Shown: positions 1 to 64,000 of the stretch, one piece after another
How the letters are laid out: every line of letters starts with the position of its first letter
Position numbering within the stretch: position 1 is the stretch's first letter
NCBI GenBank assembly: GCA_041617155.1
Contig: JBFJPL010000005.1
Coordinates: 2,564 to 66,563 of the forward strand
From: Kiloniellales bacterium
Lineage (GTDB): Bacteria > Pseudomonadota > Alphaproteobacteria > Kiloniellales > JAKSDN01
DNA: 64,000 nt
Direction: 5' to 3'
Made by a program: the position numbers and the translations under genes
Notes under the pieces: generated by a model
The model's input: the letters and a program-made list of their open reading frames with translations, nothing else
Told to the model about the DNA's origin: nothing
Databases searched by the model: none

Positions 1-338
1 TGGATTTTACCGATTACCGCACCATGATTGAGGACACGCGGCTGAAGACGCGCCTCACGGAGTTCCGTGAGGCCGACGGCCGCCTGGTCGCCGCCTGTTT
101 GACCGACTGGCTGGAGGACGGTCCGTCCGCGGTCTACAGTTTCTTCGCCCCGGATCTGGCCGGGCGCAGCCTCGGCACCTTCATGGTGCTCTGGCTGATC
201 GAGGCGGCCCGTCGGCGCGACCTGCCGCACGTCTATCTCGGCTACTGGATCGCCGCATCGACCAAGATGGCTTACAAGGCGCGGTTTCATCCGGTCGAGG
301 GGCTTGGCGCCGACGGTTGGCAGTTGCTCGCCGAATAG
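1..338 (+). CDS. bpt: Bpt/ATE-family aminoacyl-tRNA--protein transferase, C-terminal part (5-prime end outside window)
   Basis: ORF 24..338 stays open to the window edge. Motifs AVYSFFAPD, LGTFMVLWLIEAARRRDLPHVYLGYWI and KMAYKARF resemble the ATE_C domain of bacterial leucyl/arginyl transferases (from memory, no search run). Confidence 0.7.
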   Translation, partial: DFTDYRTMIEDTRLKTRLTEFREADGRLVAACLTDWLEDGPSAVYSFFAPDLAGRSLGTFMVLWLIEAARRRDLPHVYLGYWIAASTKMAYKARFHPVEGLGADGWQLLAE

Positions 339-515
339 GCGATACGAGCTACGACCGATCCAACCAAAGGCTACTGCTTTGGCCTCGCGCGCGTTGTTCA
401 GGTTGCGCAACGGCAGGAAGCTTCCTATTCTCGGCGCAATCGAGATTCTCGGATTGGCGCCACGGCACCGCCGCGATAGATCGAAACAAACAGGCGACTA
501 GGGGAGGTAAGTTTT

Positions 516-1667
516 ATGAAGAGCCGTGAAGTTGCGAAATCTGCGACGCCGTCCAGTAAACTGGAACGTCGCGATTTCCTGAAGAAAGCCACTTTCTCGA
601 CAGCGGCGGTGGCTGCGGTCGCTGTATCGAGTTTCCCCAAGCCAGCGATTTCGCAGGGCCTGATGAAGTGGCGCATGGGCACCACCTGGCCGAAGAACTT
701 TCCCGGTCTGGGTGTCGGCGCGAACCGGCTGGCGGAATTTATCGGCAAAGCGTCCGGCGGCAGGCTGACGGTCGAGGTCTACGGCGCCGGCGAGATCGTG
801 CCGGCCTTCGAGACCATGGACGCGGTCTCCAGCGGCACGCTGGAGATGGGCCACGGCGCGCCCTACTACTGGAAAGGCAAGGTTCCGGCGACCCAGTTTA
901 TCGCCTCGGTGCCCTTCGGCATGAATGTCATGGAGCAGAACGCTTGGGTCCAGCAGGGCGGCGGCCAGGCGCTGGCCGACAAGGTCTATGCCCAACTCGG
1001 CTGCAAGTTCTTCGCCTCGGGCAACACCGGGGTGCAGGCCGGCGGTTGGTTCAACAAGGAGATCAATTCGCTGGAGGACTACAAGGGCCTCAAGATGCGC
1101 ATCCCCGGCCTTGGTGGCGAAGTCGTCAAGGCGGCTGGCGGCAACGTGGTCAACCTGCCGGGCGGCGAGATACCGCCGGCCCTGCAGTCCGGCGCGATCG
1201 ACGCGACCGAGTGGGTCGGTCCCTACAACGATCTGGCCTTCGGCCTCTACAAGAGCGCCAAGTTCTACTACTACCCCGGTTGGCACGAGCCGGCCACGCT
1301 GCTCGACAACTTCATCAACCTGAAGGCCTGGAACAAGCTGGACGGGGAACTGCAGGCGATTGTCGAACAGGCCAACGCCTACACCAACCAGTCGGTCCTG
1401 AACGAGTTCGTCGCCAACAACAACGCGGCGCTCGAAACACTGCGCAAGAAACACGGCGTGGTGCTGAAGAAGTTCCCGGACGAGGTGCTGAACGGTCTTG
1501 GCGGACTGGCCGGCCAGGTCATCAGCGATCTGGCGGCACAAGACAGCCTGAGCCAGGAGGTGATGAGCTCGATCTTGAGTTTCCGCTCGCAGGCGATCGC
1601 CTACGCCGCATTCTCCGAGCAGGCCTTCTATAACGCCCGTTCCCTGCCCTTCAGGTACGCCCGCTAA
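516..1667 (+). CDS. TRAP transporter periplasmic solute-binding protein (DctP-type)
   Basis: 383-aa ORF whose ATG is preceded by AGGGGAGG. The N-terminus has a twin-arginine-like signal, RRDFLKKATFSTAAVAAVA. It is convergent with the TRAP permease genes. Confidence 0.85.
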   Translation: MKSREVAKSATPSSKLERRDFLKKATFSTAAVAAVAVSSFPKPAISQGLMKWRMGTTWPKNFPGLGVGANRLAEFIGKASGGRLTVEVYGAGEIVPAFETMDAVSSGTLEMGHGAPYYWKGKVPATQFIASVPFGMNVMEQNAWVQQGGGQALADKVYAQLGCKFFASGNTGVQAGGWFNKEINSLEDYKGLKMRIPGLGGEVVKAAGGNVVNLPGGEIPPALQSGAIDATEWVGPYNDLAFGLYKSAKFYYYPGWHEPATLLDNFINLKAWNKLDGELQAIVEQANAYTNQSVLNEFVANNNAALETLRKKHGVVLKKFPDEVLNGLGGLAGQVISDLAAQDSLSQEVMSSILSFRSQAIAYAAFSEQAFYNARSLPFRYAR

Positions 1668-1685
1668 GTTGCAGGCGTTCTTTCA

Positions 1686-1721
1686 GACGGACCGGCGGGG
1701 CTCACGCCTCGCCGGCCCGTC
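1686..1721. terminator. GC-rich hairpin in the convergent intergenic region (candidate bidirectional terminator)
   Basis: gacggaccggcg (1686-1697) pairs with cgccggcccgtc (1710-1721) with one mismatch and a 12-nt loop. It lies between the stops of two convergent genes. There is no clear U-tract. Confidence 0.3.
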
Positions 1722-1820
1722 CATCGCGATGCTCGCGGCGGCCGGTCAGCAAAAACAATTCGGGTAGCTGTTCGCATCCCGCGCCTCGTGTGCGGATATG
1801 GGATCTCCGACTTGTTGAAT

Positions 1821-3395
1821 TCAGCCGAACAAGACCGCGGGCAGCCACGTCGCCAGCGTGGGGAACAGGGCGATCAAGAACAGGCCGAGCACCTGGATCA
1901 GCACGAAGGGAACGATGCCGCGGTAGATATCCATCGTGGTGACGCCCGGCGGCGCCACGCCGCGCAGGTAGAAAAGCGCAAAGCCGAAGGGCGGCGTCAG
2001 GAAGGAGGTCTGCAGGTTGACCGCGATCATCACGCCGAGCCAAACCGGCGACATGTCCATCTGCAGCAGGATCGGTCCGACGATCGGCACGACGACAAAG
2101 ACGATCTCGATGAAGTCGAGGAAGAAGCCCATGACAAACATGACCGCCATGACCAGCAGCACCGCCCCGAACATGCCGCCCGGCATGCTGTTGAGTACGT
2201 CGGCCACGATCTCCTCACCGCCCAGCCCGCGGAACACCAAGGAGAATACCGATGCGCCCAGCAGGATCAGGAACACCATGGCGGAGATCTCCAAGGTGGA
2301 ACGCATGACCGGGACCAGAACGCCATAGCGGAAGACCCGGTCGAGACTGATCACCACGCCCCACAGCAACACCAGGCAACAGATGCCGGCAAGGACGGCC
2401 GCAACCAAATCGCCGGTCGGTATCACATCGCGTTGCATACGCAAGTCGAACAGGCCGCTCAGCAGGACCAGCGCCACGATCGCAAGACCCGAGAGGTAAA
2501 CCGGCCGGCGGGCCGAAGCGTCGAGCCGCTGCGCGGCCAGCAGCATCGCCCCGACCGACCCCACGGCCGCCGATTCCGTCGGTGTGGCGATGCCGAGCAG
2601 GATCGAGCCGAGCACCGCCAGGATCAGAATCGCGGGCGGCAGGAGCACATTCACCACGTGGGAGATCAACCGCTGGTCGCTCGGCAACTCCTCGAGCGGC
2701 GGACAGGCCTTCGGGCGAAGCAAGCCGACCAGCAGCACCCAAAGCATATAGAGCCCGACCAGCATCATGCCGGGCAGGAAAGCGCCGGCGAAAAGGTCGA
2801 CCACCGAGACCGGATCCGGCGCGAAGTTACCTTTGGCAAGCTGCGCCGTGGTGTTGGCGCCCTGCAGGATATCGCCCAGCAGAACCAGCACGATCGACGG
2901 CGGGATGATCTGGCCGAGCGTACCCGAGGCACAGATGATGCCGGTCGCCAGCGGTTTGTTGTAGCCGGCCTTGAGCATCGCCGGCAGGCTCAGCAGGCCC
3001 ATGGTGACCACGGTGGCGCCGACGATACCGGTCGAGGCGGCCAGCAGCATGCCGACGAAGATGACCGAAAGGCCCAGACCGCCGCGCAAGCGGCCGAACA
3101 GCAGCCCCATGGTCTGCAACAGCTCTTCGGCGATCTTCGAGCGTTCGAGCATCACGCCCATGAAAACGAAGAGCGGTACGGCGACCAGCAGCTCGTTCAC
3201 CATGACGCCGAAGTAGCGCGACGGCAGGCCGCCAAGAAAGTTCACGTCGAAGACGCCGAGCAGCCAACCGAGAAACGCGAATATCAAGCCGGACCCGGCC
3301 AGCGTGACGGCCACGGGATAACCGAGGATCAGCAGTCCGCAAGCGCCCGCGAACATGACGAGACTGAGAATTTCGCCGAGCACGGCCGGATCCAT
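1821..3395 (-). CDS. TRAP transporter large permease (DctM family)
   Basis: 524-aa polytopic membrane ORF. Its start lies 4 nt downstream of the DctQ-like stop. Composition and length are typical of large TRAP permeases. Confidence 0.85.
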   Translation of the reverse strand: MDPAVLGEILSLVMFAGACGLLILGYPVAVTLAGSGLIFAFLGWLLGVFDVNFLGGLPSRYFGVMVNELLVAVPLFVFMGVMLERSKIAEELLQTMGLLFGRLRGGLGLSVIFVGMLLAASTGIVGATVVTMGLLSLPAMLKAGYNKPLATGIICASGTLGQIIPPSIVLVLLGDILQGANTTAQLAKGNFAPDPVSVVDLFAGAFLPGMMLVGLYMLWVLLVGLLRPKACPPLEELPSDQRLISHVVNVLLPPAILILAVLGSILLGIATPTESAAVGSVGAMLLAAQRLDASARRPVYLSGLAIVALVLLSGLFDLRMQRDVIPTGDLVAAVLAGICCLVLLWGVVISLDRVFRYGVLVPVMRSTLEISAMVFLILLGASVFSLVFRGLGGEEIVADVLNSMPGGMFGAVLLVMAVMFVMGFFLDFIEIVFVVVPIVGPILLQMDMSPVWLGVMIAVNLQTSFLTPPFGFALFYLRGVAPPGVTTMDIYRGIVPFVLIQVLGLFLIALFPTLATWLPAVLFG

Positions 3396-3398
3396 GAC

Positions 3399-3944
3399 CT
3401 ACAGCCCCTCGAGTTCTTCTTCGACCGGCCGGAAGCCCGCGACACCGGCCAGCGAAAGAATGCTGCGCCCGGCGAGCGCCAAGCCCTGCAGCCCGAGCAG
3501 GATGCAGAAGGCCAGGATCACCGTCTTGAGCAGAAAGAGCCCGGGCAAACCGCCGGCCTCGCGCGACTCCTCGAACTTCAGCCAGGATGCGACGACGTAG
3601 TTGAAACTGACCAGGAAGACCACCGTCACCATCGGCAGCAGCAGAACGAAGGAACCGAAGATGTCGATGATCGCCTTATAGCGGGGGCTTGCGGTGCGAT
3701 AGATGATGTCGACCCGGACATGGCCGTTGTGCAGCAAAGTATAGCCGGAGCCCAACATGAACACGATGCCGTGCAGCCAAACGTAGGACTCCTGCATCCA
3801 GACCCAGCCGATGGCGTATATGTAGCGTAGGACCACCACCGCGAAGGTGATCAGCACCATGGCGAGCGTCAGCCAGGCAATGCCGCGACCAATGGCATCG
3901 TTCAAGCGGTCGATCAGTCGCACGAAGGCAGCCAGTGCGGCCAC
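3399..3944 (-). CDS. TRAP transporter small permease (DctQ family)
   Basis: 181-aa ORF with four hydrophobic segments, immediately upstream of the large permease on the same strand. Confidence 0.8.
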   Translation of the reverse strand: MAALAAFVRLIDRLNDAIGRGIAWLTLAMVLITFAVVVLRYIYAIGWVWMQESYVWLHGIVFMLGSGYTLLHNGHVRVDIIYRTASPRYKAIIDIFGSFVLLLPMVTVVFLVSFNYVVASWLKFEESREAGGLPGLFLLKTVILAFCILLGLQGLALAGRSILSLAGVAGFRPVEEELEGL

Positions 3945-3988
3945 GCGCTCTCCCCCTGACTAGGATCCGCCCCCCGGGGAACCCGACA

Positions 3989-4603
3989 CTAGCTTTGCGG
4001 CGGCTTGGCGACGCGCCAAATCAACGGCAGTATCGCCGCCGCCAGCGCCAGCTTGGTCAAGTCACCGAGAATGAAGGGAAAGAGCCCCCACTCGAGTATC
4101 GGCTTGTCCCAACCGAACAGCGCGCCTAACCAAAGCAGCCCCGGCACATAGATCAGCGCGTTGCCGATCAGCATGGCGAGCGCCGTGGCCCCGACATTGC
4201 GGTCCCAGCCGCGCTCGGCCAGCCAGCCGCAAACCACCACCGCGGGTAAGTAGCCCAGAAGGTAGCCGCCGGTACTACCAAGCATATAGGCCAAGCCGAT
4301 GCCCTTTTCCGGCGTACCGGCAAAGACCGGCAGCCCGAGTGCGCCCTGGGCGAGGTAGAGCAGGACGGTCAGACCGGCGAGCCGCCAACCGTAGGCCATG
4401 CCCAGACCGAGAACCACGAAGGTCTGCATGGTCATCGGCACGGGATAGAAAGGCACTTGGATCTTGGCCGATAGCCAGATCGCCGCGCTGCCGATCAACA
4501 CAAGCAGGAACTGGCGGATCGCGCGCGTACCCAAGGACGCGCCCTGGTCCGCAGGCCAAAGCGCCGTTGTCAAGGTTGGCTTCGTGACGATCACCGAGAA
4601 CAC
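3989..4603 (-). CDS. bioY: Biotin transporter BioY (ECF S-component type, solitary)
   Basis: 204-aa membrane ORF. VPFYPVPMTMQTFVVLLGL-like and GGYLLGY segments are typical of BioY. No bioMN genes are adjacent. Confidence 0.85.
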   Translation of the reverse strand: MFSVIVTKPTLTTALWPADQGASLGTRAIRQFLLVLIGSAAIWLSAKIQVPFYPVPMTMQTFVVLGLGMAYGWRLAGLTVLLYLAQGALGLPVFAGTPEKGIGLAYMLGSTGGYLLGYLPAVVVCGWLAERGWDRNVGATALAMLIGNALIYVPGLLWLGALFGWDKPILEWGLFPFILGDLTKLALAAAILPLIWRVAKPPQS

Positions 4604-4718
4604 AGTGCCTTTCTCCCTTGTCTTAGCCTAGCGCGAACGCGTCCACGGCCGCATTCCGATCTCTCGCCGCAATTGAATACGGCAAGCGGCGCGACCTGCC
4701 AAGCCAAATTGGCAAAAC

Positions 4719-5171
4719 TCAGCGGCCGCGCAGGTAGCGGCTCTCGAGAATCTGGTCCTTGCGTGGCCCCAAGACCTGCCAGTCGACATGCCACTCGTTG
4801 AAACCCACGACTAGAAACTGGCCCCGGTAGCTATCGGCGCCGCACTGGTGCTCGACCTCGCAGATCCCGCTCGACAGGTCCAGCGCGTGGAATCGGCTAC
4901 CATCGTCGAAAAAAATTTCGGCACAGTGCAGCGCCGGAAAGTTATAGCGATAGACTCGGCTGGCCTTGAAGGCCCCGTGGCGAAGCCGCAAGACACCGTT
5001 TTCACGATAGACCAGTCCGTCACCCTCGGCTTGGAACATCGCCTCGCCTTCGAGCGTGCCCTGCGCGCCGGCACGCCGGTCGCGCAGTTTCCGCGTCACC
5101 AGCCAAGTGCCTTCGAGGAAGGCCCTGAGATCTTCGACGCCGCGCGCCGTTTTGACAAACGCCGTGGACAC
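4719..5171 (-). CDS. Conserved hypothetical protein (tentatively DUF6314-like)
   Basis: 150-aa ORF with normal composition and no better competing frame. The family assignment is from memory only. Confidence 0.5.
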   Translation of the reverse strand: MSTAFVKTARGVEDLRAFLEGTWLVTRKLRDRRAGAQGTLEGEAMFQAEGDGLVYRENGVLRLRHGAFKASRVYRYNFPALHCAEIFFDDGSRFHALDLSSGICEVEHQCGADSYRGQFLVVGFNEWHVDWQVLGPRKDQILESRYLRGR

Positions 5172-5292
5172 GATGCAATAGACCAGTCCCGTGAACGGCC
5201 ACCAGGGGCCTGCCCGAACCTTAGCTCAGTCCGGTAGCCGCCGCCATGGCACGGCGCATGACCGTGTCGCGGCCGTTTGCTGATGGCTGCGT

Positions 5293-7527
5293 TCAGCGTA
5301 GCTTGTGCGGCCTGGGGAAGCCCTTGGGCGGCAGGCGTCCGGCCTGCGCGCGCTTGCCGACCCAGGCGGTCAGATCGGTCTCGGTCCGCGTGCGCCCGCC
5401 GGCGGTGACCCAGCTCAGCCCGTCCGCCAGGTTGAAGGTATTGACCGAAAGCAGGCCGCCATCCTTGTACTTCTGCATGATCACGCCGCGCCCGCGGGTC
5501 ATTTCAGGCAACTCTTCCAGGGGAAAGATCAGCAGCTTGTTGTTCTGGCCGATCACCGCCACGCTGTCGCCCGCGGCCGGCGTGCAGGCCGCCGCTTCCT
5601 CGCCGTCCGCCAGGTTGAGCACCTGCTTTCCGTTCTTGGTTTGAGCGACCACCTCGTCCTCGGGCACGATGAAACCGCGGCCGGCGCTGGAGGCGATGAT
5701 CAGCTTGCGTCCCGGCTGATAGACGAAAAGCCCAACGATGTCTTGATCGTTGGGCAGATCGATCATCAGGCGCACCGGTTCGCCGAAGCCGCGTCCACCC
5801 GGCAGCTTGTCGATGCCGATGGTAAAGAAGCGGCCGTTGGTCGCGAATATCAGCAGCTTGTCCGTGGTCATGGCGTGCTCGGCGAAGCGGCCGCGGTCGC
5901 CTTCCTTGTACTTGGCGTCGGAGTTCTCTTCCTGATGGCCCTTCATGGCGCGGATCCAGCCCTTGGCGGAACAGAGCACGGTGACCGGTTCGCGCTCGAC
6001 CACGGCCTCCAAAGGCACCACGACATCGGCCGGTGCGTCGCCGATCTCGGTGCGCCGCAGGCCGAGTTCCGTATCAGGTCCAAAGCGCTTCCGGATCTCG
6101 CCGATCTGCGCGGCGATCACGCCCCAGCGCCGGTCCTCGTCTTGCATCAGCTTCTCGAGGTCCGCGCTCTCCGCCGACAACTCCTTGTGTTCCTTGCGAA
6201 TGCCCTCTTCCTCAAGTTTTCGCAAGGCGCGGAGACGCATGTTGAGGATGGCTTCGGCCTGGCCGTCGGTCAGGTCGAAGGCCTTGATCAGGACCGGCTT
6301 GGGATGATCCTGGCTGCGGATGATCTTGATTACCTTATCCAGATTCAGATAAGCGACCAGATAACCGTCCAGAACCTCGAGCCGCTTGGCAATCTGCTCC
6401 AAGCGGTAGCGGGTGCGGCGCAGCAACACCTCGTGCCGGTGGTCGAGAAAGGCCTGCAGAACCTCCTTCAGGCTCATGACCCGAGGCGTCTGGTCGGCGT
6501 CCAGCACATTCATGTTGAGGCTGACCCGCGTCTCCAGATCGGTCTGCCGGAACAGCGACTCCATCAGGACGACCGGATCGACGTTGCGGCTCTTGGGCTC
6601 GATGACCAGGCGAATTTCCGCCGCCGACTCGTCGCGCACGTCGTTCAGCATGGCTAGTTTGCGGGCCGCCAAAAGCTCGGCGATCTTTTCCACCAGGCGG
6701 GACTTCTGGACCTGGTAGGGGATCTCCGTGACCACGACCAGAAAGCCGCCACCCTTGAGCTTTTCGGTGTGCCAGCGGGCGCGAATACGGAACGCGCCGC
6801 GGCCGGTCTTGTAGGCCTCGATGACCTGTTCCCGGCCCTCGACCAGCACACCTCCGGTCGGGAAGTCCGGACCCGGCACCAGCTCGACCAGTTTGGCCAT
6901 GGTCGCCTTGGGAAACTTGATCAAATGGATCAGTGCATTGCACAGCTCTGCCAGGTTATGCGGCGGGATTGCGCTGGCCATGCCGACGGCGATGCCGTGT
7001 GCGCCATTGGCCAGCAGGTTCGGCAAGCTGGCCGGCAACAATAATGGCTCTTCATCCTCGCCGGTGTAGGTCGGACGGAAGTCGACAGTGTCCTCGTCGA
7101 TGCCGTCGAGCAGCAGAGTGGCAACCTCGGTTAGGCGCGACTCGGTGTAGCGCATGGCCGCCGCGTTGTCGCCGTCGACGTTGCCGAAGTTGCCCTGGCC
7201 ATCGACCAGGGGATAGCGCAGCGAAAATTCCTGGGCCAGACGCACCAAAGCGTCGTAGATCGCCTGGTCGCCGTGGGGATGATATTTGCCCATCACATCG
7301 CCGACCACGCGGGCCGACTTCTTGAAGCCCTGGTCGGGATTGAGCCGCAATTGGCGCATGGCGTAGAGCAGGCGCCGGTGAACCGGCTTCAACCCATCGC
7401 GGACGTCCGGCAGCGAGCGCGCCATAATGGTCGAGAGCGCATAGGTCAGGTATCGCTCCTCCAAGGCATCGGAGAAACGAACCGTCCTGATCTCGCCGCC
7501 TGGCTCGTCCGTCGTCGATGAGCTCAT
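5293..7527 (-). CDS. parC: DNA topoisomerase IV subunit A
   Basis: 744 aa. It has YHPHGD and the AAMRYTE active-site Tyr motif, and a C-terminal beta-pinwheel region. The length fits ParC rather than GyrA. Confidence 0.9.
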
Positions 7528-7654
7528 CGCACCCTCTTAGAGAACCGCGACATATAGTAGGTAACCCCACCTGGGTCCACAACAGATTGTCGGATACTGG
7601 CCGGCAGCGTGACGACTAATCCTTAAAGACAGGTTTCGCGAGCCGAAAAGAGCT

Positions 7655-8911
7655 TCAAAACCGGTCGACCCGGAAGGGCGCCATGTCGAGCCCCGGGTCC
7701 TTGCCGGCAACCAGATCGGCGATCAGGCGTCCGGTCCGCGCGCCCATGCCAAGGCCGCCATGGCCGTGACCGAAGGCGAAGAAAGCATTGGCATGGTGCG
7801 GCGAGGCCGAGATCACCGGCACCGAATCGGGCATTGAGGGACGGAAGCCCATCCAGCGGCTCGCCCCCTCGTCTGCGAGGCCCGGAAGCCAGCGCCGGGC
7901 GTGTCGCAGCAATACGTCGGCCCGGCGCCAATCGGGCGGCGCCTTCAAGCCGCCCAGCTCGACCGTGCCGGCCAGACGCAGCCCGTGTTCTAGCGGTGTA
8001 CAGACGAAGGCACGCTCGGTCGAATAGACCGGCAAGCGCGGCATGACTTCGGGCTCCGGCAGGTGAACGTGGTAGCCGCGCTCGGTGTCGAGCGGCGGCC
8101 GGCTGCCCAAACGGGCGGCAAGCGGCTTGGACCAGGCGCCAGCGGCTACCACCACCGCTCCGCATGCCCTTCGACCTTGATCGGTCAAGACCGCCCGGGG
8201 ACCCATGTCGCCAAACTCGAAATTTCGTGCTTCCTCGCGCCGCAAGGTGCCGCCATGGCGCTGGAAGGCTTCGGCCAGGACCTGGACCAGACGGAAGTTG
8301 TTCACCGTGTGGGCCACGTTCGGATAGAAGACGGCGCGCGGGAAGATCGGCGCCAGTGCCGGCTCCAGTTGGTGCAACTCCTCGGCACCCAGGACTTCGA
8401 TCGCCACGCCGCGCCGGCGTTGCAGATCGATCATCGGCACGGCGCGTTCATACCCGGCTTCGCTCTCGTAGACGCAGACCCAGCCGCTTCGCCTAAGCAT
8501 GTCCTGGGCGCCAGCCATCTCAATCAGCGGACCATAGGCTTCGATCGCGCCGTCGAGCAATCCGGCCAGCGCCCGGGACGCTTGCTCGACCCGCCGCGGC
8601 GAACTGGCTGCGACAAAGCGCAGAAGCCAGGGCGCAAGCCTTGGCAAATAGGACCAACGAAGCGCCAGCGGCCCCAATGGGTCGCGCAGCATGCCGGGTA
8701 CCTTCCAGAGGATGCCGGGTGTCTGCACCGGCACGACCGAATCGACGGCGAGCACCGATCCGTTGCCGAAAGAGGTGCCCTCCCCGGGTCCCCGACTATC
8801 GATCAAGGTAACCTGATGGCCATCGCGCAAGAGGCTGAGCGCACAGCAAACACCGACGATACCGGCGCCGATCACGATCACGTCTTTGCCAGTGGCAGAA
8901 ATTTCGCTCAT
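7655..8911 (-). CDS. FAD-dependent oxidoreductase, D-amino-acid dehydrogenase (DadA)-like
   Basis: The start is trimmed to ATG 8911 (MSEISATGKDVIVIGAGIVGV, Rossmann GxGxxG). The C-terminal HGHGGLGMG motif is typical of the DAO family. Confidence 0.8.
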   Translation of the reverse strand: MSEISATGKDVIVIGAGIVGVCCALSLLRDGHQVTLIDSRGPGEGTSFGNGSVLAVDSVVPVQTPGILWKVPGMLRDPLGPLALRWSYLPRLAPWLLRFVAASSPRRVEQASRALAGLLDGAIEAYGPLIEMAGAQDMLRRSGWVCVYESEAGYERAVPMIDLQRRRGVAIEVLGAEELHQLEPALAPIFPRAVFYPNVAHTVNNFRLVQVLAEAFQRHGGTLRREEARNFEFGDMGPRAVLTDQGRRACGAVVVAAGAWSKPLAARLGSRPPLDTERGYHVHLPEPEVMPRLPVYSTERAFVCTPLEHGLRLAGTVELGGLKAPPDWRRADVLLRHARRWLPGLADEGASRWMGFRPSMPDSVPVISASPHHANAFFAFGHGHGGLGMGARTGRLIADLVAGKDPGLDMAPFRVDRF

Positions 8912-9087
8912 GCAGCCTCCCCATAGCCCTAAAACTCCGCCGGGCATCCGCTGAAGGCAAGATACGCTGGTCCGCCAGGACGACACCAGCCCATCAAGCG
9001 GCCCACCCTCACCTGCCCCAGACTGGTCGTTTTAGTCCGGCAATCGGGAGTGCATGGTCTCGCCCGCAAGTTCCCGCTAAAGTCGGC

Positions 9088-12000
9088 ATGTCTTTCTGCC
9101 AAAGGAGCGATAGCGTGTCTACGGTCACATCGACGCCAGGAGCGTTATCCCGAATGAGCAAAAGAGAGCTCATCGGAAATGTGGAAGACCTGCAGCGCCG
9201 GGTACGGGATCTGGAACGCCAAGCCGCCGAACACCGGCAGGCCCAGGACGCGTTGCGCCAGCAGGCGCTAATTCTGGAACAGATGTCCGACGGCGTCATC
9301 GTGACGGACCTCGAGGGCCGGATCATCGACTGGAACCCAGCCGCCGAGAGGATGTTCGGCTATCGCAAGGACGAAGTCCTCGGCCGGACGCCGGCCTTCA
9401 TGCATCGGCCGGCCGAGGCCGCCAGGCTGACCGCGGAAATCGTCGAAGGCGTGGCGCGCAATGGACGTTGGTCCGGCGAAATCACCGTTACTTGCAAGGA
9501 CCTGACTGAGCGTGTCTGCGAAGTGATCGTCGTTGCCTTCCACAACGAACATGGCCAACGTGTCGCGACAATCGGCGTCAATCGCGATATCGGCGACCGA
9601 AAGCAGGTCGAAAAAGCCCTTCGCGAAGCGAACGAGTCGCTCAAGAAGGAAGTGGCGGAGCGGGAGCGGGCCGAGGAAGTGGCGGCACAGAGTCACACGC
9701 TTCTGACCGAGGCCGTTGAAGCCCTGTCGGACGGCTTCATCATCTCGGATGCCGACGAACGCTTGGTGCTCTGCAACAGCAAGTACCGCGAAATCTATCG
9801 CGAAGTTGCGCACATTCTAGTGCCGGGCACGCCCTTGAAGGAGATCGGCCGGGCAGTGGCCAAGCATTGCCTGGGGATCGAGTCGCCCGACGAGATCGAA
9901 GCCGTGGTTCAGCGACGATTGGCCCGGCTGCGCAGCCACAAAGGACCGCTCGAGCAGAAGCTGAAAGACGACCGCTGGATTTTGGTCAGCGAGTCACCGC
10001 TGGCCAACGGTTGGACCGTTGGCGTGCGCACTGACATCACTGAGCTCAAACGCCGGGAAGCCGCGCTCCAGGCGAGCGAGACGCAGTTTCGCGCCATGGC
10101 CGACGATTCCCCGGTCATATTCTGGATCAACGACATCGACGACCGACCGATTTTTCTCAACCGCACCGCACGCGAATTTCTGGGTCTATCGCACAAGGAG
10201 GCACTGGCCCGGGATTTCTACGATCTGGTACACCCCGAGGACCGAGAACGGGTCAGGATCCAGGACCGCCAGTGCGTAGAGCGGCGAGTGCCGCGCCGCT
10301 ACGAATACCGGATGCGCCGAAGCGATGGGGCATACCGATGGCTGCTGGAGGTTGGTGTACCGCGCCTGGCGCCTGACGGAACCTTTCTCGGCACCATCGG
10401 CTCGACCGTGGATATCACCGAGCAAAAGGAAGCGCTGGATGCTCAGCGTCAGAGCGAAGCACGGCTTATCGAAGCGATCGAGACGATGAACGACGGCTTC
10501 GTGTTTTTCGATTCCAATGAACGCCTGGTCGTGTGCAACTCAAAATACCGGGAAATGTACCGGAAAGTGGCCCACCTTATGGAGCCAGGCCGGAGCTTCG
10601 AGGAAATCATCCACGCCTATTCGCGCTGCGGCGAGGCTATCGCGGCCACCGGTCGGCGGGAGGACTGGGCGCGCGAACGGTTGGCCAGGTTCCGCAACCC
10701 GGCCGCCTCCTACGAGGCGCAAATCGGCAAGGACCGCTGGATCAGAGTCACCGACCGCAAGACGGAAGACGGCGGCACCGTTGGTCTGCGCACGGACATC
10801 ACGGAATTCAAGCAACGCCAGGAAGCGCTGCGCAGAAGCGAAGCGCGTCTGATCGAGGCTATCGAGGCCATGAACGACGGGTTCGTATTCTATGACGCCG
10901 ATGAGCGGCTGGCTATCTGCAACTCGAAGTACCGCGAGCTCTATCCGGAGGTTGCGCACCTCCTGGCACCCGGCGAAAGCTTCGAGACGATCATCCGGGC
11001 CTCCGCCGAATGCGGTGAGACCGCGGCCGCGCTTGAACAAGCGGACCTGTGGTTCGAGAACCGCCTGGCAAGGTTCCGCGATCCGACCGGATCCTACGAA
11101 GAGCACATGAAGGACGGTAGCTGGATCAGGGTCACGGACCGTCGCACCGAGGACGGCGGGACGGTCGGTCTGCGCACGGATATCACCGAACTCAAGCATC
11201 GCCAGGAAGCGTTGCGCCAGAGTGATGCCCGGTTTCGAGAGATTTTCGAGGAATCTCCAGTATCCTTGTGGGAAGAGGATTGGTCGCCACTGAAACAAAT
11301 GCTGGACAACCTCAAGCGACAAGGCGTTGAGGACTACGCCGGGTACTTCCGGGATAATCCGGAGCAATTCCGCCAGGCCTACGACGCATCGCACGTCGTC
11401 GACATCAGCCGGGAAACGCTCCGGGTCTACCGGGCCGGATCAAAAGCCGAACTTCTTGCCGTTTTGGGCAGCGTTCATGCGGACCCCGACGAAATGGCAG
11501 GCTTTGCCAAAACCGTCGAAGCTTTTGCCGCGGGCATGACGAGCCACGAATACGAGGCCGAGGAGATTGCCTGCGACGGCACGCAGATCGTCACCCGGAT
11601 CCGGACGGTCCTGCCGCCGCAAAACCGGGACAGCTGGTCTCGCGTCCTTATTACGATCGACGACATCACCGAGCAGAAACGTGACCAGCAGGCCCTGGCA
11701 CAAAGCGAGATCCGCTATCGCGACCTGTTTGACGAATCGCCCGTGGCCATGCTGGAAGAAGACTGGAGACCGGTCAAAGAGATTCTCGAGGACTTGGTCG
11801 CTCAAGGCGTATCGGACATCGCGGGCTATTTGCTCAGCCACCCGGACAAGTTGGGTCAAGTCTACGAGGCACCGCTCAGGTTCGGCATCAGCCGAGCCGC
11901 GGTCGAACTCTACCACGCAGCCAACGCGGACGAGCTTCGTGCCGCCATGACCCGCGATACCGCCGATCCCGACGAACTCACCGGCTATGCCAATATGGTT

Positions 12001-13335
12001 GCCGCCTTCTTGGATGGGGCCATGAGCTACGAGTACGAGGCCGATGAGATCGCCTGCGACGGCAGCGCGATTGTGACCCGGATCCGGGCCGTCATTCCAC
12101 CCAAGTACAGTGACGTCTGGTCTCGCATCTTCTTCACCATTGAGGACATCACCGAACGCAGGAACGTCGAGGCACAACTTCGCCAAGCACAAAAGATGAA
12201 GGCGATCGGACAGCTCACCGGCGGTGTCGCGCACGATTTCAACAACCTCCTCGCGGTCATTCTTGGCAACGCGGAAATTCTTCAACTCAGGCATGGCGAG
12301 GGTGACCAGCCGACTCAGGCAGTTATTCGCGCGGCCATCCGTGGCGCCGAGCTGACCCAACGCCTGCTGGCTTTCTCGCGCAAACAGCCACTCCGCCCGC
12401 AAATCGTGGACCTCAATTCCTTGGTATCCGATATGTCGGATATGTTGCACCGGACCTTGGGCGCTATGATGGAAATTCGCATCTCGCCGGCGCCGGATCT
12501 GTGGCGTGCCCTGGCCGACCCGGGGCAACTGGAAAACGCACTGCTCAACCTCGCCATCAACGCGCGCGACGCCATGCCCGGCGGCGGCAAACTGACCATC
12601 GAGACGAGCAACATCTCCTTCGAGCCCGGCGGCGCCGTGGCGCAGACCGATTTCACTCCCGGCGACTATGTCGTGCTGGCGGTCAGCGATAGCGGTACAG
12701 GAATGCCGCCGGAAGTTCTGGAACAGGTTTTCGATCCTTTCTTCACGACCAAGGAGATCGGCGAAGGCAGTGGGCTGGGACTCAGCATGGTCTATGGTTT
12801 CGTGAAGCAGACCGGCGGTCACATCACGATCTACAGCGAACCGGGGCACGGCACGACGGTAAAGCTTTATTTGCCCCGCGCAACGGCATCCAGCCGCATA
12901 GCCGGGCAGCTGAGGTCGGAGGAACAACCCGGGGCGCAGGGCGAAACCGTTCTGCTGGTCGAGGACGATGAGGATGTCCGAGCCTTTGCCGCCTCGACCC
13001 TCGAAGATCTCGGTTACCTGGTCATTCAGGCCCATGACGGCCCAACCGCCCTTGCGACCCTGGACGACGATGTCCAGGTCGATCTGCTGTTGTCCGATAT
13101 GGTGTTGCCCGGTGGCACGGACGGCACTGACTTGGCCAAAGCGGTCATGGAGCGGCGGCCGGCCATCAAGGTGCTCATGATGTCGGGCTATGCCCAGAAC
13201 GCCATGCTTGGGAGCGGCCCGTTGGCGGGCGATATCGAACTGCTCAGCAAGCCCTTTCGCCGGCGCGACCTGGCGCAGAGGACCCGTGCGGCCTTGGACC
13301 GAAACCGAGGTGGGCCTTCGACAGCGGTTCCGTAG
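9088..13335 (+). CDS. Hybrid sensor histidine kinase with about 7 PAS-type domains, HisKA, HATPase and a C-terminal receiver
   Basis: 1415-aa ORF. It has an H-box [12 protein letters not shown]-boxes DSGTGM and GSGLGLS, and a receiver [10 protein letters not shown]...[10 protein letters not shown]. An alternative start is ATG 9154. Confidence 0.9.
10459..12195 (+). repeat. In-frame tandem paralogous sensor units inside the kinase gene
   Basis: Units A2 (10459-10845) and A3 (10846-11226) both read [16 protein letters not shown]...CNSKYRE...[12 protein letters not shown](F/L)K. An earlier copy A1 lies at about 9694-10078. Units B1 (11227-11709) and B2 (11710-12195) both read FxESPVxxxEEDWxPxK...YEYEAxEIACDG..IVTRIR. 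Confidence 0.85.
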
Positions 13336-13381
13336 TTGAAGTACGAGTCGTCAGAATTTTCGCCAGCACGGGAATTTGGTG

Positions 13382-13795
13382 TCAGTTTTCGTGCTGGCCC
13401 AGAATCTCCGCGATTTTCCGGCCCAGTTCGGCCATGCGGAACGGCTTTGCGATGACAGCGAAATCCGCGCCCTCCAAGAACTCCGGGCGCCCCGAGGTCA
13501 GCAGGACCTTCAGAACCGGAAGCATGGCGCAGGCCCGCTCGGCCAGGTCGATGCCGCTCATCCCGCCGGGCAGAACCACGTCGGTTAGTAGCAGGTCGAT
13601 TGTCTCGTCCCGCTCCAGCGCCGCGAGCGCCGAGCGTCCGTCTCCGGCCTCGACAACGGCATAGTCGAGTGTTTCAAGCAGCAAAGCGGTGGAGCTCCGT
13701 ACCTCGGGTTCGTCGTCCACCACAAGTATGGTCGCACGGCCCTGCTTGTCCGCCAAAGGTCGGCTCCTTGCCTTGGTTCGCGTTCTACCCTGCAC
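13382..13795 (-). CDS. Single-domain response regulator (CheY-like receiver)
   Basis: The C-terminal 125 aa of ORF 13382..14239 read ILVVDDEPEV...LLLTDVVLPGG...KPF. The start is provisionally placed at GTG 13795, because the upstream part of the ORF overlaps another gene. Confidence 0.7.
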   Translation of the reverse strand: MQGRTRTKARSRPLADKQGRATILVVDDEPEVRSSTALLLETLDYAVVEAGDGRSALAALERDETIDLLLTDVVLPGGMSGIDLAERACAMLPVLKVLLTSGRPEFLEGADFAVIAKPFRMAELGRKIAEILGQHEN

Positions 13796-13827
13796 CAGCC
13801 TGAGACGGATAATGCCCGCAATCCGGG

Positions 13828-14079
13828 TCAAGCTCCGTTCTGGCGGCGACGCTCCTTCCTCCAGGTGCGAAACCGCTGCCATCGGTCCCGCACCCAGGGC
13901 ACGTCGAAGAAGATCACGAGCAAGCCCAGGGGCACCATCCAGAAACCGAGCACCGGCAAGAAGCCCAAAATGCCACCCGCCACCAGCAGCAGGCCGACCA
14001 GGATCCTGACGATCCGCGGCGCGGTCAGGACGGACTTGTAGTAGCTGTTGGGCCGTTTCATGTTGCGCGCCGGCGACAT
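13828..14079 (-). CDS. Small membrane protein, PGPGW-like
   Basis: The ORF has two hydrophobic helices and GFLPVLGFWMVPLGL. The start is uncertain (ATG 14079 or 14061). It lies just upstream of the receiver gene. Confidence 0.45.
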   Translation of the reverse strand: MSPARNMKRPNSYYKSVLTAPRIVRILVGLLLVAGGILGFLPVLGFWMVPLGLLVIFFDVPWVRDRWQRFRTWRKERRRQNGA

Positions 14080-14347
14080 CCCAAAGATCAGGCAAAAGTG
14101 CCACCTTAGAACCAAGATCGGCCCCAATTGTCAAACCCGACTGCCCGCTTGACCGCACGCCTTCGAAGGTCCCACTCGGCTCGTGAGACCGGACAGCCGG
14201 CCGGTCGGCCACCGCCACCGAAAGTAGCGTATTTTGCACTTATGCGACTTAATCGTTAAGAGAAAACACACCTTCCGATTGCTAATCATACGCAGCGACG
14301 CTGAGCCCGCCACGGTTGCAATGCCGATCACTTGGAAGGACCGCTCG

Positions 14348-17300
14348 ATGCCCCATTCACGCCTTGTCTCCAGCGCCTTCCTCGCATTGGCCCTGAACCT
14401 CGCCAGCCTTCCGGCCGCGACCACCGCCCACGCCCAGGCCAGCGGCTACCGGATCGACACCATCGCCCTCACCGGCGAGCCGTTGCCCGGCACAGGCGGC
14501 GCGACGGTGGATTTGCTCTTCGGCTTCGATTTGAACAGCGCAGGCGACCTGATCGTCTTGGGCGATTGGCAGGGTGCAAGCGAGGGGACAGGCAGCGGTT
14601 TGTGGCTGTGGCAACAGGGCGTTTTGAACCCAGTAGCGCTCAGCGAAGCCCCGGTTCCCGGCGTGGCGGGCGAGGTCTTCGGCCCAATATCAGGCAATTC
14701 TCCTCGACTGAACTCAGCCGGCAATGTGGCGTTCATTACGCGCGGCAGCAGTACCGCTATCGACCGCCCAAGCCTCTATTCGGGAAACCCGGAGAACTTG
14801 AGCCTGGTCGCCCGGGTGGGCGAGCCGGCGCCCGGCGCCGGCGGCCTGCTGTTCGAGACGCTGGATCTGAGCGGTATGGCCAGTGCGACTGGCGGCGGGG
14901 CCACGGGGCCGTACTACCTGTTGCTCTATGGGCCCGCCTTGAACAGCAACGGCGACTTTGTCTTCATGGCCCATCTGGCCGACTGTGTCGATTGTGGCGT
15001 GCCGGCGGTGCGCGAGGACGGCCTCTGGCTGAATACCGCCAGCGGTCTGGAACTTATTGCGCTCACGGGCGACCCGGCACCCGGGACGGCAGGCAGCACG
15101 TTCGCCAAGTTTCTCCACTATTCGCTCAACGACGCCGGCCAGATCGCCTTCCGCGCTCTGCTCGACGACCCCTCCACCGGCAATCAGGGGCTGTGGATCG
15201 GCACGCCGGGAAACTTCACCTTGATCGCCAAGACCGGCGACGAGGCGCCAGGAACCGGGGGGCTTTCGTTCACGGAATTCGCTTCGGAGGCCGAGTTCGG
15301 ACCGGCGTTGAGCGCGTCCGGGGACTTCTTTTTCCGAGCCTTTGTGAACAGCGGCGACCAAGCCAACGACGCCGGCCTATGGCTGTTCCGAAACGGCATC
15401 ATCGAACCCGTCGTGCGTGCCGGCGAACCGGCGCCCGGCACGACGGCGGCTATCCAAAGTCTGGACGAACCGCAAATCAACGGCAGCGGCGACATCGCGT
15501 TTCTCGGCAGTTTCCCTGCCATCTATCCCGATCAGGACCAAGGCATCTGGTTAGGAGCGCCCGAATCCCCCACCCTTTTGGTCCGCTCCGGCGACCCGGT
15601 TCCTGGCCTGCCCGGGGAGACATTTCTCCAGCTCAATGGCTTGGCGCTCAACGCTTCGGGCCAGATCGCATTCCAGGCACAGGTGGATCCCAACCAGTAC
15701 GAATTTGGCGTGTGGGTAGCCGCCTTCACCGGCATATTCCCGATCATCTATCCCGGCCAGCAGCTCGAAGTGAAGGCCGGCGATCTCCGCACGGTCCGCT
15801 CGGCATATTTATTCGGCAATCTCAACAAGGAAGGCGGCCTCATCACCAGCTTCAACGACTCCGGCCAAGCCATGCTCTTTGTCGAGTTCGACGACTGGAC
15901 GAGCGGTGTCTTCCTCGCCACGCCGGTCGACCCCACGGCCGACCAGCCGCCGATCGCCGACGCCGGGCCGGATCAGACCGTGTCCAGCGCAGATAGCGTC
16001 ATGCTCGACGGCACTGGCTCCTTCGACCCGGAGGGCAGTCCGCTGACCTATCGGTGGAGCCTCGATGGCGCGCAAATCGCGACCGGGCCGACCCCGACCG
16101 TAGGCCCCTTCGCAGTCGGTGCCTATACGGTCGCCTTGACCGTGACCGATCAAGCCGGCCTGGAGCGGTCGGACACCATGTCGCTCACGGTCCGGCCACC
16201 CAATATGCCGCCGCTCGCCGAGGCCGGCCCCGATCAGACAGTCGACCGCAGCCAGCTGGTGACGCTCGACGGCCTCGGGTCGGGCGACCCCGAGGGCGAG
16301 GCGCTGGCATATCTGTGGACGCTCGACGGTATAGAAGTCGGCACCAACGCCACGATCACGGTCGGGCCGCTGTCCATAGGGACGCACATCGCGACCCTGA
16401 CGGTGACCGACCCACATGGCGCCAGCGCGTCGGACAACCTGACGATCACGGTGGTGAACCGGGCGCCCATCGCACAGGCCGGACCGGACCGCACGGTCAA
16501 CCACGCGACGATCGTGAACCTCGACGGCTCCGGCTCTCACGACCCCGACGGCGACACCTTGAGCTATGCATGGAGCCTGAACGGCGCCCAAATCGGCACC
16601 GGTGTCATAGCGCCTGTCGGGCCGTTCGATCCCGGTTCCCACACCATCGAACTGACGGTAACCGACACGTTCGGGGCGAGCGCGACGGACAGCCTGGTTG
16701 TCACGGTGATCAACGACCCGCCGGTGGCCGACGCTGGTCCGGATCAAACCATCCGGCATTCAACCACTGTGATGCTGGACGGCAGCGGATCGAGCGATCC
16801 CGAGGGCGAACCCCTCTCCTACGCCTGGTCGCTCGGCGGACAGCAGATCGCCAGCGGAGCGACGCCCACCGTCGGGCCCTTCAGCCCCGGGACCTACACC
16901 ATAGACCTCACCGTGAGCGACAGCAGGGGCGCAACCGCGAGCGACATCCTGGTGCTCACCGTCACGAACCAGACGCCGGTGGCCGACGCCGGGCCCGACC
17001 AAACGGTCCAGGGGCCGAAGATCGTGACCCTGGACGGTAGCGGTTCCGCCGATCCCGATGGCGACGCGCTCAGCTATGCCTGGTCGCTCGACGGCATCGA
17101 GATCGCCACCGGACCACGGCCCAGCGCCGGGCCATTCGCGGACGGCAGCCATACGATCGGGCTCACCGTCACCGACTCTGCGGGCGCCACGAGCACCGAC
17201 AGCATGACCCTGATGGTGCTGAACGCCCCGCCGATCGCCGATGCCGGACCCGACCAGACGATCGCGCACAAGAAGAAGGAGGTCGACGTCACCCTGGACG

Positions 17301-17509
17301 GCTCAGCCTCGGTCGATGCGGACGGCACGATCATCTCCTACCTCTGGACCCGCGACGGCGCGGTCGTGGCCTCGGGCGTGACGCCGACCCTGCGTTTGAA
17401 GCGAGGCGCCCACGTGCTCGACCTGACCGTGACCGACGACGACGGCGCCACGGCCTCCGACCAGGTGGTGATCACGATCGTCAAGGGCACGCAGTTCAGC
17501 GGCAATTGA
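14348..17509 (+). CDS. Secreted repeat protein: signal peptide, about 8 NxxGxxAF-type repeats, 6 PKD-like domains
   Basis: The start is trimmed to ATG 14348 (MPHSRLVSSAFLALALNLASLPAATTAHAQA signal). Repeats include LNSAGNVAF, LNSNGDFVF, LNDAGQIAF and INGSGDIAF. These are followed by six units of about 85 aa reading PxADAGPDQT...LDGSGSxDP(E/D)G..LxYxWxL. Confidence 0.85.
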   Translation: MPHSRLVSSAFLALALNLASLPAATTAHAQASGYRIDTIALTGEPLPGTGGATVDLLFGFDLNSAGDLIVLGDWQGASEGTGSGLWLWQQGVLNPVALSEAPVPGVAGEVFGPISGNSPRLNSAGNVAFITRGSSTAIDRPSLYSGNPENLSLVARVGEPAPGAGGLLFETLDLSGMASATGGGATGPYYLLLYGPALNSNGDFVFMAHLADCVDCGVPAVREDGLWLNTASGLELIALTGDPAPGTAGSTFAKFLHYSLNDAGQIAFRALLDDPSTGNQGLWIGTPGNFTLIAKTGDEAPGTGGLSFTEFASEAEFGPALSASGDFFFRAFVNSGDQANDAGLWLFRNGIIEPVVRAGEPAPGTTAAIQSLDEPQINGSGDIAFLGSFPAIYPDQDQGIWLGAPESPTLLVRSGDPVPGLPGETFLQLNGLALNASGQIAFQAQVDPNQYEFGVWVAAFTGIFPIIYPGQQLEVKAGDLRTVRSAYLFGNLNKEGGLITSFNDSGQAMLFVEFDDWTSGVFLATPVDPTADQPPIADAGPDQTVSSADSVMLDGTGSFDPEGSPLTYRWSLDGAQIATGPTPTVGPFAVGAYTVALTVTDQAGLERSDTMSLTVRPPNMPPLAEAGPDQTVDRSQLVTLDGLGSGDPEGEALAYLWTLDGIEVGTNATITVGPLSIGTHIATLTVTDPHGASASDNLTITVVNRAPIAQAGPDRTVNHATIVNLDGSGSHDPDGDTLSYAWSLNGAQIGTGVIAPVGPFDPGSHTIELTVTDTFGASATDSLVVTVINDPPVADAGPDQTIRHSTTVMLDGSGSSDPEGEPLSYAWSLGGQQIASGATPTVGPFSPGTYTIDLTVSDSRGATASDILVLTVTNQTPVADAGPDQTVQGPKIVTLDGSGSADPDGDALSYAWSLDGIEIATGPRPSAGPFADGSHTIGLTVTDSAGATSTDSMTLMVLNAPPIADAGPDQTIAHKKKEVDVTLDGSASVDADGTIISYLWTRDGAVVASGVTPTLRLKRGAHVLDLTVTDDDGATASDQVVITIVKGTQFSGN
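15947..17488 (+). repeat. Six in-frame tandem PKD-like repeat units (about 255-260 nt each)
   Basis: The ccgatcgccgacgccgggccggatcagac-type unit start recurs near 15947, 16207, 16462, 16720, 16972 and 17230. Confidence 0.85.
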
Positions 17510-17536
17510 CCGGCGCCGGCGGCGCTCTCGACCGCT

Positions 17537-18109
17537 TCACACCTCGCGGTGGCGGAAACAGTCGAGGGTGTGGTCGTTGACCATGCCGACCGCCTGCATG
17601 AAGGCATAGCAGATCGTCGGCCCGACGAAGCGGAAGCCGCGGGCCTTGAGCGCCTTGGAAAGCGCCTTGGACTCCGCGGTCTCGGCCGGCACCTCGGCCA
17701 GGGAGCGCCAGCGGTTGACGATCGGCCGGCCGTCTACGACTGCCCACAGGAAGTCCGCAAAGCTGCCGTCCCGCTCCTTGATGTCCAACCAGCCCCGCGC
17801 GTTGTCGATGGTCGCCTGGATCTTGGCGGCGTTACGCACGATTCCGGCATCGGCCTTGAGCGCGGCGGTCTTCTCCGGACCGTAGCGCGCGATGACCGCC
17901 GGGTCGAAACCGTCGAAGGCGGCGCGGTAGTTCTCGCGCTTCTTCAGGATGGTGATCCAGGACAGGCCGGCCTGGGCACCCTCCAGGATCAGCATCTCGA
18001 AGAGAGCCCTGTCGTCGCGCAGGGGCACGCCCCATTCGCGGTCATGGTAAGCGATGTAAATCGGCTCGCCGCCGACCCAACCGCAGCGGGTCTTGCCGTC
18101 TCCGGTCAT
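17537..18109 (-). CDS. tag: DNA-3-methyladenine glycosylase I
   Basis: The start is trimmed to ATG 18109 (MTGDGKTRCGWV...YHDREWGVP). The C-terminal VNDHTLDCF zinc-snap-like end is present. There is a 4-nt overlap with the recO stop. Confidence 0.9.
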   Translation of the reverse strand: MTGDGKTRCGWVGGEPIYIAYHDREWGVPLRDDRALFEMLILEGAQAGLSWITILKKRENYRAAFDGFDPAVIARYGPEKTAALKADAGIVRNAAKIQATIDNARGWLDIKERDGSFADFLWAVVDGRPIVNRWRSLAEVPAETAESKALSKALKARGFRFVGPTICYAFMQAVGMVNDHTLDCFRHREV

Positions 18110-18831
18110 GAGGCGCCAGGCTCCGGGAAGCGCTCGGCCAGGCGCTGACGCGGCACCGGCAAAGGCCGGTCCTGGGGGCCGAAGACGAGGCGCTGAAGGA
18201 AGTATCCGGTCAGCCTGAGTCCCTGGCCGACCTCGGCCGGCCCGCCGCCGCCGCGTCCGGCCAGAAAGCCCGGCAGGGTCAGCAGTTTTTCCCGGTAAGG
18301 TTCCCCGGCCGCCAGCGAGACCGCCCGGCCGCTGCGCGGGCTGACGTAGGCCAGCTGGTCGTTGGCACCGCCGGCCGCGCAAGACGCCAGGTCGAGCCCG
18401 AAGCCCAGTTCGGCGAGCAGCGCCAGCTCCCAACCGACATAGGCCTCGGCCCAATGGTCGCTTTCCAGCGCCGCCAGCAAAGCCAGGAATCCGTCATAGC
18501 AGAGCCGGTGCGCCTCGCGCTCCGGCAAGGCCCGCTCCGAGACCGCCGCCGCCGCCGTCAGCGCCGCCAGTCGGTCGGGGTCGTTCATCAGGCGCGCCGC
18601 GTGGCTGGTCTCCAGCTCGCAGGTATAGGCGCCCAGATGGTCCGCCAGGCGCGCGCGCCAGGTGACCGCCACCCGGTTGCCGGTCTGCAGCACGCCGCGG
18701 GCCCGGCGACCCTGCCCGCCGCGCACGAGGCCCGCATGGCGCCCGTGATCCCGGGTCAGAAGCTGCACCACCGCCGCCGTTTCGCCATGCGGCCGGGCGC
18801 TCAGGACGATGCCTTCGTCGATCCATTCCAT
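18106..18831 (-). CDS. recO: DNA repair protein RecO
   Basis: 241 aa, starting MEWIDEGIVLSARPHGE (OB-fold start typical of RecO). It sits downstream of era as in many bacteria. Confidence 0.9.
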   Translation of the reverse strand: MEWIDEGIVLSARPHGETAAVVQLLTRDHGRHAGLVRGGQGRRARGVLQTGNRVAVTWRARLADHLGAYTCELETSHAARLMNDPDRLAALTAAAAVSERALPEREAHRLCYDGFLALLAALESDHWAEAYVGWELALLAELGFGLDLASCAAGGANDQLAYVSPRSGRAVSLAAGEPYREKLLTLPGFLAGRGGGGPAEVGQGLRLTGYFLQRLVFGPQDRPLPVPRQRLAERFPEPGAS

Positions 18832-18850
18832 TGCCCAAATCTGCCGTATG

Positions 18851-19759
18851 TCAGGCCTCGAAGTCGAGGCCCCAGTCGCGGTAGCGGGCCGGGTCGTCGA
18901 GCCAACCCGGGCGTACCTTGACGAAGAGGAAGAGATGGACCGGGCGACCCAGACTCTCGACCAGATCGGCCTGGGCCGCCTCGCGCACCGCCTTGATGGT
19001 GCGCCCGCCCTTGCCGAGCACGATGGCCTTCTGGGAGTCGCGGCGCACGTAGACGGTCTGTTCCAGGCGCAAGCTGCCGTCGTCGCGCTCGTCCCAGGAT
19101 TCGGTCTCGACCGTGAGCGCGTAGGGCAGTTCCTGGTGCAGCATGAGGAACAGCTTCTCGCGGGTCGTCTCGGCCGCCAGCAGGCGTTGCGGCAGGTCCG
19201 AAAGCTGGTCTTCCGGATAGTGCCACGGCCCCTCGGGCAAGGCTTCGGCCAGAAATTGCAGCAGATCGTCCGTGCCGTCCCCCTTGAGCGCGGAGATCAT
19301 GAAGATCCGGTCGAAAATGCCTTCGGCCTCGAAACGCGCGGCCAGCTCCAACAGCCGCGACCGCTTGATCGTGTCGATCTTGTTGAGCACCAGGATGGCG
19401 CGCCGCTTCTGTCGTTTCAGCCCTTCGATGATCCGGCCCGTATCCTGGTCGCGCCGCGTGGCGCCGCAGTCGACCAACAGCACCAGAAGATCGGCATCTT
19501 CAGCGCCGGACCAGGCGGCTGCGACCATGGCCCGTTCCAACCGCCTCTTGGGTGCGAAAATGCCGGGAGTGTCGACAAAGATGATCTGGCTCCGGCCCTC
19601 GATCGCGATGGCGCGAAGCCGCATGCGGGTCGTCTGCACCTTGGGCGTGACGATCGAGACCTTGGCGCCGACGAGGCGATTGAGCAGCGTGGACTTGCCG
19701 GCATTCGGCGCGCCCAGCAAGGCGACGAAGCCGCAACGCTGAAGCTCGCGCCGGCTCAT
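18851..19759 (-). CDS. era: GTPase Era
   Basis: The start is trimmed to ATG 19759. It has the P-loop GAPNAGKSTL, DTPG and NKID motifs, and a KH-domain C-terminus. ATGA overlap with the rnc stop. Confidence 0.9.
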   Translation of the reverse strand: MSRRELQRCGFVALLGAPNAGKSTLLNRLVGAKVSIVTPKVQTTRMRLRAIAIEGRSQIIFVDTPGIFAPKRRLERAMVAAAWSGAEDADLLVLLVDCGATRRDQDTGRIIEGLKRQKRRAILVLNKIDTIKRSRLLELAARFEAEGIFDRIFMISALKGDGTDDLLQFLAEALPEGPWHYPEDQLSDLPQRLLAAETTREKLFLMLHQELPYALTVETESWDERDDGSLRLEQTVYVRRDSQKAIVLGKGGRTIKAVREAAQADLVESLGRPVHLFLFVKVRPGWLDDPARYRDWGLDFEA

Positions 19760-20469
19760 TGCGCGTCGTCGTCGAGACTGTCCAGGAGACGGCTGGCGGC
19801 CGCCTGCTCGGCCAGACGCTTGGACCGCCCCTCGCCCTCGGCCGGTGGATAACCGGCGACGGTCACCTCGACGGTGAAAACCGGTTCGTGCGCCGGACCT
19901 TCGCGACAGGCTTCCCGGTAGGTCGGCAGCGGCAGAGCGCGGCCTTGGGCCCATTCCTGCAACGCGGTCTTGGCGTCTTGCGGCGGCGTGAGATCGGCCG
20001 CCAGCAAGGGAGTCCAGTGCGGCACCACGAAACCCCGCGCGGCGGACAGACCGCCGTCCAGGTAAAGCGCACCGAGCACCGCTTCGCAGGCATCGGCCAA
20101 AAGCGCCGGGTTGGTGCTCTCACCGGCCTCCTGTTCCGCTTTGGCGAGGATCAGGAAGCTGCCAAGGCCGACGGTCTCGGCAACCTGGGCCAGGGTTTCC
20201 CGGCGGACCAGAGCGGCAAAACGACGCGCCAGAGCACCCTCGGTCTCTTTCGGGAATTGCGCCAGCAAGAGGTCGGCGACGACCAGGCCGAGCACCCGGT
20301 CGCCAAGAAACTCCAGTCGCTCGTAGCTCTCCAGCGGCCTGTTTGCCGCGCTCGGGTGGGTCAGGGCCTGGCGCAGCAAGGTCGGAGACTTGAAACGATG
20401 GGAGAGACTGGCGGCCAGATCGTCGAGATGACCACCGGCCGCCTTTGCCGAGTCTCGCGCCGCCGCCAC
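19756..20469 (-). CDS. rnc: Ribonuclease III
   Basis: It has the ERLEFLGDRVLGL signature and a C-terminal dsRBD. Confidence 0.9.
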   Translation of the reverse strand: MAAARDSAKAAGGHLDDLAASLSHRFKSPTLLRQALTHPSAANRPLESYERLEFLGDRVLGLVVADLLLAQFPKETEGALARRFAALVRRETLAQVAETVGLGSFLILAKAEQEAGESTNPALLADACEAVLGALYLDGGLSAARGFVVPHWTPLLAADLTPPQDAKTALQEWAQGRALPLPTYREACREGPAHEPVFTVEVTVAGYPPAEGEGRSKRLAEQAAASRLLDSLDDDAQ

Positions 20470-20470
20470 C

Positions 20471-21223
20471 CTACTCTATGCCGTCGAAAAGGCGGCCCCA
20501 GCGGATCGTCGAGGGCCAGCGCCAGAACTGCCAGAAGGCGCCCTCGCCATTCTGCGAGAAGAACAGGAATTCCGCACGGCCGACCAGATTCTCCCGCGGC
20601 ACGAAGCCGACCCGCCCCTGGGCCCGGCTGTCTTGGCTGCGGTCCCGGTTGTCGCCCATGAAGAAGTACTTACCCTCGGGCACGAGAAATTCGCGTGTGT
20701 TGTCGGAGCGCTCCTCGTCGCTGTATTCACGGATCAGATGCCGGCGGCCGTTGGGCAGGGTCTCGATATACTCCGTGACCTCGCTCGTACGACCCGCGAA
20801 GCCGGTGACCTTGACCGGCCCGAGCCGCTCGCGCTCGACCGGCTGGCCGTTGATGTGCAGCACGCCGCTCTTGACCTGAATCCGGTCGCCGGGCAGGCCG
20901 ACGAGCCGTTTGATGTAGTCGGTCTCGTTGTCCGCCGGAAGCTTGAAGACGATCACGTCGCCCCGCTCCGGCTCACTCGCGAAAATCCGGCCCGGGATCA
21001 GCGGCAGTCCGAAGGGCAATGAATAGCGGCTATAGCCATAGGAAAACTTCGACACGAAGAGGTAGTCGCCGACCAACAGCGTCGGGATCATTGATCCCGA
21101 CGGGATGTTGAACGGCTCGTAGGCGAAGGTCCTGACGAACAGCGCGATGATGACCGCATAGACGACCGTGCGCAGCGTCTCGCCCCAACCGCCGGATTTC
21201 TCACGTGACATAGAGTCTTCCAT
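20471..21223 (-). CDS. lepB: Signal peptidase I
   Basis: It has the SGSMIPTL (Ser box) and GDNRDRSQDSR boxes. The start is ATG 21223 or 21211. The longer track ORF would overlap acpS. Confidence 0.9.
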   Translation of the reverse strand: MEDSMSREKSGGWGETLRTVVYAVIIALFVRTFAYEPFNIPSGSMIPTLLVGDYLFVSKFSYGYSRYSLPFGLPLIPGRIFASEPERGDVIVFKLPADNETDYIKRLVGLPGDRIQVKSGVLHINGQPVERERLGPVKVTGFAGRTSEVTEYIETLPNGRRHLIREYSDEERSDNTREFLVPEGKYFFMGDNRDRSQDSRAQGRVGFVPRENLVGRAEFLFFSQNGEGAFWQFWRWPSTIRWGRLFDGIE

Positions 21224-21314
21224 TATGATCCTGAGTTCCAATGCTTTGAGCTGCGACAGACAGGGCCGAAACAGCCCTTTTCGGTCCGCCCCGAACGCCT
21301 GATCACCGAGCCGG

Positions 21315-21725
21315 TCATTCCCCCCGCCCAGGCACCGCCGAAATAATAACGATCGCCTGGGCCAGGGGATAGTCATCGGTGATGGTTATGTCAATTTGTG
21401 CGGTCATCCCGGCCGGGACAAGCTCGGCCAAGCGTTCGGCCGCGCCACCGGTCAGCGCCAAGGTCGGCTTGCCGCTGGGCAGGTTGACGACCCCCATATG
21501 CTGCCAATGGACGCCACGCCGCGGCACCCCGGTTCCCAGCGCCTTGGCGCAGGCCTCCTTGGCGGCGAACCGCTTGGCGTAGCTTGCCGCGCGGGCCGCC
21601 CGGCGATCGGACTTCTGCTGCTCCACTTCGGTGAAGACCCGCTGTACGAAGCGCTCGCCGAACCGATCGAGAACCCGCTCGACCCGCCGGATATCGATCA
21701 GGTCGTTGCCCAGGCCGATGATCAT
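21315..21725 (-). CDS. acpS: Holo-[acyl-carrier-protein] synthase
   Basis: 136 aa, starting [14 protein letters not shown], which is typical of AcpS. Confidence 0.9.
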
Positions 21726-21820
21726 CTACTCGCGCTCCCCTACGGCCCAGGCGTATCCGGACAAGGGCCCATACCAAAGGTCATTGATCCGGAATTTCGA
21801 TAACGAGTCTGCAAGACCCA

Positions 21821-22411
21821 TCATAGATGCTCCGCAGGCTCGGTGCCATCGGCCTGTACCGCCAATACTTTCTTGCGCCGGCGCATGACTTTTCTGCGGA
21901 TCCGCCAGCGCCGCGCGCGCTGATACTCGGCCACGATCCGGCGCATCGGCAAGAAGAACGAGACCCAGGCAATGATCGCGGTCGGGATGCCGCTGACCGT
22001 CATCGGCCAGAGCACCTGCCAGGGATGGTCGCGAATGTAGCTGAAGGTCAACTCGTTGGGCAGGTCGCTGACCGTGTCGTGTCCGAGCAGCCAGCGTCCC
22101 GAGACGTAGAGCCAATACCAGATGAACGGAAAGGTCCAGGGGTTGCCGATCACCGTGCCGATGCCAGAGGCAATCAGATTGCCCCTGATCAGCAAGGCCA
22201 GCAGCATGGCCAGCAGAATGTGAAAGCCGATAAAGGGCGTGAACGAGATCGCGGCGCCGCAGGCAAAGCCGGCGGCAATGCGATAGGGCGTTCCAGGCAG
22301 GCGGCCGAGCCGATGCGCGATATACTTCGCCGAGCGATGGAATCCCCCGGTCGGCCAGACGAACGCCTTGAGCCGGTGGGCGAATGGCAGGGGAATTCGG
22401 CGCTTGAACAT
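21821..22411 (-). CDS. DUF2062-like membrane protein
   Basis: 196 aa with GFACGAAISFTPFIGFH and several TM segments. It lies between spoT and acpS. Confidence 0.65.
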   Translation of the reverse strand: MFKRRIPLPFAHRLKAFVWPTGGFHRSAKYIAHRLGRLPGTPYRIAAGFACGAAISFTPFIGFHILLAMLLALLIRGNLIASGIGTVIGNPWTFPFIWYWLYVSGRWLLGHDTVSDLPNELTFSYIRDHPWQVLWPMTVSGIPTAIIAWVSFFLPMRRIVAEYQRARRWRIRRKVMRRRKKVLAVQADGTEPAEHL

Positions 22412-22491
22412 TTCCGCTAACGGGTCTCGAGGCGTCCAGGTAGTCGGTTAGATAACAGTCATGCTCGGTGTCCAAGGCGAAATCGCCGCGA

Positions 22492-24642
22492 TCAAGCGCG
22501 GGCCCGCTCGACCGAAGTGATCACTGGCGTAGCCCTCAGTGCCGCGATGATATTTGTCAGATGCTTCACATCAGTTACCTCGACATCGATCAACATCTCG
22601 AAAAAGTCGATCGAGCGGTTGGTGATCTTCAGGTTGCTGATGTTGCCCTGGTTCTTGCCGATGATGGTCGATAGCGACCCAAGACTGCCTGGTTCGTTTG
22701 CGACCACGACATGAAGCCTGCCAAGCCTGTGCTGGGCCTCGTCGCCGACGTCCCAGGCCAGATCGACCCAGCGTTCCGGCGTGTCCTGAAACCGCTCAAG
22801 CGTCTCGCAATCGATCGTGTGAACCGTAACACCCTTGCCGGTGGTCACGATGCCGACGATGCGATCGCCCGGCAGGGGGTGGCAACAGTGCGCGAAGTGC
22901 ACCGCCATGCCCGGAATCAGCCCCTTGATCGGGACCGCGTCGTCTTTGGCCTTGGTCTTCGCCTTACGCGCTCTGGCCCGCCCGATCGGGATGATGCTAT
23001 CGAGCTTCTTGCTGTACTTGACGCCCGGGAAAACGGCCAGCAGCACCTCGCGCGCCGTGCGGTGGCCCCGGCCCACGTCGGCGTAGAGGTCCACCGTGGC
23101 CTCGCACTGGAACTTCTTGAGCACACCCTCGATGGCCTTCTCGGCGAACTCGTAGCCTTCCTGGCGAAATGCCTTTTGCAGCATCTGCCGGCCGAGCTCG
23201 CCGTACTGTTCGCGTTGCTTGGCACGGATAAAGCGACGAATGCGCGACTTCGCCTTGCCGGTGACCACGAAGGTCTCCCAATCGGGCGACGGCGACTGGG
23301 CGCGCGAGGTGATGATATCGACCTGATCGCCGTTGCGCAGCGCCATACGCAGCGGCACCATGCGGCCGTTGACCTTGGAGCCGACACAGGTGTCACCCAC
23401 CTCGGAATGCACCGCATAGGCAAAATCGACCGGCGTGGCGCCCCGCGGCAAGGCGATCAGGTCGCCCTTGGGCGTGAAGCAGAAAACTTGATCCTGGAAC
23501 ATCTCCAGCTTGGTGTGCTCGAGAAATTCCTCCGGGTTCGATGCGTGCTCGAGGATATCGAGCAGCTCGCGCAGCCAACGGTACTGACGGCCATCGACCT
23601 GTTGGGCGCCTTGCTTGTACTTCCAGTGGGCCGCGACGCCGAACTCGGCCACTTCGTGCATCTCGCGGGTCCGGATCTGTACTTCGATACGCTGGCGCTC
23701 CGGCCCAATCAGACCGGTGTGCAGCGAACGGTAGCCGTTCGGCTTGGGCGTGGAGATGTAGTCCTTGAAGCGGCCGGGAACCACCGGATATCGGCTGTGC
23801 AGCAGGCCGAGCGCCTGGTAGCACTGGGTCACGTCGCGGACCACGACACGGAAAGCCATGAGGTCGGAGAGCTGCTCGAAGGTCACATTTTGACGCTGCA
23901 TCTTGCGCCAGATCGAGTAGGGCGACTTGACCCGGCCGGAGATCCAAGCCTCGATGCCGTCTTCGGCCAAATCGCGCTTGAGCCGGTCGACGATCTTGTC
24001 CGGCAGGTCCTCGCCGGCTTGCCGCAGAAATTCGAGCCGCGCCTGAACCGAATCCCTGGCGTCGACATTGAGCTGTGCGAAGGCCAGATCTTCGAGCTCG
24101 TCCTTGAACCGCTGCATGCCGATGCGTTCGGCGAGCGGCGCATAGATGTCCATGGTTTCTCGCGCCACACGCCGCCGCTTTTCCTCCGACTTGACGCAAC
24201 CCAGCGTGCGCATGTTGTGCAGGCGGTCGGCCAGTTTGACCAGGAGCACGCGGATATCCTCCGACATGGCCAGAACCAGCTTGCGGAAGTTCTCGGCGTG
24301 CTTGGTCTGCTCGGACTGCAGTTCCAGCTGGGAGAGCTTGGTCACGCCGTCGACCAGACGAGCGATCTCCTTGCCGAACATGCGCTCGACATCTTCCAAG
24401 GTGGTCTCGGTGTCCTCGACCACGTCGTGCAAGAGGGCGGTGATGATCGAGTTGTCGTCGAGCTTGAGGTCGGTCAGGATGCCGGCGACCTCGATAGGAT
24501 GGGAAAAGTAGGGGTCGCCCGACTCGCGCTTCTGCGAGCCGTGGACTTTCATCGCATAGACGTAGGCGCGATTGAGGGCGTCTTCGTCCGTTCCCGGATC
24601 GTAGGACCGGACCCGTTCGACAAGCTCAAACTGCCGAATCAT
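22492..24642 (-). CDS. spoT: Bifunctional (p)ppGpp synthetase/hydrolase (RelA/SpoT homologue)
   Basis: 716 aa. It has the HD hydrolase motif HDVVEDT, a synthetase region (RVKSPYSIWRKM), and TGS and C-terminal ACT-like regions. Confidence 0.9.
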   Translation of the reverse strand: MIRQFELVERVRSYDPGTDEDALNRAYVYAMKVHGSQKRESGDPYFSHPIEVAGILTDLKLDDNSIITALLHDVVEDTETTLEDVERMFGKEIARLVDGVTKLSQLELQSEQTKHAENFRKLVLAMSEDIRVLLVKLADRLHNMRTLGCVKSEEKRRRVARETMDIYAPLAERIGMQRFKDELEDLAFAQLNVDARDSVQARLEFLRQAGEDLPDKIVDRLKRDLAEDGIEAWISGRVKSPYSIWRKMQRQNVTFEQLSDLMAFRVVVRDVTQCYQALGLLHSRYPVVPGRFKDYISTPKPNGYRSLHTGLIGPERQRIEVQIRTREMHEVAEFGVAAHWKYKQGAQQVDGRQYRWLRELLDILEHASNPEEFLEHTKLEMFQDQVFCFTPKGDLIALPRGATPVDFAYAVHSEVGDTCVGSKVNGRMVPLRMALRNGDQVDIITSRAQSPSPDWETFVVTGKAKSRIRRFIRAKQREQYGELGRQMLQKAFRQEGYEFAEKAIEGVLKKFQCEATVDLYADVGRGHRTAREVLLAVFPGVKYSKKLDSIIPIGRARARKAKTKAKDDAVPIKGLIPGMAVHFAHCCHPLPGDRIVGIVTTGKGVTVHTIDCETLERFQDTPERWVDLAWDVGDEAQHRLGRLHVVVANEPGSLGSLSTIIGKNQGNISNLKITNRSIDFFEMLIDVEVTDVKHLTNIIAALRATPVITSVERARA

Positions 24643-24759
24643 GGTGCTTCAACGCGGCGGCTTTCGAAATCCTGCCTTCCGCATTCGAGCATAGGCACCC
24701 TCGATCCCGCCGCCAAGCCGCGAAACGGCGGGACTGTGGTAGAACTACCGAACTGCCGC

Positions 24760-25206
24760 TCAGACCTCTTCCTCGTCGCCGGCGGAGGCCTTCGCGACGT
24801 CCGCTTCGGCCGCCTCTTCGGTTTCCGCGACGACCGCGCCAGGCTCGATCTTCGCCATCGCCACCTCTTCCGAATCGGGAGATTCGGACGGCGCTTCGCC
24901 GCCCTCCACCGCCCCCAGCTCAACACCAGGGATGGTCGGCACATCGAACTCCGGTGCATCTTCCTCGGGTTCGTCGACCTCGACGTGCTTCTGCATGCCC
25001 TGCACTAGAGATTCTGCGAGTTTTTCCAAGGCGATAGTCTCGTCGGCGATCTCGCGCAGCGACACCACCGGGTTCTTGTCGTTGTCGCGGTCTATGGTCA
25101 GCGGCGCGCCGGAGGCAATGTCGCGCGCCCGTTGGGCCGCCAACATGACCAGATCGAACCGGTTGGGGATCTTGATGACACAGTCTTCAACGGTAACACG
25201 GGCCAT
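24760..25206 (-). CDS. rpoZ: DNA-directed RNA polymerase subunit omega (with acidic C-terminal extension)
   Basis: The start is trimmed to ATG 25206 ([28 protein letters not shown]). The tail is long and E/A-rich. Confidence 0.9.
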
Positions 25207-25367
25207 GGGGCAAAAGCTCCAGTGTTTGTGGCATGACAGGGCGTGCCTGAAGGACCATGGAATATATGGATGAGGCCCCGTCAAAGCAAGGTGATTTGGC
25301 GGATTCCGATTGGATTTTAAGGGCTTTGTCGGGGGTCTTGAGAGACCGGTCCCCGGGGCGCTCGCTG

Positions 25368-25862
25368 CTAGTTGATCGGCCGGGCAGTCTGGCCCGACGG
25401 CAACCGTGACGCGAGCTCGGCGGCGCTCAGGCCGCTCAACGGATGACGCCAATCCGGTGCCAATTCGGCAAGCGGCAGTACGACGAAGGCCCGTTCGCCG
25501 AGACGAGGATGGGGCAGCACGGGTATCTCGTTCGGAGCGCTGACCTGACGGCCATAGGCCAGCAGATCCAAGTCGAGCACACGGGCCTCGTTCACCGACC
25601 GCCGCACCCGGCCGAAATCAGCCTCGATCCGATGGAGGCACGCCAGCAGCGCCGCCGCATCAAGTCCGGTCGCCAGTTCGGCTACCCCGTTGACGAACCA
25701 AGGCTGGTCGGACCGCGGTACGGGCGCGCTCTCGTACCAGCGGGAGCGCCGCAGAACTTGCACGCCCGCCTTGCCCAGTGCCACCAGGGCGGCCTCGCAG
25801 GTGAGCCGTGGCGGGCCGTGTTCAGGATGCGCCAGATTGGCGCCGAGGCCGATTAGGATCAC
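25368..25862 (-). CDS. folK: 2-amino-4-hydroxy-6-hydroxymethyldihydropteridine diphosphokinase
   Basis: 164 aa. [10 protein letters not shown]...SRWYESAPV...LDLDLL is the typical HPPK pattern. Confidence 0.85.
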
Positions 25863-26090
25863 GAGATGTTTGCTCCTAACACTCTAGGATCGCATAGATT
25901 CTTGCGCTATCTTTGTTCAGTCACAAGTTTGTTTGGCGGTTTCGCAAACTCTTGTCAGAGCGCCGTAAAGACCTAAATTGCATAGTAACCGCAATTGAAC
26001 GGCATGGACGGTCGGACTTATCTGGGTGTTTGGTGGTTACCCCGTCCTCGAGGCCGCAGAGAATATTTTGAAATTGTTGCAGAAAGGGCG

Positions 26091-26720
26091 ATGATGAATT
26101 TCCACCCTCAAGAACGTGTCGGTATTTTTATCGACGGCGCCAACCTTTACGCTACCGCACGAGCGCTGAACTTTGATATCGACTACAAGCGGCTGCTCGA
26201 TTTTTTCGAAGGCAAGGGGCGTCTGGTGCGAGCCTTCTACTATACCGCTCTGGTTGAAGATCAGGAATATTCTCCGATACGACCCCTGATAGACTGGCTC
26301 GACTACAATGGCTACACGATGGTGACCAAGCCGACCAAGGAGTTCACCGACGCCTCGGGCCGGCGTAAAATCAAGGGCAACATGGACATCGAACTGGCAA
26401 TCGATGTCATGGAGATGTCCGGTCACCTGGACCACATCGTGTTGTTTTCCGGCGACGGCGACTTCCGTCGCTTGGTCGAAGCGGTGCAGCGTCGCGGCCT
26501 GCGGGTCACGGTCATCTCTACGGTGCGCTCCCAGCCTTCGATGGTGGCGGACGAGCTGCGCCGGCAAGCGGACTGTTTCATCGACCTGATCGAGCTGCAG
26601 CAGCATATCGAGCGCGCGCTGCCGGCCGACCATCCCCGGTCGCGTGACCGGGAGGCCGACCAGGACGAATTCGACGACTACGAAGACGACGAAGAGTACT
26701 ACGAGTCCGAGCCGGCCTAG
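26091..26720 (+). CDS. NYN/LabA-like (DUF88) domain protein with acidic tail
   Basis: The start is trimmed to ATG 26091. It reads VGIFIDGANLY...FSGDGDF (PIN-like acidic residues). The C-terminus is DEFDDYEDDEEYYESE. Confidence 0.75.
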   Translation: MMNFHPQERVGIFIDGANLYATARALNFDIDYKRLLDFFEGKGRLVRAFYYTALVEDQEYSPIRPLIDWLDYNGYTMVTKPTKEFTDASGRRKIKGNMDIELAIDVMEMSGHLDHIVLFSGDGDFRRLVEAVQRRGLRVTVISTVRSQPSMVADELRRQADCFIDLIELQQHIERALPADHPRSRDREADQDEFDDYEDDEEYYESEPA

Positions 26721-26772
26721 GTGCCTGTCCGAGTATTGGCCATGGATTTCTAGCGGCATCCGATTCACCGAC

Positions 26773-27441
26773 ATGGGGGATTGCGCCCAGGCGACACCAG
26801 AGCCGGACTGCCGGCTATGCCCACGTCTGGCTGCGTTCCGCGCGGCCAACCGGGACGCCCTACCCGGCTATTTCAACGCGCCCGTGCCCTCGTTCGGCGA
26901 CCCTTTGGCACGTCTTTTGATCGTCGGCCTTGCGCCGGGCCTGAGGGGCGCGAATCGCACCGGCCGGCCGTTCACCGGCGACTACGCCGGCGACCTGCTC
27001 TACGCCACGCTTCAGACCTTCGGCTTCGCACGGGGTCGCTACGACCGGCGGCCGGACGACGGCTTCGAACTGGTCGGCTGCCGCGTCACCAACGCCGTGC
27101 GTTGCGTGCCACCGGAAAACAAGCCGCTGACCGAGGAAATCGCGATCTGCCGGCGCTTCCTGGAAGCGGAACTGGCGGCGCTTGGCAAGCTGGAAGTGGT
27201 TCTGGCGCTGGGCGGGATCGCCCATGGCGCCGTGCTCGGCGCCCAAGGCCTGCGCAAGAGCCACTACCGCTTCGCCCACGGCGCCTTGCACGAGCTGCCC
27301 GGCGGCTTGCTGCTGGCCGACAGCTATCACTGTTCGCGTTACAACACCAATACCGGCCGCCTCACCGAGGCGATGTTCCACGAGGTTTTCGCCGTACTCA
27401 AGGGCTGGATGAGCCAGGAGCCCGTGCGCCGCACTCGGTAA
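26773..27441 (+). CDS. Uracil-DNA glycosylase, family 5 (UdgB)-like
   Basis: The start is trimmed to ATG 26773. It has CRLCPRL, and the motif GLAPGLRGANRTGRPFTGD matches the family-5 signature as I recall it. Confidence 0.75.
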   Translation: MGDCAQATPEPDCRLCPRLAAFRAANRDALPGYFNAPVPSFGDPLARLLIVGLAPGLRGANRTGRPFTGDYAGDLLYATLQTFGFARGRYDRRPDDGFELVGCRVTNAVRCVPPENKPLTEEIAICRRFLEAELAALGKLEVVLALGGIAHGAVLGAQGLRKSHYRFAHGALHELPGGLLLADSYHCSRYNTNTGRLTEAMFHEVFAVLKGWMSQEPVRRTR

Positions 27442-27446
27442 GGTTC

Positions 27447-27911
27447 CTAACCTTTTTCGCGCATCAACCGGGCCTTCTGGCGTTGCCAGTCGCGCTGCTT
27501 CTCGGTCTCGCGCTTGTCGATCTTCTGCTTGCCGCGAGCCAGGCCCAATTCCAGCTTGGCAATCCCACGCGCGTTGAAATAGAGCCTGAGCGGGACCAGG
27601 GTATAGCCCTGGCGGCGAACCAGGCCGATCAAACGGTCGACCTCGCGGCGATGCAGCAGCAGCTTGCGCGGGCGCTTGGGCTCGTGATTGAACCGGCTGG
27701 CCGCCTCATAGACCGGAATCTGGGCGTTCAGCAGGTAGAGCTCGCCGTTCTGGTCGGTGGCATAGGCCTCGGCGATCGAGGCGCGCCCGCGGCGCAGCGA
27801 CTTGACCTCGGTGCCCATCAGCATCAGGCCCGCTTCGAGGCTTTCCTCGATAAAGTAGTTGTGGCGCGCCTTACGGTTCTGGGCGACGAGCTGCTCTGCG
27901 GCCACTGCCAC
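27447..27911 (-). CDS. smpB: SsrA-binding protein
   Basis: 154 aa, reading [10 protein letters not shown]...GTEVKSLR. Confidence 0.9.
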
Positions 27912-27914
27912 TGA

Positions 27915-28802
27915 TTAGTTGATCAGACCGGCATGCGCCATGGCCTCGCGTACCCGGATCTCGGTCTGTTCCGTAACCGGGACGAGCGGCTGACGCACAT
28001 TGTTGGCGCATTTGCCCAAAAGGCTCGCGCCGAATTTGACAGGGGCGGGGCTGGATTCGATGAAGAGTGCCTCATGCAATGGCATCAAGCGATCATTTAT
28101 CGCCTGCACCGTGTCGAACTCGCCGTTCTGCCAAGCCTCGTGCAATTCGGCGCACAGCTTCGGCGCCACGTTGGAGGTGACCGAGATGCAGCCGTGGCCG
28201 CCTTGGGCCAGGAAAGGCACCACGGTCGCGTCCTCGCCAGAAAGTTGGCTAAAGTCCGTGCCGATAGCGCGGCGGGTCTTGGCCGGCCGCGTCAAGTCGG
28301 CAGTCGCATCCTTGACGCCGACGATGTTGGGCAGCTTCGCCAGGCGGGCCATGGTCTCGACGCTCATGTCGACCACGCAGCGGCCCGGGATATTGTAGAT
28401 GACGATCGGCATGTCGACCGCGTCGTGGATCGACCTGTAGTGCCGATAGAGCCCTTCCTGGGTCGGCTTGTTGTAGTAAGGCGTCACGATCAGCGCGGCG
28501 TCGGCCCCCGCCTGCTTGGCGTGCCTGGTGAGCTCGATCGCCTCGTCGGTCGAGTTGGAACCGGTGCCGGCGATCACCGGCACACGTCCCTTGGCGACTT
28601 CGACGCAAAGCGCCGTGACCCGCATATCTTCCTCATGGGACAGGGTCGGCGACTCACCCGTGGTGCCGCAGGGCACCAAGCCGTGGCTGCCCTGGTCGAT
28701 CTGCCACTCGACGAAATCTTGAAAGGCTTTTTCGTCCACCGATCCGTTGGCGAAGGGCGTGAGGAGCGCGGTAAATGAACCCTTGAACTTCGGCCCGGAC
28801 AT
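27915..28802 (-). CDS. dapA: 4-hydroxy-tetrahydrodipicolinate synthase
   Basis: 295 aa with the [10 protein letters not shown] motif and the GVKDAT Schiff-base lysine region. Confidence 0.9.
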
Positions 28803-29029
28803 GGTACTACCCCGGTGTTGTCATGTTTGCGTGGCAAAGGCCTGCGGAGGGCCCTTTTGGCGGACCATACTCGCTTGACCGAAGACCGGCAAGGCTGCCG
28901 AGGCGGCTGGTCCGTCGTCACAATATCGTCACCCGCCAATCCGGTGCAAATACGCTAATCTGTTAATAACCCTGGTGTAAATTCCTCCTTCGTGGGAACT
29001 TGAAATCAGGATAGAGGATTAGGACAATC

Positions 29030-31009
29030 GTGCCACGTCGCGTGCACATATCCTTAACCGTGCTTGTTGGCCTGCTCCTGACGGCGATTCCGGCGCATGC
29101 CCGGGCGGCGTCGCTGTCCGAGGCCGACCGGACGACCTACAAGGCGGCTTTCAAGGAATTTGGAGCCAAAAACTATGCGAAAGCCCGCCTGCTGACGGGC
29201 AATGCGGCCGATTTTCTGCCCGGCAAGGTGATCGATTGGCTCGACCTGACCCGCAACGACACCGAAGCGGAATTCGACGAGCTGGCCAGGTTCATCGAGC
29301 GCAACCCCGACTGGCCCCGTGGACGAACCCTGCGCCGCAATGCCGAGCGCGCCATGCCGGCCGATATGCCGGACGCCAAGCTGCTCGCCTGGTTCGAGGA
29401 GCGCCCACCGGTCACCGTCGACGGCGCCCTGCGCTATCTACACGCCACGGAACGCACCGGCGACCGCGGCCGAACCGTGGAGCTTTTGCGCGACATCTGG
29501 ATAAACTTCGATTTCACCCGGGAGCAGGAACACGGCTTTCGCGAGCGCTACGGCAAGGATCTGCGCCTCGATGACGAGATTGCCCGCCTCCACCGGCTTT
29601 TGTGGAAACGCAGTGCCAAGGCGGCACGGCGGCAAGCCAGGCGCATCGGCAACGACTACGTCGCTCTGGCCGAGGCCCGTTTGCTGTTGGCCTATCGAAG
29701 CCGGGGTGTAGACCGTGCCGTCAAGCGGGTGCCTAACTCGCTGCGTGACGATCCGGGCTTCATCTATGACCGGGCCCGCTGGCGCCGACGCAAGGGTCGC
29801 TACAAGGGCGTCGTAGAGCTGCTCGATCCACCGCGGCCCGAGGCGCCCCATCCGGAGTTCTGGTGGCCGCTCCGCCACTGGGCGGCCCGCGAAGCGCTGG
29901 ACCGCAAGCAGCATGGGGTCGCCTACCGCCTTTCCAGCAATCACGGTTTTGAACGCGGGATCGGCTTTGCCGAAGCGGAATGGCTTGCCGGCTGGATCGC
30001 GTTGCGCTTTGTGAAGGACCCAAAAACCGCCTATCAGCATTTCGTCAGACTCTATGAAGGCGTCAAGACGCCGGTCAGCCGGGCACGCGGCGCCTACTGG
30101 GCGGGCGAAGCTGCCCAAGCCAAGAACAGCACCAAATGGGCCAAGCATTGGTACCGGCTGGCGGCGAGCCACGCCTCGACCTACTATGGCCAGCTGGCAG
30201 CCCAGCGCCTGGGACAGAACCGTGAAGTTGTTTTGCCGGCAAGCTCGGACTCAACGCCGGTCGAACGTGAAGCGTTCGAAAACAAAGAGCTGGTGCGGGT
30301 CGTGCGGCTGCTCGGCGATCTGGGCGAAGATCAGTACCAGCGGATCTTCCTCGACCGCCTGCGACAAACGGCCAGTTCGCCCAGCGAATTCCAGCTGACC
30401 GCCGAGTTGGCTCTGGAGGCCGGGCGCCCCGACCGGGCCCTCAGGACCGCTAAGGATGCCCGCAAGGTCGGCATCATTCTGCCGGAACAGCTCTATCCGC
30501 TGCCCAACCTGCCCGAAACCCGCAAGCTCGACCCGACGCTGGTTTTGTCGGTGATTCGCCAGGAAAGCCAGTTCTACACCGAAGCGGTCAGCAGCTCGGG
30601 CGCCCGTGGCCTGATGCAGCTGATGCCGGCCACGGCCAAGCGTGTGGCGCGCAAGCTAAAGCTCCGCTATCGGCGTAACAAGCTCACGGCGAACCCCGCC
30701 TTCAATATGCGACTCGGCGAGGCCTATCTCGCGCAACTTCTGAAGCGCTACAAGGGCTCGCGGCTGCTGGCTCTGGCGGCCTACAACGCCGGCCCGCGCC
30801 GAGTCGACCGCTGGATCAGAAATTACGGCGACCCGCGCAAAGCCAATGTTGACGAGGTCGATTGGGCGGAGCGCATCCCCTTCAGGGAAACGCGGAACTA
30901 CGTTCAGCGCATTCTCGAAGCGGTGCCGATCTACGGCCTGCGCCTAGCCGACAGGCGGGTCGACCTGCCGCTCGACCAGGCAACCGCCGGATTTCCCGTC
31001 AATGACTAG
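29030..31009 (+). CDS. slt: Soluble lytic murein transglycosylase (Slt70-like)
   Basis: GTG start and a signal peptide, then a superhelical N-terminal region. The C-terminal SLT domain reads IRQESQF...GLMQLMP...AYNAGP. Confidence 0.85.
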   Translation: MPRRVHISLTVLVGLLLTAIPAHARAASLSEADRTTYKAAFKEFGAKNYAKARLLTGNAADFLPGKVIDWLDLTRNDTEAEFDELARFIERNPDWPRGRTLRRNAERAMPADMPDAKLLAWFEERPPVTVDGALRYLHATERTGDRGRTVELLRDIWINFDFTREQEHGFRERYGKDLRLDDEIARLHRLLWKRSAKAARRQARRIGNDYVALAEARLLLAYRSRGVDRAVKRVPNSLRDDPGFIYDRARWRRRKGRYKGVVELLDPPRPEAPHPEFWWPLRHWAAREALDRKQHGVAYRLSSNHGFERGIGFAEAEWLAGWIALRFVKDPKTAYQHFVRLYEGVKTPVSRARGAYWAGEAAQAKNSTKWAKHWYRLAASHASTYYGQLAAQRLGQNREVVLPASSDSTPVEREAFENKELVRVVRLLGDLGEDQYQRIFLDRLRQTASSPSEFQLTAELALEAGRPDRALRTAKDARKVGIILPEQLYPLPNLPETRKLDPTLVLSVIRQESQFYTEAVSSSGARGLMQLMPATAKRVARKLKLRYRRNKLTANPAFNMRLGEAYLAQLLKRYKGSRLLALAAYNAGPRRVDRWIRNYGDPRKANVDEVDWAERIPFRETRNYVQRILEAVPIYGLRLADRRVDLPLDQATAGFPVND

Positions 31010-31052
31010 CAACTGTTGCATTTCGTGCCCTGACGCGCTTGCTTAAGAGCAT

Positions 31053-31070
31053 GCGCCGGCCAGCCGGCGC
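31053..31070 (+). terminator. Short GC hairpin downstream of slt
   Basis: gcgccgg-ccag-ccggcgc gives a 7-bp stem followed by tgtt. The U-tract is weak. Confidence 0.25.
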
Positions 31071-31099
31071 TGTTCCGACTGCGAGAAAGCGAGCAAATC

Positions 31100-31786
31100 A
31101 TGAGCCACCCAGCTTTTGCCGATATCGGCGCCTGCGTGTTCGATGCCTACGGCACGCTGTTCAACGTCCATTCCGCCGTGGCGCGGGGCGGGCAGCCGCT
31201 CGGCGACAAGGCCCAAGGCGTTTCCGACCTGTGGCGGCAGAAGCAGTTGGAGTACACCTGGCTGCGCAGCCTGATGGGCAGCCACGTGGATTTCTGGCAA
31301 GTCACCCAGGACGGCCTGGACTATGCCCTAGCCGCCCACGGCGTCGACGATGCCACGCTGAAACAGCACCTCATGGAGCTTTATCTGACGCTCGATGCCT
31401 ATCCGGATGTGGCCGCCTGCCTGACCAAATTGAGGGCCGGCGACAAGGCGACCGCAATCCTGTCCAACGGCAGCCCGCACATGCTCGAGGCCGCGGTCGG
31501 CTCGGCCGGATTGGCCAGCCTGCTGGACAAGGCGCTGTCGATCGAAGCGGTCGGTATCTACAAGCCGGACAGGCGGGTCTATCAGCTTGCGGTCGAGCAG
31601 CTCGGCGTCGCCGCGGCGCGGATCTGCTTCGTGTCGACCAATGCCTGGGACGCCTCGGGTGCAGCCCATTTCGGCTTCAAGGTGGCCTGGCTGAACCGCT
31701 TCAGCAAGCAGCCCGAGCGCCTGCCGGGCGAGCTCTCGGCGGTGATCACCACGCTCGCCGACCTGCCGCCGTTGCTTGGTCTCTAG
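31100..31786 (+). CDS. Haloacid dehalogenase type II (HAD superfamily)
   Basis: 228 aa. It has HAD motif I FDAYGTLF, SNG, and a C-terminal region typical of L-2-haloacid dehalogenases. Confidence 0.8.
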   Translation: MSHPAFADIGACVFDAYGTLFNVHSAVARGGQPLGDKAQGVSDLWRQKQLEYTWLRSLMGSHVDFWQVTQDGLDYALAAHGVDDATLKQHLMELYLTLDAYPDVAACLTKLRAGDKATAILSNGSPHMLEAAVGSAGLASLLDKALSIEAVGIYKPDRRVYQLAVEQLGVAAARICFVSTNAWDASGAAHFGFKVAWLNRFSKQPERLPGELSAVITTLADLPPLLGL

Positions 31787-31797
31787 GCCGCCATGTT

Positions 31798-32694
31798 GTG
31801 ACCGCAGAGAGCGAGGCCTACAGCGAACGCTGGATCACGGTCCAGGACGGGCTCAGGCTCTACGTGCGCGACTATGGCGACCGCCTGGCGCCTGGCAAAC
31901 CGCTGTTGTGCCTGGGCGGCCTGACTCGCAACTCCAAGGATTTCCATCATCTTGCGTGCCGTCTGTCGGCCGAACGGCGAGTGATCTGCCCGGATTACCG
32001 GGGCCGCGGCCGTTCCGAGTACGACCCGGACTGGCGGCACTACCGGCCGGAAACCTACCTGCGCGATCTGGCGCACCTGCTCGCGGCCTGCAACCTTCAT
32101 CGCGTAGTGGTCTGCGGCACTTCGATGGGTGGGCTGCTGTCCATGGCTCTGGGGGTCACCAATCCCACCGCCCTGGCGGGTGTCATCCTGAACGATGTCG
32201 GACCGGATCTGGCGCCGCAAGGTCTTACGCGGATCATGAGCTATGTCGGCGTGGACCGCCCGCAGCACGACTGGGACGGCGCCATCGCCCATCTCCAGCA
32301 GCTGTTCGGCCGGGATTCCCACCGCGACGAGGCCACTTGGCGCCGGTTCGCCGAGGCGACTTATCGTCTGGCCGACGACGGCTTGCTGCACTATGACTGG
32401 GATGTGGCGCTGGCCAAGCCCCTGCTGCACAGCGGTGGCGCCTTGCCAGACCTTTGGAAGCTTTATGGCGCTCTCGCCAGGGTGCCGGTACTGGCGCTGC
32501 GCGGCGCCCTTTCCGACGTGCTCACAAAGGCGACCTTCGCGCGCATGGCCGGGGAGAAACCGGACCTCGTCCAGGTAACCGTACCGGACGTCGGCCACAC
32601 CCCGGAACTTGACGAACCGCTAGCAGAGAAGGCAATCGATGACTTCCTCGCCCAACTCGACGGCCCAGGGCCCAAATGCCGAGAGTGGAGCTGA
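31798..32694 (+). CDS. Alpha/beta-fold hydrolase
   Basis: Only the distal part of track ORF 31039..32694 is credible. It starts at GTG 31798, has the nucleophile elbow GTSMGG, and a late His in VGHTP. Confidence 0.7.
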   Translation: MTAESEAYSERWITVQDGLRLYVRDYGDRLAPGKPLLCLGGLTRNSKDFHHLACRLSAERRVICPDYRGRGRSEYDPDWRHYRPETYLRDLAHLLAACNLHRVVVCGTSMGGLLSMALGVTNPTALAGVILNDVGPDLAPQGLTRIMSYVGVDRPQHDWDGAIAHLQQLFGRDSHRDEATWRRFAEATYRLADDGLLHYDWDVALAKPLLHSGGALPDLWKLYGALARVPVLALRGALSDVLTKATFARMAGEKPDLVQVTVPDVGHTPELDEPLAEKAIDDFLAQLDGPGPKCREWS

Positions 32695-33709
32695 TGCGGC
32701 CGAGTTGCCGCTCCCGAGCTTCGCCGACATCGAGGCGGCCGCGGCCCGCCTGGCCGGTCAGGCCGTGGTCACCCCGCTGCTGGAATTCCCGGCGCTGAAC
32801 AGCGAGCTTGGCGGGCGGGTCTTGATCAAGCCGGAGACACTACAGCGCACCGGATCGTTCAAGTTCCGTGGCGCCTACAACAAGATCACTCAGCTGCCGC
32901 GAAAGGCGAGGGCCGCCGGCGTGGTCGCCTACTCGTCTGGCAACCACGCCCAGGGCGTCGCCGCGGCCGCGGCCTTACTGGGTGTGCCGGCAGCCATCGT
33001 GATGCCGTCCGACGCGCCCGCCATCAAGATCGACAACACCCGCGGCTATGGCGCCGAGGTGGTCCTCTACGACCGTTACCAAGAGGTTCGCGAGGGTGTC
33101 GCCAAGGCGCTTGCCGAGCAACGTGGCGCGACCCTCGTGCCGCCCTATGACGACCCGGACATCATCGCCGGCCAAGGCACCTGCGGGCTTGAAACCGCGC
33201 GCCAGGCGGCAGCCCTCGGTGCCCGGCTGGACGCCATGCTGGTGTGCTGCGGTGGCGGTGGGCTGGTCTCCGGCACGGCGCTGGCGATGGCCGAGCTGAG
33301 CCCGGAAACCGCGCTCTATTCGGTCGAGCCCGACGGCTTCGACGATACCGCCCGATCGCTTGCCGCTGGCCGGCGGCTCGAAAACGCGCCCGACGCGCGA
33401 TCGTTCTGCGATGCGCTCCTAGCGCCGACGCCGGGCGCTCTCACGTTCGCCTTGAACCGGCGCCTGCTGGCCGGCGGTTTGGCGGTGAGCGATGCGGAAG
33501 CCGGCGCGGCCATGGCCTACGCCTTCCGTCACCTCAAGCTGGTGGTCGAGCCCGGCGGCGCGGTGGCCTTGGCCGCCGTGTTGAGCCGCCGGTTCGACGT
33601 GCGTGGCAGAACCGTCGCGTTGACGCTGTCCGGGGGCAACGTGGATCCCAAGATTTTTGCGGATGCCGTTACCGGATCGCCGCGACCGACCGGGGCCAGG
33701 TCACTCTGA
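32639..33709 (+). CDS. PLP-dependent threonine/serine dehydratase-family enzyme (no ACT domain)
   Basis: It has the PLP lysine motif GSFKFRGA and a glycine loop GGGGL. ATG 32639 overlaps the previous gene by 56 nt. TTG 32705 is an alternative start. Confidence 0.8.
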   Translation: MTSSPNSTAQGPNAESGADAAELPLPSFADIEAAAARLAGQAVVTPLLEFPALNSELGGRVLIKPETLQRTGSFKFRGAYNKITQLPRKARAAGVVAYSSGNHAQGVAAAAALLGVPAAIVMPSDAPAIKIDNTRGYGAEVVLYDRYQEVREGVAKALAEQRGATLVPPYDDPDIIAGQGTCGLETARQAAALGARLDAMLVCCGGGGLVSGTALAMAELSPETALYSVEPDGFDDTARSLAAGRRLENAPDARSFCDALLAPTPGALTFALNRRLLAGGLAVSDAEAGAAMAYAFRHLKLVVEPGGAVALAAVLSRRFDVRGRTVALTLSGGNVDPKIFADAVTGSPRPTGARSL

Positions 33710-33727
33710 CTAGGAATTCAGGAGGCG

Positions 33728-34168
33728 CTAGGATTTCTTGGGCTTGGACGTGCCGTTCGCCGCCGGTGCGGGCGCGTCAGCCTCGTCGTTGACCGCGGCG
33801 AGCTGGACCTTGGGCGGGTCGGGCTGGGCAACCTTCATACGGCGGAGATTGCCCTCCAAAGTCGCGCCCTGCTCGATCGTCAGGTGGTGATGGACGATAT
33901 CGCCCATGACCTTGGCATTCTTGCTCAAGGCAACGCTTTCGGCCTCGACCTGGCCGACGATAGCGCCAAAAACCCGGAGATCCTTGGCCGCGATCGACCC
34001 CTCGACCTGGGCCTGTTCGCCAATGGTCAGGGTACGGCTTTTCACGTCGCCGACCACCGTCCCGTCCATTTGGATATCGCCCTCTGTGATCAGGTCACCG
34101 GTGATCGTGACGTCACTGGCGATGATGGAGGGCGAGGCGCTCTCGCCACCTTCAACCTTTGAAAACAT
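33728..34168 (-). CDS. Bactofilin (polymer-forming cytoskeletal protein)
   Basis: 146 aa. The repetitive beta-helix pattern IxGD/VxGxV is followed by a P/A/K-rich tail. Confidence 0.85.
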   Translation of the reverse strand: MFSKVEGGESASPSIIASDVTITGDLITEGDIQMDGTVVGDVKSRTLTIGEQAQVEGSIAAKDLRVFGAIVGQVEAESVALSKNAKVMGDIVHHHLTIEQGATLEGNLRRMKVAQPDPPKVQLAAVNDEADAPAPAANGTSKPKKS

Positions 34169-35762
34169 ACTTGCCCGCCTTGAGGAACTTCATCGGATCG
34201 CGCGGCTTGCCATTGACCTGCACCTCGTAGTGGACGTGCGGTCCCGTGCTGCGGCCGGAGCTGCCGAGCAGGCCGATCTTGTCCCGGTGGCCGACCGTCT
34301 GCCCGGCCTTGACCAGGAGCTTGCGCAGGTGGGCATAGCGGGTGCGGATGCCGTGGCCGTGATCGATCACGATCACGCGGCCGTAGCGGCCCTTCCAGCC
34401 GGCAAACACCACCCGGCCGGGCGCCGTGCTCATGACCGGCGTGTGGATCGGCGCGGCCAGGTCCATGCCGTAGTGCGAGGAGGTGCGGCCATTGACCGGG
34501 TCGGTGCGCGGGCCGAAGGTGCTGGTGATCCGGAATTGATCGAGCGGCGCGGTCAACGGGATGCTGCGCACCACCTGCTGCAGTCCCTCCCAACGGTCCA
34601 TCTGCATGTCGAGTAAGGCGGTCGAGGCCTGCAGCGACTGGATCGGGTTTTCCTCGACCACGTAGTCGCCCGGAATGAAGGGGCCACCCTGGCCCACGTT
34701 CAAGCCTTCGATGTCGAGACCGGACAGCAGCGAATTGACGTCGAGGCCGGTCATAGCCACCGTCTGCTCGAAGGTGTCGATGCTGAGCGTCGTACGTTCG
34801 GACAAGCGATCGACGATGGCCTGCTGGGTGTCGCGCATACCGACCAGGCGCTGCTCGAGCCCGGTGATCCGGGTTTGCAGGAAGGAACGCTCCTTCTGCA
34901 GCCTTTCGCCCTGCACACTGGCGACGCCCAGCGAAGACTGCAGCGCGGCAATTTCCATCTCCAGGCTGTCCTGATGACGCTGCGCCTGACCGAGTTGCTG
35001 CTCCAGCCGATCGACGTTCCGGCGCAGCTGCCGCTTGGCGTCGACCAAGTTCCGGCGCGCGCTCTGCGAGTGCTCGAGCTGCTGGTTCAGATCGGCCACT
35101 GTCGTTTCGAGCACGCCACGCGATTTGGAGACCTCCGAGAGTTCGGTCTCGACCTGGCGGAGCCGCTGGGTGACATGACGCTGTGCCTCGACGACCTGGG
35201 CCGCTTCGGCCTCTCCGGGCGCCAAGGTCTCGGCCACCTTCGCCAGCTTCGACTCCAACCCGGGATTGTTGTTCGTGAGCAGGTCCAGATCCGCCTCGAA
35301 CATGGCCAACCGCTCGCGTAGTCCGTCGCGGGCGAGCGCCACACGGGCTCGTTCGGTTTGTGACTTCTTGAGCTGCCATTCGACGCTGGCCAGTTCGTCC
35401 TTCGCCTTGCCGGTACGGGCCAGCAAGGACAGCAGATAATTCTGGTTTTCTTCCAGGTTCCGGGTGATCTGCGTGAACTGCTCGTGATATTCGCTGACCT
35501 CGGTCAGCAGATCGAGATAAGCCAGTCTCTGACGCTCTATCTCGTTGTCCCGGCCGGCCACGATCTGGTTGTGAAACACCACGTTGACGCTGGAATAGGT
35601 CACCCAAGCCGCAGCCGTCAGGATCGCTATGATAACGGAGATCTGCAGGTGGCGGGACACGCGTAGATAGCGTACCCGTCCGTCGGCCCGCAGGAAAAGC
35701 TCCCGTTCAATAAGCAGTCGCTCAGTAATGGCTGAGACCTTTTGTCTGAGTTTGCCGGTCAC
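34152..35762 (-). CDS. Membrane-anchored coiled-coil M23 metallopeptidase
   Basis: GTG start, one N-terminal TM segment (ISVIIAILTAAAWV) and about 300 aa of heptad-rich region. The M23 domain has HYGMD (HxxxD) and HVHYE (HxH). Confidence 0.85.
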   Translation of the reverse strand: MTGKLRQKVSAITERLLIERELFLRADGRVRYLRVSRHLQISVIIAILTAAAWVTYSSVNVVFHNQIVAGRDNEIERQRLAYLDLLTEVSEYHEQFTQITRNLEENQNYLLSLLARTGKAKDELASVEWQLKKSQTERARVALARDGLRERLAMFEADLDLLTNNNPGLESKLAKVAETLAPGEAEAAQVVEAQRHVTQRLRQVETELSEVSKSRGVLETTVADLNQQLEHSQSARRNLVDAKRQLRRNVDRLEQQLGQAQRHQDSLEMEIAALQSSLGVASVQGERLQKERSFLQTRITGLEQRLVGMRDTQQAIVDRLSERTTLSIDTFEQTVAMTGLDVNSLLSGLDIEGLNVGQGGPFIPGDYVVEENPIQSLQASTALLDMQMDRWEGLQQVVRSIPLTAPLDQFRITSTFGPRTDPVNGRTSSHYGMDLAAPIHTPVMSTAPGRVVFAGWKGRYGRVIVIDHGHGIRTRYAHLRKLLVKAGQTVGHRDKIGLLGSSGRSTGPHVHYEVQVNGKPRDPMKFLKAGKYVFKG

Positions 35763-36241
35763 CAGGTCCGTCCTCTCTTCAAACTCACCTGCCGCGCCAC
35801 ATCACTGTTGCGCAGCCCAGCCGCCCTAGGGCGGTTTAGAAGCGGTCAGTCGGTCGAACCTGGCAGTTTCACGTACCTGACGGCACCTCCCCGTCAATCG
35901 TAACGCACTTCAGAAATCAGAACCCCTGTCACTCGGCTGGATTGTCCTCGATCGGCTCCGAAACCCCTTGAAAGCCGAACGGTTCGTCCACCCCTTTTTG
36001 TTGCTGGAAGCCTAGCCAGCGATGGGCGAACAGGCAAGTGATAACTGTGGGGCAAATCTCTGAAAAAGAGCCAGGTTTCTCCTCTTGACAGTTGCGCGGA
36101 CCTAGTAGAAATCGATAAATATAAGAATTTATTAATCCCGCTCGGAGGCATGCAGCCCTTGGATCTACGGGCGATTCCGTTTTCTACCATTGCTTGAATT
36201 TCAGTTTGCGCGGCACGGTTGGCCGCAAACCCAACTCTACC

Positions 36242-38146
36242 TCAGGTTTCCGATCCGGCGGGCACGGCTTCCCGGATAAAGGTCCGTTCGACATAGTCGA
36301 CGATTTTTTGCACGCATAAGTCGATAGACTGCTTTGCGGTGCCGACAGTCAGTTCGGGTTCGAGGGGCGGCTCGTAGGGCGCCGAAATTCCCGTGAATTC
36401 CTCGATCTCGCCAGCCCGAGCCCGGCGGTACAGCCCCTTCGGATCGCGCCGCTCGCAGGTCTCCAGATCGGCCTGGATATAGATCTCGTGGAACCCGGCG
36501 CCGCAGGCGGCCCTGGCCCGGTCGCGATCGGTCTGGTAGGGCGAGATGAAGGCCGTAATGCAGATCATGCCGGCGTCGGCGAAGAGCGCCGCGGTCTCGC
36601 CCACCCGGCGAATGTTCTCCGCCCGGTCCTGGGGCGAGAAACCCAGGTTGGCGTTGAGCCCTCGGCGAATGTTATCGCCGTCCAGCACATAGACATGGAA
36701 ACCCTTCTGGAACAGCCGCTGTTCGACCGCCATGGCCAAGGTCGATTTGCCGGCACCCGACAGCCCGGTGAACCAGAGCACGCCACCGCTGTGGCCGTTG
36801 CGCCGGGTTCGGATTTCCGCCGTGAGCCGGTGCTCGACGCTGGTCAGATTGGTCGATTTTACGGTCAACGCCTGGCGCTGGTCCGGATAGCCCTCCATGG
36901 AAATTACACCGCCGGCCACGGTGTCGTAGCCGTCGATCAGCACGCAGCGTCCGGTTTTGGCAATCGTCCGGAATTCGTCGACGACCAGTATCTGCCGGCT
37001 CCGCAGGATCACCTCGGCCACTGCGTTTCGTTCGACCTGCTGGCCGGGCCGGTTGGCCAGGGTGTCGGTATCGATCACCCGTTCGATCGACTGGACCGTG
37101 ACCCGGGCCTCCTGCGTGGCAATCTTCGCCTTGTATTGCTTGCCGACCTCCAGTGGTTTGTGGGCCAGCCAGAATAGATGGGCGCGAAACACCGTCGTCA
37201 GTTGCGGCGGCCTGTCGAGGCGGCTGGCCACCTCGCCGCGTTCGACGAAAATCTGGTCGTCCAGGGTGATGCCGACGGACTGCCCGGCGCGGGCGGAAAC
37301 CGGCAACTGCTCGACGTTCCAGTCCTCGATCGAGCGGACTTCAGCGGTCTTGTTGGATGGTGAGAACAGCAGGGTGTCGCCGACGCGCAGCGTGCCGGAT
37401 TCGATGCGCCCGGCGAGAATGCGCCGCCGGTCGAACTTGTAGATGTCCTGTATCGGCATGCGCAGGGGTTGCTCGATCGGCCAGGTGACGTTGTCGAAGC
37501 GATCGAGCGCGTCCAGAACGCTCGATCCGGCGTACCATGCTGTCCTCGCGGAGACCGTTGCGACGTTGTCGCCGTCACGCGCCGAAACCGGCACGACGAA
37601 GGCTGGCGTGATTCCGATTTCACCCAGGTATTCCGTGATCTCGCGGCTTACCTCGGTAAAGCGGGTCTCGTCAAAGCCGATCAGGTCGAGCTTGTTGACC
37701 ACGACGGCGACCTGGCGAATGCCGAGCAGATACAGCAGATAGCCGTGACGGCGGGTCTGTTCGCGCACGCCCTCGGCGGCATCGATCACCAGAACCGCGG
37801 CATCCGCGCTGGCGGCGCCGCTCACCATGTTGCGCAGGAACTCGCGGTGGCCCGGCGCGTCGATGATGACGTAGTCGCGCTTGTCGGTCTTGAACCAAAT
37901 CTGGGTGCTGTCGATGGTGACCGCCTGATCCCGCTCGGCCTGGAAGGCGTCGAGCACGAAAGACCACTCGATCGCCGCACCGCGGCGCGCCGAGACCGCC
38001 TTGAGTTCCTCCTCCTTGCCCGGCGGCAGGGAACCGGTGTCGAACAGCAGCCGGCCGATCAAGGTCGACTTGCCGTGATCGACATGGCCGACCACGACGA
38101 TCTTCAGGGGCGGCAGGGCCGTGTGTGCGGTCTGACCGGCGGCCAT
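36242..38146 (-). CDS. cysNC: Bifunctional sulfate adenylyltransferase subunit 1 / adenylylsulfate kinase
   Basis: GTPase motifs GHVDHGKST, DAPGH and NKLD are present. The C-terminal APS kinase has the P-loop GLSGAGKST. ATG 38146 overlaps the cysD stop (ATGA). Confidence 0.9.
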   Translation of the reverse strand: MAAGQTAHTALPPLKIVVVGHVDHGKSTLIGRLLFDTGSLPPGKEEELKAVSARRGAAIEWSFVLDAFQAERDQAVTIDSTQIWFKTDKRDYVIIDAPGHREFLRNMVSGAASADAAVLVIDAAEGVREQTRRHGYLLYLLGIRQVAVVVNKLDLIGFDETRFTEVSREITEYLGEIGITPAFVVPVSARDGDNVATVSARTAWYAGSSVLDALDRFDNVTWPIEQPLRMPIQDIYKFDRRRILAGRIESGTLRVGDTLLFSPSNKTAEVRSIEDWNVEQLPVSARAGQSVGITLDDQIFVERGEVASRLDRPPQLTTVFRAHLFWLAHKPLEVGKQYKAKIATQEARVTVQSIERVIDTDTLANRPGQQVERNAVAEVILRSRQILVVDEFRTIAKTGRCVLIDGYDTVAGGVISMEGYPDQRQALTVKSTNLTSVEHRLTAEIRTRRNGHSGGVLWFTGLSGAGKSTLAMAVEQRLFQKGFHVYVLDGDNIRRGLNANLGFSPQDRAENIRRVGETAALFADAGMICITAFISPYQTDRDRARAACGAGFHEIYIQADLETCERRDPKGLYRRARAGEIEEFTGISAPYEPPLEPELTVGTAKQSIDLCVQKIVDYVERTFIREAVPAGSET

Positions 38147-38940
38147 CACATATAGCCGTCGGCGCGCAGCCGCTCGAAGGCGTCTTCGCGCTCGTGGTCC
38201 ATGGCCCGTCCGGCGCGCTCCGACGTGGTCGTGGCCTCCAACTCCGCAATGATCTCATCGACCGTCGACGCCTTCGATTCGATCGGGCTGGTGATGTCCT
38301 GGTCGCCGAGCGAGCGGTAGCGCTGGCCCTTGCGGGCGAAGTAGAGCGGCACCACGGGTATGTTCTCGCGCTTGATGTAGCGCCAAATATCCAGTTCGGT
38401 CCACTGCAGCAGCGGGTGGACGCGCAGGTGAGTGCCGGGTGGAAAATCGGTCTTGTACTGGTCCCAGAACTCGGGCGGCTGGTCGCGGAAGTCCCACTGC
38501 CCGCTTTCGTCGCGCGGGCTGAACACCCGCTCCTTGGCACGGACCGCCTGCTCGTCGCGGCGGATGCCCAGAATCAGGCCGTTCAAACCGTGCTTTTGGA
38601 CCGCCTGTTTCAACCCGGCGGTCTTGCGCGCCGCCGAGCGCGCCGCCGGCGGCAGGGTGTCGTCCACATCCTCGAGCGGCGGACAGTCCTCGGTCAAGAG
38701 CTCGAGCCCCCACTCGACCGCATAGCGCTTCCGGAAGGCATACATCTCCTTGAACTTCCGGCCGGTATCGACGTGCAGCACAGGAAACGGCACATGGCCG
38801 AAGAAAGCCTTGCGCGCCAGCCAGACCATGGCATTGGAGTCCTTGCCGAGCGACCAAAGCATGGCGAGCGGCTCGATCCGGTTATAGGCCTCGCGCAGGA
38901 TGTAAATCGACTGCGCTTCCAGTTCGTCCAGGCGTTGCAT
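38146..38940 (-). CDS. cysD: Sulfate adenylyltransferase subunit 2 (short form, 264 aa)
   Basis: The start is trimmed to ATG 38940 (MQRLDELEAQSIYILRE). It has the PP-loop SLGKDS. The upstream part of the 594-aa track ORF is antisense to nnrS. Confidence 0.9.
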   Translation of the reverse strand: MQRLDELEAQSIYILREAYNRIEPLAMLWSLGKDSNAMVWLARKAFFGHVPFPVLHVDTGRKFKEMYAFRKRYAVEWGLELLTEDCPPLEDVDDTLPPAARSAARKTAGLKQAVQKHGLNGLILGIRRDEQAVRAKERVFSPRDESGQWDFRDQPPEFWDQYKTDFPPGTHLRVHPLLQWTELDIWRYIKRENIPVVPLYFARKGQRYRSLGDQDITSPIESKASTVDEIIAELEATTTSERAGRAMDHEREDAFERLRADGYM

Positions 38941-39156
38941 GGGTTCCGGGTCGCTTAAGGATCGGCATAGGATCGTCGGCGAGAGGGACAAGGCCTCCCG
39001 GGGTTCGCCGATTAGCGCCTTTGTGGCCCCGAGGCAACCTTTTTCCGCTCGGGAATAGTCACCGTGACATGCCGATGTAGCCTTGACGGTCCGAGCCTTT
39101 CGCGGGATTTCTATAGCGCTAGTCGGCCTCGCGATCAGACCTGGGGAGCAACAGCC

Positions 39157-40359
39157 ATGGCAAGGGCCCGCCCGACCGCATCGGACGGAGGCGACGAGGC
39201 AAGTGCGGCAATCTGGCGGCAGGGATTCCGGCCTTTCTTCCTGGGCGCGGCCTTGTGGTCGGCGGCGGCACTGGCGCTTTGGATCCCGGCCCTGACCCAC
39301 GGTCTGGTCCTGCCCAGCGGTTTCGGCGCGGCGGCCTGGCACGCCCACGAAATGCTGTTCGGTTTCGCCGCCGCGGCGATCGCCGGCTTCCTCTTGACGG
39401 CGATCCCGAACTGGACCGGCCGCCTGCCGATCCAGGGCACCCGGCTCGCCTTTCTGTTCACCCTGTGGGCCGCTGGCCGCATCGCCGTCGCCACCTCGTC
39501 GCTGGTCGGCGAGTGGCTGGCCGCGACAGTGGACGTCGGCTTTCTCGCGACCCTCTGCGCCATGGTTCTGCGCGAGATCCTGGCCGGCCGGAACTGGCGC
39601 AATCTGCCGATGGCTGGCGTGCTGGCCGTGCTCGCCCTGGCCAATCTCACAACCCATCTGGAGCCGCTCGGCCTCGCGGACACCAGCGACCTGGGCCAGC
39701 GCCTGACGATTGCCACCGTCGCGTTCCTCATCACCTTGATCGGCGGCCGGATCGTGCCGAGCTTCACCCGCAATTGGCTGAACAAGCGCAGCGAAACCGC
39801 GTTGCCGAGGACTTTCGGCCGGCTCGACCGCGCGACCGTGGCGGTCACGGCCTTGACCGGCCTTGGCTGGACCCTGCTGCCCGAGTCGGCGTTGACCGGC
39901 GTCCTGGCGCTTGTGACCGCCGCCGCCCAAGGTCTACGCCTTTCCGGCTGGCGCGGCCACAAGACCGGCGCCGAGCCTTTGGTCTGGGTGCTCCATCTTG
40001 GCTATGCCTGGCTGCCGATCGGCTTCGCGCTACTAGGTGTCGCGATCCTGACCGATCTGCTGCTGCCAAGCGCCGCCTTCCACGCCCTGACGGCAGGGGC
40101 CATGGGAACCATGATCCTGGCGGTCATGACGCGCGCCACCTTGGGCCACACCGGCCGGGCGCTGACCGCCGGTCCGGCGACGCTCGCCATCTACGCCCTG
40201 GTCACGCTCGCGGCCCTGCTTCGCCTGCTCGCGCCGCTCTTCGGCGGCGCGGAACTGCCGGTCATGGCCGTGGCCGGCCTGTCGTGGATCGCCGCCTTCG
40301 GTCTTTTCGCCACGGCCTATGGTCCTCTCCTCATTGGTGCCGAGCACCGCAGCGATTAG
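39157..40359 (+). CDS. nnrS: NnrS family haem/copper membrane protein
   Basis: The start is trimmed to ATG 39157. It reads GFRPFFLGAALW...AWHAHEMLFGF...LTAIPNWTG, and 12 hydrophobic segments are visible. Confidence 0.85.
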   Translation: MARARPTASDGGDEASAAIWRQGFRPFFLGAALWSAAALALWIPALTHGLVLPSGFGAAAWHAHEMLFGFAAAAIAGFLLTAIPNWTGRLPIQGTRLAFLFTLWAAGRIAVATSSLVGEWLAATVDVGFLATLCAMVLREILAGRNWRNLPMAGVLAVLALANLTTHLEPLGLADTSDLGQRLTIATVAFLITLIGGRIVPSFTRNWLNKRSETALPRTFGRLDRATVAVTALTGLGWTLLPESALTGVLALVTAAAQGLRLSGWRGHKTGAEPLVWVLHLGYAWLPIGFALLGVAILTDLLLPSAAFHALTAGAMGTMILAVMTRATLGHTGRALTAGPATLAIYALVTLAALLRLLAPLFGGAELPVMAVAGLSWIAAFGLFATAYGPLLIGAEHRSD

Positions 40360-40564
40360 GGCTCCTACGCACAAACGCGGCTCAAGCCGCGGCGCCTCGC
40401 AATTTCCCTTTGGCGGGGGACCCGGATAGGCCAGCCAAGCCTACGCATGGCACGGGTGTGCCAAATGCGGACAACGGAAATGGCCTATCGACCTGCCCCT
40501 TCGCCGGGCCGGGGCTAGACCCTGGGGCAATGACCGGTGCGATCGGAACCTCCCCGTCTCAGGG

Positions 40565-40948
40565 CTACTCGGTCAATACCTTGAGTATGTCGTAGCGGCT
40601 GACCTGCCCGACGAGCTTGCCGTCGCGGAGGACCGGGAAGCGACGGAAGTGGCTGTCGAGAAAATGCTGGGCCGCGCTCACCAGGTCCTGACCCGCGTCC
40701 AGGGTTGTCACGGGCGTGCTCATGAAATCGCGTACCGGTCCGCCCCAGTCGTCGTGATATCGTGTCGAAAAAACGATCTTCAGGCAGTCCTTCTTGGACA
40801 GCATGCCGACCAGGTCGCCGTCGGTGTCCACCACCGGTGCGCCGGAAATCCGTTTGTCGAGGAGAATCCGGATGGCCTCGTGAATGTTCATGTCCGGCGT
40901 GAAGGTAACCAGCCGAGTCGCCATGATGTCGGCGACGGTCCGAGTCAT
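40565..40948 (-). CDS. CBS-pair domain protein, last gene of the nqr-type operon
   Basis: 127 aa. The start ATG 40948 overlaps the nqrM stop (ATGA). Two CBS motifs are present (ISGAPVVD, RFPVLRDGKLVG). Confidence 0.75.
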   Translation of the reverse strand: MTRTVADIMATRLVTFTPDMNIHEAIRILLDKRISGAPVVDTDGDLVGMLSKKDCLKIVFSTRYHDDWGGPVRDFMSTPVTTLDAGQDLVSAAQHFLDSHFRRFPVLRDGKLVGQVSRYDILKVLTE

Positions 40949-41100
40949 CGCTCCTTCCCGGGCCGGCAGAGGGGACAGGCCTTGAGCACAGCGTCTCCGC
41001 CGCACGACCCCTTGAGCGGGCCGCGGCCGAGCAGGACCCCCGCGCCGAGTCCGAGGATCGCCAGCACGATCACCGCGAAGCTGAGCAAGAACAGCGTCAT
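40945..41100 (-). CDS. nqrM: (Na+)-NQR maturation protein NqrM-like, 51 aa (below ORF-track cutoff)
   Basis: Hand translation gives MTLFLLSFAVIVLAILGLGAGVLLGRGPLKGSCGGDAVLKACPLCRPGKER. It has one TM helix, then GSCGG and CxxC, which is the pattern I recall for NqrM/DUF539. ATGA overlaps occur at both ends. Confidence 0.65.
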   Translation of the reverse strand: MTLFLLSFAVIVLAILGLGAGVLLGRGPLKGSCGGDAVLKACPLCRPGKER

Positions 41101-42059
41101 GAAGCGCCTCCCACCGCGAATCCGTTGACGTCCACTTCCTCCAGTCCGCCCGGGCGGCGCATCAGGAACAGCGCGCTGGCGTCGCGAGCCTTGAGCAGCG
41201 GGCGGGCGGCTTCCGGCCCCAGCACCATGGCGGCCGTTGCCAGACCGTCCGCAATCAGCCCCGTCGCGGCCAACACGCTCACCGAGGCGACCCCATTGTT
41301 TACCGGCGTCCGGGTACGCGGGTCCAGAACATGACCATAGCGCCGACTACCAACGGCATAGCCCTGCGCGCCGTCGCCCGACGTCGCCAAGGCGCGCCTG
41401 TCTGCTTCGACGATTCGCTGAAGCATGGTCGATCCCGGCCGTTCGATACCGACACGCCAGGGCCGTCCCGATGGGTGGCGGCCCCGGGCCGCGACCTCGC
41501 CGCCCAGTTCGACCAGGAAATCGAGCCCGTCGAGCGCCTGCACGATCTCGTCCAGCGCGTGTCCCTTGGCGATGCCGCAAAGGTCGAGGCTCAACCCGGG
41601 GCACGCCGTTCTCAGCACATCACCGACGATGCTCAGATCGCGATACCGGCCGCTCGGGCGGGCAGGCGAAATGGCGGGCGGCCCGAAGCCGTAGCGCCTG
41701 CCCAGCGGCGCCGTGGTCGGGTCGAAGGCGCCGTCGCTGTCCCGGGCCAGCTCCAGCGCCGCGCGCGCAACGAGACTTGTCTCGCGCGACACAAAGGTGC
41801 AGCCGGCGGCGTTGAAGCGGGCCAATTCGGAGCCGGAGCGATAGGGCGACATGAGGGCATCAATGCGCGCCACGACCACTTCCAGCCGGGCCCGCGCCCG
41901 GGCCGCCTCGCGCGTGTCGGGCAGCACGAGCCGCCACGCCGAGCCGAAGGCGGGGCCCGTGTGGACGCGCACTTCGGCCGCGCGTGCCGCGGCGGGCAAG
42001 ACGTTCAGCAACGCCGCGCCGCCGGCTATTCGCAGAAGCTCCCTTCGCGTGATCGTCAT
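41097..42059 (-). CDS. apbE: FAD:protein FMN transferase (ApbE family), Tat signal
   Basis: 320 aa. It has an RRELLRIAGGAALL signal, GIAKG, and HVLDPRTRTP motifs. It abuts the nqrF stop. Confidence 0.85.
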   Translation of the reverse strand: MTITRRELLRIAGGAALLNVLPAAARAAEVRVHTGPAFGSAWRLVLPDTREAARARARLEVVVARIDALMSPYRSGSELARFNAAGCTFVSRETSLVARAALELARDSDGAFDPTTAPLGRRYGFGPPAISPARPSGRYRDLSIVGDVLRTACPGLSLDLCGIAKGHALDEIVQALDGLDFLVELGGEVAARGRHPSGRPWRVGIERPGSTMLQRIVEADRRALATSGDGAQGYAVGSRRYGHVLDPRTRTPVNNGVASVSVLAATGLIADGLATAAMVLGPEAARPLLKARDASALFLMRRPGGLEEVDVNGFAVGGAS

Positions 42060-43277
42060 TCAGCCTCCGAAATCGTCGTACAGGATATTCTCGCGCGGGA
42101 CGTCCAGCGTATCCAGCAGGGCGCGTGCCGCCTCGATCATGAGGGGCGGGCCGCACAGATAGTATTCGCACGCCGCCGGGTCGGGATGCGCCTTCAAATG
42201 GTTGCGGTAGACGACGTCATGGATGAACCCCGTCTCACCGTCCCACGAGTCGCCGGGCGCGGGGTCGGACAGCGCCACATGCCAGGAAAAATTCGCGTGT
42301 TCCCGCGCCAGCCGCTCCATATCGTCGGCGTAGTAGAGATCGATCAACGCGCGCGCGCCATACCAAAAGCTGATCCTGCGCGACGTCCTTTTGTATTCGA
42401 GCTGGTCGAACACATGCGCGCGCAGCGGCACCATGCCGACGCCGCCACCGATCAGGACGATCTCGCGGTCCGTCTCCATGACGAAGAAGTCGCCGAACGG
42501 TCCCGACACCGTGACCGCGTCGCCGACCTCGAGACCGAACAGGTAGGACGACACCACCCCGGGCGGCGCGTCCGGCCTGCTGGCGGGCGGCAGGGCGAGG
42601 CGGATGTTGAGCAGCAGCGCGTTGGTCTCCCCGGGGTGGTTGGCCAGCGAATACGCCCGGGCAACGGGGGCCTTGCACCGGGCCGTGAGTCTTCTAAGGC
42701 CCAAACGCGTCCAGGCATCTTCGTGCGCGGGGTCCACGGCGATCTCGGCGAACGGCAGGGTGAAGCGCGGCGCGGTGACCTCCACGTATGATCCGGCCCG
42801 GAAACTCCTGGCCTGCCCCTCGGGCAGGGCCAGCACGATTTCCTTGATCAGCGGCGCGAGGGATCGAGTCCGGCTGACGGTGCATGACCAGGTTTCCGCG
42901 ACCAGCAGGTCGGCGGCCACGGTGACCGCGAGGTCGTCGCGCACCACCACTTGGCAGGCGAGGCGGACGCCGTTCGCGATGTCGACTTCGCCTAGCGTGG
43001 CCCGCTCGATCGGCAGAACGTCCCCGCCACCGGTTACGGTCACCCGGCACAAACCACAGGTGCCCGCCCCGCCGCAGCTTGTGGGCAGATGCACGCCGCC
43101 ATGTTCCAGTGCCGCCAGCAGTTTTTGTCCGAGGTCGGCGTCCAGGACACGCTCGCCGTTCACGGTGATGTGCGCGAGGCCCCCGGGCACCAGCACGGCC
43201 CGGGCGACCAATACGACGAAGGCCAGCACCATGATCAGTCCCGTGAACACCGAACTGCCAAGAAGGATCTCCGTCAT
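42060..43277 (-). CDS. nqrF: NADH:quinone reductase (Nqr-type) subunit F
   Basis: The start is trimmed to ATG 43277. It has an N-terminal TM helix, the 2Fe-2S motif SCGGAGTCGLC...LACQ, the FAD motif RAYSLAN, and an NAD-binding GGGVGM region. Confidence 0.9.
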   Translation of the reverse strand: MTEILLGSSVFTGLIMVLAFVVLVARAVLVPGGLAHITVNGERVLDADLGQKLLAALEHGGVHLPTSCGGAGTCGLCRVTVTGGGDVLPIERATLGEVDIANGVRLACQVVVRDDLAVTVAADLLVAETWSCTVSRTRSLAPLIKEIVLALPEGQARSFRAGSYVEVTAPRFTLPFAEIAVDPAHEDAWTRLGLRRLTARCKAPVARAYSLANHPGETNALLLNIRLALPPASRPDAPPGVVSSYLFGLEVGDAVTVSGPFGDFFVMETDREIVLIGGGVGMVPLRAHVFDQLEYKRTSRRISFWYGARALIDLYYADDMERLAREHANFSWHVALSDPAPGDSWDGETGFIHDVVYRNHLKAHPDPAACEYYLCGPPLMIEAARALLDTLDVPRENILYDDFGG

Positions 43278-43284
43278 CGTCGCC

Positions 43285-43887
43285 TCATCCGAACTCCAGC
43301 CCGCCGAAAACGGCAAACCCCATCGACATGAAACCGGTCAGGATGAACGCGAGCCCGAGGCCGCGCAGCCCGTCCGGCACGAGAGTCTCGTCGATCCGCT
43401 CGCGCAGGGCGGCGAGCGCCCATACGGCCAGCGCCCACCCCAGCCCGGAACCCAAGCCGTAGATCACGCTCTCGGAGAACTCGTAGCGGCGCTCGACCAT
43501 GAACAGGCTGGCGCCGAGGATGGCGCAGTTGACGGTGATCAGCGGCAGATAGATTCCCAGCGAGCGGTAGAGCCGGGGGAAGTGGCGATCGAGGACCATC
43601 TCGAGGATCTGCACTGTGGCCGCGATGACGCCGATCGAGGCGATCAGCACCAGGAAGCTCAGATCGACCTCGCCCAGCCCCAGCCACGTCAGCGCGCCGG
43701 GCCCGAGCAGCCAGGTGAAAAGGAGGTTGTTGACAGGGACGGTGATCGTTTCGACCACGATCATGGCGAGGCCCAGCCCGAACGCGGTCTCCAGATGACG
43801 GGAGACCGCGAGGAACGTGCACATTCCAAGGAAGTAGGCGAGCGCCAAATTGTCGGTGAATACCGATCGGACCAGTAGTTCGGTCAT
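43285..43887 (-). CDS. nqrE: Nqr-type subunit E
   Basis: 200 aa, starting [29 protein letters not shown]. The conserved Cys residues in GMCTFL and VNCAIL are present. ATGA overlap with nqrD. Confidence 0.9.
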
Positions 43888-44534
43888 CGCGGCACCTCGC
43901 CGCCCTGTTCTCCCGGGGCCGGCTCGGCCTGTTCCGGCCGAATGGTACGTATCGCCCACACCAGCAGTCCGAGCAGGAAGAACGCGCTCGGCGGCAGCGC
44001 CATCAATCCGAGCGGCGTGAACCAGCCGCCATCCGCGGCGGCCGGCAAAATTGTGACGCCCAACAGCGTTCCCGCACCGAAAAGCTCGCGCACGATGCCG
44101 ACCGTAACCAGGATCAGGGCATAGCCGAGGCCGTTGCCGAGACCGTCGAGCAGGCTCGCGCCGGGGGGATTCTTCATGGCGAAACCTTCCGCGCGGGCGA
44201 GCACGATGCAGTTAGTGACGATGAGGCCGACAAACACGCTGAGACGCTTGCTCATCGCGAACATGTAGGCTTGCAGCATTTGGTCCACGACGATGACCAG
44301 CGAGGCAATGATCGTGATCTGCACGATGAGCCGGATCGAGCGGGGAACATGGTTGCGAATCAGGCTGATCAGGCCGTTGGAGAGGGTGAGCACGAAGATC
44401 AGCGCGGCGCTCATCACCAGGGCGGTGGCCAGCGACGTGGTCACCGCAAGCGCAGAGCAGATCCCGAGCACCTGAAGCGTCACCGGGTTGGCGACGAGAA
44501 TGGGGTCGACCAGGGTGCGGGTGCGATCGCTCAT
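43884..44534 (-). CDS. nqrD: Nqr-type subunit D
   Basis: This is the last 216 aa of track ORF 43884..45245, reading [12 protein letters not shown] and [17 protein letters not shown] overlap with nqrC. Confidence 0.9.
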
Positions 44535-45271
44535 CGCCCCGCCTCCGACTTGAGGCGATCGAGATACGGGCCGTAGCCGTCGGGGCCGAGCCAGAAACGC
44601 AGTAGGTTGGTGACGCCGGTGCCGGTGCGGGTCGCACCGGAGATGCCGTCGACCTCGTGCACGCCGGTGCCGGCGCCCTTGACCACCCCGATGCGGATCA
44701 CGCCGTCGGCATCGGCCACCTGCCTGCCCGGCCAAAGGGCCTGCCACGCATCTTCCTCGATGCGCGCGCCCATGCCGGGGGTCTCGTCCTGTTCGTAAAA
44801 GGTCAGCGCGGCGACGGTGTTCAAATCGGCCTTCAGGGCAAGATACCCCTTGAGCGTCGATTGATAGCCGGTTCCGCGCACCGGCAGGACCACCAACCTC
44901 AACGCGCCCTCCTCGCGCAGTTCGAAGACGGTGGCCACGTTCTCGCGGCTGCCCAGCCCCGCACGGTCGCGGTCGACCGGCAGCTCGGTGCTCGTGCCCG
45001 GGTCGCGGTCCACATCGGCGCCGGAGGCGAGATCCACCAGACGCATCTCCGGAACGCCCGCGCCCAGGATTTCCAACATCCCCAGCATGCGCGCCACCTT
45101 GTCCGCCTGCCGGTTGGCGTCCTGCAGCGGCCTCAGCGTCACCGCCGTGGCCGAAACCACCAGCGAGCAAACCAGGGCAACCAGGAGCGCGACGCCGACG
45201 GTCTTCGCCGTGCTGTCGTTGGGCAGGGCAAGGAAGCCCCGCCACCAGACGAGCGGATTGGCACTAGCCAT
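44531..45271 (-). CDS. nqrC: Nqr-type subunit C (FMN-binding)
   Basis: The start is trimmed to ATG 45271. It has one N-terminal TM helix and the FMN phosphoester site ISGATRTG. Confidence 0.85.
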
Positions 45272-46049
45272 GGCGGGGCCTCCAGGCGAGCGCCCGGTCC
45301 AGAAGCGGCGCGAACAGCCCGCCCAGCAGAGCCGCGAACACCACGCCGTCGGGCTGGTCGGGATTGGCGAGGCGGATCGCGACAATCAGCGCGCCGACCA
45401 GCATGCCCAGCAGCCAACGGGCACCACTGCCGGCGATCGCGCCCTCGGGCGCCGCAGCGAGGAACAGGATACCGGCTGAGAAGGCACCGAGGCCGGGATG
45501 CTGCCACCACACGGGGTCGCCCATCAACAAACCCGCCGCCGCAGCGCCGGCCACGGCGCCCGCGGCGACCTGCCAGGCGAGCGAGCCTCTCAACATCAGG
45601 ATAACGGCCCCGGGCAGGCAGGACAGGGCGAACACGTAGTCGGGCGACAGCGCGAGGATGCCTTGCGCCTCGAACCCGCCCTCGGGGAAGGAAAAGATGG
45701 CGAATGCCAGGCCGATCAGCGCCGGCGGCAGTATCGCCCTGCCGCCGAAGATCTCGCGCCCGAAGACGGCGCCGAAGCTGAGCGCGAGCACGGCCCCGCC
45801 CCAGCCGACCGGCCCTGGCAGCATCACGACGAACAACACGGCGAAGGCAGGCAGCCCGGAGCCGAGCGGGCGTCCCGTCCGGCGCGCGAACAGGGCGGCC
45901 CAGGCATAGGTGATGCCGAGCGCCAGAGCGAGCAGAAGCAGCCGCTGCATCGCCACCTCCGTGCCGTCGCCAAACAGCCGCACGAGGAAGGGCAGCGTCA
46001 GCGCCAGCAGCCTGAGGCGGTCATCACTGTCCGGATCGGTCATGGTCAT
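45264..46049 (-). CDS. nqrB: Truncated NqrB/RnfD-family membrane subunit (261 aa, no SGAT FMN site)
   Basis: The start is at ATG 46049 (MTMTDPD). Blocks FGAVFGREIFGG and IRLANPDQPDGVVFAALLGGLFAPLLD align by eye with NqrB. There is an 8-nt overlap with nqrC. Confidence 0.75.
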   Translation of the reverse strand: MTMTDPDSDDRLRLLALTLPFLVRLFGDGTEVAMQRLLLLALALGITYAWAALFARRTGRPLGSGLPAFAVLFVVMLPGPVGWGGAVLALSFGAVFGREIFGGRAILPPALIGLAFAIFSFPEGGFEAQGILALSPDYVFALSCLPGAVILMLRGSLAWQVAAGAVAGAAAAGLLMGDPVWWQHPGLGAFSAGILFLAAAPEGAIAGSGARWLLGMLVGALIVAIRLANPDQPDGVVFAALLGGLFAPLLDRALAWRPRHG

Positions 46050-46423
46050 CGCGTGCCAACTTAAGGTCGGGATGAAACCCTGACAACGGTTGTGCCTCAA
46101 TCGCCTGGGCTTGTCTCGGGGTCGCGGGCAGTCTGCGGTCGCCTTGACGAACAACGCCTGGTCATTCGACGGCTCAGTGGACAGCTTCCTGGGGCAGCCC
46201 ATTCCAACGACAACCTGATCGGTGAGTGGCACGTCGTCCGCGCCGATTGCCACGGCCATTTGCGAAGCTTCGAGCAATGATCGTTGAACAGTACCGCCGG
46301 GCGGAGGCTTTGGCTGTGCCTTCGCCATCGGGAACCAGCCGATCAATGAATCGGTTCGGGGAAACAATGGCTCAAAGTCGGACATCGGCCTCGGAGAGTC
46401 CGAAGCTGCGGTTGAACTGACGT

Positions 46424-46459
46424 GGGGCAAACATGGCAAAAATGGCAAAAATGGCAAAA
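46424..46459. repeat. Tandem 9-mer atggcaaaa, three perfect copies plus one degenerate
   Basis: ggggcaaac (46424-46432) is followed by atggcaaaa at 46433, 46442 and 46451. It lies in the divergent nqrB/cytochrome intergenic region. Confidence 0.9.
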
Positions 46460-46558
46460 GCAGCCATGATTGGACGTCAGCGTATTCTGCTTTCGACTGC
46501 GGGCTCATGGCGCACTATGATAATTCCATCGACGAACTAGAATGCCGCACCATTCGTT

Positions 46559-47833
46559 ATGGGAATGCTCATGGACACTTTTTCGTGTGGCGCGCGTGCC
46601 TTCCAAATCCGGAACGACGTGCCGGAGCTGACGGTGAGCAAGCTGTATGACCTCTTCGCCATTGCCAACTCATGGAGACATCTCGGCGGGCTCGTTTCGA
46701 TTGCATTTGTTGTTTTGCTGTTGGCCGGCTTAAGTTCGCCGCTTGCCGCGGCGGGTCTCAATGGCGACAAGGCCTACACCGAAGGGCCACAAGTGTGCGG
46801 CCGTTGCCACACGGAAGCTTTGGAGCAGTGGCTCGCTCACGGCCACAGCCGGAAGCTCGCCATCGGCGGGCCGGCGCTCAAGGCGCTCGACGGCAAATTT
46901 GGCCTTTTCGGGAATGCGCGAGACGGCGGATTCCGCCTCCCGGACCACGACAAAGATGCCTATAACTGGGACAACGTGGCGCTGATCATCGGCGCAAGCA
47001 AGCGATGGAAGACGCGATTCCTGGCCAAAGACGGCTACATCATCACCAAGGGCGGGAACAACCAATATAACTGGGCGGACGGTTCTTGGGTCGACTACCA
47101 CAAGGACGAACAGAAAAAGTATAGCTGTGGCAGCTGCCATACCACCGGCTATCGGGAGGGCGGCAGCGCTTTCGGCGCAAAGCGAATTCCTGGCACGACC
47201 GCCGGTCCCATGCCCGGCATCGCGGGGGACTGGGCCCAGTTCAACATCACCTGCGAGGCCTGCCACGGACCGGGCGCGGCTCACGCCGCGAAGCCGAGCA
47301 AAGTCAACATAATAGTGGACAATTCGGCGCAGTCATGCGGCACGTGCCACATCCGCGGATCGGACCCGAACACCATCATCGCGGAGGGCGGCTTCATCCG
47401 CCATCACGAACAGTATCCCGAGTTCGCCAACAGCCCTCACAAGGACCTTGCCTGCACGACCTGCCACCAACCCCACGACAGCCGCTCGCAGGGCATGAAG
47501 GTGAGCGCCGCGAACACCACGGTCTGCGACACCTGCCATGGCGCGCAGAAGGAGCTATTCGCCGGCAGTCCGATGCAAAAGGCCGGTGTGACCTGCGTGG
47601 ACTGCCACATGGCAAAGGTCACGAAGTCCGCGGTTGCAGTGGGGCCCTATGAGGGCGACGTGCGCACCCACGTCATGCGGATCAATCCCGCCGCCGATTA
47701 CGTGATGTTTACACCAGACGGCAAAGCGGCCAAGAATGCTATCAGCTTGGAATTTGCCTGTTTTCGGTGCCATGCCGCGGCCAGCAAGGCGGAGTTCGCC
47801 AAGATCAAGGACTTCCATGCCATCGGCAAATGA
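46559..47833 (+). CDS. Octahaem c-type cytochrome, periplasmic or membrane-anchored
   Basis: Eight CxxCH motifs are present: CGRCH, CGSCH, CEACH, CGTCH, CTTCH, CDTCH, CVDCH, CFRCH. The N-terminus has a hydrophobic segment, LVSIAFVVLLLAGLSSPLAAAG. The start is uncertain (ATG 46559 or GTG 46634). Confidence 0.85.
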   Translation: MGMLMDTFSCGARAFQIRNDVPELTVSKLYDLFAIANSWRHLGGLVSIAFVVLLLAGLSSPLAAAGLNGDKAYTEGPQVCGRCHTEALEQWLAHGHSRKLAIGGPALKALDGKFGLFGNARDGGFRLPDHDKDAYNWDNVALIIGASKRWKTRFLAKDGYIITKGGNNQYNWADGSWVDYHKDEQKKYSCGSCHTTGYREGGSAFGAKRIPGTTAGPMPGIAGDWAQFNITCEACHGPGAAHAAKPSKVNIIVDNSAQSCGTCHIRGSDPNTIIAEGGFIRHHEQYPEFANSPHKDLACTTCHQPHDSRSQGMKVSAANTTVCDTCHGAQKELFAGSPMQKAGVTCVDCHMAKVTKSAVAVGPYEGDVRTHVMRINPAADYVMFTPDGKAAKNAISLEFACFRCHAAASKAEFAKIKDFHAIGK

Positions 47834-48393
47834 CCCGCGGCGGCAATGCATGATGACGCGGCGGTCCTTGGGGCCCCAGCTGCCGGGCAGGCTGCAGTCC
47901 GCCGTGGCCCGGTCGTCGATCAGCGCCTGGTTCATCTCGGTCGCGAAGGAGCCCGGGCCGATGCCGTTGACCTGGAGGCCCATGGGCGCCCAGTCGGCGC
48001 ACATGCCCTTGGTCAGCATCTTGACCGCACCCTTGGCCGCGGTGTAGGGCGCGATGGTCGGCCGGCCGACCTCGCTCATCAGCGAGCAGATGTTGATGAT
48101 CTTGCCGGCCTTGCGCGCGATCATTCGCCGCGCCACCAGGAACACGCCGGTGAGATAGGTCTCGATCACCGCCCGCCAGTCGGCCTCGGGAAACTCGGCC
48201 AAGGGTTTGCGCACCTGGATCCCGGCGTGGTTGACGAGAATGTCGCTCGGCCCCTGCCCCTCCTCGATCTCGACCACGCCGGCCTCGACCGCGGCCCCGT
48301 CGGTGACGTCGAAGGCGACCCGCTCAGCCGCCACCTCGGCCTCGCACAAATCGGCCACGGCCCGCCCCGGCTTGGCCTCGTCACGCCCGTTCA
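47834..48393 (-). pseudogene. Short-chain dehydrogenase/reductase remnant, truncated at both ends
   Basis: The middle of track ORF 47555..48511 reads ILVNHAGI...INICSLMSEVGRPTIAPYTAAKGAVKMLTK...VNGIGPG (SDR NAG and YxxxK motifs). There is no N-terminal GxxxGxG Rossmann segment and no normal C-terminus. Confidence 0.6.
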
Positions 48394-48914
48394 GCACCAC
48401 CGCCGCCACGCCGACCATGGCACCCGCGGCGACCTGCCATGGCAGCAAGCCGCGCAACATCAGGACCGCCGCCCCGGGCAGGCAGGACATCGCGAACAGG
48501 GGATCGGGCAACAGCGCGAGAATACCGCGCGCCTCGAACTCGACCTCGGGGAAGGGGAAGATGGCGGCCGATCAGCGCCGGGGGCAGTATGGCCCTGCCG
48601 ACGAAGATCTCGCGCCCGAAGACGGCACCGAAGCTCAGCGCGAGAACGGCGCCGCTCCAGGCAACCGGCCCAGGCAGCAACGAGACGAAGGTTATGGCAA
48701 AGGCAGGTAGCCCGGGGCCCGGCGGACGCCCAGCCCGACGCGCGAACAGGCCGGCCCAGGCATAGGCGATGCCGAGCGCCAGGCCGAGCAGCAGCAACCG
48801 CTGAACCGCCGCTTCCGTGCTTTCGCCATAAAGCCGCACGGCCAGAGGCGGCGCCAGCGCCAGCACCCTGAGGACGTCATCACGGTCGGGATCGGCCATG
48901 GTCGTCGCGCGCAT
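48394..48914 (-). pseudogene. Frameshifted partial copy of the short nqrB
   Basis: MRATTMADPDRDDVLRVLALAPPLAVRLYGE...FGAVFGREIFVGRAILPPALIG parallels 45264..46049. An 8-nt gap near 48566 relative to the intact copy breaks the frame. Homology resumes in another frame (PDPLFAMSCLPGAAVLMLRG) and ends at the SDR remnant. Confidence 0.7.
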
Positions 48915-49049
48915 CCCGCGTTAGCGTACGGCCGGGATAACGCACTGACAACGGTCGTGCGTCGGTCGGCTGGGCCGGGGCCGCAGGCCGTCCAAGGTCG
49001 CCTTGGCGGGCTATGTCCGGTCGTTGGACGGCCCCGTGCACAGCTTCCT

Positions 49050-49265
49050 GCCGCGGGCCCTGCTTCGCTTGCCCGCGCCGCTCTTCGGCGGCGCGGAACT
49101 GCCGGTCATGGCCATGGCCGGCCTGTCGTGGATCGCCGCCTTCGGTCTTTTCGCCACGGCCTATGGCCCGTTCCTGACCGGCGCCGCCCGTCGGGTCGAC
49201 TAACGCCGGTGGTCACATAAGACGCCTGAGCCGCGGGCTCCCTCGTTGCAGTTCTGGCGGGTGAT
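49050..49265 (+). pseudogene. Orphan copy of the nnrS 3-prime end plus its downstream sequence
   Basis: Track ORF 49003..49203 ends LLRLPAPLFGGAELPVMAMAGLSWIAAFGLFATAYGPFLTGAARRVD, compared with the nnrS C-terminus LLRLLAPLFGGAELPVMAVAGLSWIAAFGLFATAYGPLLIGAEHRSD. DNA similarity continues past the stop (gagccgcgg...). Confidence 0.65.
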
Positions 49266-49321
49266 CCGGGGAAGCCATGAACGGACTTGGAGTTCTGTCA
49301 GCGCAAAGACGCGCGATGTCA

Positions 49322-50224
49322 TTAGCTGTCGAGGAGGTGCTCGACGAACCAGTCGCGGGCGACGCCGCTTGCCTCATCGAAGTCCTTCACATAGGCGTCG
49401 AAATGTCCGCCTTTGAGCAACACGAGCTTCTTGGGCTCGAGCGCCCGTTCGTAGGCGGCGATCGCCTCGTCGGCCACGGTCAGATGATCCCCGGCTGCGA
49501 CCACCATGAGCAGCGGTGTCGGGCTGACATATTCGATGTAGGCGCCCGGTTCGTACTCCATGAACATCTCGACCGAGCGAAGCGTCACCTCGTTGCGCCA
49601 CGCCGGCGCCCGCAGTTCGGCCGTTTCGGTAAACCATTCGAAGGAGTCCGGGGTCGGCAGCGCACAGGGCACGTTGGGATCGTCCGACACCACGGCGATC
49701 ATCTGTGGAGCCTGCCCGGCAAATCGTGCCTGGCGATCGGTATTGAACATGCCCTGGACCGCCGCGATGAGATCCGCGCGAATGAGGCGCCGCGCGTTTC
49801 TGTGGCCGCTGATCAGCGGCACCTGCGACACGACGCACTTTACCCGGCGGTCGATCGCGCCGATCACCAGAACATGCGCGCCGCTGTAACTCGAGCCCCA
49901 GATGCCGATCCGATCGTCATCCACTTCGGCGAGACCGCTCGCATAGGTAATGGCATCCCGGTAGTCGCGGATCTGCTGCCAAGGGTCGATCTCCTGGCGC
50001 GGTTCGCCATCGCTGGCACCGAAGTTTCTGTTGTCGAAGACCAAGGCGCCGAGGCCCGAGGCGGCATAAACCTCCGCGTAGGTGTCGAGATAGTTCTCTT
50101 TCAGAGCCGAAAATCCGTGGGCCATGACCACGGTCGGAACCGACCCGCGCACGTCGTCGGGTAGATACAGCCAGCCCCGCAACGTCACGCCATCCTCGGA
50201 CTTAAACTCAATATCCCTTCGCAT
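49322..50224 (-). CDS. Alpha/beta-fold hydrolase
   Basis: 300 aa with the nucleophile elbow GSSYSG. The N-terminal pattern EFKSEDGVTLRGWLYLP is typical of dienelactone/CocE-like hydrolases. Confidence 0.8.
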   Translation of the reverse strand: MRRDIEFKSEDGVTLRGWLYLPDDVRGSVPTVVMAHGFSALKENYLDTYAEVYAASGLGALVFDNRNFGASDGEPRQEIDPWQQIRDYRDAITYASGLAEVDDDRIGIWGSSYSGAHVLVIGAIDRRVKCVVSQVPLISGHRNARRLIRADLIAAVQGMFNTDRQARFAGQAPQMIAVVSDDPNVPCALPTPDSFEWFTETAELRAPAWRNEVTLRSVEMFMEYEPGAYIEYVSPTPLLMVVAAGDHLTVADEAIAAYERALEPKKLVLLKGGHFDAYVKDFDEASGVARDWFVEHLLDS

Positions 50225-50386
50225 CTCCCCTCTCCCGTTGCTAGCTGAAGATGATGCCTAAGGTACCACAGCGCCTTTGCCTTCATAGTCGATAGTCCGT
50301 GCGCTTCACTTGCCGAGTGAGCCCGAAATATCGAACTCATGCAGCGACGGCCCTGGTCACGCCATGAGCCGCTTGCCGCTTGCTGT

Positions 50387-52027
<1,641 letters not shown>

Positions 52028-52031
<4 letters not shown>

Positions 52032-53230
52032 GACGCGACCCCGGCGGTTGCGCGTGCCGCGCCGCCTTCCGGCCGCGGCAGGAAGCGGTCGATGCCGAAC
52101 GGTCGGGCCGCCTCCAAGGTCTCGCCGGTCAGGACGTAATGGCTGACCAGTTTGGCGGTCGCGGGGGCCAAGAGGATGCCGTTGCGGTGGTGCCCCGTCG
52201 CCAGCACCAGGCCCTCGACCCCGGCGCTCCGCGGCGCCGGCCCCAGGATCGGCGCGTCGTCGCGGCTGGTTGGCCGGAAACCGACCCAGAACTCCTCGAT
52301 CGGCAGCTCCTCGATGCCGGGCACGGCCCGCCAGGCCGCCTCCAGCACCGCATAGACGCCGCCGGCCGTCAGCCGGTCGTCGAAGCCCTTTTCCTCGACC
52401 GTGCCGCCGACGATCAGGCGGCCGTCGAGGCGCGGCACCATGTAGATCTTCGGCGCCCACAGTACGTGCCGCAGCAGGGGCTCGGCCGGGTCCATCCTGA
52501 GCGCCAGCATCTGGCCCTTGACCGGGCGCACCGGCGGTCGGGCGGCTTCGGGCAGCCCGTCGATCTCGCGCGACCAGGCGCCGGCGGCAAGCACCACCAC
52601 ATCGGCCGGGCGAAAGGCGTCGCCAATGCGCAAACCCCGCACCCGGCCGCCCTCGGCCTCGACGGCAGCGACCTCGGTGTCCTCGTGTAGCCGGCCACCG
52701 GCCGCCAGAAACGCGCGCTTCAAGGCCTCGCCCAGCTTGCGGTTGTCGACCTGGTGGTCGTGCGGCGAGAAGACCGCCGCGGCGGTGCCCGGCCGCAGGA
52801 ACGGTTCGCGCCGCCGCGCCTCGGCGCCGCTCAGCCATTCGAGCTCGATGCCCAGACCGGTCTGAAACTCGTAGCCGAAGCGCAATTGCCCTACATCGTC
52901 GCGGGTCAGCGCGGCAACCAGGGTGCCATCGGCGCGGTAGTCGACCGCCATGCCGGCGGCCGCTTCGAGCTCCCGCGTGAAGTCGGGCCAGAGCGCTTGG
53001 CTCCACTGGTTCAGCGCGAGCAGACGCTGCTCGCCGGGCTCGGTCTCGACGCCACCCGCCAGCATACCGGCGGCCGCCCAGGTTGCGCCGTGCCCCGCCT
53101 TGCCCCGGTCGTAGACCTCGACCGGGCAGCCGGCCGCCGCCAGGCGCCAGCCGATCCCCAGGCCGCACACGCCCGCGCCGACAATGGCGACGCGCGGCAG
53201 CTTGGCAGTCGATGATGAAAGTGGACCCAT
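52028..53230 (-). CDS. thiO: Glycine oxidase ThiO
   Basis: 400 aa with an FAD Rossmann motif VAIVGAGVCGLG. It is the first gene after the TPP riboswitch. Confidence 0.85.
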
Positions 53231-53237
53231 AACAGCA

Positions 53238-53322
53238 GGGCTCCCTTCGCTGGCATAATCCAGATCAGGTTCGATGGGTTTGCTCTCAGCCGGCCTTCTG
53301 GCCCGGCACCCCAGCCATAACG
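53238..53322 (-). promoter_or_regulatory. TPP (THI-box) riboswitch
   Basis: The minus strand reads ggggtgccgggccagaaggccggctgagagcaaacccatcgaacctgatctggattatgccagcgaagggag. This has the canonical GGGGUGC...CUGAGA...ACCUGAUCUGGAUAAUGCCAGCG core, directly upstream of thiO. Confidence 0.85.
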
Positions 53323-53597
53323 AACGTCATCTATCATATAATGACGACCCGGCCCAAGGCCAGCACTGTGGCGCCCTGGCAAACCACCGGCTCGACGGCG
53401 AATGTAATGTGAAGCTACGGCGGGTAGTATCTCCGTCTGAAATCGAGAGACGGCAAGCGACCTGTTGCAGCTTCTCATGATCGCTGGCACGAATGTCGGC
53501 ACTCGGATAGCAAACCAGTCGTCCGACTGCGGCCACCGGTCAGGCTGGTGATAGTCAAGAACGGACGCACGAATAGTCAAGGAGCTGCATGACAAAA

Positions 53598-56500
53598 TCA
53601 TGCCAGCTCGTCGAGCAGCGCCTTGGCTTCCTTGAGGTCCGGGGTGCCGAAGCCCTCGGTGAACCAGCCGTAGACTGGCGCAAGAAGATCGTGAGCGTCA
53701 TGGCGTTTGCCCTGCTCGGCCCAGTGCCGTGCAAGGCTGGTCGCGGCGCGCAGTTCCCAGGATTTGGCGTCTTGCGCCCGCGCGACTTGGATCGCTCTCT
53801 GCAAACTTACCGCTGCGGAATCGGCATCGCCCGATTGCAGTAGGGCTTGTGCGCGGAGCTGATGAATCCTCGATTCCCACCACCGCTCGCCGGTCTGCTC
53901 CCCGATATCTAGAGCTTGGGCCAGCGTTTCGAGCGCTTCAGCACGCCGCTGCGAGTGCAAGAGACTCTCGGCGAAAAGACATGTGAAGGGTTGAAGCCAC
54001 GTACGCGCTCCAATCCGGTTCCAGTTCTCAAGCCCGGTACGAATTCGCTCAAGCCCATCCTCCGCCTGCCCCGTCAGCGCAAGCGCCCAGCCGCTAATGA
54101 TCAGGGCGCTCGCCTCGGTCTGCACCAATTTTTGCTCCTCGCTTAGCTGCAGCAGTTTCTCGGCTGTCGACAGCGCCGCAGCCTTGTCGCCGCGCGCCGC
54201 ATGGGCCGCGCCAAGGAACCAAAGCGCGAAGGCAAGCGTGGGCGCGTGACCGAGGCGCCGTGCGATTTGCAGGGCGTCCGTGTCATGTCGGTGCGCCCGG
54301 TCAGGGAAACCGAGTGCCCAGACGACGCCGGCGCCGAGAGCGTGGGCGCAGACCGCCGGGTCATGCCCTAAGTACACAAACGCGTGGTGCTTGTGCTGTT
54401 CATAGTCATAAAGAGCCAAACCCTTCTCGATGTGTTCGTTCGACCTCACGAACGCACCCCGGTACATCGGAATTGGCCACGCGGCATGGTGGGACTGTAA
54501 CAGCAAGTCGCGGTTAGAAGTGGTCTTAGCCACCTGAAACAGCTCTTGGGTAACCTGGTCGGCCAGATCAAACCGGCCACGAGTTGCATGAAACAGCCAC
54601 ATTCCCACGAGCGGCGGCACTAAATCGGCGGACCTTTCGAGCAGACCTGCCAGCGTTCTCGCCCGTTCGTATGCTGTCCCTACCTCTGTCGCCGCCCATC
54701 CTTTGACCAGCATCAGGGCAGGCCCAAGGTGAGTTAGCACCCTAAGCTCGTTCGTGTTGCGTTCGCGGCCTTCGGGCTGAATGTGAATCAGGTCGAGTGC
54801 CTTCTGAAAGTGCTGAATGGCCTCGATATTGGCGGCCCGTCGCACCGCCTCCTGACCGGCGAGTTGCCGATACTTGATCGCCGGCTCTATCAAGCGGGCT
54901 TCGGTGTAGTGATGGGCGAGCAGTTCGGGCGCCGCCCCTGCCTCGAAAGAAATCGCTTCGAGCGCCTCTGCTACTCGGGCATGCAATTGCTGGCGTTTGG
55001 ATTTAAGGAGCGAATGGTAGGCGGTGTCCTGGACCAGAGCGTGCTTGAAGATATACGAGCTTCCGGAACGCTTGCGGCGGCGGTAGACCAACTCCGACTC
55101 GACCAGCCGGTCGAGCGCAGCGTCTAGCTCCGGCTTGGCGCGGTCGGCCACGGCAGCCAGTAGCTCGTGCGAGAACTCGCGCCCGATGACCGCGCCAATC
55201 TGGGCTGCCTCCTTGACCGGACCGAGGCGATCGAGCCGCGCCATGAGAGAGTCGTGCAGGGTTGAAGGGATCGCCAACGGCGGCAACGGACCGGCCAGTT
55301 CGTAATGGTCGCCGGCATCGGTGAGTAGGCCCAATTCGAGTGTCGTCTTGGTCAGCTCCTCGACGAACAGCGGCACACCGTCGGTCTTGGCCAGGATCTG
55401 ATCGAGCACTTCCGCGGGCAGCGGCTTGCCGCTCGTGAGGCGCTGCACCACGGCCGCGCCCTGCCGCCAGCTCAGCCGGTTGAGCGAAAGCTGAGTGACA
55501 CAGGCATGGCCAATCCAAGGTGGTTGAAAGTCTGGTCGGAAGGTCAGGATCAGCAGCACCGGCAGGCGCACTAGGCACTCGACAACCAATGCCAAAAACT
55601 CCTGTGTGCTAGGGTCAATCCAGTGCACGTCCTCGAATATCATCAGGACCGGTTCGTGCGCCGCCAATCCCTCGAGCTGCTCGACCAGCGCTTCGAGCGT
55701 ACGTTGTTTCTGCCGCTGCGGCGTCATCTTGAGCGCCGGGAAGCGTTCAGCGGTCGAGATACCCAGGGCCTGGGCAAGCAAAAGCGTGGCTTCGCCCACC
55801 TCTGCGGTACCCTGGCCGAGCACAGCTTCTAGAAGCTCGAACTTGACCTCGACGGTGTCGTCATGGCCAAAGCCTGCGGCTCTCTGGAGCTGGTCGAGTA
55901 TTGGGTAAAGTGCCGTGTTGACGTGAAACGGCGAACAGAAGTAGCGCAGGTTGACGTACGAATCATCGGCGAGCTGCGCTCTCAAGCTCTCGACGATGCG
56001 CGATTTGCCGATTCCGGGCTCGCCAGAGAGCAACACGACCTGTCCCTCTCCGTCGCGCGCCTGGCGCCAGCGCGAGAGCAGGAAACGCAACTCTTCGTCG
56101 CGGCCGATCAGAGGTGTCAACTCTGCCCCGTGGCGCGCCTCGAAGCGGCCCTCCATACGACTCTCGCCGGTAACCCGCCAGGCTTGGATCGGTTCAGCAA
56201 ACCCCTTGAGTTCGCGTGCACCTAGATCGGCCAGATCGAACAACTCACCGAGTAGATGACGCGTGCCCGGCCCAATCACCACACTGTTGGGTTCGGCCAA
56301 GGTCTGAAGGCGCGCAGCCAAGCTCGGCGTCTCGCCGACCACCGCCTCTTCTTGTGCCCCACCTTCGCCGACTATGTCGCCGACGATCACTTGACCGGTC
56401 GCGATACCAACCCGCGCCGCCAAATGCTTGCCCGTTGGCGTCATCAACTTTGCGACCGCCTCGGCAAGCTCCAGTCCCGCTCGCACCGCGCGTTCGGCAT

Positions 56501-56948
56501 CGTCCTCATGTGCCTGGGGATAGCCGAAGTAGGCGAGCACGCCATCGCCCATGTAGTTGGCGACATGGCCCTCGAAGCGGGTGATTATGCCGGCGCAGGC
56601 GCTCTGGTAGGCACGAATCACCTCGCGCATGTCCTCCGGATCGAGCTGCCCCGACAGCGCGGTCGACCCAACCAGATCGCAGAACATGATCGTGAGTTGG
56701 CGCCGCTCAGCTTCCGCCTTGTCAGGGTGGCCATCGGAGACAGTGCTTTCCACTGCAGGTGGCGCCTGATCGTCGAGGTCGGCAATCGCTGCCAGCAAGA
56801 CTCGGCGGTGCCCTAGTGAAATGCCTAAGTCTCTGAGGTCTTGATCGGTCAAGTGAGGGAGGGCCCGCAGATCAACGTCGTTCTCGGTGAAAACGTTCGC
56901 ATACTGGCCAAGACCCAGATGTTCGAGCCATCGTATTACTTCACGCAT
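53598..56948 (-). CDS. SAM domain / class III nucleotidyl cyclase / STAND-type ATPase / TPR-like repeat protein
   Basis: 1116 aa. It has an N-terminal SAM-like segment (LEHLGLGQYANVF...LTDQDLRDLGI), a cyclase core (LTIMFCDLVGSTAL...YMGDGVLAYFG), a P-loop (LSGEPGIGKSRIV), and long helical repeats. Confidence 0.85.
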   Translation of the reverse strand: MREVIRWLEHLGLGQYANVFTENDVDLRALPHLTDQDLRDLGISLGHRRVLLAAIADLDDQAPPAVESTVSDGHPDKAEAERRQLTIMFCDLVGSTALSGQLDPEDMREVIRAYQSACAGIITRFEGHVANYMGDGVLAYFGYPQAHEDDAERAVRAGLELAEAVAKLMTPTGKHLAARVGIATGQVIVGDIVGEGGAQEEAVVGETPSLAARLQTLAEPNSVVIGPGTRHLLGELFDLADLGARELKGFAEPIQAWRVTGESRMEGRFEARHGAELTPLIGRDEELRFLLSRWRQARDGEGQVVLLSGEPGIGKSRIVESLRAQLADDSYVNLRYFCSPFHVNTALYPILDQLQRAAGFGHDDTVEVKFELLEAVLGQGTAEVGEATLLLAQALGISTAERFPALKMTPQRQKQRTLEALVEQLEGLAAHEPVLMIFEDVHWIDPSTQEFLALVVECLVRLPVLLILTFRPDFQPPWIGHACVTQLSLNRLSWRQGAAVVQRLTSGKPLPAEVLDQILAKTDGVPLFVEELTKTTLELGLLTDAGDHYELAGPLPPLAIPSTLHDSLMARLDRLGPVKEAAQIGAVIGREFSHELLAAVADRAKPELDAALDRLVESELVYRRRKRSGSSYIFKHALVQDTAYHSLLKSKRQQLHARVAEALEAISFEAGAAPELLAHHYTEARLIEPAIKYRQLAGQEAVRRAANIEAIQHFQKALDLIHIQPEGRERNTNELRVLTHLGPALMLVKGWAATEVGTAYERARTLAGLLERSADLVPPLVGMWLFHATRGRFDLADQVTQELFQVAKTTSNRDLLLQSHHAAWPIPMYRGAFVRSNEHIEKGLALYDYEQHKHHAFVYLGHDPAVCAHALGAGVVWALGFPDRAHRHDTDALQIARRLGHAPTLAFALWFLGAAHAARGDKAAALSTAEKLLQLSEEQKLVQTEASALIISGWALALTGQAEDGLERIRTGLENWNRIGARTWLQPFTCLFAESLLHSQRRAEALETLAQALDIGEQTGERWWESRIHQLRAQALLQSGDADSAAVSLQRAIQVARAQDAKSWELRAATSLARHWAEQGKRHDAHDLLAPVYGWFTEGFGTPDLKEAKALLDELA

Positions 56949-57233
56949 GGCGGCATCCCGGATATCAGGACGAAATACTAGCTAGTCGGGACAGAGCAAC
57001 ATAGCGCGAATACAATCCTCAGCGTTCAAAAAACTGGCGCTGCCTATCCGCCAATCGCCTCATGGGGCAACCAATATCCGCGTTGTGTAACAACCGCCCG
57101 TAGGAGGCGGGCTGCGCGAACCGCCGATTGTTGATCTGCAAACGAGCTTCGCCAGAGCCCAAGGGGAACGCCTGCTTTTACCGCGCTTGGAGGCTCGGAT
57201 TCACTCTGAGACAATGCCCAACGGCGCAAAGGC

Positions 57234-57262
57234 TTAACGCCGCGCCGAAAGCATCCTATAAT
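57234..57262 (+). promoter_or_regulatory. Candidate sigma70-type promoter (TTAACG-17-TATAAT)
   Basis: ttaacg lies at 57234-57239, a 17-nt spacer follows, and a perfect tataat lies at 57257-57262. It sits about 100 nt upstream of the CBS gene ATG. Called on sequence pattern only. Confidence 0.35.
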
Positions 57263-57365
57263 GCCAGTGGCATTGGCAGCAGCCGGTGAAATCGCCGGGC
57301 GAGCCGGACAAGAGGCGATAGTTGCGCCACGGACCGGTCCCGGCGTCCTGAGAGGAGGAAGGCGC

Positions 57366-57800
57366 ATGAAGGTTCGAGACATGATCGCCGCGAAAGGCGA
57401 CAAGGTGGCGATCGCCCAGCCGGACGCGACGGTCGATACCGTGCTCCACCGGCTCAAGCTCGAGGGCATCGGCGCCCTGGTGGTGAGCAAGGACGGCGAG
57501 ACGGTGAGCGGTATCATCTCCGAGCGCGACATCGTGCGCGGCCTGCCCGACCACGGTGCCGCCCTTCTCGAAATGCCGGTCTCGAAGATCATGACCAAAG
57601 AGGTTAAGACCTGCGCGCCCGAGGCCAACGTTCAGGAAATCATGTCCGAGATGACACGCAGCCGGTTCCGCCACATGCCGGTGGTCAAGGACGGCAAGCT
57701 GTGCGGCATCATCTCGATCGGCGATGTGGTCAAGAATCGCCTGGAGGAGCTCGAGGCCGAGACCCACGTCCTGCGCGACTACATCGTCGGACGCAGCTAG
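57366..57800 (+). CDS. CBS-pair domain protein
   Basis: The start is trimmed to ATG 57366, preceded by GAGGAGGA. Two CBS motifs are present (GALVVSKDGETVSGIISERD, HMPVVKDGKLCGIISIGD). Confidence 0.8.
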   Translation: MKVRDMIAAKGDKVAIAQPDATVDTVLHRLKLEGIGALVVSKDGETVSGIISERDIVRGLPDHGAALLEMPVSKIMTKEVKTCAPEANVQEIMSEMTRSRFRHMPVVKDGKLCGIISIGDVVKNRLEELEAETHVLRDYIVGRS

Positions 57801-57815
57801 CCCATATCGCCCGGG

Positions 57816-58487
57816 TCAATCGACTGAATTCGCCAGGATCATGCTGAGCTGGCTGAGCGGCCGGCCAGTCTGCGCCGCCCACCGGTTGAAAGCCGCCTGT
57901 GCCTGGCGCCGGCCGCCCTTGCCCTTGGGCGCCTGCTCCAGCGCGCCCCAGTGGACCAGCGCGCGGCACACGAAGTCGCTCAACACGAAGGTGTCCTTGC
58001 CCACCATGCGCAGGAACATCGGCCCGGAGTTGCCGCCCAGCTGCGTGAAGCGCTTGGCCAGATCGTCCCACAGCTCGACGATCCTTTCGCCCGGCCAGTC
58101 GGCCAGATAGGCGCCGAAGCTGCCCTTCTCCTCGGCCAAGGCGCAGATTGCCGCGGCGTTGTGGCGCACCGATAGCATCTTGCGGGCATGGCGGATCAAC
58201 CGCTTGTCGCCCAGCAGCCGCTCTATGTCCTCGTCGCTCATGGCGCGCACCCGGCGCGGCTCGAAGCCCAGGAAGACCTCTTCGAAGGCCGGCCATTTGG
58301 CGTCGACCATGGAATGCTTCAGGCCGGCGCGAAACACCCGCTGCGACATCCGTGACAGATAGCTGTCGTCGCCGACGGCGCGGAGTTCGGCGGCGGACTT
58401 CGGCACCGGCAGGCGTTTCACCAGGGCATCCGCCCCACCGGCGCGGCCCTGGGCGCTTTCGAGTATTACTTGAAATGCTTTCATCAT
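57816..58487 (-). CDS. Tag-family (3-methyladenine glycosylase I-like) protein lacking the zinc-snap motifs
   Basis: The start is trimmed to ATG 58487. The central region parallels E. coli Tag by eye (FxxFDPxxVAAMxEEDVERL...IIRHRxK). The CGW and terminal His/Cys motifs are absent. Confidence 0.65.
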   Translation of the reverse strand: MMKAFQVILESAQGRAGGADALVKRLPVPKSAAELRAVGDDSYLSRMSQRVFRAGLKHSMVDAKWPAFEEVFLGFEPRRVRAMSDEDIERLLGDKRLIRHARKMLSVRHNAAAICALAEEKGSFGAYLADWPGERIVELWDDLAKRFTQLGGNSGPMFLRMVGKDTFVLSDFVCRALVHWGALEQAPKGKGGRRQAQAAFNRWAAQTGRPLSQLSMILANSVD

Positions 58488-58636
58488 TGGCCTCGGCTGC
58501 TTCCAATGGAGCAATCAGAATACAGGCTACGGCGATGACTGGTGCAACCATATCCGAATTGCTTTGCCGACCGCCTTCCTGCCACACTGGTGACCGACAA
58601 GAAGAAGAAACGCGCTTCGGGCTGGGGAACAGGGCG

Positions 58637-60649
58637 ATGGACGGGAAGGCCGCCGCGAGCGGCGGGTTCAAGGTCATCGAAAACCAATGGATCGCCATGA
58701 GCGACGGCTGCCGGCTGGCCGCCCGTATCTGGCTGCCGGACGCCGCCGAAAGCACGCCGGTGCCCGCGATCTTCGAGTACCTGCCCTACCGCAAGCGCGA
58801 CGGCACGGCCCTGCGCGACGAGATCACCTATCCTTTCTTCGCCCGCCACGGCTATGCCGGGGTGCGGGTCGACATTCGCGGCAACGGCGAGTCCGACGGC
58901 CTCATGGCGGACGAGTACACCGCCCAGGAGCACGCCGACGGGGTCGAGGTCATCGCGTGGATCGCGCGCCAGCCCTGGTGCACCGGCGCGGTCGGCATGA
59001 TCGGCCACTCCTGGGGCGGCTTCAACGGCCTGCAGATCGCCGCCCTCGCCCCCGAACCCCTGAAGGCGATCATCACCTCCTGCTCGACCGACGACCGCTA
59101 TGCCGACGACATCCATTTCATGGGCGGCTGTCTGAACAACGACAACACGACCTGGTCGCAGCAGATGCTGGCCTATTCCTCACGCCCGCCCGATCCGGCG
59201 CTCGCCGGCGATGGTTGGACCGAGGCATGGCTAGCGCGCCTGAGGGCGATGCCGCTGTTGGCGGCCAACTGGCTCAGCCATCAACGGCGCGACGCCTTCT
59301 GGAAGCACGGCTCGGTCTGCGAGGACTACGGCGCGATCAAGGCCGCAGTGCTGGCGGTCGGCGGCTGGTACGACTGCTACACCAACACGGTTCCCCGGCT
59401 GCTGGCCGGGCTCGAGGCGCCCGCCAAGGGCATCATCGGCCCGTGGGAGCATCGCTACCCGCACATGGCCAAGGTCACTCCGAACATCGATTTCCTGACC
59501 GAGGCCGTGCGTTGGTGGGACCATTGGCTGAAGGGCCTCGACAACGGCGTGGCGGACGATCCGGCGCTACGCGCCTTCCTGATCGAAGCGGCCCCGGCGA
59601 GCGAGCGGAACGGGCCGCGCGAAGGGCGCTGGGTCGCGGAGCCGGCCTGGCCCTCGCCCGCCATCGAAATGCGGACTCTGCATCTCGATCCGGACGGCTT
59701 GGCCGACGCGCCGGGCAGCGACGCGGCGATCGAGATCGCCACGCCGCTGCAGCTGGGCCTGAACTGCGGCAACTTCTGCCCGGGTATGCGCATCGACGAC
59801 GAGCTGCCGGGCGACCAGCGCCCGGACGACGCGCTGTCAGTCGTGTTCGACAGCGCGCCGCTGGACCAACCTCTGGCCATCCTCGGCGCGCCGGTGGTGG
59901 AGCTGGCGCTGTCGGCGGACAAGCCGATCGCCTTCGTCTGCGCGCGGCTTTGCGATGTCGCGCCGAACGGCTCCAGCACGCGGGTCTCGCTCAACCCGCT
60001 CAACCTGACCCACCGGGACTCGCACAAATCGCCGGAGCCGCTGGTGCCGGGCGCAAGCTACCGGGTGCGCTTCAAGCTGTGCGATGCGGGCTACATCTTC
60101 CCGGCCGGGCACCGCATCAGGCTGGCGCTCTCGAGCAGCTATTGGCCGATGCTCTGGCCGAGCCCGGAAGCCGCCACTTTGACGCTGCGCACCGGCGCCA
60201 GCAGGCTGAGCTTGCCGGTCCGGCAACTGGATGATGACGCAACGGGGCCCTTGATGGCTCCGGCGCCGGAAAATCCGAGCCCGGCGCGCGAGGTTCTAAG
60301 GCCGGAGACCAATAGCCGCACAGTCAGCACCGAAGCCGACGGCGCGGTCCGGATCGAAATTCTTGACGATCTGGGCGCGACGCGCGATCCGGCCAACGGC
60401 CTGGAGACCGGCAGCACGGCCCGCCACAGCTACCGGATCAAGCCGGACGATCCGCTTTCGGCGGTGACCGAAGGCGCCTGGAGCTTCACCCTGGGCCGGA
60501 ACAATTGGCAGGTGCGCACCGAGACCTGGACGCGCATGACCGCCGACAAGACCCACTTCCATCTGACCGCCAGGCTGGAAGCCTATGAAGGCGGCGAACT
60601 GCTGTTCGAACGGGACTGGCGCGAGTCGATCCCGCGCGACTTGGTTTGA
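58637..60649 (+). CDS. CocE/NonD-family (S15 X-Pro dipeptidyl-peptidase-like) hydrolase
   Basis: The start is trimmed to ATG 58637. It reads EYLPYRKRDG...DIRGNGESDG...GHSWGG. The upstream 163 codons of the track ORF are antisense to the Tag-like gene. Confidence 0.8.
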   Translation: MDGKAAASGGFKVIENQWIAMSDGCRLAARIWLPDAAESTPVPAIFEYLPYRKRDGTALRDEITYPFFARHGYAGVRVDIRGNGESDGLMADEYTAQEHADGVEVIAWIARQPWCTGAVGMIGHSWGGFNGLQIAALAPEPLKAIITSCSTDDRYADDIHFMGGCLNNDNTTWSQQMLAYSSRPPDPALAGDGWTEAWLARLRAMPLLAANWLSHQRRDAFWKHGSVCEDYGAIKAAVLAVGGWYDCYTNTVPRLLAGLEAPAKGIIGPWEHRYPHMAKVTPNIDFLTEAVRWWDHWLKGLDNGVADDPALRAFLIEAAPASERNGPREGRWVAEPAWPSPAIEMRTLHLDPDGLADAPGSDAAIEIATPLQLGLNCGNFCPGMRIDDELPGDQRPDDALSVVFDSAPLDQPLAILGAPVVELALSADKPIAFVCARLCDVAPNGSSTRVSLNPLNLTHRDSHKSPEPLVPGASYRVRFKLCDAGYIFPAGHRIRLALSSSYWPMLWPSPEAATLTLRTGASRLSLPVRQLDDDATGPLMAPAPENPSPAREVLRPETNSRTVSTEADGAVRIEILDDLGATRDPANGLETGSTARHSYRIKPDDPLSAVTEGAWSFTLGRNNWQVRTETWTRMTADKTHFHLTARLEAYEGGELLFERDWRESIPRDLV

Positions 60650-60740
60650 CGCCTTGCCGAACTTGGGGTGCAATGGACGCAAAGCACAAGGCGCTTCGCA
60701 GCGGATATACAAATGCGAAGCCCAACACAGGGAGGAAACG

Positions 60741-62330
60741 ATGTCCGACAGTAAGATCGAATGGCTGAGAATACCGCTGGCGAGGCGCCGCTTTCTGCAG
60801 GGCGCCTCGGCGCTCGGCCTCGGCGCCGCCTTCGCCGGAAGCTTTTCCGGTGCCGGCTGGTCGGCCGGCGGCGGCACGCTGAAAAGCCGCACTTACGCCG
60901 ACATGCGCTCGCTCGACCCCGCCTTCAGCCAGGGCGTGGTCGACGAGGAGATTCAGGCGCCGATCTACAACAAGCTGATCCAGTACAAGCCCGGCCGCGA
61001 GTGGGGCTGGCAGCTCGACGCCGCGGCCAACATCGAGCAGCCCGATCCGACCCACATCAGGTTCGCCCTGCGAGACGACATCGGATTCACCAACGGCTTC
61101 GGCGCCATGACCGCCCAGGACGTCAAGTTCTCGTTCGAGCGCATCATCGACGACAAGCTGGAGTCGACCAACAAGCCCGACTGGGGGCCGCTCGATCGGG
61201 TCGAGGTGACCGGCGAGCGCGAGGGCGTGATCGTGCTGAAGAATCCGTTCCAGCCGCTCTGGTCGATCACCCTGCCCTATATCACCGGCAACATCGTTTC
61301 CAAGAAGGCGTTCGAGTCGGTCGGCGGCCGGATCGCGACCGAACCGGTGGCGAGCTCGGGCCCCTACCTGCACAAATCCTGGCAGCCTAAGCAGAAGACC
61401 ACGCTGGTGCGCAACCCGGACTGGAAGGGCAAGGCCCCGGCCTTCGACGAGATCCAGATCTTCCACATCGACGACGAAAAGACCGCCGAGATCGCCTACG
61501 AAGCCGGCGAGCTCGACTTCACCCGCGTGTCGCTCGGCTCGCTCGAGCGGCTGCGGGCCAAGCCGCCAGCCAACACGACGATCGAGGAGTTTCCTTCGCT
61601 CTACTATGTCTGGGTCGGCATGAACCTGGACAACCCCAAGCTCAAGAACAAGAAGCTGCGCCAAGCGATACAGCACGCGATCGACGTGCCGTCGATCATG
61701 GAAGCGGCCTATTTCGGCGTGGCGGAGCCCTCGACCGGCATCATCGCGCCGGGGCTGCCCGGCCACCGCGACAAGAGCCTGGTGCCGCCGGCCGCCGATT
61801 TCGCCAAGGCCAAGCAGCTGCTGGCCGAGTCCGGCGAGCGCAACGTCAAGCTGGCGCTCGACGTGCTGAACAAGCAGACCAATGTGACCACGGCGCAGAT
61901 CATCCAGGCGACGCTGGCCCAGATCGGCATCGAGCTCGAGGTGCGGTTGCACGAAGGGGCGACCTTCTGGTCCCTGGGCGACGAGAAGACTGGCGAGCGC
62001 TGGAAGGACGTCGAGCTGATCCTCAACCGATTCTCAATGACGCCGGACCCCTACTACGCCACGGCCTGGTTCACGACCGAACAGGTCGGGGTCTGGAACT
62101 GGGAGCGCTTCAGCTCGCCGGAGTTCGACAAGATCCACGCCGACGGTCAGGCCGAGCTCGATGCGGACAAGCGGGCCGCGGGCTACCGGCGGGCGCAGGA
62201 TCTGATGGAAGAATCAGGCGCCTACCGCTTCATCACCCACGAGGCCAGCCCGGTGATGTATCGCGCGACGGTGAAGCCGGCGCTCCGGCCCGACGGCCTG
62301 CCACTGCTGCGCTACTTCCAAACCGCCTGA
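60741..62330 (+). CDS. ABC transporter substrate-binding protein, family 5 (peptide/nickel type), Tat signal
   Basis: ATG 60741 is preceded by GGGAGGAAA. It has an RRRFLQGASALGLGAAFA signal. Its size and position upstream of the two permease genes fit this call. Confidence 0.85.
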   Translation: MSDSKIEWLRIPLARRRFLQGASALGLGAAFAGSFSGAGWSAGGGTLKSRTYADMRSLDPAFSQGVVDEEIQAPIYNKLIQYKPGREWGWQLDAAANIEQPDPTHIRFALRDDIGFTNGFGAMTAQDVKFSFERIIDDKLESTNKPDWGPLDRVEVTGEREGVIVLKNPFQPLWSITLPYITGNIVSKKAFESVGGRIATEPVASSGPYLHKSWQPKQKTTLVRNPDWKGKAPAFDEIQIFHIDDEKTAEIAYEAGELDFTRVSLGSLERLRAKPPANTTIEEFPSLYYVWVGMNLDNPKLKNKKLRQAIQHAIDVPSIMEAAYFGVAEPSTGIIAPGLPGHRDKSLVPPAADFAKAKQLLAESGERNVKLALDVLNKQTNVTTAQIIQATLAQIGIELEVRLHEGATFWSLGDEKTGERWKDVELILNRFSMTPDPYYATAWFTTEQVGVWNWERFSSPEFDKIHADGQAELDADKRAAGYRRAQDLMEESGAYRFITHEASPVMYRATVKPALRPDGLPLLRYFQTA

Positions 62331-62337
62331 CGGCCGC

Positions 62338-62370
62338 ATGGGGCGGCGGGCGACGGCCCTGCCGCCCCAT
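62338..62370 (+). other. Intercistronic stem-loop between the SBP and permease genes
   Basis: atggggcggc (62338-62347) pairs perfectly with gccgccccat (62361-62370) across a 13-nt loop. It could be an mRNA stabiliser or partial terminator, as is common after ABC SBP genes. Confidence 0.4.
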
Positions 62371-62390
62371 AACCGAAGGACGCCCGCGTC

Positions 62391-63335
62391 ATGCTCGCCT
62401 ATGCGCTGAAGCGATTATCCCTGGCCGCCCTGATCTGCCTGGTCGCGGTGACGATCCTGTTCATCATCATCCACGCGGTGCCCGGCGACCCGGTCAGCAT
62501 CATGCTCGGGCCGCGGGCGACGCCGGAGATGAAGGCGCTGCTGACCAGCAAGATGAGCCTCGACAAGCCGCTGCCGGTCCAGATCTCGGTGTTCTTCGGC
62601 AATCTGCTGCGCGGCGACCTCGGCACCGACATCTTCTCGAACCGGCCGGTCGCCACCATCGTCTTCGAGCAGGTGCCCTACACCCTCGCCCTGATCCTGA
62701 CCTCGATCACCTGGTCGGCGGTGTTGGGCATTTTGCTCGGCTGCTACGCGGCGGTGCGGCCGAACAGCCTGGGCGACCGTCTGGCCGCCGTTCTGTCGGT
62801 CAGCTTCATCGCCGCGCCGGCCTTCGTCGTGGCGCTCTACTCGCTCTTGGTCTTCGCGGTCTGGCTGAAGTGGTTCCCGGCGATCGGCGCCGGCGAGCAG
62901 GGCGACCTGCTCGACCAGCTCAAGCACCTGGTGCTGCCCAGCTTCGCCATCGGCCTGAGCTGGGTCGGCTACATCGCCCGCCTGGTTCGGGCCTCGATGC
63001 TCGAGGTGATGGGCGAGTTGCACATCCGCACGGCGCGCGCCTTCGGCCTGCCGGAACGCTGGATCACTTTCCGCTACGCCCTGCGCCTGGCCATCCTGCC
63101 GACCATCACGGTGATCGGCGTCGGCATGGGCTTCCTGCTGTCGGCCGCGGTCTTCGCCGAGATCGTCTTCGCCCGGCCCGGCCTGGGCAAGCTGGTCATC
63201 GATTCCATCACCACGCGCAACTACCCCGTGGTGATGGGCTCGGTCCTGGTCAGCACGATCCTCTTCGTGCTCGCCACCACGCTGTCGGACCTTGCCAACG
63301 CCGCGCTCGACCCGCGCATCCGAAAGTCGCTCTGA
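62391..63335 (+). CDS. ABC transporter permease (DppB/OppB-like)
   Basis: 314 aa, starting MLAYALKRL. It has six TM segments and an EAA-like loop. Confidence 0.9.
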   Translation: MLAYALKRLSLAALICLVAVTILFIIIHAVPGDPVSIMLGPRATPEMKALLTSKMSLDKPLPVQISVFFGNLLRGDLGTDIFSNRPVATIVFEQVPYTLALILTSITWSAVLGILLGCYAAVRPNSLGDRLAAVLSVSFIAAPAFVVALYSLLVFAVWLKWFPAIGAGEQGDLLDQLKHLVLPSFAIGLSWVGYIARLVRASMLEVMGELHIRTARAFGLPERWITFRYALRLAILPTITVIGVGMGFLLSAAVFAEIVFARPGLGKLVIDSITTRNYPVVMGSVLVSTILFVLATTLSDLANAALDPRIRKSL

Positions 63336-63338
63336 GCC

Positions 63339-64000
63339 ATGGCCGCGATCGAACAGACAAGCGGTTCACACGGCGAGCTGCGCGAGATCCTCGGTCACGT
63401 GGTGCGCGAACCCCTGGGCCTGGCCGGGCTGATCATCGTCTCGCTGATCGTCCTGAGCGCGGTCTTCGCCGATTGGATCGTGCCCTACGACCCGATCGCC
63501 CTGAACATCAAGGACCGCTTGCAGGGGCCTTCCGCGGCCCACTGGTTGGGCGCCGATCAGCTCGGCCGCGACACGCTGTCGCGGGTCATCATGGGCGGGC
63601 GCGTGGCGCTTCAGGTCGCCCTACCGACCATCGCCGGCGCCATGACGATCGGCCTCACGCTCGGCATGATCGCCGGCTTCGGTCCGCGCTGGCTGGACAA
63701 CCTGATCCTTCTGCTGTTCGACACCGTGCGGTCCTTCCCCACGGTCATGTTCGCGCTGGCGGTGGTCGCCCTGGTCGGTCCCAGCCTGGAGACCGTTGTC
63801 TTGGTGATCATGGCGACCTCGGCGCCGACCTACGGCCGCGTGTCGCGGACCCAGACGCTGCAGCTCAAGAACAGCGAGTTCCTGCTGGCCGAACGGGCCA
63901 TGGGCGCCTCGACGCCGCGCATCCTGTTGGTCCATCTGCTGCCCAACGTGCTGGGGCCCCTGGCGGTGCTGGCGGCGATGGACATTCCGACCGTGGTCGG
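63339..64000 (+). CDS. ABC transporter permease (DppC/OppC-like), 3-prime end outside window
   Basis: It is not in the track because it runs off the window edge. Hand translation from ATG 63339 gives MAAIEQTSG...DWIVPYDP...HWLGADQLGRDTLSRV... Confidence 0.85.
   Translation, partial: MAAIEQTSGSHGELREILGHVVREPLGLAGLIIVSLIVLSAVFADWIVPYDPIALNIKDRLQGPSAAHWLGADQLGRDTLSRVIMGGRVALQVALPTIAGAMTIGLTLGMIAGFGPRWLDNLILLLFDTVRSFPTVMFALAVVALVGPSLETVVLVIMATSAPTYGRVSRTQTLQLKNSEFLLAERAMGASTPRILLVHLLPNVLGPLAVLAAMDIPTVV

Follow-up and report, generated by a model that had tools for sequence, protein, structure and literature searches.

We report here that the window, i.e., the whole 64-kb stretch of DNA analysed, encodes a real, conserved and stripped-down relative of the Na+-NQR without NqrA. 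Its NqrB is reduced as well, and the missing FMN and riboflavin sites are the more informative part of this reduction. Judged from sequence, there is about an even chance that this reduced NQR keeps only the first half of the electron path and delivers NADH electrons to the periplasm, perhaps to multihaem cytochromes.

Operon layout and the downstream genes

The operon occupies positions 40565-46049 of the minus strand, where eight genes overlap their neighbours or lie at most 7 nt from them (Table 1); all eight reading frames start with ATG and contain no internal stops. The gene order is short nqrB, nqrC, nqrD, nqrE, nqrF, apbE, a 51-aa nqrM-like gene and a CBS-pair gene. The first two genes overlap by 8 nt, ATGA overlaps (4 nt) join C/D, D/E, apbE/nqrM and nqrM/CBS, nqrF and apbE abut, and 7 nt separate nqrE from nqrF. 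The ORF check bears out the eight coupled minus-strand genes and the junctions listed in the original prediction; its wording "fully translationally coupled" stands for the overlapping and abutting junctions and is slightly overstated for nqrE/nqrF. Public gene calls made independently for this DNA agree in all coordinates from nqrC to the CBS-pair gene and choose a longer start for nqrB (331 aa). The 261-aa start is supported because length is constant in the short-NqrB family, mostly 259-264 aa in an alignment of 120 homologues.

Table 1. Features of the operon and its divergent neighbour (positions in the window).
Feature	Position	Strand	Evidence
Short nqrB-like gene, 261 aa	45264..46049	-	ORF check and family alignment
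nqrC, 246 aa	44531..45271	-	PF04205; TIGR01938
nqrD, 216 aa	43884..44534	-	NF006777; alignment to 7xk3_D
nqrE, 200 aa	43285..43887	-	TIGR01940; alignment to 7xk3_E
nqrF, 405 aa	42060..43277	-	TIGR01941; alignment to 8a1t_F
apbE (FAD:protein FMN transferase), 320 aa	41097..42059	-	PF02424
NqrM-like protein, 51 aa	40945..41100	-	Sub-threshold Pfam NqrM match and motif
CBS-pair protein, stand-alone, 127 aa; final gene of the operon	40565..40948	-	PF00571, two copies
Divergent intergenic region, 509 bp, between nqrB-like gene and cytochrome gene	46050..46558	.	ORF check
Octahaem c-type cytochrome, divergent from the operon	46559..47833	+	Multihaem Pfam families; 8 CXXCH

The distance of 509 bp between the nqrB start and the divergent gene, as originally predicted, was the same on re-measurement. 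This region gave no tblastn match to an NqrA remnant, and the single promoter-like site in it (46493-46521, plus strand) was no better than those in shuffled sequences.

ApbE matches PF02424 at 206 bits, and a twin-arginine-type signal (TRRELLRIAG...) can be read at its N terminus. The 51-aa protein reaches only 13.5 bits against the Pfam NqrM cut-off of 22, so that the NqrM call of the original prediction lies below the threshold; what speaks for it is the architecture, i.e., one membrane helix followed by GSCGG-x7-C-x2-C, since the GSCGG...C..C motif and a length of 50-52 aa are conserved in 18 of the 23 distinct NqrA-less loci that reach the end of nqrF. One copy of this protein from the sister family gives a weak PF04400 match. 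Values of dN/dS are 0.26 for the nqrM-like gene and 0.14 for the CBS-pair gene. Almost every related locus has the latter at its 3' end, as do L033 and the sister family that contains nqrA.

Retained redox subunits and a reduced NqrB

Gene identities were assigned with Pfam and NCBIfam profiles using the NCBI equivalog cut-offs, which NqrC, NqrD, NqrE and NqrF exceed and NqrB falls far below (91.6 bits versus 414). NqrC (PF04205; TIGR01938, 163 bits versus 144) has one N-terminal membrane helix and a periplasmic FMN-binding domain, and it keeps the flavinylated threonine T225 in SGATRT, dglSGATlT of 7xk3_C aligning with dgiSGATrT. In V. cholerae numbering, NqrD (NF006777, 305.9 bits versus 235; 275 bits in the alignment to 7xk3_D) retains C29, C112 and D133, and NqrE (TIGR01940, 280 bits versus 247.55; aligned to 7xk3_E) retains C26, C120 and E95. 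NqrF matches TIGR01941 end to end (455.8 bits versus 295) and 8a1t_F across residues 1-405; it is built of a membrane helix, a 2Fe-2S ferredoxin domain and an FAD/NADH domain with all ligands present, its Cys ligands and RxYS aligning to the V. cholerae residues. The ligand motifs predicted to be intact in these four subunits are thus all present at the positions of their V. cholerae counterparts. The face of NqrF toward NqrA is altered: of the seven V. cholerae residues in contact with NqrA (PMC9325719), six are changed. In each of the 26 NqrA-less members compared, these contact residues are for the most part neutralised or inverted; nqrA-bearing relatives retain them more often, with control ligands invariant.

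NqrB is matched by PF03116 only partially, and its alignment to V. cholerae NqrB covers just residues 139-218 and 275-401. What remains is the NqrB/RnfD membrane core; missing are the cytoplasmic stretch at the N terminus, the TMH1-2 loop, the loop that carries FMN and the riboflavin-binding residues. Residues 1-54 of V. cholerae NqrB, which comprise the NqrA anchor (F34-L54) and the inhibitor/quinone pocket (PMC9325719), are absent, and so is the loop bearing T236. The riboflavin hydrogen-bonding residues T162, N200, N203 and D346 are replaced by F69, A105, P108 and A200, E144 and G140/G141 are changed, and D397 is kept (residue roles from PMC9325719). An AlphaFold2 model (pLDDT 78) has NqrB chains as its best fold matches (TM 0.72-0.83). 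NqrB is as short as claimed (261 aa), and the reduction reaches the NqrA anchor and both flavin sites. The loss of the FMN and riboflavin sites had been missed earlier.

Absence of NqrA and relation to known systems

Searches with a genuine NqrA (tblastn and phmmer; the NqrA of L033 as positive control) found no nqrA in the 64-kb window; in 27 other species-level genomes, where they covered the 10-kb flanks of the operon, they found none either, in agreement with the predicted absence. A survey for short NqrB with nqrCDEF and without nqrA, proposed with the original prediction, had recovered the layout in these 27 further genomes, mostly Alphaproteobacteria and all MAGs. The absence extends to 27 of 27 loci with NqrB identity down to 49%, and the recurrence far exceeds chance expectation. 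The family is monophyletic (100% bootstrap) and all eight operon genes are under purifying selection (dN/dS 0.11-0.26), upholding the proposal of an NqrA-less five-subunit derivative equipped with an ApbE and an NqrM-like factor of its own.

Could the operon be a decaying, non-functional NQR remnant? Decay does occur at the locus, where a decayed partial second copy adjoins the operon at 47555-49236. However, the eight genes are intact and constrained, their lengths and order are kept in the 27 other genomes, and the cofactor ligands of NqrC, NqrD, NqrE and NqrF are all present, which effectively refutes this reading and leaves it a negligible probability. A canonical NQR split over the genome, with NqrA and perhaps a full NqrB encoded elsewhere and joining these subunits, would be compatible with an nqrA search that covered the window and the 10-kb flanks. 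We consider it improbable, as the short NqrB has no NqrA-anchoring segment (PMC9325719), the NqrF charges facing NqrA are lost family-wide, none of the 27 loci carries nqrA, and nqrA-bearing relatives have it immediately upstream of nqrB and overlapping it.

Compared with V. cholerae NQR, NqrC, NqrD, NqrE and NqrF are orthologous (NqrD and NqrE together 62% identical) and keep their cofactor ligands, and Vibrio likewise has apbE and a small nqrM-like gene downstream (PMC12174285). In contrast, the window has no NqrA, its NqrB measures 261 aa versus 415 aa and has no covalent FMN site, riboflavin ligands or N-terminal inhibitor/quinone segment, and there are an extra CBS-pair gene and recurrent multihaem cytochrome neighbours.

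The sister family comprises operons of Rhodobacteraceae (Puniceibacterium confluentis GCA_007923445.1 and Phaeovulum sp., L036-L040) that combine nqrA with a short nqrB; they are annotated as ordinary NQR/RNF, and the literature searchable here yielded no account of them. They share the C-D-E-F-apbE-mini-nqrM-CBS tail, an adjacent pentahaem cytochrome of the same family and an NqrB without the FMN loop and the TMH1-2 loop. Unlike the window's operon, they keep nqrA, overlapping nqrB, and their NqrB is half-reduced, with the N-terminal A-P-x, the NPA and DP riboflavin motifs and a basic C-terminal tail; they form a separate clade (92% bootstrap). Since this loop-less sister family keeps NqrA, loss of the NqrB FMN loop alone does not make NqrA dispensable.

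The original prediction knew of no described NqrA-less Nqr class. NqrA-less nqrBCDEF clusters had in fact been noted in the two Thermotoga species T. thermarum and T. lettingae (PMC4148951) as well as in Clostridium ultunense and Alkaliphilus (PMC5924567), their acceptor being called unknown by the authors; these are, however, a different lineage. Represented here by L034 and L035, they share the order B-C-D-E-F, but their NqrB (~320 aa) is complete and RnfD-like, with the S-A-T FMN site, GFGRNxFNPA and TDP motifs, their NqrD and NqrE together share only 47% identity with those of the window and fall outside the NQR clade, and they have no apbE-nqrM-CBS tail. NqrA was lost independently in the two lineages.

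The "NQR/RNF-like" systems of Meheust et al. 2021 (PMC8238504) share the concept proposed for the window's operon, a partial NQR/RNF in which one transmembrane path remains and leads electrons to an extracytosolic FMN domain flavinylated by ApbE, but they use the other half, i.e., an NqrB/RnfD membrane domain fused to an NAD-binding domain, and occur in Actinobacteria and CPR without NqrD, NqrE or NqrF. Because that survey defined NQR by NqrF alone, operons like the window's would count as ordinary NQR. RNF (RnfABCDGE) has a homologous membrane core, RnfD, RnfG, RnfE and RnfA corresponding to NqrB, C, D and E, and the NCBI name of the short NqrB is "RnfABCDGE type ... subunit D"; the window differs in having no RnfB and RnfC, NqrF as the input module, and D and E proteins that score as NqrD/NqrE, not RnfE/RnfA.

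Proposed electron path and candidate partners

In canonical NQR, the return path runs from the NqrB FMN to the NqrB riboflavin and on to quinone at the NqrB/NqrA site. As the NqrB sites and the NqrA contacts of NqrF are lost and the ligands of NqrC, NqrD, NqrE and NqrF are kept, electrons are predicted to stop at the NqrC FMN and, this return path being gone, would have to leave from there on the periplasmic side. We propose that the FAD of NqrF oxidises NADH on the cytoplasmic side, and that electrons would then pass from the NqrF 2Fe-2S to the intramembrane 2Fe-2S cluster of NqrD/NqrE, probably installed by the NqrM-like protein, and to the periplasmic FMN on NqrC, which the putatively Tat-exported ApbE would attach. 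From this FMN they may exit to an acceptor located in the periplasm or at the membrane surface; for some members, a multihaem cytochrome c is the most plausible candidate. In this scheme NqrB, short and without cofactors, would serve as a membrane scaffold, and the CBS-pair protein would probably act as a regulator that senses nucleotides. Cation transport by the complex may persist, because NqrD-D133, NqrE-E95 and NqrB-D397, implicated in Na+ handling, are kept. One-way electron export by a partial NQR/RNF to a flavinylated extracytosolic domain is a published idea (PMC8238504).

The earlier suggestion that the acceptor may not be quinone is strengthened by an NqrB without the NqrA anchor and both flavin sites. 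The complex might nevertheless still be an NADH:quinone oxidoreductase with a new quinone site, e.g., the NqrC-FMN at the periplasmic membrane surface or a remodelled short NqrB, in which case the losses of NqrA and the NqrB flavins would simply shorten the path. Constraint on the short NqrB (36 invariant columns in the family alignment, dN/dS 0.24) suggests that its role is not just passive, and nearby genes in most loci include no obvious dedicated acceptor. We still hold this reading unlikely, as all known riboflavin-holding residues and the N-terminal inhibitor/quinone pocket segment are gone (PMC9325719), G140/G141 and E144 are not conserved, and we know of no quinone-site motif to look for in this protein.

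Multihaem cytochromes are candidate partners of the proposed export path, and the link is not obligatory. The window's cytochrome, with eight CXXCH and an N-terminal hydrophobic signal or anchor, would be a candidate periplasmic redox partner, the weakest member among the parts. In L029 and L030 a homologue precedes the short nqrB by ~100 bp in the same orientation, and in L019 the homologue is divergent from it. Multihaem cytochromes are the commonest Pfam families among 136 flanking proteins and occur near the operon in six of 27 distinct NqrA-less loci, the other flanks being unrelated; orthologous pentahaem cytochromes (45-53% identity) adjoin the operons of NqrA-less L018 and L025 as well as those of nqrA-containing L036 and L039. 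Close homologues of the octahaem cytochrome (64-69% identity) also occur alone or with other partners, away from nqr genes, so the partnership is facultative at best.

The same association would suit reverse operation, in which a periplasmic donor feeds electrons via multihaem cytochromes and NqrC-FMN to NAD+, driven by a Na+ or H+ gradient, as a lithotrophy module. The RNF core, which is homologous, can work in both directions (PMC12174285, PMC11889175), and several members come, by isolate names only, from "sand" samples, groundwater, a cold seep and an oxygen-minimum zone. This appears somewhat less probable still than continued quinone reduction: no lithotrophy gene cluster lies beside the operon in the window, where cysDN, thiamine synthesis genes and NnrS adjoin it; NqrF serves NQR as its NADH-oxidising module and bears no mark of reversal; and bringing electrons from cytochrome c up to NAD+ with one coupling site would be energetically demanding.

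We consider the operon an uncharacterised form of the known NQR system, whose function we infer as above. NqrA-less clusters with a complete NqrB were already known; new here is an NqrA-less operon with a reduced NqrB.

Layout of the operon and absence of NqrA

All eight minus-strand genes of the operon (short nqrB, nqrC, nqrD, nqrE, nqrF, apbE, an nqrM-like gene and a CBS gene) start with ATG and contain no internal stops in an ORF check of the window, which bore out exactly the gene run and junctions described in the original prediction: nqrB and nqrC overlap by 8 nt, the C/D, D/E, apbE/nqrM-like and nqrM-like/CBS junctions are 4-nt ATGA overlaps, nqrF and apbE abut, and a 7-nt gap separates nqrE from nqrF. 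Most internal starts are preceded by a Shine-Dalgarno-like GGAGG or GGGAGG; promoter and terminator scans gave no signal exceeding shuffled expectation. In assembly GCA_041579315.1, which has identical DNA (L001), the public calls match the coordinates from nqrC through CBS, and nqrB is called at 331 aa; the 261-aa start first proposed is backed by the family alignment, most of the 120 homologues listed being 259-264 aa long.

Product identities were taken from Pfam and NCBIfam models. NqrF, with its membrane helix and its 2Fe-2S, FAD and NADH domains, matched TIGR01941 at 455.8 bits (cut-off 295; profile positions 1-405 of 405 covered) and NqrC matched TIGR01938 at 163 bits (cut-off 144), while NqrE (TIGR01940, 280 bits versus 247.55) and NqrD (NF006777, 305.9 bits versus 235) passed equivalog cut-offs. 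The short NqrB reached 91.6 bits with the best NCBIfam NqrB model, far under its cut-off of 414. The CBS pair and ApbE are both clear. ApbE (PF02424, 206 bits) carries a twin-arginine-type leader, as read off the sequence, and its system is complete, comprising the transferase and an NqrC target with FMN_bind domain and acceptor threonine. The 51-aa nqrM-like product reaches 13.5 bits with Pfam NqrM (PF04400), below the gathering score of 22, over profile positions 1-17 of 43; PF04400 also weakly matches a copy in the sister family (Rhodobacteraceae operons with nqrA and a short nqrB). Among the 23 distinct NqrA-less loci that extend to the end of nqrF, the cluster includes apbE in 16, an nqrM-like gene with a helix and GSCGG-x7-C-x2-C in 18 (two further loci have a sequence match without the GSCGG motif), and CBS is the last gene in 21.

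The claim that the locus has no nqrA holds. With the NqrA of the nqrA-bearing outgroup L033 as probe (Pfam-verified by NQRA_N, NQRA_2nd and NQRA_SLBB), neither tblastn nor phmmer found anything resembling NqrA in the 64-kb window or the 27 related loci, and tblastn detected no nqrA remnant in the 509 bp between the nqrB start and the divergent cytochrome gene or anywhere in the window. The genes upstream of nqrB differ and are unrelated between the NqrA-less loci.

Coordinates of features in the window and in the compared loci
Source	Coordinates	Strand	Feature
Window	9088-13335		1415-aa multi-PAS hybrid histidine kinase
Window	14234-17509		1091-aa PKD-repeat protein
Window	36242-38940		cysD and cysN/C
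Window	39064-40359	+	NnrS gene (PF05940, 382 bits), convergent with the CBS gene, 205 bp apart
Window	40565-46049	-	Eight-gene operon
Window	45264-46049	-	Short nqrB, 261 aa
Window	46559-47833	+	Octahaem cytochrome c, N-terminal hydrophobic segment, divergent from the operon
Window	47555-49236		Partial second copy of the locus, decayed
Window	47555-48511		ORF into which the decayed nqrB runs on, then a short-chain-dehydrogenase-like fragment
Window	47846-48871		341-aa called gene, opposite strand to the decayed copy, no Pfam match; probably spurious
Window	48381-48914	-	Decayed nqrB 5' part, frameshifted; DNA 82-83% identical to 45533-46009
Window	49056-49236	+	NnrS 3'-end fragment, 82% identical to 40212-40392
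Window	50387-53168		thiE-thiG-thiS
Window	53598-56948		1116-aa SAM-domain adenylate/guanylate cyclase with AAA and TPR domains
L018 (Thalassospiraceae-type)	7-474		NapC/NirT-like tetrahaem gene
L018	531-1631		Pentahaem cytochrome
L024 (NqrA-less relative)	7752-9848		698-aa protein rich in 4Fe-4S domains, upstream of the operon; also in L018
L033 (Aestuariivirga MAG)	6910-8415		EB_dh-family (ethylbenzene dehydrogenase gamma-like) haem gene
L034 (Peptostreptococcales/Fusibacter MAGs, with L035)	3839-6958		Firmicutes nqrBCDEF without nqrA
L035	9887-13772		Firmicutes nqrBCDEF without nqrA
L036 (Puniceibacterium confluentis, GCA_007923445.1)	6633-14635		Sister-family operon; pentahaem cytochrome precedes nqrA, likewise in L037-L040

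Electron path up to NqrC and losses on the quinone side

In NQR, electrons pass from NADH to the FAD and 2Fe-2S cluster of NqrF, the 2Fe-2S cluster of NqrD/E, the FMN of NqrC, the FMN and then the riboflavin of NqrB, and finally quinone (PMC9325719, PMC12174285). Ligand comparison with the V. cholerae enzyme, whose numbering is used here, indicated that in the operon the elements through the NqrC FMN are all intact and those beyond it all absent. The redox ligands called intact in the original prediction could each be aligned to a V. cholerae counterpart. The NqrF cysteine ligands and R-x-Y-S FAD motif are invariant throughout the NqrA-less family; NqrD retains C29, C112 and D133 and NqrE retains C26, C120 and E95, so that all four cysteine ligands of the intramembrane 2Fe-2S cluster are present; and SGATRT of NqrC, in its FMN_bind domain, aligns with the flavinylated T225.

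The short NqrB aligns with V. cholerae NqrB over residues 139-218 and 275-401 only. Alignments with V. cholerae NqrB, the full-length NqrB of L033 and the relatives indicate that the N-terminal cytoplasmic stretch, a ~40-residue loop joining the first two helices, and the periplasmic loop with the flavinylated threonine (GYAGATP in L033; T236 in V. cholerae) are gone. NqrB W23-K54 forms the korormicin and aurachin pocket (PMC9325719). Residues 219-274 are reduced to 15 residues without the S/A-G-A-T FMN motif. The residues hydrogen-bonding riboflavin, T162, N200, N203 and D346 (PMC9325719), are F69, A105, P108 and A200 in the window protein, the family consensus at this site being G-G-R-x-I-L-P-P-A and A-A-P-E, and E144 and G140/G141 are altered as well. 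D397 is retained as D251, invariant among the aligned sequences. An AlphaFold2 model of the short NqrB (pLDDT 78, pTM 0.79) keeps the NqrB/RnfD helical core fold, and the PDB entries it resembles most are NqrB chains (query TM-score 0.72-0.83).

NqrF residues docking on NqrA are K100, R104, E368, E371, D372, E397 and E399 (PMC9325719); the window NqrF has E, A, P, A, A, P and E at these positions. Position 100 is basic in one of 26 NqrA-less sequences and in five of six nqrA-bearing relatives. Across the 26, position 397 is never acidic and positions 371 and 372 hold chiefly small, neutral residues; acidic residues at 371, 372, 397 and 399 are commoner in the six nqrA-bearing relatives than in the NqrA-less members. 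These contact-residue changes agree in direction with the loss of the NqrB anchor, which is suggestive, not decisive. An nqrA encoded elsewhere in the genome would leave a conventional enzyme with a displaced subunit gene; this explanation is disfavoured by the absence of nqrA from the window and all the related loci, by the losses in NqrB and NqrF, and by the comparison with relatives.

Since the path is intact to the NqrC FMN and absent after it, the simplest reading is one-way export: NADH electrons would reach the NqrC FMN in the periplasm and be handed on to an acceptor located either there or at the membrane surface. As a rival, quinone might be reduced at a new site; by sequence, the known quinone-side elements are absent, and the acidic residues D133 of NqrD, E95 of NqrE and D397 of NqrB remain. 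Because these retained residues are tied to cation handling, ion translocation may persist along with one-way export.

A conserved family, its sister family and known NqrA-less clusters

Public protein data contain over 170 proteins closely related to the short NqrB. When each species was represented by a single genome, scanning gave 28 loci (L005-L032), one of them being chromosome L004; the survey for a short nqrB with nqrCDEF and no nqrA, proposed as a check at the outset, thus found the layout in 27 species-level genomes other than that of the window. All of these are MAGs, most of them carrying the label Alphaproteobacteria, Rhodospirillales or Thalassospiraceae. The B-C-D-E-F order is present in every locus as far as the contigs extend, with 23 loci extending to the end of nqrF. 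In a neighbour-joining tree of NqrD plus NqrE (411 columns, 200 bootstraps), the NqrA-less family forms a single clade in 100% of bootstraps within the NQR lineage, 62% identical to V. cholerae. Median pairwise dN/dS values of the eight genes are 0.11-0.26 (nqrB 0.24, nqrC 0.21, nqrD 0.20). The family clade and the low dN/dS in all eight genes indicate that the operon is functional and old, as judged from sequence. Decay of an NQR operon is disfavoured by the family conservation, the kept ligands and the comparison with relatives.

Searching 1.8 billion representatives by profile brought up further short NqrB families, one of which was traced to Rhodobacteraceae. Members of this sister family include Phaeovulum and Puniceibacterium confluentis, the latter a named species whose genome record is an ordinary one and not a MAG; the operons run nqrA, nqrB (268-297 aa), nqrC, nqrD, nqrE, nqrF, apbE, a 56-aa nqrM-like gene and CBS, with nqrA and nqrB overlapping. 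The sister-family NqrB is without the FMN loop and retains the A-P-x motif at its N terminus, both riboflavin motifs (GGRGxxFLNPA and D-P) and a C-terminal tail that is basic. These operons are annotated as ordinary NQR/RNF; their NqrB could not bear covalent FMN. L033 carries nqrA, its NqrB is full-length with the FMN site in place, and its operon ends in the same CBS tail; an EB_dh-family gene opens this canonical nqrABCDEF-apbE-CBS operon and shares 4 nt with the start of nqrA. The alphaproteobacterial clade stands apart from V. cholerae and Firmicutes with 94% bootstrap and contains three grades: full NQR; FMN loop lost and NqrA kept; and loss of the riboflavin site and NqrA as well as the FMN loop. 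As the bootstrap support for the branching order of the NqrA-less family, the sister family and L033 is split 71% versus 25%, the FMN-loop loss is compatible with one event or two.

The original prediction knew of no NqrA-less Nqr class, which stands for the short-NqrB family, not found described, but not for NqrA-less clusters as such. NqrA-less nqrBCDEF has been remarked in Thermotoga thermarum and T. lettingae (PMC4148951) and noted in Clostridium ultunense and Alkaliphilus (PMC5924567), the acceptor being called unknown in both reports, and listed for an Izimaplasma genome (PMC6256511). In L034 and L035, which represent this Thermotogae/Clostridia type, NqrB is RnfD-like, ~320 aa long, with the SAT FMN, NPA and TDP motifs intact, all missing from the window NqrB; there is no ApbE-NqrM-CBS tail, unlike in the window, and the genes immediately upstream of nqrB lie on the opposite strand. 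The window NqrD plus NqrE are 47% identical to those of L035 versus 62% to those of V. cholerae. The Firmicutes-type reduction is independent of that in the window family and less radical.

Partial NQR/RNF systems have been proposed to serve one-way extracytosolic electron transfer (Meheust et al., PMC8238504). The NQR/RNF-like class of that work joins an NqrB/RnfD membrane domain and a PF00175 NAD-binding domain in one protein, whereas in the window separate genes encode NqrB and NqrF, and there are NqrD and NqrE as well. That survey took NqrF alone as NQR (PMC8238504), and operons of the window type would therefore have been scored as ordinary NQR. The operon also differs from RNF, whose RnfB (poly-ferredoxin) and RnfC (FMN, 4Fe-4S) are absent and NqrF is found instead. 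NQR is treated as a six-subunit enzyme in a 2014 survey (PMC4014512) and a 2025 review (PMC12174285). The literature found on NqrA-less or short-NqrB NQR consists of the Thermotogae, Clostridia and Izimaplasma genome-paper remarks and the PMC8238504 class; no published description of the short-NqrB NqrA-less family or the sister family was found in a search that covered few subscription journals. The idea of an NqrA-less five-subunit derivative is supported and sharpened by the family and residue evidence: the operon is a previously undescribed NQR variant, seen in MAGs only, with a function we infer from sequence.

Neighbouring cytochromes and a possible half-pathway complex

Homologues of the window octahaem cytochrome (36% identity) lie co-oriented ~100 bp upstream of nqrB in two relatives (L029, L030), and L019 has a distant, divergent hexahaem relative. 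A pentahaem cytochrome is directly upstream of nqrB in L025 and two genes (~3 kb) off in L018, and is 45-53% identical to the cytochrome beside nqrA in sister loci L036 and L039. Thalassospiraceae-type members have a NapC/NirT-like tetrahaem gene ahead of the pentahaem gene, the two being neighbours in L018. Among 136 proteins encoded no more than four genes away from the operon across the loci, the commonest Pfam families are Cytochrome_C7 (7), Cytochrom_c3_2 (7) and Paired_CXXCH_1 (6). A multihaem cytochrome is close to the operon in six of 27 distinct loci, most having none nearby; no dedicated acceptor gene is common to all flanks, the remaining flanks holding unrelated transporters and housekeeping genes. 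Searched by sequence against solved structures, the octahaem protein gave weak local matches only and the pentahaem protein none.

An obligate pairing of octahaem cytochrome and operon was rejected, as three close octahaem homologues on long contigs are not beside nqr genes. NnrS was likewise rejected as a general partner; beyond the window it occurs near L028 only, ~5 kb off, and its link to the operon is probably incidental. The wider window context is ordinary chromosomal. The 2-kb bin 46001-48000, mostly the octahaem gene, has a G+C of 0.61 versus 0.68-0.69 in its flanks, which, together with the adjoining pseudogene debris, suggests that the cytochrome was acquired by rearrangement or transfer. 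The decayed second copy is not a misassembly, because two other assemblies (L001, L002) have the same layout.

Multihaem cytochromes would be the best acceptor candidates in part of the family. That NqrB'CDEF (B' being the short NqrB) is a self-sufficient "half-NQR", pumping Na+ or H+ as electrons run from NADH via the NqrC FMN to multihaem cytochromes, we consider conceivable yet rather unlikely; it would in effect be an ion-pumping NADH:cytochrome c (periplasmic acceptor) oxidoreductase. A rival is reverse operation, in which an ion gradient would drive electrons from cytochrome to NAD+.

Surveys and pipelines that name NQR by NqrF or Pfam PF03116 will count window-type operons as quinone reductases, and likewise the sister family with its FMN-less NqrB. 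The Na+ coupling site in NQR/RNF is debated, recent structures pointing to the surroundings of the 2Fe-2S cluster of NqrD/E and the mobile domain of NqrC (PMC10643135, PMC12901251, PMC11889175); a half-pathway complex conserved in nature would be a ready-made minimal system for testing the ion-coupling site and the role of NqrA, and Puniceibacterium confluentis, from the sister family, may offer an experimental entry point. If the half-NQR is true, it would be nature's own dissection experiment: the NqrD/E-NqrC half would be enough for coupling, and NqrA, the FMN-bearing NqrB and riboflavin would serve only electron delivery to quinone. One-way export by this complex would give bacteria a further route for NADH electrons to the periplasm, beside the flavinylated extracytosolic systems of PMC8238504.

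Follow-up and report, generated by a model that had tools for sequence, protein, structure and literature searches.

What becomes of the electron path of an NQR-type complex when NqrB is reduced to a minimal membrane subunit and no NqrA is encoded beside it? The question is raised by an operon in the window, as we call the whole 64-kb stretch of DNA that was analyzed, in which the genes are tightly packed in the order nqrB'-nqrC-nqrD-nqrE-nqrF-apbE-nqrM-like-CBS and which is kept in about 25 species-level genomes. Its first gene, nqrB' (45264..46049, minus strand), encodes a 261-amino-acid membrane subunit of the NqrB/RnfD fold, hereafter B'.

The nqrB' Reading Frame

The reading frame of nqrB' starts at ATG 46049, ends with TAG at 45264–45266, and shares 8 nt with the start of nqrC (ATGGCTAG). 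Upstream of the ATG, the frame contains no stop as far as 46508, and the NCBI gene call for a protein identical to B' is 331 amino acids long; both would fit a full-length nqrB with a mis-called start. However, a longer N-terminus was rejected, because the 153 codons before the ATG lack both conservation and any Pfam match, and because of the lengths of the homologues and the upstream stops in most relatives. The homologue search gave 174 matches, with more than 170 database clusters of about 259–264 amino acids, a length found in 90 of the 120 homologues among the matches listed. At 15 of 25 related loci, the position equivalent to M1 is preceded within 38 codons by an in-frame stop, and in two of these the distance is one codon. 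The initial annotation had taken the short N-terminus to be genuine, and the agreement of family lengths, together with the stops close upstream in relatives, bears this out.

The same rival explanation, in its other form, treats nqrB' as a decaying gene in a defunct operon, and a degenerate second copy close by (48384..49050, minus strand) might be cited in its favor. This copy comprises the 5' part of nqrB' and its leader, is frameshifted, ends after about residue 176, and is fused to an SDR fragment; it is present also in two independent assemblies. Its ATG 48914 corresponds base for base to ATG 46049, and the in-frame TAA noted previously lies at 48921–48923. The leader or promoter-proximal region of nqrB' (46050..46191, minus strand), duplicated with the gene fragment, is 72–78% identical to 48915–49050. 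That this leader might contain an RNA element, for instance a riboswitch, was considered and discarded, since an Rfam scan of 45900–49400 gave only a chance snoRNA match, and a scan for promoters and terminators returned background levels only.

It could further be argued for decay that B' is the least constrained subunit of the operon, with a dN/dS of 0.29 compared to 0.12–0.25 for NqrC to NqrF. Nevertheless, a value of 0.29 itself speaks against a relic, as do the number of species that keep the operon, the number of protein clusters, and the confident fold prediction described below. In the family alignment (69 sequences, 53–82% identity), 16 columns are invariant and about 60 more are nearly invariant. 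Cys144 and W159 are invariant, and W182 is near-invariant; Cys144 lies where the helix that follows a deleted loop reaches the periplasm. The conservation of these three residues indicates that B' is under constraint, and they could belong to a new cofactor or quinone site. We therefore regard an artifact or a relic as very improbable: nqrB' is a true derivative of nqrB that purifying selection maintains.

Transmembrane Core and Cofactor Sites of B'

B' passes the cut-off of the Pfam family PF03116 (NQR2_RnfD_RnfE; 82.7 vs. 27.7 bits), but stays below the equivalog cut-offs for NqrB (81.2 vs. 349.9 bits for TIGR01937; 89.6 vs. 414 for NF003756) and for RnfD (46.9 vs. 207 bits for TIGR01946). 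The B' family profile gives 128 bits to NqrB compared to 48 to RnfD, and is thus nearer to NqrB in sequence. The name given to relatives by the NCBI pipeline is "RnfABCDGE type electron transport complex subunit D." An AF2 monomer model of B' (pLDDT 89, pTM 0.87) matched V. cholerae NqrB chains 8a1v_B and 8acw_B in Foldseek with a TMq of 0.83–0.84, and RnfD chain 7zc6_D with a TMq of 0.83 and a TMt of 0.72.

In HMMER alignments, residues 39–123 of B' correspond to residues 132–218 of V. cholerae NqrB, and residues 141–258 to 277–404. Positions 23–132 and 173–290 of the PF03116 core are covered, 133–172 are absent, and the N-terminus of B' falls some 8 residues into the Pfam core and is not extended. 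The two blocks that the initial annotation had named as kept, the FG...FGG helix and the C-terminal helix, are both found in B' (SFGAVFGREIFGG and IRLANPDQPDGVVFAALLGGLFAPLLD). Its description of the N-terminus, by contrast, needs revision. Ahead of the FG...FGG helix, about 90 residues remain, which are predicted to form three helices and align with Pfam core positions 23–132, and the phrase that B' lacks the N-terminal third is too strong, as the core common to RnfD and NqrB starts within its first 15 or so residues. Judged from alignment and model, this common transmembrane core is whole in B', and the N-terminal part absent relative to V. cholerae is the NqrB-specific extension, with the core helices kept. 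V. cholerae NqrB (PDB 7XK3; 8A1V chain B) is 415 amino acids long compared to 261 for B', while the transmembrane fold is common to both. B' resembles RnfD (PDB 7ZC6 chain D; 9ERI chain D) in N-terminal length and core, neither having the NqrB-type extension. [quoted passage not shown]

For the cofactor sites, B' residues were mapped onto V. cholerae NqrB by sequence alignment, and 69 family members were scored. The V. cholerae loop 219–276, which bears the SGAT threonine T236, corresponds to only about 17 residues in B', and the motif [ST]GA[TS] is absent from B' and from all 120 listed homologues. The V. cholerae stretch "FGGTGRNFLNP" reads "FGG--RAILPP" in B', and "ATDP" reads "AAAP." The earlier observations that B' has no FMN-attachment threonine, and that the GTG(R/K)N stretch and the ATDP block are altered, are thereby confirmed, and the loop that bears this threonine has been lost as well. 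N200, N203, and D346 of V. cholerae NqrB are riboflavin ligands (PMC9293633), and roles have been described for T162, G198, N200, and D346 at the riboflavin and for G141 in quinone contact (PMC9293633; PMC10643135). Within the family (n = 69), T162 is replaced by F, G198 is deleted, N200 is replaced by A or P, N203 by P, and D346 by A, S, or V; G141 is replaced by Tyr in 51 of the 69 members, and E144 by A. Also absent from B' is the N-terminal stretch of NqrB, with the quinone/inhibitor helices AH-I and AH-II and the reach toward NqrA. The gate residue F342 is kept as F196 and D397 as D251. Based on this mapping, B' appears to be without any known flavin or quinone site of canonical NqrB. The initial annotation had suspected the loss of the branch from FMN(B) through riboflavin to quinone, and this loss is very probable, given that the riboflavin ligands and the quinone-contact residue G141 are replaced family-wide as well.

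Partner Subunits and the Path of Electrons

The remaining NQR subunits of the operon are highly similar to those of canonical NQR. NqrC (246 amino acids; 44531..45271, minus strand; TIGR01938, 163 bits, cut-off 144) comprises an N-terminal membrane anchor and a periplasmic FMN_bind domain, and its flavinylation site is intact, with "GISGATRT" aligned to V. cholerae "GLSGATLT." NqrD (216 amino acids; 43884..44534, minus strand; NF006777, 306 bits, cut-off 235) has both Cys ligands of the membrane [2Fe-2S] center, including the one in LGICSALAV, aligned to the V. cholerae Cys positions, and NqrE (200 amino acids; 43285..43887, minus strand; TIGR01940, 280 bits, cut-off 247.6) has both Cys ligands and the acidic residue of QILEM. 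NqrF (405 amino acids; 42060..43277, minus strand) consists of a membrane anchor, a 2Fe-2S ferredoxin domain, and an FAD/NADH domain, and matches TIGR01941 over residues 1–405 (455.8 bits, cut-off 295). All four proteins thus score above NCBIfam equivalog cut-offs, with their cofactor residues kept.

Downstream, apbE (41097..42059, minus strand; PF02424, 206.5 bits) encodes an FAD:protein FMN transferase with a Tat-like leader; it is present in the operon of most relatives and presumably flavinylates NqrC only. The next ORF (51 amino acids; 40945..41100, minus strand) has a GSCGG...C..C motif of a putative maturation protein and only a weak match to Pfam NqrM (E = 0.065), but was kept as NqrM-like because of this Cys motif and of its position, which is the same in 25 or more loci. 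The last gene, which overlaps it by 4 nt (40565..40948, minus strand; PF00571, 108 bits), encodes a stand-alone CBS-pair protein of 127 amino acids. Compared to the Na+-NQR of V. cholerae, the order B-C-D-E-F-apbE-nqrM is common to both, whereas the window operon has no NqrA and has the additional CBS-pair gene. Compared to RNF, neither rnfB nor rnfC is present, whereas NqrF is.

We propose, with about even confidence, that the five-subunit complex NqrB'CDEF is a one-way exporter of NADH electrons to a periplasmic acceptor and not to quinone. In this scheme, electrons would pass from NADH through the FAD and the 2Fe-2S center of NqrF and the [2Fe-2S] center of NqrD/E to the covalent FMN of NqrC at the periplasmic face. 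With the return path through NqrB gone, this FMN would hand them to a periplasmic acceptor instead of a membrane quinone on the cytoplasmic side. B' may be the structural partner on which NqrC and NqrD/E dock, and it might also have remained a route for ions.

One-way flow of this kind has been proposed for two-subunit NQR/RNF-like systems, which amount to half an NQR with a non-flavinylated NqrB-like subunit (PMC8238504; PMC11334425). In these systems, found mainly in Actinobacteria and CPR, the proposed electron flow is one-way, with NAD(P)H as the source and a flavinylated FMN_bind protein outside the cytosol as the recipient, and the NqrB-like subunit lacks the threonine as B' does (Méheust et al., 2021, eLife; Huang et al., 2024, mSystems). 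However, their NqrB-like domain is fused to a C-terminal NAD-binding domain (PF00175) and has an NqrC-like protein as its only partner, whereas B' has no PF00175 domain and nqrD, nqrE, and nqrF are separate full genes. The two-subunit systems use the NqrB half, without NqrD/E and the ferredoxin domain of NqrF; NqrB'CDEF is their reciprocal, as it has retained the NqrF-NqrD/E-NqrC half and has a disabled NqrB half.

Alternatively, the complex may still be an NADH:quinone oxidoreductase. The FMN of NqrC would then pass electrons straight to a quinone at a site of recent origin, which could be, for example, at the periplasmic face of B' close to the pocket that FMN has vacated, and the complex would still feed the respiratory chain, by a shorter route. 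The completeness of the NqrC to NqrF set would be expected of such an enzyme, the conserved Cys144, W159, and W182 could belong to the new site, most family loci have no cytochrome adjoining the operon, and JGI pipelines label the B' family as an NQR subunit. Yet all mapped quinone and riboflavin determinants of canonical NqrB are gone, a Tyr in place of G141 would be a steric block to quinone according to Hau et al., and no quinone site is known beside FMN(C) in the solved NQR or RNF structures. On balance, we consider this alternative unlikely, but a serious competitor to export.

NqrA and the CBS-Pair Protein

NqrA was sought by tblastn with four NqrA sequences, which found none in the 64-kb window (best E = 0.14) and none in any of 23 or more B'-family loci, where the upstream genes are unrelated to it. 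An NqrA hidden nearby or degraded can thus be dismissed for the window and these loci, and its absence, as first reported for this locus, extends to the family loci. The initial annotation had further linked the loss of NqrA to that of the NqrB N-terminus and FMN. This coupling does not hold, because at seven loci of sister clades an equally short (260–273 amino acids), loop-less NqrB lies directly downstream of a full NqrA. These strains include the cultured Citreicella sp. C3M06, Hoeflea sp. IMCC20628, and Puniceibacterium confluentis. A short, FMN-less NqrB beside NqrA means that the N-terminal and FMN losses are separable from the loss of NqrA, which they presumably preceded.

The operons of these Rhodobacterales and Rhizobiales have the same C-D-E-F-apbE-(nqrM)-CBS layout, with a multiheme cytochrome c at the 5' end, and their NqrB, which has no FMN loop or N-terminal extension, is 29–38% identical to window B'. 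They differ in keeping NqrA and D346, and in a loop of 14 residues compared to 21 in B'. In the loci sampled, NqrA absence co-varies with loss of the riboflavin ligand D346, which is lost in 23 of 23 NqrA-less loci and in none of 11 NqrA-containing ones.

The CBS gene is the 3'-terminal gene in virtually all related operons, NqrA-containing ones included, and is the only universally conserved extra gene. It bears on a second alternative, in which B' binds a flavin non-covalently, or its pocket is visited by the mobile FMN of NqrC, and electrons return to an acceptor on the cytoplasmic side, possibly via the CBS protein in the place of NqrA. Huang et al. propose such sampling of a non-covalent site for the NqrB-like subunit without the threonine in two-subunit Nqr/Rnf-like systems, and the retention of F342 and D397 in B' would be consistent with it. 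However, the four riboflavin hydrogen-bonding positions are all apolar or deleted in B', and CBS pairs are regulatory nucleotide binders rather than redox proteins. Moreover, since the CBS protein also occurs in clades that keep NqrA, it is not a replacement for NqrA. We judge this alternative rather improbable; under the export model, the CBS protein would act as a regulator that senses nucleotides in the cytoplasm.

Candidate Periplasmic Acceptors

For the export model, the best candidate acceptor may be the multiheme cytochrome c encoded beside the operon. In the window, this is an octaheme c-type cytochrome (8 CXXCH motifs; 46559..47833, plus strand) with a signal/anchor sequence, whose gene is divergent from nqrB'. 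Multiheme cytochromes adjoin the operon in the window, at L024, L027, L031, and L032, and in 6 of 7 NqrA-containing short-B loci; at L027, L031, L032, L041, and L044, they are immediately upstream and co-directional. Some 18 of 23 NqrA-less loci, in contrast, have no cytochrome adjoining the operon. Further, homologues of the window octaheme cytochrome (54–69% identity, on long contigs) are encoded away from nqr genes in 4 of 4 cases, which makes the link optional. We therefore treat a multiheme cytochrome c as a candidate acceptor suggested by gene neighborhood, for which the evidence is mixed.

A comparison of the window octaheme cytochrome with the pentaheme one of the NqrA-containing clade gave no convincing homology. 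A search for a conserved upstream partner gene at 16 loci was likewise negative, the neighbors being mutually unrelated and only multiheme cytochromes recurring. These neighbors encode ABC permeases, an FAA hydrolase, an E2 acyltransferase, a radical SAM protein, a patatin, an acyl-CoA synthetase, Usp, an ion channel, TspO, EamA, and ectoine synthase.

Recurrent multiheme cytochromes could also be read as electron donors. In this third alternative, the complex would run in reverse: cation influx would drive the reduction of NAD+ via NqrC, NqrD/E, and NqrF by a low-potential periplasmic donor, e.g., a multiheme cytochrome that receives its electrons from H2, formate, or a donor outside the cell. 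RNF/NQR chemistry is reversible in principle (PMC12174285). However, inward electron transfer would have to overcome both the membrane potential and an uphill step in redox potential, for which one cation per electron is unlikely to be enough, and no hydrogenase or formate dehydrogenase genes were found in the neighborhoods examined. Reverse operation therefore seems quite improbable. Taking export as the preferred direction, we tentatively suggest that NqrB'CDEF is a quinone-independent, NQR-derived exporter that has a multiheme cytochrome c or another periplasmic redox protein as its partner and may move Na+ or H+ via NqrD/E.

Implications for NQR and RNF Complexes

In the literature searched, with most subscription-journal papers outside its coverage, we found no description of an NqrA-less NQR with a truncated, flavin-less NqrB, nor of NqrA-containing operons with a short NqrB. 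The cofactors of the RnfD/NqrB core have been described as strictly conserved (PMC12174285), and reviews place NqrB or NqrD/E at the center of the disputed Na+-pumping mechanism. Pipelines label proteins such as B' "RnfD" or "NqrB," and metabolic reconstructions would thus credit the organism with a Na+-NQR or RNF that is probably absent. Cultured marine Alphaproteobacteria (Hoeflea, Puniceibacterium, and Citreicella) carry the related form with NqrA, which makes the question accessible to experiment.

A widespread NQR that is under selection without the FMN, riboflavin, and quinone site of NqrB, and without NqrA, is a natural experiment. If our reading is correct, the related operons would form a series from canonical NQR through a loop without the threonine and a loop-less NqrB with NqrA to a loop-less NqrB without NqrA and riboflavin site. 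If a periplasmic protein is reduced in place of quinone, this would be a new route for NADH electrons across the inner membrane. If the variant still pumps ions, the flavins of NqrB would be dispensable for pumping, and this natural "NqrB-flavin knockout" would show which half of NQR/RNF translocates ions.

An eight-gene nqr operon without nqrA

The short NqrB/RnfD-fold protein B' is encoded by nqrB' (ATG 46049 to TAG 45264-45266, 261 amino acids), the first of eight closely packed genes on the minus strand, which continue with nqrC (45271-44531, overlapping nqrB' by 8 nt), nqrD (44534-43884), nqrE (43887-43285), nqrF (43277-42060), apbE (42059-41097), an NqrM-like ORF of 51 amino acids (41100-40945) and the gene for a stand-alone CBS-pair protein (40948-40565). 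NqrC, NqrD, NqrE and NqrF each passed the NCBI curated equivalog cut-offs; NqrC keeps its SGAT site, NqrF is full length, and NqrD and NqrE keep all four cysteines of the membrane [2Fe-2S] centre together with conserved acidic residues. B' scored 81-90 bits against the NqrB equivalog, below the cut-offs of 350-414, and 82.7 bits against Pfam PF03116, above the cut-off of 27.7. A search for NqrA homologues found none in the 64-kb window and none at the family's other loci, flanks of up to 10 kb included.

A full-length NnrS gene (39064-40359, Pfam 382 bits) converges on the operon end; NnrS is a haem-copper membrane protein of the NO-stress response. One related locus (L029) also has an NnrS homologue, some 5 kb upstream of its nqrB', and the association is otherwise not conserved. 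The remaining window genes are ordinary chromosomal housekeeping genes (ParC/GyrA-like, Era, signal peptidase, SpoT, DapA, CysNC, thiamine genes), and three further large genes, of signalling or surface type and with no relation to the NQR finding, encode a 1415-aa multi-PAS hybrid histidine kinase (9088-13335), a 1091-aa PKD-repeat/DUF7453 protein (14234-17509) and a 1116-aa SAM-adenylate cyclase-AAA-TPR protein (53598-56948).

The order B'-C-D-E-F-(apbE)-nqrM-like-CBS recurs in about 25 species-level genomes, with unrelated genes upstream between loci. The NqrA-less form is known from MAGs only, and their taxonomic labels, mostly Alphaproteobacteria, Rhodospirillales or Thalassospiraceae, are inconsistent. 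Near-identical operons (NqrE 80-92% identical) sit in MAGs labelled Alphaproteobacteria, Acidobacteria, Gemmatimonadota, Lysobacterales, Burkholderiales, Flavobacteriales and Pseudomonadales (loci L009-L033), which points to binning or label errors or to lateral transfer of the operon.

B' belongs to a selected family of short proteins

The initial annotation held that the N-terminus is genuinely short, and this is borne out. A word-index search found 174 relatives of B', and 90 of the 120 listed are 259-264 amino acids long. Of 25 related loci, 15 have an in-frame stop at most 38 codons upstream of the M1-equivalent (two of them just one codon upstream), so that no conserved N-terminal extension can exist; the 331-aa NCBI call for the identical protein is an over-extension. 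Across 69 members (53-82% identity), 16 positions never vary and about 60 hardly vary. Pairwise dN/dS over eight taxa was 0.29 for B', 0.25 for C, 0.20 for D, 0.18 for F and 0.12 for E; B' is thus under purifying selection, though the loosest of the five subunits. The short B' proteins are a real, selected family. One nqrB' homologue (L031, 5873-6667, in a MAG labelled Pseudomonadales) carries an in-frame stop (…LTCLPGAA*LLW…), for which sequencing error, pseudogene formation and recoding are all candidate explanations.

The degenerate second copy cited for the start codon also stands: its ATG 48914 matches ATG 46049 base for base in the alignment, and an in-frame TAA lies ahead of it. The copy belongs to a rearrangement scar (47555-49203), in which 48397-49050 repeats, at 78% identity, the 5' part of nqrB' plus 142 nt of leader (45533-46191). 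It is frameshifted, cut off after about residue 176 and joined on the 3' side to part of a short-chain dehydrogenase that has lost its N-terminus (Pfam adh_short positions 25-193). Next to it, 49056-49186 is a 92%-identical copy of the NnrS 3' end (40212-40342). This junction order is what a tandem duplication of about 40150-46190, followed by deletions, would leave, and the same scar is found in two other assemblies (L004 and L005).

FMN, riboflavin and quinone determinants of NqrB

HMMER alignments place B' 39-123 on residues 132-218 of V. cholerae NqrB (Vc) and B' 141-258 on Vc 277-404. In the Pfam core, B' 15-123 covers positions 23-132 and B' 139-254 positions 173-290, leaving only the FMN loop (positions 133-172) absent from the common RnfD/NqrB core. 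The periplasmic loop bearing the FMN threonine T236 shrinks from 58 residues in V. cholerae to about 17, and no FMN threonine motif is present: SGAT is absent from B', and [ST]GA[TS] from all 120 listed relatives. As originally read, the blocks SFGAVFGREIFGG and IRLANPDQPDG...LFAPLLD are retained, FGGTGRNFLNP is replaced by FGG--RAILPP, and ATDP by AAAP. AlphaFold2 gave a confident model from 69 family sequences (pLDDT 89, pTM 0.87), which matches V. cholerae NqrB chains at TMq 0.83-0.84 and RnfD at TMq 0.83, TMt 0.72. B' starts about where RnfD-type proteins do, as compared with a 314-aa Firmicute homologue. The proposed loss of an N-terminal third therefore holds for an NqrB-specific extension and an insertion, but not for the core helices, which are present.

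Functional residues were mapped by sequence, through an ungapped alignment of the 69 members, rather than by residue-level superposition. In the family, G141 is replaced by Y (51/69), E144 by A, T162 by F, N200 by A or P, N203 by P and D346 by A, S or V, and G198 is deleted, whereas F342 and D397 are kept. In V. cholerae NqrB, riboflavin binding needs N200, N203 and D346 (PMC9293633), and riboflavin is hydrogen-bonded by G198, N200, T162 and D346; the quinone and HQNO site comprises G141 and the N-terminal helices AH-I and AH-II, and any side chain at position 141 would block quinone (PMC10643135). Read with these established roles, the mapping indicates that the FMN, riboflavin and quinone determinants of NqrB are all lost together in B'.

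At L280 the family has a new Cys (C144 of B', codon 45618-45620), invariant in 69/69 sequences, at the start of the helix after the deleted FMN loop. It also occurs in L034, L038 and L039, is absent from the Rhodobacterales type, and might mark a novel ligand or redox site.

Loop-less NqrB occurs with and without NqrA

The initial annotation had coupled the loss of NqrA to that of the NqrB N-terminus and FMN. Seven loci of distant relatives argue against this: a Rhodospirillales MAG (L034), three Rhodobacter MAGs (L035, L036, L042), Citreicella sp. C3M06 (L041), Hoeflea sp. IMCC20628 (L043) and Puniceibacterium confluentis (L044) have a loop-less NqrB of 260-273 amino acids without the N-terminal extension, and yet a complete NqrA (Pfam NQRA_N, NQRA_2nd, NQRA_SLBB) directly upstream. 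Loss of the FMN loop and extension is therefore separable from loss of NqrA, and we infer that it came first. Two further loci, L038 and L039, keep the long loop, lack the threonine and have NqrA. Pipelines label the short NqrB proteins of the cultured strains 'RnfD'. Among the best 150 representatives in a full-library profile search, 45 were short and loop-less, and 41 of these keep D346. Within the loci sampled, NqrA absence coincides with D346 loss (no aspartate in 23/23 NqrA-less loci vs. loss in 0/11 NqrA-containing loci). The initial observation is thus confirmed, and its interpretation partly supported.

The CBS-pair protein (127-133 amino acids) is the most constant accessory of the short-NqrB clade, its gene ending all related operons (L001-L044) at the 3' side, also downstream where NqrA is kept, and so it is not an NqrA substitute. 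It resembles nucleotide-binding regulatory modules and is likely a nucleotide-sensing regulator of the complex. The canonical Vibrio nqr operon is not known to include such a gene.

A possible outward electron path

Sequence determinants are all present for NADH -> FAD -> 2Fe-2S (NqrF) -> [2Fe-2S] (NqrD/NqrE) -> FMN (NqrC), and all absent for FMN (NqrB) -> riboflavin -> quinone. Electrons may thus go no further than the NqrC FMN on the periplasmic side and exit to a periplasmic acceptor. B' would then act as a scaffold and docking partner, and possibly also as an ion path, given that it keeps F342 and D397. Outward transfer would itself be electrogenic without a return path; co-export of one cation would make the step roughly electroneutral, with a chemical rather than electrical gradient.

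A candidate acceptor is the octahaem cytochrome c encoded divergently from nqrB' in the window. Four related loci (L024, L027, L031 and L032) also have multihaem cytochrome genes next to the operon, co-directional and standing where nqrA would be in three of the four, and a pentahaem protein of about 360 amino acids adjoins nqrA in 6/7 NqrA-containing short-B loci. However, most NqrA-less loci have no adjoining cytochrome, clear homology between the window octahaem and the pentahaem type was not found, and none of four homologues of the window cytochrome on long contigs lies near nqr genes. With the evidence on a cytochrome acceptor so mixed, we regard a one-way exporter as evenly poised between right and wrong, and a specific cytochrome partner as less probable than that.

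Between the octahaem gene and the divergent nqrB' lies a tandem 9-mer, GGCAAAAAT (46426-46459, 3.8 copies, 96% match), which could be a regulator-binding array. Elsewhere, genes for large 11-haem cytochromes c (441-650 amino acids) follow the NQR-like operon within a few kb in L014 (17907-19859), L015 (8837-10759) and L036 (14424-15749), in the last directly after the CBS gene.

Na+-NQR is the closest known system, but B' departs from the NqrB equivalog in five tested defining features and the complex from six-subunit NQR in having no NqrA encoded at its loci. A 2025 review describes the core cofactors as strictly conserved (PMC12174285). In concept, B'CDEF comes nearest to the two-subunit 'NQR/RNF-like' system (Méheust et al. 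2021; Huang et al. 2024), which has an NqrB-like subunit without the threonine and was proposed to work one way (PMC8238504, PMC11334425); that system differs in architecture, however, and of the two halves of the path retains the one opposite to that in B'CDEF. No description of this NQR variant was found in the full-text literature searched, whose coverage leaves out most subscription journals. The NqrA-less short-B operon is of real bioenergetic interest as a naturally dissected NQR electron loop, and a close NqrA-containing relative is available in cultured strains.

What the first reader, a model, noticed from the sequence alone, without database searches (positions are those of the whole stretch)
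46559..47833. Octahaem cytochrome c divergently adjacent to the NqrA-less operon, with nnrS on the other flank
Seen in sequence: the protein has eight CxxCH motifs in about 360 mature residues and an N-terminal hydrophobic signal or anchor. The gene starts about 510 bp from the nqrB start on the opposite strand, so the two share a control region. nnrS flanks the other end of the operon. Established knowledge: the NqrC FMN sits on the periplasmic side, and NnrS proteins are linked to NO and nitrosative stress. Inference (speculative): with the NqrB flavin missing, NqrC-FMN could pass electrons to this periplasmic multihaem protein. That would give an NADH-linked transmembrane electron conduit to a periplasmic reductase, possibly for N-oxides or another soluble or extracellular acceptor. 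I could not assign the family (Hao/ONR-like versus c554-like versus other) by eye.
Basis: partly seen in the sequence, partly recalled or inferred. Interest (0 to 1): 0.65.

Follow-up and report, generated by a model that had tools for sequence, protein, structure and literature searches.

The report
Octahaem cytochrome beside NqrA-less Nqr operon
The gene encodes a real, exported eight-haem cytochrome of a widespread unnamed family whose relatives in other bacteria sit inside NqrA-less Nqr operons or next to a lone NqrC flavoprotein, so an NADH-to-periplasm electron route is plausible, but in this genome the two genes were brought together by a local rearrangement.

Summary
ORF 46559-47833(+) has eight CxxCH motifs, one N-terminal hydrophobic segment and about 360 mature residues. 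It lies 509 bp divergently from a short nqrB. No nqrA is in the window, and nnrS lies beyond the far end of the operon.

The cytochrome belongs to a large unnamed family of about 390 aa in which all eight motifs are invariant. It is a distant relative of OcwA and MccA in sequence and fold. It is not Hao, ONR, NrfA or MtrA.

The proposed NqrC-to-cytochrome link is partly supported.
- In one clade of short-nqrB operons, a homologous octahaem gene sits directly upstream on the same strand in 4 of 4 informative loci.
- Two further contigs place it at the end of the operon.
- A Marinobacter genome pairs it with a stand-alone NqrC homologue.
- Other genomes place it beside canonical nqrA-F or beside rnf.

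Three results weaken the link for this window.
- The closest relatives of this operon, and of this cytochrome, are not linked to each other.
- The window's cytochrome is only 34-37% identical to the Nqr-linked members compared.
- The gene sits in a rearrangement scar made of an SDR fragment, a diverged nqrB 5' copy and an nnrS 3' fragment.

The nnrS/N-oxide idea finds no support.

The parts
46559..47833 (+). Octahaem c-type cytochrome gene (424 codons; alternative starts at 46571 and 46634). Monocistronic: nothing real lies downstream on this strand.
   Evidence: Eight CxxCH motifs, all invariant in homologues. 489 homologues found. 188 representative clusters at E<=1e-30. Nearest solved structures are OcwA and MccA.
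46685..46756 (+). Signal peptide or signal-anchor region (residues about 43-66, ...LVSIAFVVLLLAGLSSPLAAAG).
   Evidence: It is the only hydrophobic window in the protein. The AAG|L junction is conserved in close homologues. There is no lipobox cysteine and no twin-arginine motif (read from the sequence).
46050..46558 (.). Divergent intergenic region of 509 bp. Positions 46050-46205 are shared with the decayed nqrB copy; 46206-46558 are unique. It holds a 9-bp tandem repeat (GGCAAAAAT x3.8) at 46426-46459 and a sigma-70-like site at 46493-46521(+).
   Evidence: No Rfam family and no FNR-like box.
45264..46049 (-). Short nqrB (261 aa). The FMN-threonine loop is deleted, and the roughly 125 N-terminal residues of the V. 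cholerae chain have no significant match.
44531..45271 (-). nqrC (246 aa): N-terminal membrane anchor and an FMN_bind domain with SGAT at residue 211. This is the proposed electron exit point.
43884..44534 (-). nqrD, with Cys26 and Cys109 retained.
43285..43887 (-). nqrE, with Cys24 and Cys122 retained.
42060..43277 (-). nqrF (2Fe-2S, FAD and NADH domains).
   Evidence: TIGR01941 scores 455 bits against a cut-off of 295. Pfam hits to Fer2, FAD_binding_6 and NAD_binding_1.
41097..42059 (-). apbE (flavin transferase).
   Evidence: Pfam ApbE 7e-61.
40945..41100 (-). nqrM-like gene of 51 aa: one transmembrane helix, then GSCGG...CPLC.
   Evidence: Translation. A 51-aa gene is called at this position in L081, L106, L107 and L110, and a 64-aa gene in L126. 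The NqrM identity rests on my own knowledge of the motif and was not profile-tested.
40565..40948 (-). CBS-pair protein, the last conserved gene of the operon.
   Evidence: Pfam CBS. Found at the end of short-nqrB operons in other loci.
39064..40359 (+). nnrS, convergent with the operon end. Not a conserved neighbour.
   Evidence: Pfam NnrS 3.8e-114. Absent next to all other short-nqrB operons examined.
47908..48412 (-). Fragment of a short-chain dehydrogenase gene (pseudogene piece). It matches only positions 25-193 of the 195-position adh_short profile, so the N-terminal part is missing.
   Evidence: Pfam adh_short positions 25-193 of 195, inside a chimeric ORF.
48397..49062 (-). Decayed copy of the 5' two-thirds of nqrB plus about 150 bp of its upstream region. 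It is 82-83% identical to 45533-46009 and 73-74% identical to 46047-46200.
49056..49236 (+). Copy of the 3' end of nnrS (82% overall, with a core of about 115 bp that is nearly identical), joined directly to the nqrB-upstream copy.

Best explanation
The gene encodes a Sec-exported periplasmic octahaem c-type cytochrome (soluble or N-terminally anchored). It belongs to a widespread unnamed family that is distantly related to OcwA and MccA, with NrfA-superfamily haem packing and a c554-like first four haems. Its role is electron transfer. In this genome its most likely partner is the covalently flavinylated periplasmic domain of NqrC in the neighbouring NqrA-less complex.

Proposed path: NADH -> FAD and 2Fe-2S of NqrF -> intramembrane Fe-S of NqrD/E -> FMN of NqrC -> eight haems -> an unidentified periplasmic or extracellular acceptor. 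The same wiring run backwards, feeding periplasmic electrons to NAD+, cannot be excluded.

Shown: the cytochrome is real and conserved. The operon lacks NqrA and the NqrB flavin site but keeps every cofactor site up to NqrC. Homologous cytochromes are encoded inside or beside such operons, and beside a lone NqrC, in other lineages.

Inferred: direct NqrC-to-cytochrome electron transfer, the direction of flow, the acceptor, and that the coupling applies to this particular subfamily and genome.
For: (1) A homologous octahaem gene lies directly upstream of short nqrB, on the same strand, in L100 and L102 (complete), L094 (cut at the contig end) and L092 (C-terminal 61 residues). These are all 4 informative loci of one NqrB/C/D clade.
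(2) L121 and L126 share one gene order on one strand: 11-haem cytochrome, rhodanese, short nqrB, nqrC, D, E, F, CBS, Na+/H+ exchanger, octahaem homologue.
(3) In Marinobacter (L123) the octahaem gene overlaps the start of a stand-alone NqrC homologue, 41% identical to the window's NqrC and carrying SGAT.
(4) In L011 the cytochrome lies divergent from canonical nqrABCDEF-CBS, with apbE on its other side.
(5) In L049 a 3-haem cytochrome precedes rnfC and rnfD (Pfam) and rnfG/E/A-like genes (tblastn), and the octahaem gene is divergent from this cluster. In L028 an nqrB/C/D/E-like cluster plus apbE converges on the cytochrome.
(6) Cofactor sites in the window's operon are intact up to NqrC. The Thr236 loop of NqrB is deleted, so the canonical continuation is broken.
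(7) The octahaem unit occurs as 2-5 tandem copies in single proteins and with T9SS sorting domains, as expected of an electron-wire module. Eight extra histidines are conserved, enough for eight bis-His haems.
(8) Every contig recovered from this strain shows the same arrangement.
Against: The operon's closest relatives (clade I: L084, L096, L109, L110) and two other clades (L091/L106-L108; L093, L095, L097) have no cytochrome within 2.4-10 kb upstream. The cytochrome's closest orthologues have no nqr gene nearby: L001, L004 and L007 with 10 kb upstream, and L127. The window's protein sits on a different deep branch from the operon-linked ones and is 34-37% identical to those compared by BLASTP. 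The genes are divergent, not co-transcribed. Only about 155 bp of the spacer belongs to the ancestral nqrB upstream region, and no shared regulatory motif was found. The gene lies between a functional nqrB and a decayed nqrB copy, next to an SDR fragment, so the adjacency is a by-product of rearrangement. Across 80 family loci there is no universal partner. Other members sit with a NapC/NirT-type cytochrome, with molybdopterin-enzyme-like and NrfD-like ORFs (judged from their sequence), or alone.
Confidence: 0.45

Rival explanations
1. The neighbourhood is accidental. The cytochrome is an independent periplasmic electron carrier, fed for example from the quinol pool through a NapC/CymA-type or bc1-type route encoded elsewhere. 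A rearrangement dropped it beside the operon. The NqrA-less complex has some other acceptor.
For: Close orthologues of the cytochrome stand alone in unrelated contexts. Nine other informative short-nqrB loci lack any adjacent cytochrome. The locus is a scar holding an SDR fragment, an nqrB' fragment and an nnrS' fragment. The genes are divergent with a mostly unique spacer. In Zooshikella the family pairs with a NapC/NirT-type tetrahaem cytochrome instead.
Against: The same cytochrome family has become linked to Nqr/Rnf-type genes in several separate gene arrangements and lineages, including within operons and with a lone NqrC. A second chance juxtaposition in this genome is therefore less likely than average. 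The arrangement is fixed in all sampled contigs of the strain.
Confidence: 0.38
2. The cytochrome is a catalytic reductase or oxidase for a small N- or S-oxyanion (nitrite, hydroxylamine, NO, sulfite or tetrathionate). It would use an open or lysine-ligated haem 2, and it would be functionally tied to NnrS and nitrosative stress.
For: The nearest structures are OcwA, which reduces nitrite and hydroxylamine in vitro and has open haems 2 and 5 (PMC6703420), and the sulfite reductase MccA. Haems 1-4 align with OcwA's c554-like module, whose haem 2 is the active site. Lys151 is invariant between motifs 1 and 2. nnrS is within 7 kb. In L121 and L126 a rhodanese is co-encoded.
Against: There is no CxxCK motif, and no CxxxCH or CxxxxCH motif among the relatives scanned for them. 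All eight motifs are canonical. Eight conserved non-motif histidines suffice for all-bis-His ligation. The module is concatenated up to 4-5 times and carries surface-sorting domains, which is typical of wires rather than enzymes. The model shows no long C-terminal three-helix bundle. nnrS is not a conserved neighbour. There is no FNR/NnrR box.
Confidence: 0.1

Closest known systems
MmcA-Rnf of Methanosarcina acetivorans (PMC11024163)
   Same: A periplasm-side multihaem c-type cytochrome is encoded as the first gene of an Rnf/Nqr-type operon and carries electrons away from the complex. L092, L094, L100 and L102 have exactly this gene order with a short-nqrB operon.
   Different: MmcA has seven haems, two on non-canonical motifs, and is related to OTR. 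Its complex is a complete Rnf with a ferredoxin input. Here there are eight canonical CxxCH motifs and an OcwA/MccA-like fold, the input is NqrF/NADH, and the complex lacks NqrA and the NqrB flavin. In the window the gene is divergent, not in the operon. Homology to MmcA was not tested directly.
OcwA, nonahaem surface cytochrome of Thermincola potens (PDB 6I5B; PMC6703420)
   Same: It is the best match in sequence (profile E 7e-24) and in structure (Foldseek E 1.6e-11, TM 0.47). Haem motifs 1-4 align with its c554-like module.
   Different: OcwA has nine haems, a C-terminal three-helix bundle, about 20% identity to this protein, and a Gram-positive cell-surface location. The family here has eight haems, and its model shows no long C-terminal helices.
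MccA octahaem sulfite reductase (PDB 4RKM)
   Same: It has eight haems. Foldseek E 1e-7, TM 0.48.
   Different: MccA is about 660 residues in the solved chains and 16-17% identical. From my own knowledge, MccA has a CX15CH haem and a copper site. Here all eight motifs are CxxCH.
Two-subunit 'Nqr/Rnf-like' complexes (Meheust et al. 2021; mSystems 2024, PMC11334425)
   Same: They combine an NqrB-like subunit that has lost the flavinylated threonine with an NqrC-like FMN subunit. They are proposed to be a one-way NAD(P)H-to-outside conduit.
   Different: Those complexes fuse NqrB to an NAD-binding domain and lack NqrD, NqrE and NqrF. They are mainly found in Actinobacteria and CPR, and no multihaem partner is described for them. 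Here there is a five-subunit NqrB(short)CDEF plus ApbE, NqrM and CBS in Proteobacteria.
Canonical Na+-NQR (NqrABCDEF, Vibrio cholerae)
   Same: NqrC, D, E and F, ApbE and an NqrM-like gene are orthologous, and their cofactor motifs are intact.
   Different: There is no NqrA. The Thr236 FMN loop of NqrB is deleted, and the roughly 125 N-terminal residues of the V. cholerae chain have no significant match.

Membership tests
NrfA / octahaem nitrite reductase (ONR) | Active-site haem on a CxxCK motif with a lysine proximal ligand | tested here: not met
   No CxxCK in any of the six Nqr/Rnf-context relatives counted. All eight motif histidines are invariant across 34 family members, including the window's protein. 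Pfam Cytochrom_C552 scores 18.5 bits, below its cut-off of 24.1.
Hydroxylamine oxidoreductase (HAO) | Sequence or profile match to HAO-type octahaem proteins; P460 haem with a tyrosine cross-link | tested here: not met
   No HAO chain appears among the PDB sequence hits at E<=1 or among the Foldseek hits. The cross-link itself cannot be tested with these tools.
Cytochrome c554 | Tetrahaem protein of about 210 aa matching PF13435 | tested here: inconclusive
   PF13435 scores 31.4 bits (cut-off 20.8), but no single stretch passes on its own. PDB 1BVB matches with profile E 2.7e-4, and Foldseek gives E 2.2, which is not significant. Only the first four haems resemble the c554 module, judged through OcwA. 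The protein has eight haems, so it is not a c554.
OcwA family | Nine haems and a C-terminal three-helix bundle | tested here: not met
   Eight CxxCH motifs. The model has only short helices after residue 350. Homology is real but distant.
MccA sulfite reductase | Eighth haem on a CX15CH motif and a Cu(I) site (from my own knowledge) | tested here: not met
   All eight motifs are CxxCH and are conserved as such. The protein is 424 aa against about 660 residues in the MccA chains. The Cu site was not tested.
MtrA/DmsE decahaem and NrfH/NapC families | Score above the NCBIfam cut-off | tested here: not met
   TIGR03508 scores 44 bits against a cut-off of 192. NrfH TIGR03153 scores 28 bits against 134.
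MmcA-type cytochrome of Rnf/Nqr operons (functional class) | Multihaem cytochrome gene co-transcribed as part of the rnf or nqr operon | tested here: not met
   In the window the gene is divergent, 509 bp away. The feature is met by homologues in L092, L094, L100 and L102 (same strand, 114 bp gap in L100) and in L121 and L126.
MmcA-type cytochrome of Rnf/Nqr operons (functional class) | Sequence homology to MmcA (OTR-related, five CxxCH plus CxxxCH plus CxxxxCH) | not tested
   No MmcA sequence was available to the tools. The motif pattern differs: eight canonical motifs, and no CxxxCH or CxxxxCH in the relatives scanned.
Canonical Na+-NQR | Six subunits including NqrA | tested here: not met
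   tblastn with NqrA of L011 gives a best E of 0.45 in the window and no hit in any short-nqrB locus.
Canonical Na+-NQR | FMN covalently bound to NqrB (Thr236 loop) | tested here: not met
   The profile alignment to V. cholerae NqrB (7XK3 chain B and related entries) places DGYSGATAL inside a deletion. No [ST]GA[ST] motif occurs in any of the 17 short NqrB sequences.
Canonical Na+-NQR | FMN site on NqrC, the four Fe-S cysteines of NqrD/E, and a full NqrF | tested here: met
   SGAT at NqrC residue 211. Cys26 and Cys109 in NqrD, Cys24 and Cys122 in NqrE. nqrF TIGR01941 scores 455 bits against a cut-off of 295.

The most novel reading that the evidence does not exclude
NqrA-less, NqrB-flavin-less NqrBCDEF complexes are a distinct respiratory module. 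In this module the electron path stops at the periplasmic FMN of NqrC and is handed to an octahaem cytochrome of this family. That would give Proteobacteria a quinone-independent and possibly Na+-coupled route between cytoplasmic NADH and periplasmic or extracellular redox partners. It would be a bacterial Nqr counterpart of the archaeal MmcA-Rnf system, and the window would be one lineage that assembled the pair independently.
Probability: 0.35. Interest if true: 0.8.

Novelty: new variant of a known kind. Interest (0 to 1): 0.6.

Why it matters
Nqr is known as an NADH:quinone pump whose electrons go out to the periplasmic face and come back. A conserved variant has lost NqrA and the NqrB flavin and recurs with multihaem cytochromes. 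Such a variant would turn the machine into a one-way link between NADH and the periplasm, or the reverse. That would add a new entry point for extracellular electron transfer, or for electron uptake, in Alpha- and Gammaproteobacteria. It would give a function to a large unnamed cytochrome family. It would also offer a natural experiment on what NqrA and the NqrB flavin do. I found no paper describing this combination.

Tried and rejected
- FNR/NnrR-type box (TTGAT-N4-ATCAA, up to 2 mismatches): none in 46050-46558, and the window total (15) is barely above chance (8.8).
- Rfam scan of 38-57 kb: only a TPP riboswitch at 53225-53323, nothing near the cytochrome.
- blastn of the intergenic region and of the region after the gene against all fetched loci: no conservation outside the same strain.
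- Horizontal-transfer signal: the gene has GC 0.61 and GC3 0.77, against GC3 0.82-0.88 for the operon. This is within the spread of other genes in the window, so it is not informative.
- Clustering of neighbours in the 80 genome loci: no universal partner. The only sizeable recurrent cluster (15 loci) looks like sensor histidine kinases, judged from the representative sequence and not profile-tested.
- Assigning distal haem ligands, or an open haem 2, from the AlphaFold model: not possible, because model coordinates are not exposed. Only conservation counts could be made.
- Checking whether the SDR fragment marks the cytochrome's original locus: orthologue loci show no adjacent SDR. The tblastn 'SDR' hits there are the antisense of the cytochrome itself.
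- Literature searches for NqrA-less or partial Nqr with multihaem cytochromes: nothing specific.
Full report
**What is in the sequence.** ORF 46559-47833(+) translates to 424 residues with CxxCH at residues 80, 190, 232, 260, 299, 323, 346 and 401. It has a single hydrophobic stretch at residues about 43-67, ending in PLAAAG|LNG. No other ORF in the 64 kb window has more than one such motif. The start codon is uncertain. The public gene call uses 46571, and a GTG at 46634 follows a GGAG. On the opposite strand lies an operon:
- short nqrB (45264-46049)
- nqrC (44531-45271)
- nqrD, nqrE and nqrF
- apbE
- a 51-aa nqrM-like gene (40945-41100)
- a CBS-pair gene

nnrS (39064-40359, +) converges on the operon's end. 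The gap between the two divergent start codons is 509 bp. No NqrA-like sequence exists in the window.

**The premise about the complex.** The short NqrB is not a pseudogene. It is a conserved family of 259-264 aa, and the few source names given point to Alphaproteobacteria/Rhodospirillales, with one from Gemmatimonadota. A profile alignment to Vibrio cholerae NqrB (7XK3 chain B and related entries) covers residues 126-404. It places the loop DGYSGATAL, which carries the flavinylated Thr236, inside a deletion. NqrC keeps SGAT at residue 211. NqrD and NqrE keep their paired cysteines. NqrF scores as a true NqrF. The cofactor chain is therefore intact up to the periplasmic FMN of NqrC and broken after it.

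**What the cytochrome is.**
- Curated models: Pfam gives only generic multihaem hits, and NCBIfam gives nothing above its cut-offs.
- Family size: 489 homologues were found, mostly about 390 aa and unnamed. An exhaustive search gives 188 representative clusters at E<=1e-30.
- Conservation: all eight motifs are invariant. Eight further histidines (H96, H242, H282, H283, H294, H306, H371, H420), Met351 and Lys151 are conserved.
- Nearest solved structures: the nonahaem OcwA (profile E 7e-24; Foldseek E 1.6e-11, TM 0.47), then the Carboxydothermus undecahaem cytochrome (6QVM) and MccA. Motifs 1-4 align with haems 1-4 of OcwA, which superpose on c554.
- What it is not: there is no CxxCK motif, no non-canonical motif among the relatives scanned, and no C-terminal helix bundle. 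It is not NrfA/ONR, HAO, MccA, OcwA proper or MtrA.
- Distribution: the family occurs in many bacterial phyla and in Methanoperedens and Archaeoglobus.
- Architecture: the octahaem unit is found in 2-5 tandem copies within single proteins and fused to T9SS sorting domains. This points to an electron-transfer module. A catalytic haem 2 cannot be excluded.

**Co-occurrence, seen from the operon.** Short-nqrB loci were fetched from metagenomes and assemblies. They share the core nqrB(short)CDEF and CBS, usually with apbE and the small nqrM-like gene, and their flanks are unrelated to one another. nnrS is next to none of them. Neighbour-joining trees of NqrB, NqrC and NqrD give four clades.
- Clade I holds the window. 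The other informative loci (L084, L096, L109, L110) have no cytochrome upstream.
- Two further clades also have none: L091/L106-L108, and L093, L095 and L097.
- In the fourth clade, every locus with any upstream sequence has a homologous octahaem gene directly upstream on the same strand, in the position nqrA would occupy. These are L100 and L102 (complete), L094 (truncated) and L092 (last 61 codons).

**Co-occurrence, seen from the cytochrome.** Of 80 genome loci, four carry Nqr/Rnf-type genes within 10 kb.
- L011: canonical nqrABCDEF-CBS divergent from the cytochrome, with apbE on the other side.
- L049: a 3-haem cytochrome followed by an rnf gene cluster, divergent from the octahaem gene.
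- L028: an nqrB/C/D/E-like cluster plus apbE, convergent with the cytochrome.
- L069: a weaker case.

Six members of the L100-like subclade were then chosen only for having long contigs.
- Two (L121, L126) have this order on one strand: 11-haem cytochrome, rhodanese, nqrB(short)CDEF, CBS, Na+/H+ exchanger, octahaem.
- One (Marinobacter, L123) has the octahaem gene overlapping the start of a stand-alone NqrC homologue. That homologue is 41% identical to the window's NqrC and carries SGAT.
- One (Zooshikella, L124) pairs it with a NapC/NirT-type tetrahaem cytochrome.
- Two stand alone.

The link between this family and NqrC/RnfG-type flavoproteins is therefore recurrent and has arisen in several gene arrangements.

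**Why the window itself is a weaker case.**
- The window's protein sits on a different deep branch (group A) from the operon-linked members. It is 34-37% identical to those compared.
- Its closest orthologues (53-75% identity; Kiloniellales, Rhodospirillales and other MAGs) are single genes in unrelated neighbourhoods. No nqr gene lies within 10 kb where that much flank exists.
- The gene lies in a rearrangement scar. It is followed by a fragment of a short-chain dehydrogenase gene (47908-48412). Next comes an 82-83% identical copy of the 5' two-thirds of nqrB with about 150 bp of its upstream region (48397-49062). That copy is joined directly to a copy of the last 180 bp of nnrS (49056-49236).
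- Homology between the two nqrB-upstream copies stops about 155 bp from the start codon. The remaining 350 bp next to the cytochrome is unique. The 'shared control region' is thus a composite.
- I found no FNR/NnrR box, no Rfam element and no other shared motif in it. It holds only a 9-bp tandem repeat and one weak sigma-70-like site.
- The arrangement is nevertheless fixed in every contig recovered from this strain.

**Mechanism and confidence.** The best-supported reading is a periplasmic octahaem electron-transfer protein that exchanges electrons with FMN-NqrC of the NqrA-less complex. This parallels MmcA, the first gene of the Methanosarcina rnf operon. It also parallels the one-way 'Nqr/Rnf-like' conduits proposed by Meheust and colleagues.
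- I put 0.45 on this coupling operating in this genome.
- I put more on it operating in the clades where the genes share an operon.
- Chance adjacency is nearly as likely, at 0.38.
- A catalytic N- or S-oxyanion reductase tied to nnrS is unlikely, at about 0.1.

The direction of electron flow, the terminal partner, and whether Na+ translocation is retained are all unknown. The Na+/H+ exchanger in the L121 and L126 operons hints at Na+ translocation.

**Novelty.** I found no description of NqrA-less nqrBCDEF operons, of their link to multihaem cytochromes, or of this cytochrome family. The principle has precedents, so I class it as a new variant of a known kind.

Noticed in passing
window 47908-49236: Rearrangement scar. 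It consists of an SDR gene fragment, a diverged (82-83%) copy of the 5' two-thirds of nqrB with its upstream 150 bp, and a copy of the nnrS 3' end. The nqrB-upstream copy (equivalent to about 46200) is joined directly to the nnrS copy (equivalent to about 40212). That junction is what a tandem duplication or a circular intermediate of the nnrS-to-nqrB segment would leave.
   Followed up: partly
window 47846-48871 (+): The 341-aa 'hypothetical protein' called in the public MAG records is almost certainly spurious. It is antisense to the SDR fragment and the nqrB relic, is rich in Arg, Pro, Gly and Ala, and has no family hit.
   Followed up: partly
window 45264-46259 (-): The public gene call for nqrB (331 aa) appears over-extended by 70 codons. 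All homologues are 259-264 aa and start at the position of 46049.
   Followed up: yes
window 46426-46459: A 9-bp tandem repeat, GGCAAAAAT x3.8, lies about 100 bp upstream of the cytochrome start. Its function is unknown, and it is not found in other loci.
   Followed up: partly
window 40945-41100 (-): A small 51-aa gene between apbE and the CBS gene encodes one transmembrane helix followed by GSCGG...CPLC. It looks like NqrM, the Fe-S maturation factor of Nqr. A 51-aa gene is called at this position in L081, L106, L107 and L110, and a 64-aa gene in L126.
   Followed up: partly
window 53225-53323 (-): TPP riboswitch (Rfam RF00059, 70 bits) upstream of a thiamine-biosynthesis gene cluster (ThiS, ThiG and TMP-TENI domains) at 50387-53168.
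   Followed up: no
window 53598-56948 (-): A 1116-aa protein combining SAM, adenylate/guanylate cyclase, AAA ATPase (STAND-like) and TPR domains.
   Followed up: no
L121 331-9131 and L126 328-9131: Conserved operon: 11-haem cytochrome, rhodanese (the L121 copy has an N-terminal hydrophobic, signal-like segment), short nqrB, nqrC, D, E, F, CBS, Na+/H+ exchanger, octahaem cytochrome. This suggests a Na+-linked periplasmic redox system, possibly sulfur-related.
   Followed up: partly
L123 8001-10832 (Marinobacter sp.): The octahaem cytochrome gene overlaps the start of a stand-alone NqrC homologue (286 aa, with SGAT), which is followed by a ZIP metal permease. This is a minimal cytochrome-flavoprotein pair in a named genus (Marinobacter).
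   Followed up: partly
P0360 and other proteins; P0282, P0291 and others: The octahaem unit occurs as 2-5 tandem modules in one polypeptide (for example 1398 aa with 4 matched stretches). It is also fused to T9SS C-terminal sorting domains in Calditrichota and Caldisericaceae, which implies cell-surface forms.
   Followed up: no
L100 249-764 (-): A 171-aa dihaem cytochrome c is encoded divergently upstream of the octahaem-nqrBCDE operon.
   Followed up: no

Follow-up and report, generated by a model that had tools for sequence, protein, structure and literature searches.

The locus considered here raises a simple question: how did fragments of genes that lie intact only a few kilobases away come to be joined head to tail? 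A preliminary description had noticed a diverged piece of nqrB running into the 3' end of nnrS, and had read it as the mark of a former tandem duplication, or circular intermediate, of the whole operon. We asked what the fragments are, where they came from and how they were joined. In the window, the 64,000-nucleotide stretch that was analysed (contig C5 of a 234-contig draft genome, 95% complete with 2.3% contamination), positions 47912-49236 are a three-piece mosaic of ~1.3 kb, in which a short-chain dehydrogenase fragment (SDR'), an nqrB fragment with its upstream region (nqrB') and the tail of nnrS follow one another. Our best reading is that illegitimate recombination at microhomologies strung the three gene fragments together, and the mosaic is probably a recombination scar without function now. 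Recombination scars and pseudogene mosaics are already known as a kind, and this one is ordinary genomic debris. It records local genome history, and its modest interest lies in what it tells of the turnover, with no recombinase, of a respiratory cassette that is widely transferred.

Composition of the mosaic

The scar lies between a cytochrome gene and a hydrolase gene, downstream of nnrS and to the right of the resident NqrA-less NQR cassette, in which the CBS gene is followed on the minus strand by apbE, nqrF, nqrE, nqrD with nqrC, and a short nqrB, as assigned by Pfam (Table 1). Two direct repeats of 111 nt, one within intact nnrS and one in the scar, flank 8.7 kb that hold this cassette, the octahaem cytochrome gene and the SDR' and nqrB' fragments. 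Beyond the second repeat, on its right, an alternative nnrS 3' end follows.

Table 1. Features of the scar and of the resident genes around it (window coordinates).
Feature	Position	Strand	Basis
nnrS, intact, 400 aa	39157-40359	+	Pfam NnrS
Left 111-nt direct repeat, within intact nnrS	40212-40322	+	blastn, alignment
Resident NqrA-less nqrB-C-D-E-F-apbE-(51 aa)-CBS cassette	40565-46049	-	Pfam, gene calls in L036
CBS gene of the cassette	40565-41005	-	Pfam
Resident nqrB, 786 nt	45264-46049	-	Pfam
Resident counterpart of nqrB' and upstream copy (5' two thirds of nqrB and 150 nt upstream)	45533-46200	-	repeat search, blastn
Multihaem (octahaem) cytochrome c gene	46559-47833	+	Pfam
SDR', pseudogene piece, internal fragment of a gluconate-5-dehydrogenase-like short-chain dehydrogenase	47912-48407	-	blastn, Pfam, protein alignment
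Joint J2, SDR' to nqrB', overlap a microhomology, CCGCCGCC	48397-48407	.	three-way alignment of the mosaic and both parents
nqrB', pseudogene, first two thirds of an NqrB-like gene	48397-48914	-	blastn, alignment
Copy of nqrB upstream region	48915-49059	-	repeat search, alignment
Joint J3, nqrB upstream to nnrS tail, head-to-tail, overlap GCCC (imperfect GCGG.GCCC)	49056-49059	.	three-way alignment
Right 111-nt direct repeat, nnrS codons ~383-420	49056-49166	+	3 mismatches to 40212-40322
Alternative nnrS 3' end, last 12 codons and ~33 nt downstream	49167-49236	+	alignment
Alpha/beta hydrolase gene, followed by thiE and thiG	49322-50224	-	Pfam

SDR' is 87.4% identical at the nucleotide level to an intact 255-aa gene elsewhere in the same genome (contig C185:3623-4130). 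Protein alignment shows that it lacks ~47 N-terminal codons, the Rossmann motif among them, and ~45 C-terminal codons, and that it carries a 12-nt deletion. Likewise, Pfam adh_short matches SDR' at profile positions 25-193 only. Its closest protein is the genome's own P0241 (86.8%), and the intact proteins P0241 and P0242 are 85% identical to each other over the same region. SDR' directly abuts the nqrB copy and was absent from the preliminary description. Next to this joint, positions 48394 and 48395 of the window are different in one of the related assemblies described below (L037).

The nqrB piece was aligned by blastn over 48397-49050 with 45533-46191, at 78.4% nucleotide identity over 668 columns with 23 gap positions (E 1e-160). 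The match takes in 517 nt from the 5' end of the 786-nt nqrB (66% of the gene) and ~145 nt upstream of it, which bears out the earlier estimate that the first two thirds or so of the gene had been copied, and the parallel then drawn with the nqrB upstream region. nqrB' has a 9-nt longer N-terminus (MRATTM...), is truncated after ~codon 172 and has an 8-nt frameshifting deletion at 48566/48567, just where an 8-nt gap had been noted by eye. A translation carried across the frameshift is 74.7% identical to resident NqrB, again close to the three quarters first estimated. Members of this cassette family have an uninterrupted frame of ~261 aa, which nqrB' does not, and its 177-aa ORF matches no Pfam family, NQR2_RnfD_RnfE included.

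The upstream copy holds a palindrome that is conserved cassette-wide (48945-48959, one mismatch to the consensus). Its distal part alone, 48977-49059 against 46118-46200, is identical at 61/83 positions (E 2.5e-11), whereas the next best 83-mer in the genome reaches 48/83. Short low-complexity, GC-rich runs had been named as a possible source of the similarity; these values, together with the E value of the longer match, show that they are not.

The third piece comprises the last 49 codons of nnrS. The upstream copy, 48915-49059 (equivalent to 46050-46200), abuts 49056-49203 (equivalent to 40212-40359), so that the head-to-tail junction proposed before is found at nucleotide level. The switch, first put at ~49050 (~40203), lies at 49056-49059 (~40212), and the copy does continue through a stop codon in register with that of nnrS (49201-49203). 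Of the ~60 nt that had been claimed beyond the stop, only ~33 nt can be traced, and these are weakly similar (19/33).

Scanning 47800-49400 revealed neither promoter-like nor terminator-like sites. With a frameshift and a truncation in nqrB', no cofactor-binding motif in SDR' and no such sites found, nothing suggests a function for the scar. The microhomologies at the joints are short and GC-rich, with overlaps of 4-8 nt. No inverted-repeat pair among those listed in the repeat search brackets the scar. Families of ~275-nt repeats are present in the genome; none of their listed copies lies on C5, and an origin of the scar from such a repeat element was ruled out on this ground. Matches to the tyrosine recombinase family PF00589 were confined to contigs C72, C30 and C120, with none on C5, the rve transposase domain had no match in the genome, and 30000-64000 contains no tRNA gene. 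Ku-dependent end joining was likewise ruled out as a source, because no Ku gene was found in the 95%-complete genome.

The same arrangement in separate assemblies

A look-up of the 331-aa NqrB product led to contigs from two other NCBI assemblies and from eight Logan assemblies. The first of the NCBI contigs, L036 (GCA_041579315.1, a different MAG), equals window 39264-50542 at 99.885% identity, gap-free, with 13 SNPs; the second, L037 (GCA_041606315.1), equals 44778-49201 at 99.93% with 3 SNPs. Both cross all joints yet differ by SNPs, which marks them as assemblies made separately from related populations. The 1.5 kb between the hydrolase and cytochrome genes hold 7 of the 13 SNPs that separate L036 from the window (binomial p=6e-4), an enrichment that fits unconstrained DNA.

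These contigs bear directly on whether the mosaic is a chimeric or collapsed metagenome contig put together from reads of related strains, a concern raised from the start. The draft state and the contamination of the genome agree with such an artefact, as do contig-end pairs at 92-96% identity that resemble strain variants, and L037 itself ends inside the nnrS relic. Against it, two further assemblies from other samples show the same arrangement over all three joints at ~99.9% identity, with scattered SNPs (13 and 3) and no gaps. Furthermore, joint overlaps of 4-8 nt are far under assembler k-mer sizes, and the pieces bear indels of their own. An assembly artefact is very unlikely, to the point of being nearly negligible; all three assemblies apparently come from related metagenome data, and maybe from the same assembler.

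Relatives of the nqrB fragment

In its simplest form, the duplication first proposed would have been made in situ: the now-resident block of ~6 kb was duplicated in tandem, or passed through a circle, and the second copy decayed. nqrB' would then be expected beside resident nqrB, and most comparisons place it elsewhere. Three metagenomic proteins match NqrB' at 86.6% (P0009), 84.6% and 83.9% identity, and 29 database proteins are nearer to it than resident NqrB is. Over the coding nucleotides, identity is 82.7% to the resident gene, 88.6% to L029 and 88.0% to L028, two metagenomic contigs that carry the cassette. A 71-taxon protein tree makes NqrB' the sister of P0009 (support 95/85) on a longer branch (0.16 vs 0.03), and an 8-taxon DNA tree pairs nqrB' with L029 (support 92/93). 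The AU test rejected a clade of fragment and resident on the 8-taxon DNA data (p=0.0054). On protein the same clade was not rejected (p=0.083), a result that leaves the simple duplication some room. Judged by these trees, nqrB' is not a decayed copy of resident nqrB and groups with metagenomic cassettes; the earlier claim of an eroded copy of the resident operon does not hold in that form. Substitutions unique to the fragment branch fall 5/6/8 over the three codon positions, and since the resident branch shows a like spread (6/5/6), codon positions do not demonstrate relaxed selection on nqrB'.

The upstream DNA points the other way. None of 23 other cassette loci matches the distal flank of either copy beyond -62 or -100, and the 83-nt distal flank is common only to the nqrB' fragment and the resident copy, as a simple duplication would have it. 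Because they alone share this flank, fragment and resident share a locus history, with no simple relation of parent and copy. The shared flank argues that the two cassette alleles, F of the fragment and R of the resident, are not fully independent.

The same flank bears on a further possibility, that the scar was patched together from foreign DNA, with short fragments of a related species (~80-90% nucleotide identity) stitched in illegitimately and the head-to-tail order incidental. In divergence, all three pieces resemble what orthologues from another species would show (SDR' 87%, nqrB' 83% at the nucleotide level), a distance much like the 85% between intact P0241 and P0242, and short microhomologies at the joints and the grouping of nqrB' with genes of other organisms agree with this origin. 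Such a patchwork does not explain why the distal flank is common only to the resident copy, or why two fragments match the two ends of a block 3 kb away, a pattern not expected from random capture. In addition, the 111-nt nnrS piece bears derived bases of this lineage, and no Ku end-joining gene was found in the 95%-complete genome. We consider a foreign patchwork improbable.

Uneven divergence across the nnrS joint

By blastn, 49056-49186 aligns gap-free with 40212-40342 at 92.4% nucleotide identity, and the differences are unevenly spread. Relic and resident nnrS differ at 3/111 positions of the repeat, then at 16/37 positions up to the stop and at 14/33 past it; the contrast of 3/111 with 16/37 within the gene is strong (Fisher p=7e-9). 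Over the same two segments, the orthologous nnrS genes of the window and of L046, the closest relative with known context, differ at 12/111 and 12/37. On the other side of J3, the adjoining upstream piece differs from the resident at 22/83. Within one 840-nt relic, divergence thus ranges from 3% (nnrS repeat) through 17% (nqrB) and 27% (upstream piece) to 43% (nnrS end).

Because 3% and 27% meet at J3, one duplication event cannot account for both sides. The 111-nt repeat of the relic carries lineage-specific bases common to resident nnrS, and together with the sharp break in divergence this suggests that the repeat is a recombination or gene-conversion tract. Compared with the nnrS end of L046, the relic end has 9/37 mismatches and the resident end 12/37, so that by this measure the relic end looks more ancestral-like and the resident end derived.

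These values complete the case on the simple duplication. The head-to-tail order and the microhomology at the joint agree with it, as does the nnrS repeat, 97% identical with lineage-specific states. Such a copy does not explain four levels of divergence inside one relic, nor the DNA AU test and the 29 nearer proteins. Furthermore, the joint lies 2.9 kb from the end of the resident block, with the cytochrome gene and the SDR fragment between, and identical 6-kb tandem repeats are unstable and unlikely to last until ~20% divergence. We hold a simple duplication of the resident block to be a poor candidate, with little chance of being right. What survives of the tandem duplication or circle in the preliminary description is its topology and its microhomology; a single duplication of the present block with erosion afterwards fails on the 3/111 against 22/83 mismatches across the joint, on the different nnrS end and on the unrelated SDR fragment within the scar.

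Cassette and nnrS in other genomes

The cassette, nqrB-C-D-E-F-(apbE)-51aa-CBS, occurs elsewhere at 65-87% amino acid identity; the MAGs that carry it are labelled Alpha-, Beta- and Gammaproteobacteria, Gemmatimonadota and Acidobacteria. A comparison of the resident cassette with cassettes in other contexts gave 80-90% amino acid identity. Each of the 21 other loci has different genes beside the cassette. Gene neighbourhoods of this kind point to a horizontally mobile cassette and bear out the mobility suggested in the preliminary description, and no recombinase is visible nearby. nnrS lies within 10 kb of the cassette, in any orientation, in 0/21 of these loci. Since no other locus has the cassette next to nnrS, that adjacency arose in this lineage. 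The cytochrome gene was likewise never within 10 kb of the cassette in the other loci examined. An exact look-up of the cytochrome protein matched no record; its orthologues in two genomes, G001 and G002, adjoin a gene that is located on contig C6 here. The proximity of cassette and cytochrome in the window is a product of rearrangement, with no conserved functional linkage.

What follows nnrS varies among relatives. L046 is syntenic with the window from a HAD hydrolase gene through cysNC-cysD-nnrS (89% nucleotide identity over 11.2 kb). After nnrS it has a transglutaminase-core gene and then its own nnrS relic, in two pieces that are 94-96% identical to its own nnrS and equivalent to window 40008-40076 and 40244-40359. 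Identity of this relic breaks at ...GCCTATGG, the same point as in the window. In the window the relic begins 148 nt ahead of the stop codon, in L046 350 nt ahead of it, and the sequences downstream of the two relics are unrelated. In G001, of the same genus, the order nnrS-X-nnrS'-X is a plain tandem duplication, where X is a CBS protein as at window 57261-57800; this true tandem duplication at the same gene counts in favour of a simple duplication here too. G003 has X directly 3' of nnrS, and L047 and L048 have yet other neighbours there. L046, L047, L048 and G003 thus carry no cassette after nnrS, each having other DNA at that place. G001-G003 are distant (68-74% nucleotide identity; NqrB 33% amino acid identity) and fragmented, and do not show recent history. 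Among the relatives examined we found no empty site in which nnrS adjoins the hydrolase gene, and no intact F-type locus, circular form or donor. An order-wide DNA search of 127 genomes found no further nnrS relics, at a sensitivity that missed even the relic of G001.

Relics beside nnrS could also be remnants of an old second gene. J3 would then be a deletion joint: the ancestor would have carried a full-length second nnrS (nnrS2) downstream and a divergent F-type cassette, and the intergenic DNA would have been lost with the first 380 nnrS2 codons, while other deletions took most of the cassette. That the L046 relic keeps more of nnrS and breaks in identity at the same point is what an old copy, partly gene-converted, would show, and a second nnrS remnant is present in G001 too. 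The 3' end of the relic and the DNA downstream of it are also old and diverged. Yet nnrS stands beside the cassette in no genome examined, in either orientation, unrelated sequences follow the relics of the window and of L046, and G001 has no old pair of paralogues, being a plain tandem duplication of nnrS and its neighbour. Moreover, a dead relic is unlikely to have persisted without selection since before the split from L046. The deletion account, with the further deletions that it needs, is doubtful, though its chance is a real one.

A different gene after nnrS in each relative, together with the relics, indicates that the DNA downstream of nnrS is a rearrangement hotspot. It is tempting, if only as an unlikely generalization, to see in the nnrS 3' end a recombinase-independent site of cargo exchange in this alphaproteobacterial group. 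If so, circularised or duplicated blocks that bear a 3' piece of nnrS would integrate homologously, restore nnrS and leave the old tail behind. Cargo such as the NqrA-less NQR cassette would thereby be swapped between related genomes, and the relics of this genome, L046 and G001 would be repeated products of one process.

A possible history of the scar

Our best reading of the joint type is a duplication or circle integration that involved an older cassette allele. The composite history that we hold, with middling confidence, is one of cassette turnover at a rearrangement hotspot, in which the older allele F was replaced by R. DNA with an nnrS 3' segment and an nqr cassette would have entered, or been duplicated, at the nnrS 3' end, either when a circularised block integrated homologously in the Campbell manner or through tandem duplication. 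The block may have reached from inside nnrS to ~145 nt upstream of nqrB of allele F, and its entry would have made the joint of nqrB upstream DNA with nnrS and displaced the original nnrS end as the relic. The cassette of that time would be allele F, whose nearest known relatives are those of L028 and L029. Most of F would later have given way to the present cassette R, the cytochrome gene and the SDR piece, and the illegitimate joint of SDR' with nqrB' may be one end of that replacement. The 111-nt nnrS repeat could be the recombination tract itself, or could have been homogenised by gene conversion. That different sequences follow the two repeats is better explained by integration than by a tandem duplication of the DNA now present. 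The comparisons themselves show the fragments and their joints, their presence in independent assemblies, the place of nqrB' apart from the resident gene, the uneven divergence and the mobile cassette. We infer this order and mechanism; at least 3-4 events are needed, which cannot be ordered from one genome.

Read in this way, the scar would be a rare physical trace of an NqrA-less NQR cassette, present in several phyla, moving without a visible recombinase, and would keep part of an earlier cassette allele beside its replacement.

Likeness to known modes of recombination

Campbell-type integration is a single homologous crossover of circular DNA, as with suicide plasmids or excised circles. 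The scar resembles it in that the insert is bracketed by the 111-nt direct repeats, one completing an intact gene and the other truncated. The truncated copy is followed by the displaced original 3' end and is adjoined by what would be the closure joint of the circle, and the sequences past the two repeats differ (16/37 and 14/33 mismatches). Unlike in the textbook case, the tract of 111 nt is short, and the insert holds an older relic, so that at least one further event is needed.

Some genomic islands enter a gene at its 3' end and bring along a new 3' end for it. Here, too, cargo lies behind the intact target gene, and behind the cargo lies a displaced 3' fragment of that gene in direct orientation; the cargo varies by relative (the cassette here, the transglutaminase-like gene in L046). 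In contrast to such islands, the contig has no tyrosine-type integrase, no tRNA gene lies nearby and no common att site is seen (148 vs 350 nt). An integrase-mediated island at the nnrS 3' end was rejected, as C5 has no match to PF00589 and the relic boundaries differ between genomes.

Homology-facilitated illegitimate recombination is reportedly known from work of de Vries and Wackernagel on natural transformation. The scar is like its products in having one end anchored in homology (nnrS or the cassette), moderately diverged incoming DNA, and the other end at a microhomology of 3-10 nt in an unrelated gene (SDR' to nqrB'). Such events normally delete the anchor region, whereas the scar duplicates it. 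The term also occurs in PMC6382021.

In E. coli, a GC-rich microhomology of 9 bp suffices for the join points of tandem duplications (PMC11111574). The scar shares with these RecA-independent joins its head-to-tail flanks, its GC-rich microhomologies of 4-8 nt and the absence of a recombinase or repeat element. Unlike them, the two sides of its joint differ in age, the duplicated gene is not the sister of its neighbour, the sequence after the repeat is not that of the resident copy, and no full second copy is left.

Finally, the public records of the sister assemblies annotate a 341-aa 'hypothetical protein' and a 66-aa NnrS-like ORF across the scar. Both ORFs are spurious, arising from GC-rich remnants of dead genes.

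Distribution and origin of the cassette

The NqrA-less nqrBCDEF cassette recurs with 65-87% amino acid identity at loci L030-L034 and L049-L065. The MAGs that carry it there are labelled Alphaproteobacteria, Betaproteobacteria, Lysobacterales, Gemmatimonadota and Acidobacteria, and its neighbour genes change from locus to locus. Six loci (L034, L054, L055, L057, L058 and L059) gave no match to apbE between nqrF and the CBS gene; L034 still holds a 39-aa remnant. Comparison within the genus shows that the cassette versions of G001-G003 (L017, L021, L025) are more distant from that of the window (NqrB 33%, NqrF 55%, NqrD 72% amino acid identity) than those of unrelated MAGs, which are 80-87% identical to it. 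On this comparison, the window's cassette type looks horizontally acquired relative to its own genus.

A palindrome-like motif, CACAACCGTTGTCAG (operon-strand reading), lies ~30-45 nt upstream of nqrB. It is mostly kept over the eight cassette loci of alignment A1, the relic copy in the scar has one mismatch, and the motif may act as an operator.

nnrS relics and the scar

The close relative represented by scaffold L046 (89% nucleotide identity) carries an intact nnrS, a transglutaminase-core gene and, directly after it, an nnrS relic of its own. This relic consists of two pieces with 94-96% identity to the intact nnrS of the same genome; it has lost an internal stretch and is frameshifted. 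The transglutaminase-core gene has an orthologue in the window's genome, on contig C162. Genome G001, of the same genus, displays a tandem duplication of the form nnrS - CBS protein X - nnrS' relic - X, in which copies are 74-89% identical and the relic has lost its middle part.

Public gene calls in the sister assemblies L036 and L037 place two ORFs over the scar. The larger runs antisense to the SDR' and nqrB' fragments and spans both; the two ORFs look like annotation artefacts. Immediately beside the SDR'|nqrB' joint, L037 has different bases at two consecutive positions (window 48394-48395).

Features of the window and related genomes
Feature	Position	Strand	Source
Motif CACAACCGTTGTCAG	window 46080-46094		alignment A1
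Motif, relic copy (one mismatch)	window 48945-48959		alignment A1
341-aa hypothetical protein	window 47846-48871	+	public gene calls, L036/L037
66-aa weak-NnrS ORF	window 49003-49203	+	public gene calls, L036/L037
TPP riboswitch	window 53225-53323	-	Rfam RF00059, 70 bits
nnrS relic of L046	L046:12198-12374		ENA ERZ23492215 scaffold_4
Tandem duplication of G001	L016:5386-8382 (G001:C39)
~275-nt repeat, example copies	C4:39073-39347, C10:62646-62919, C9:31880-32153, C99:9834-10107

Genomic surroundings

The TPP riboswitch is located upstream of the thiO/thiS-thiG-thiE genes, and the hydrolase gene adjoining the scar comes after thiE in the same orientation. Dispersed families of ~275-nt repeats, which may be MITE-like elements, are present in the window's genome in many copies of 87-97% identity; none of the listed copies falls on the window's contig. 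Contig ends overlap with other contigs at 92-96% identity across 0.3-1 kb (C192/C216, C198/C229, C104/C194 and others), suggesting that the draft genome combines sequences from co-assembled strain variants.
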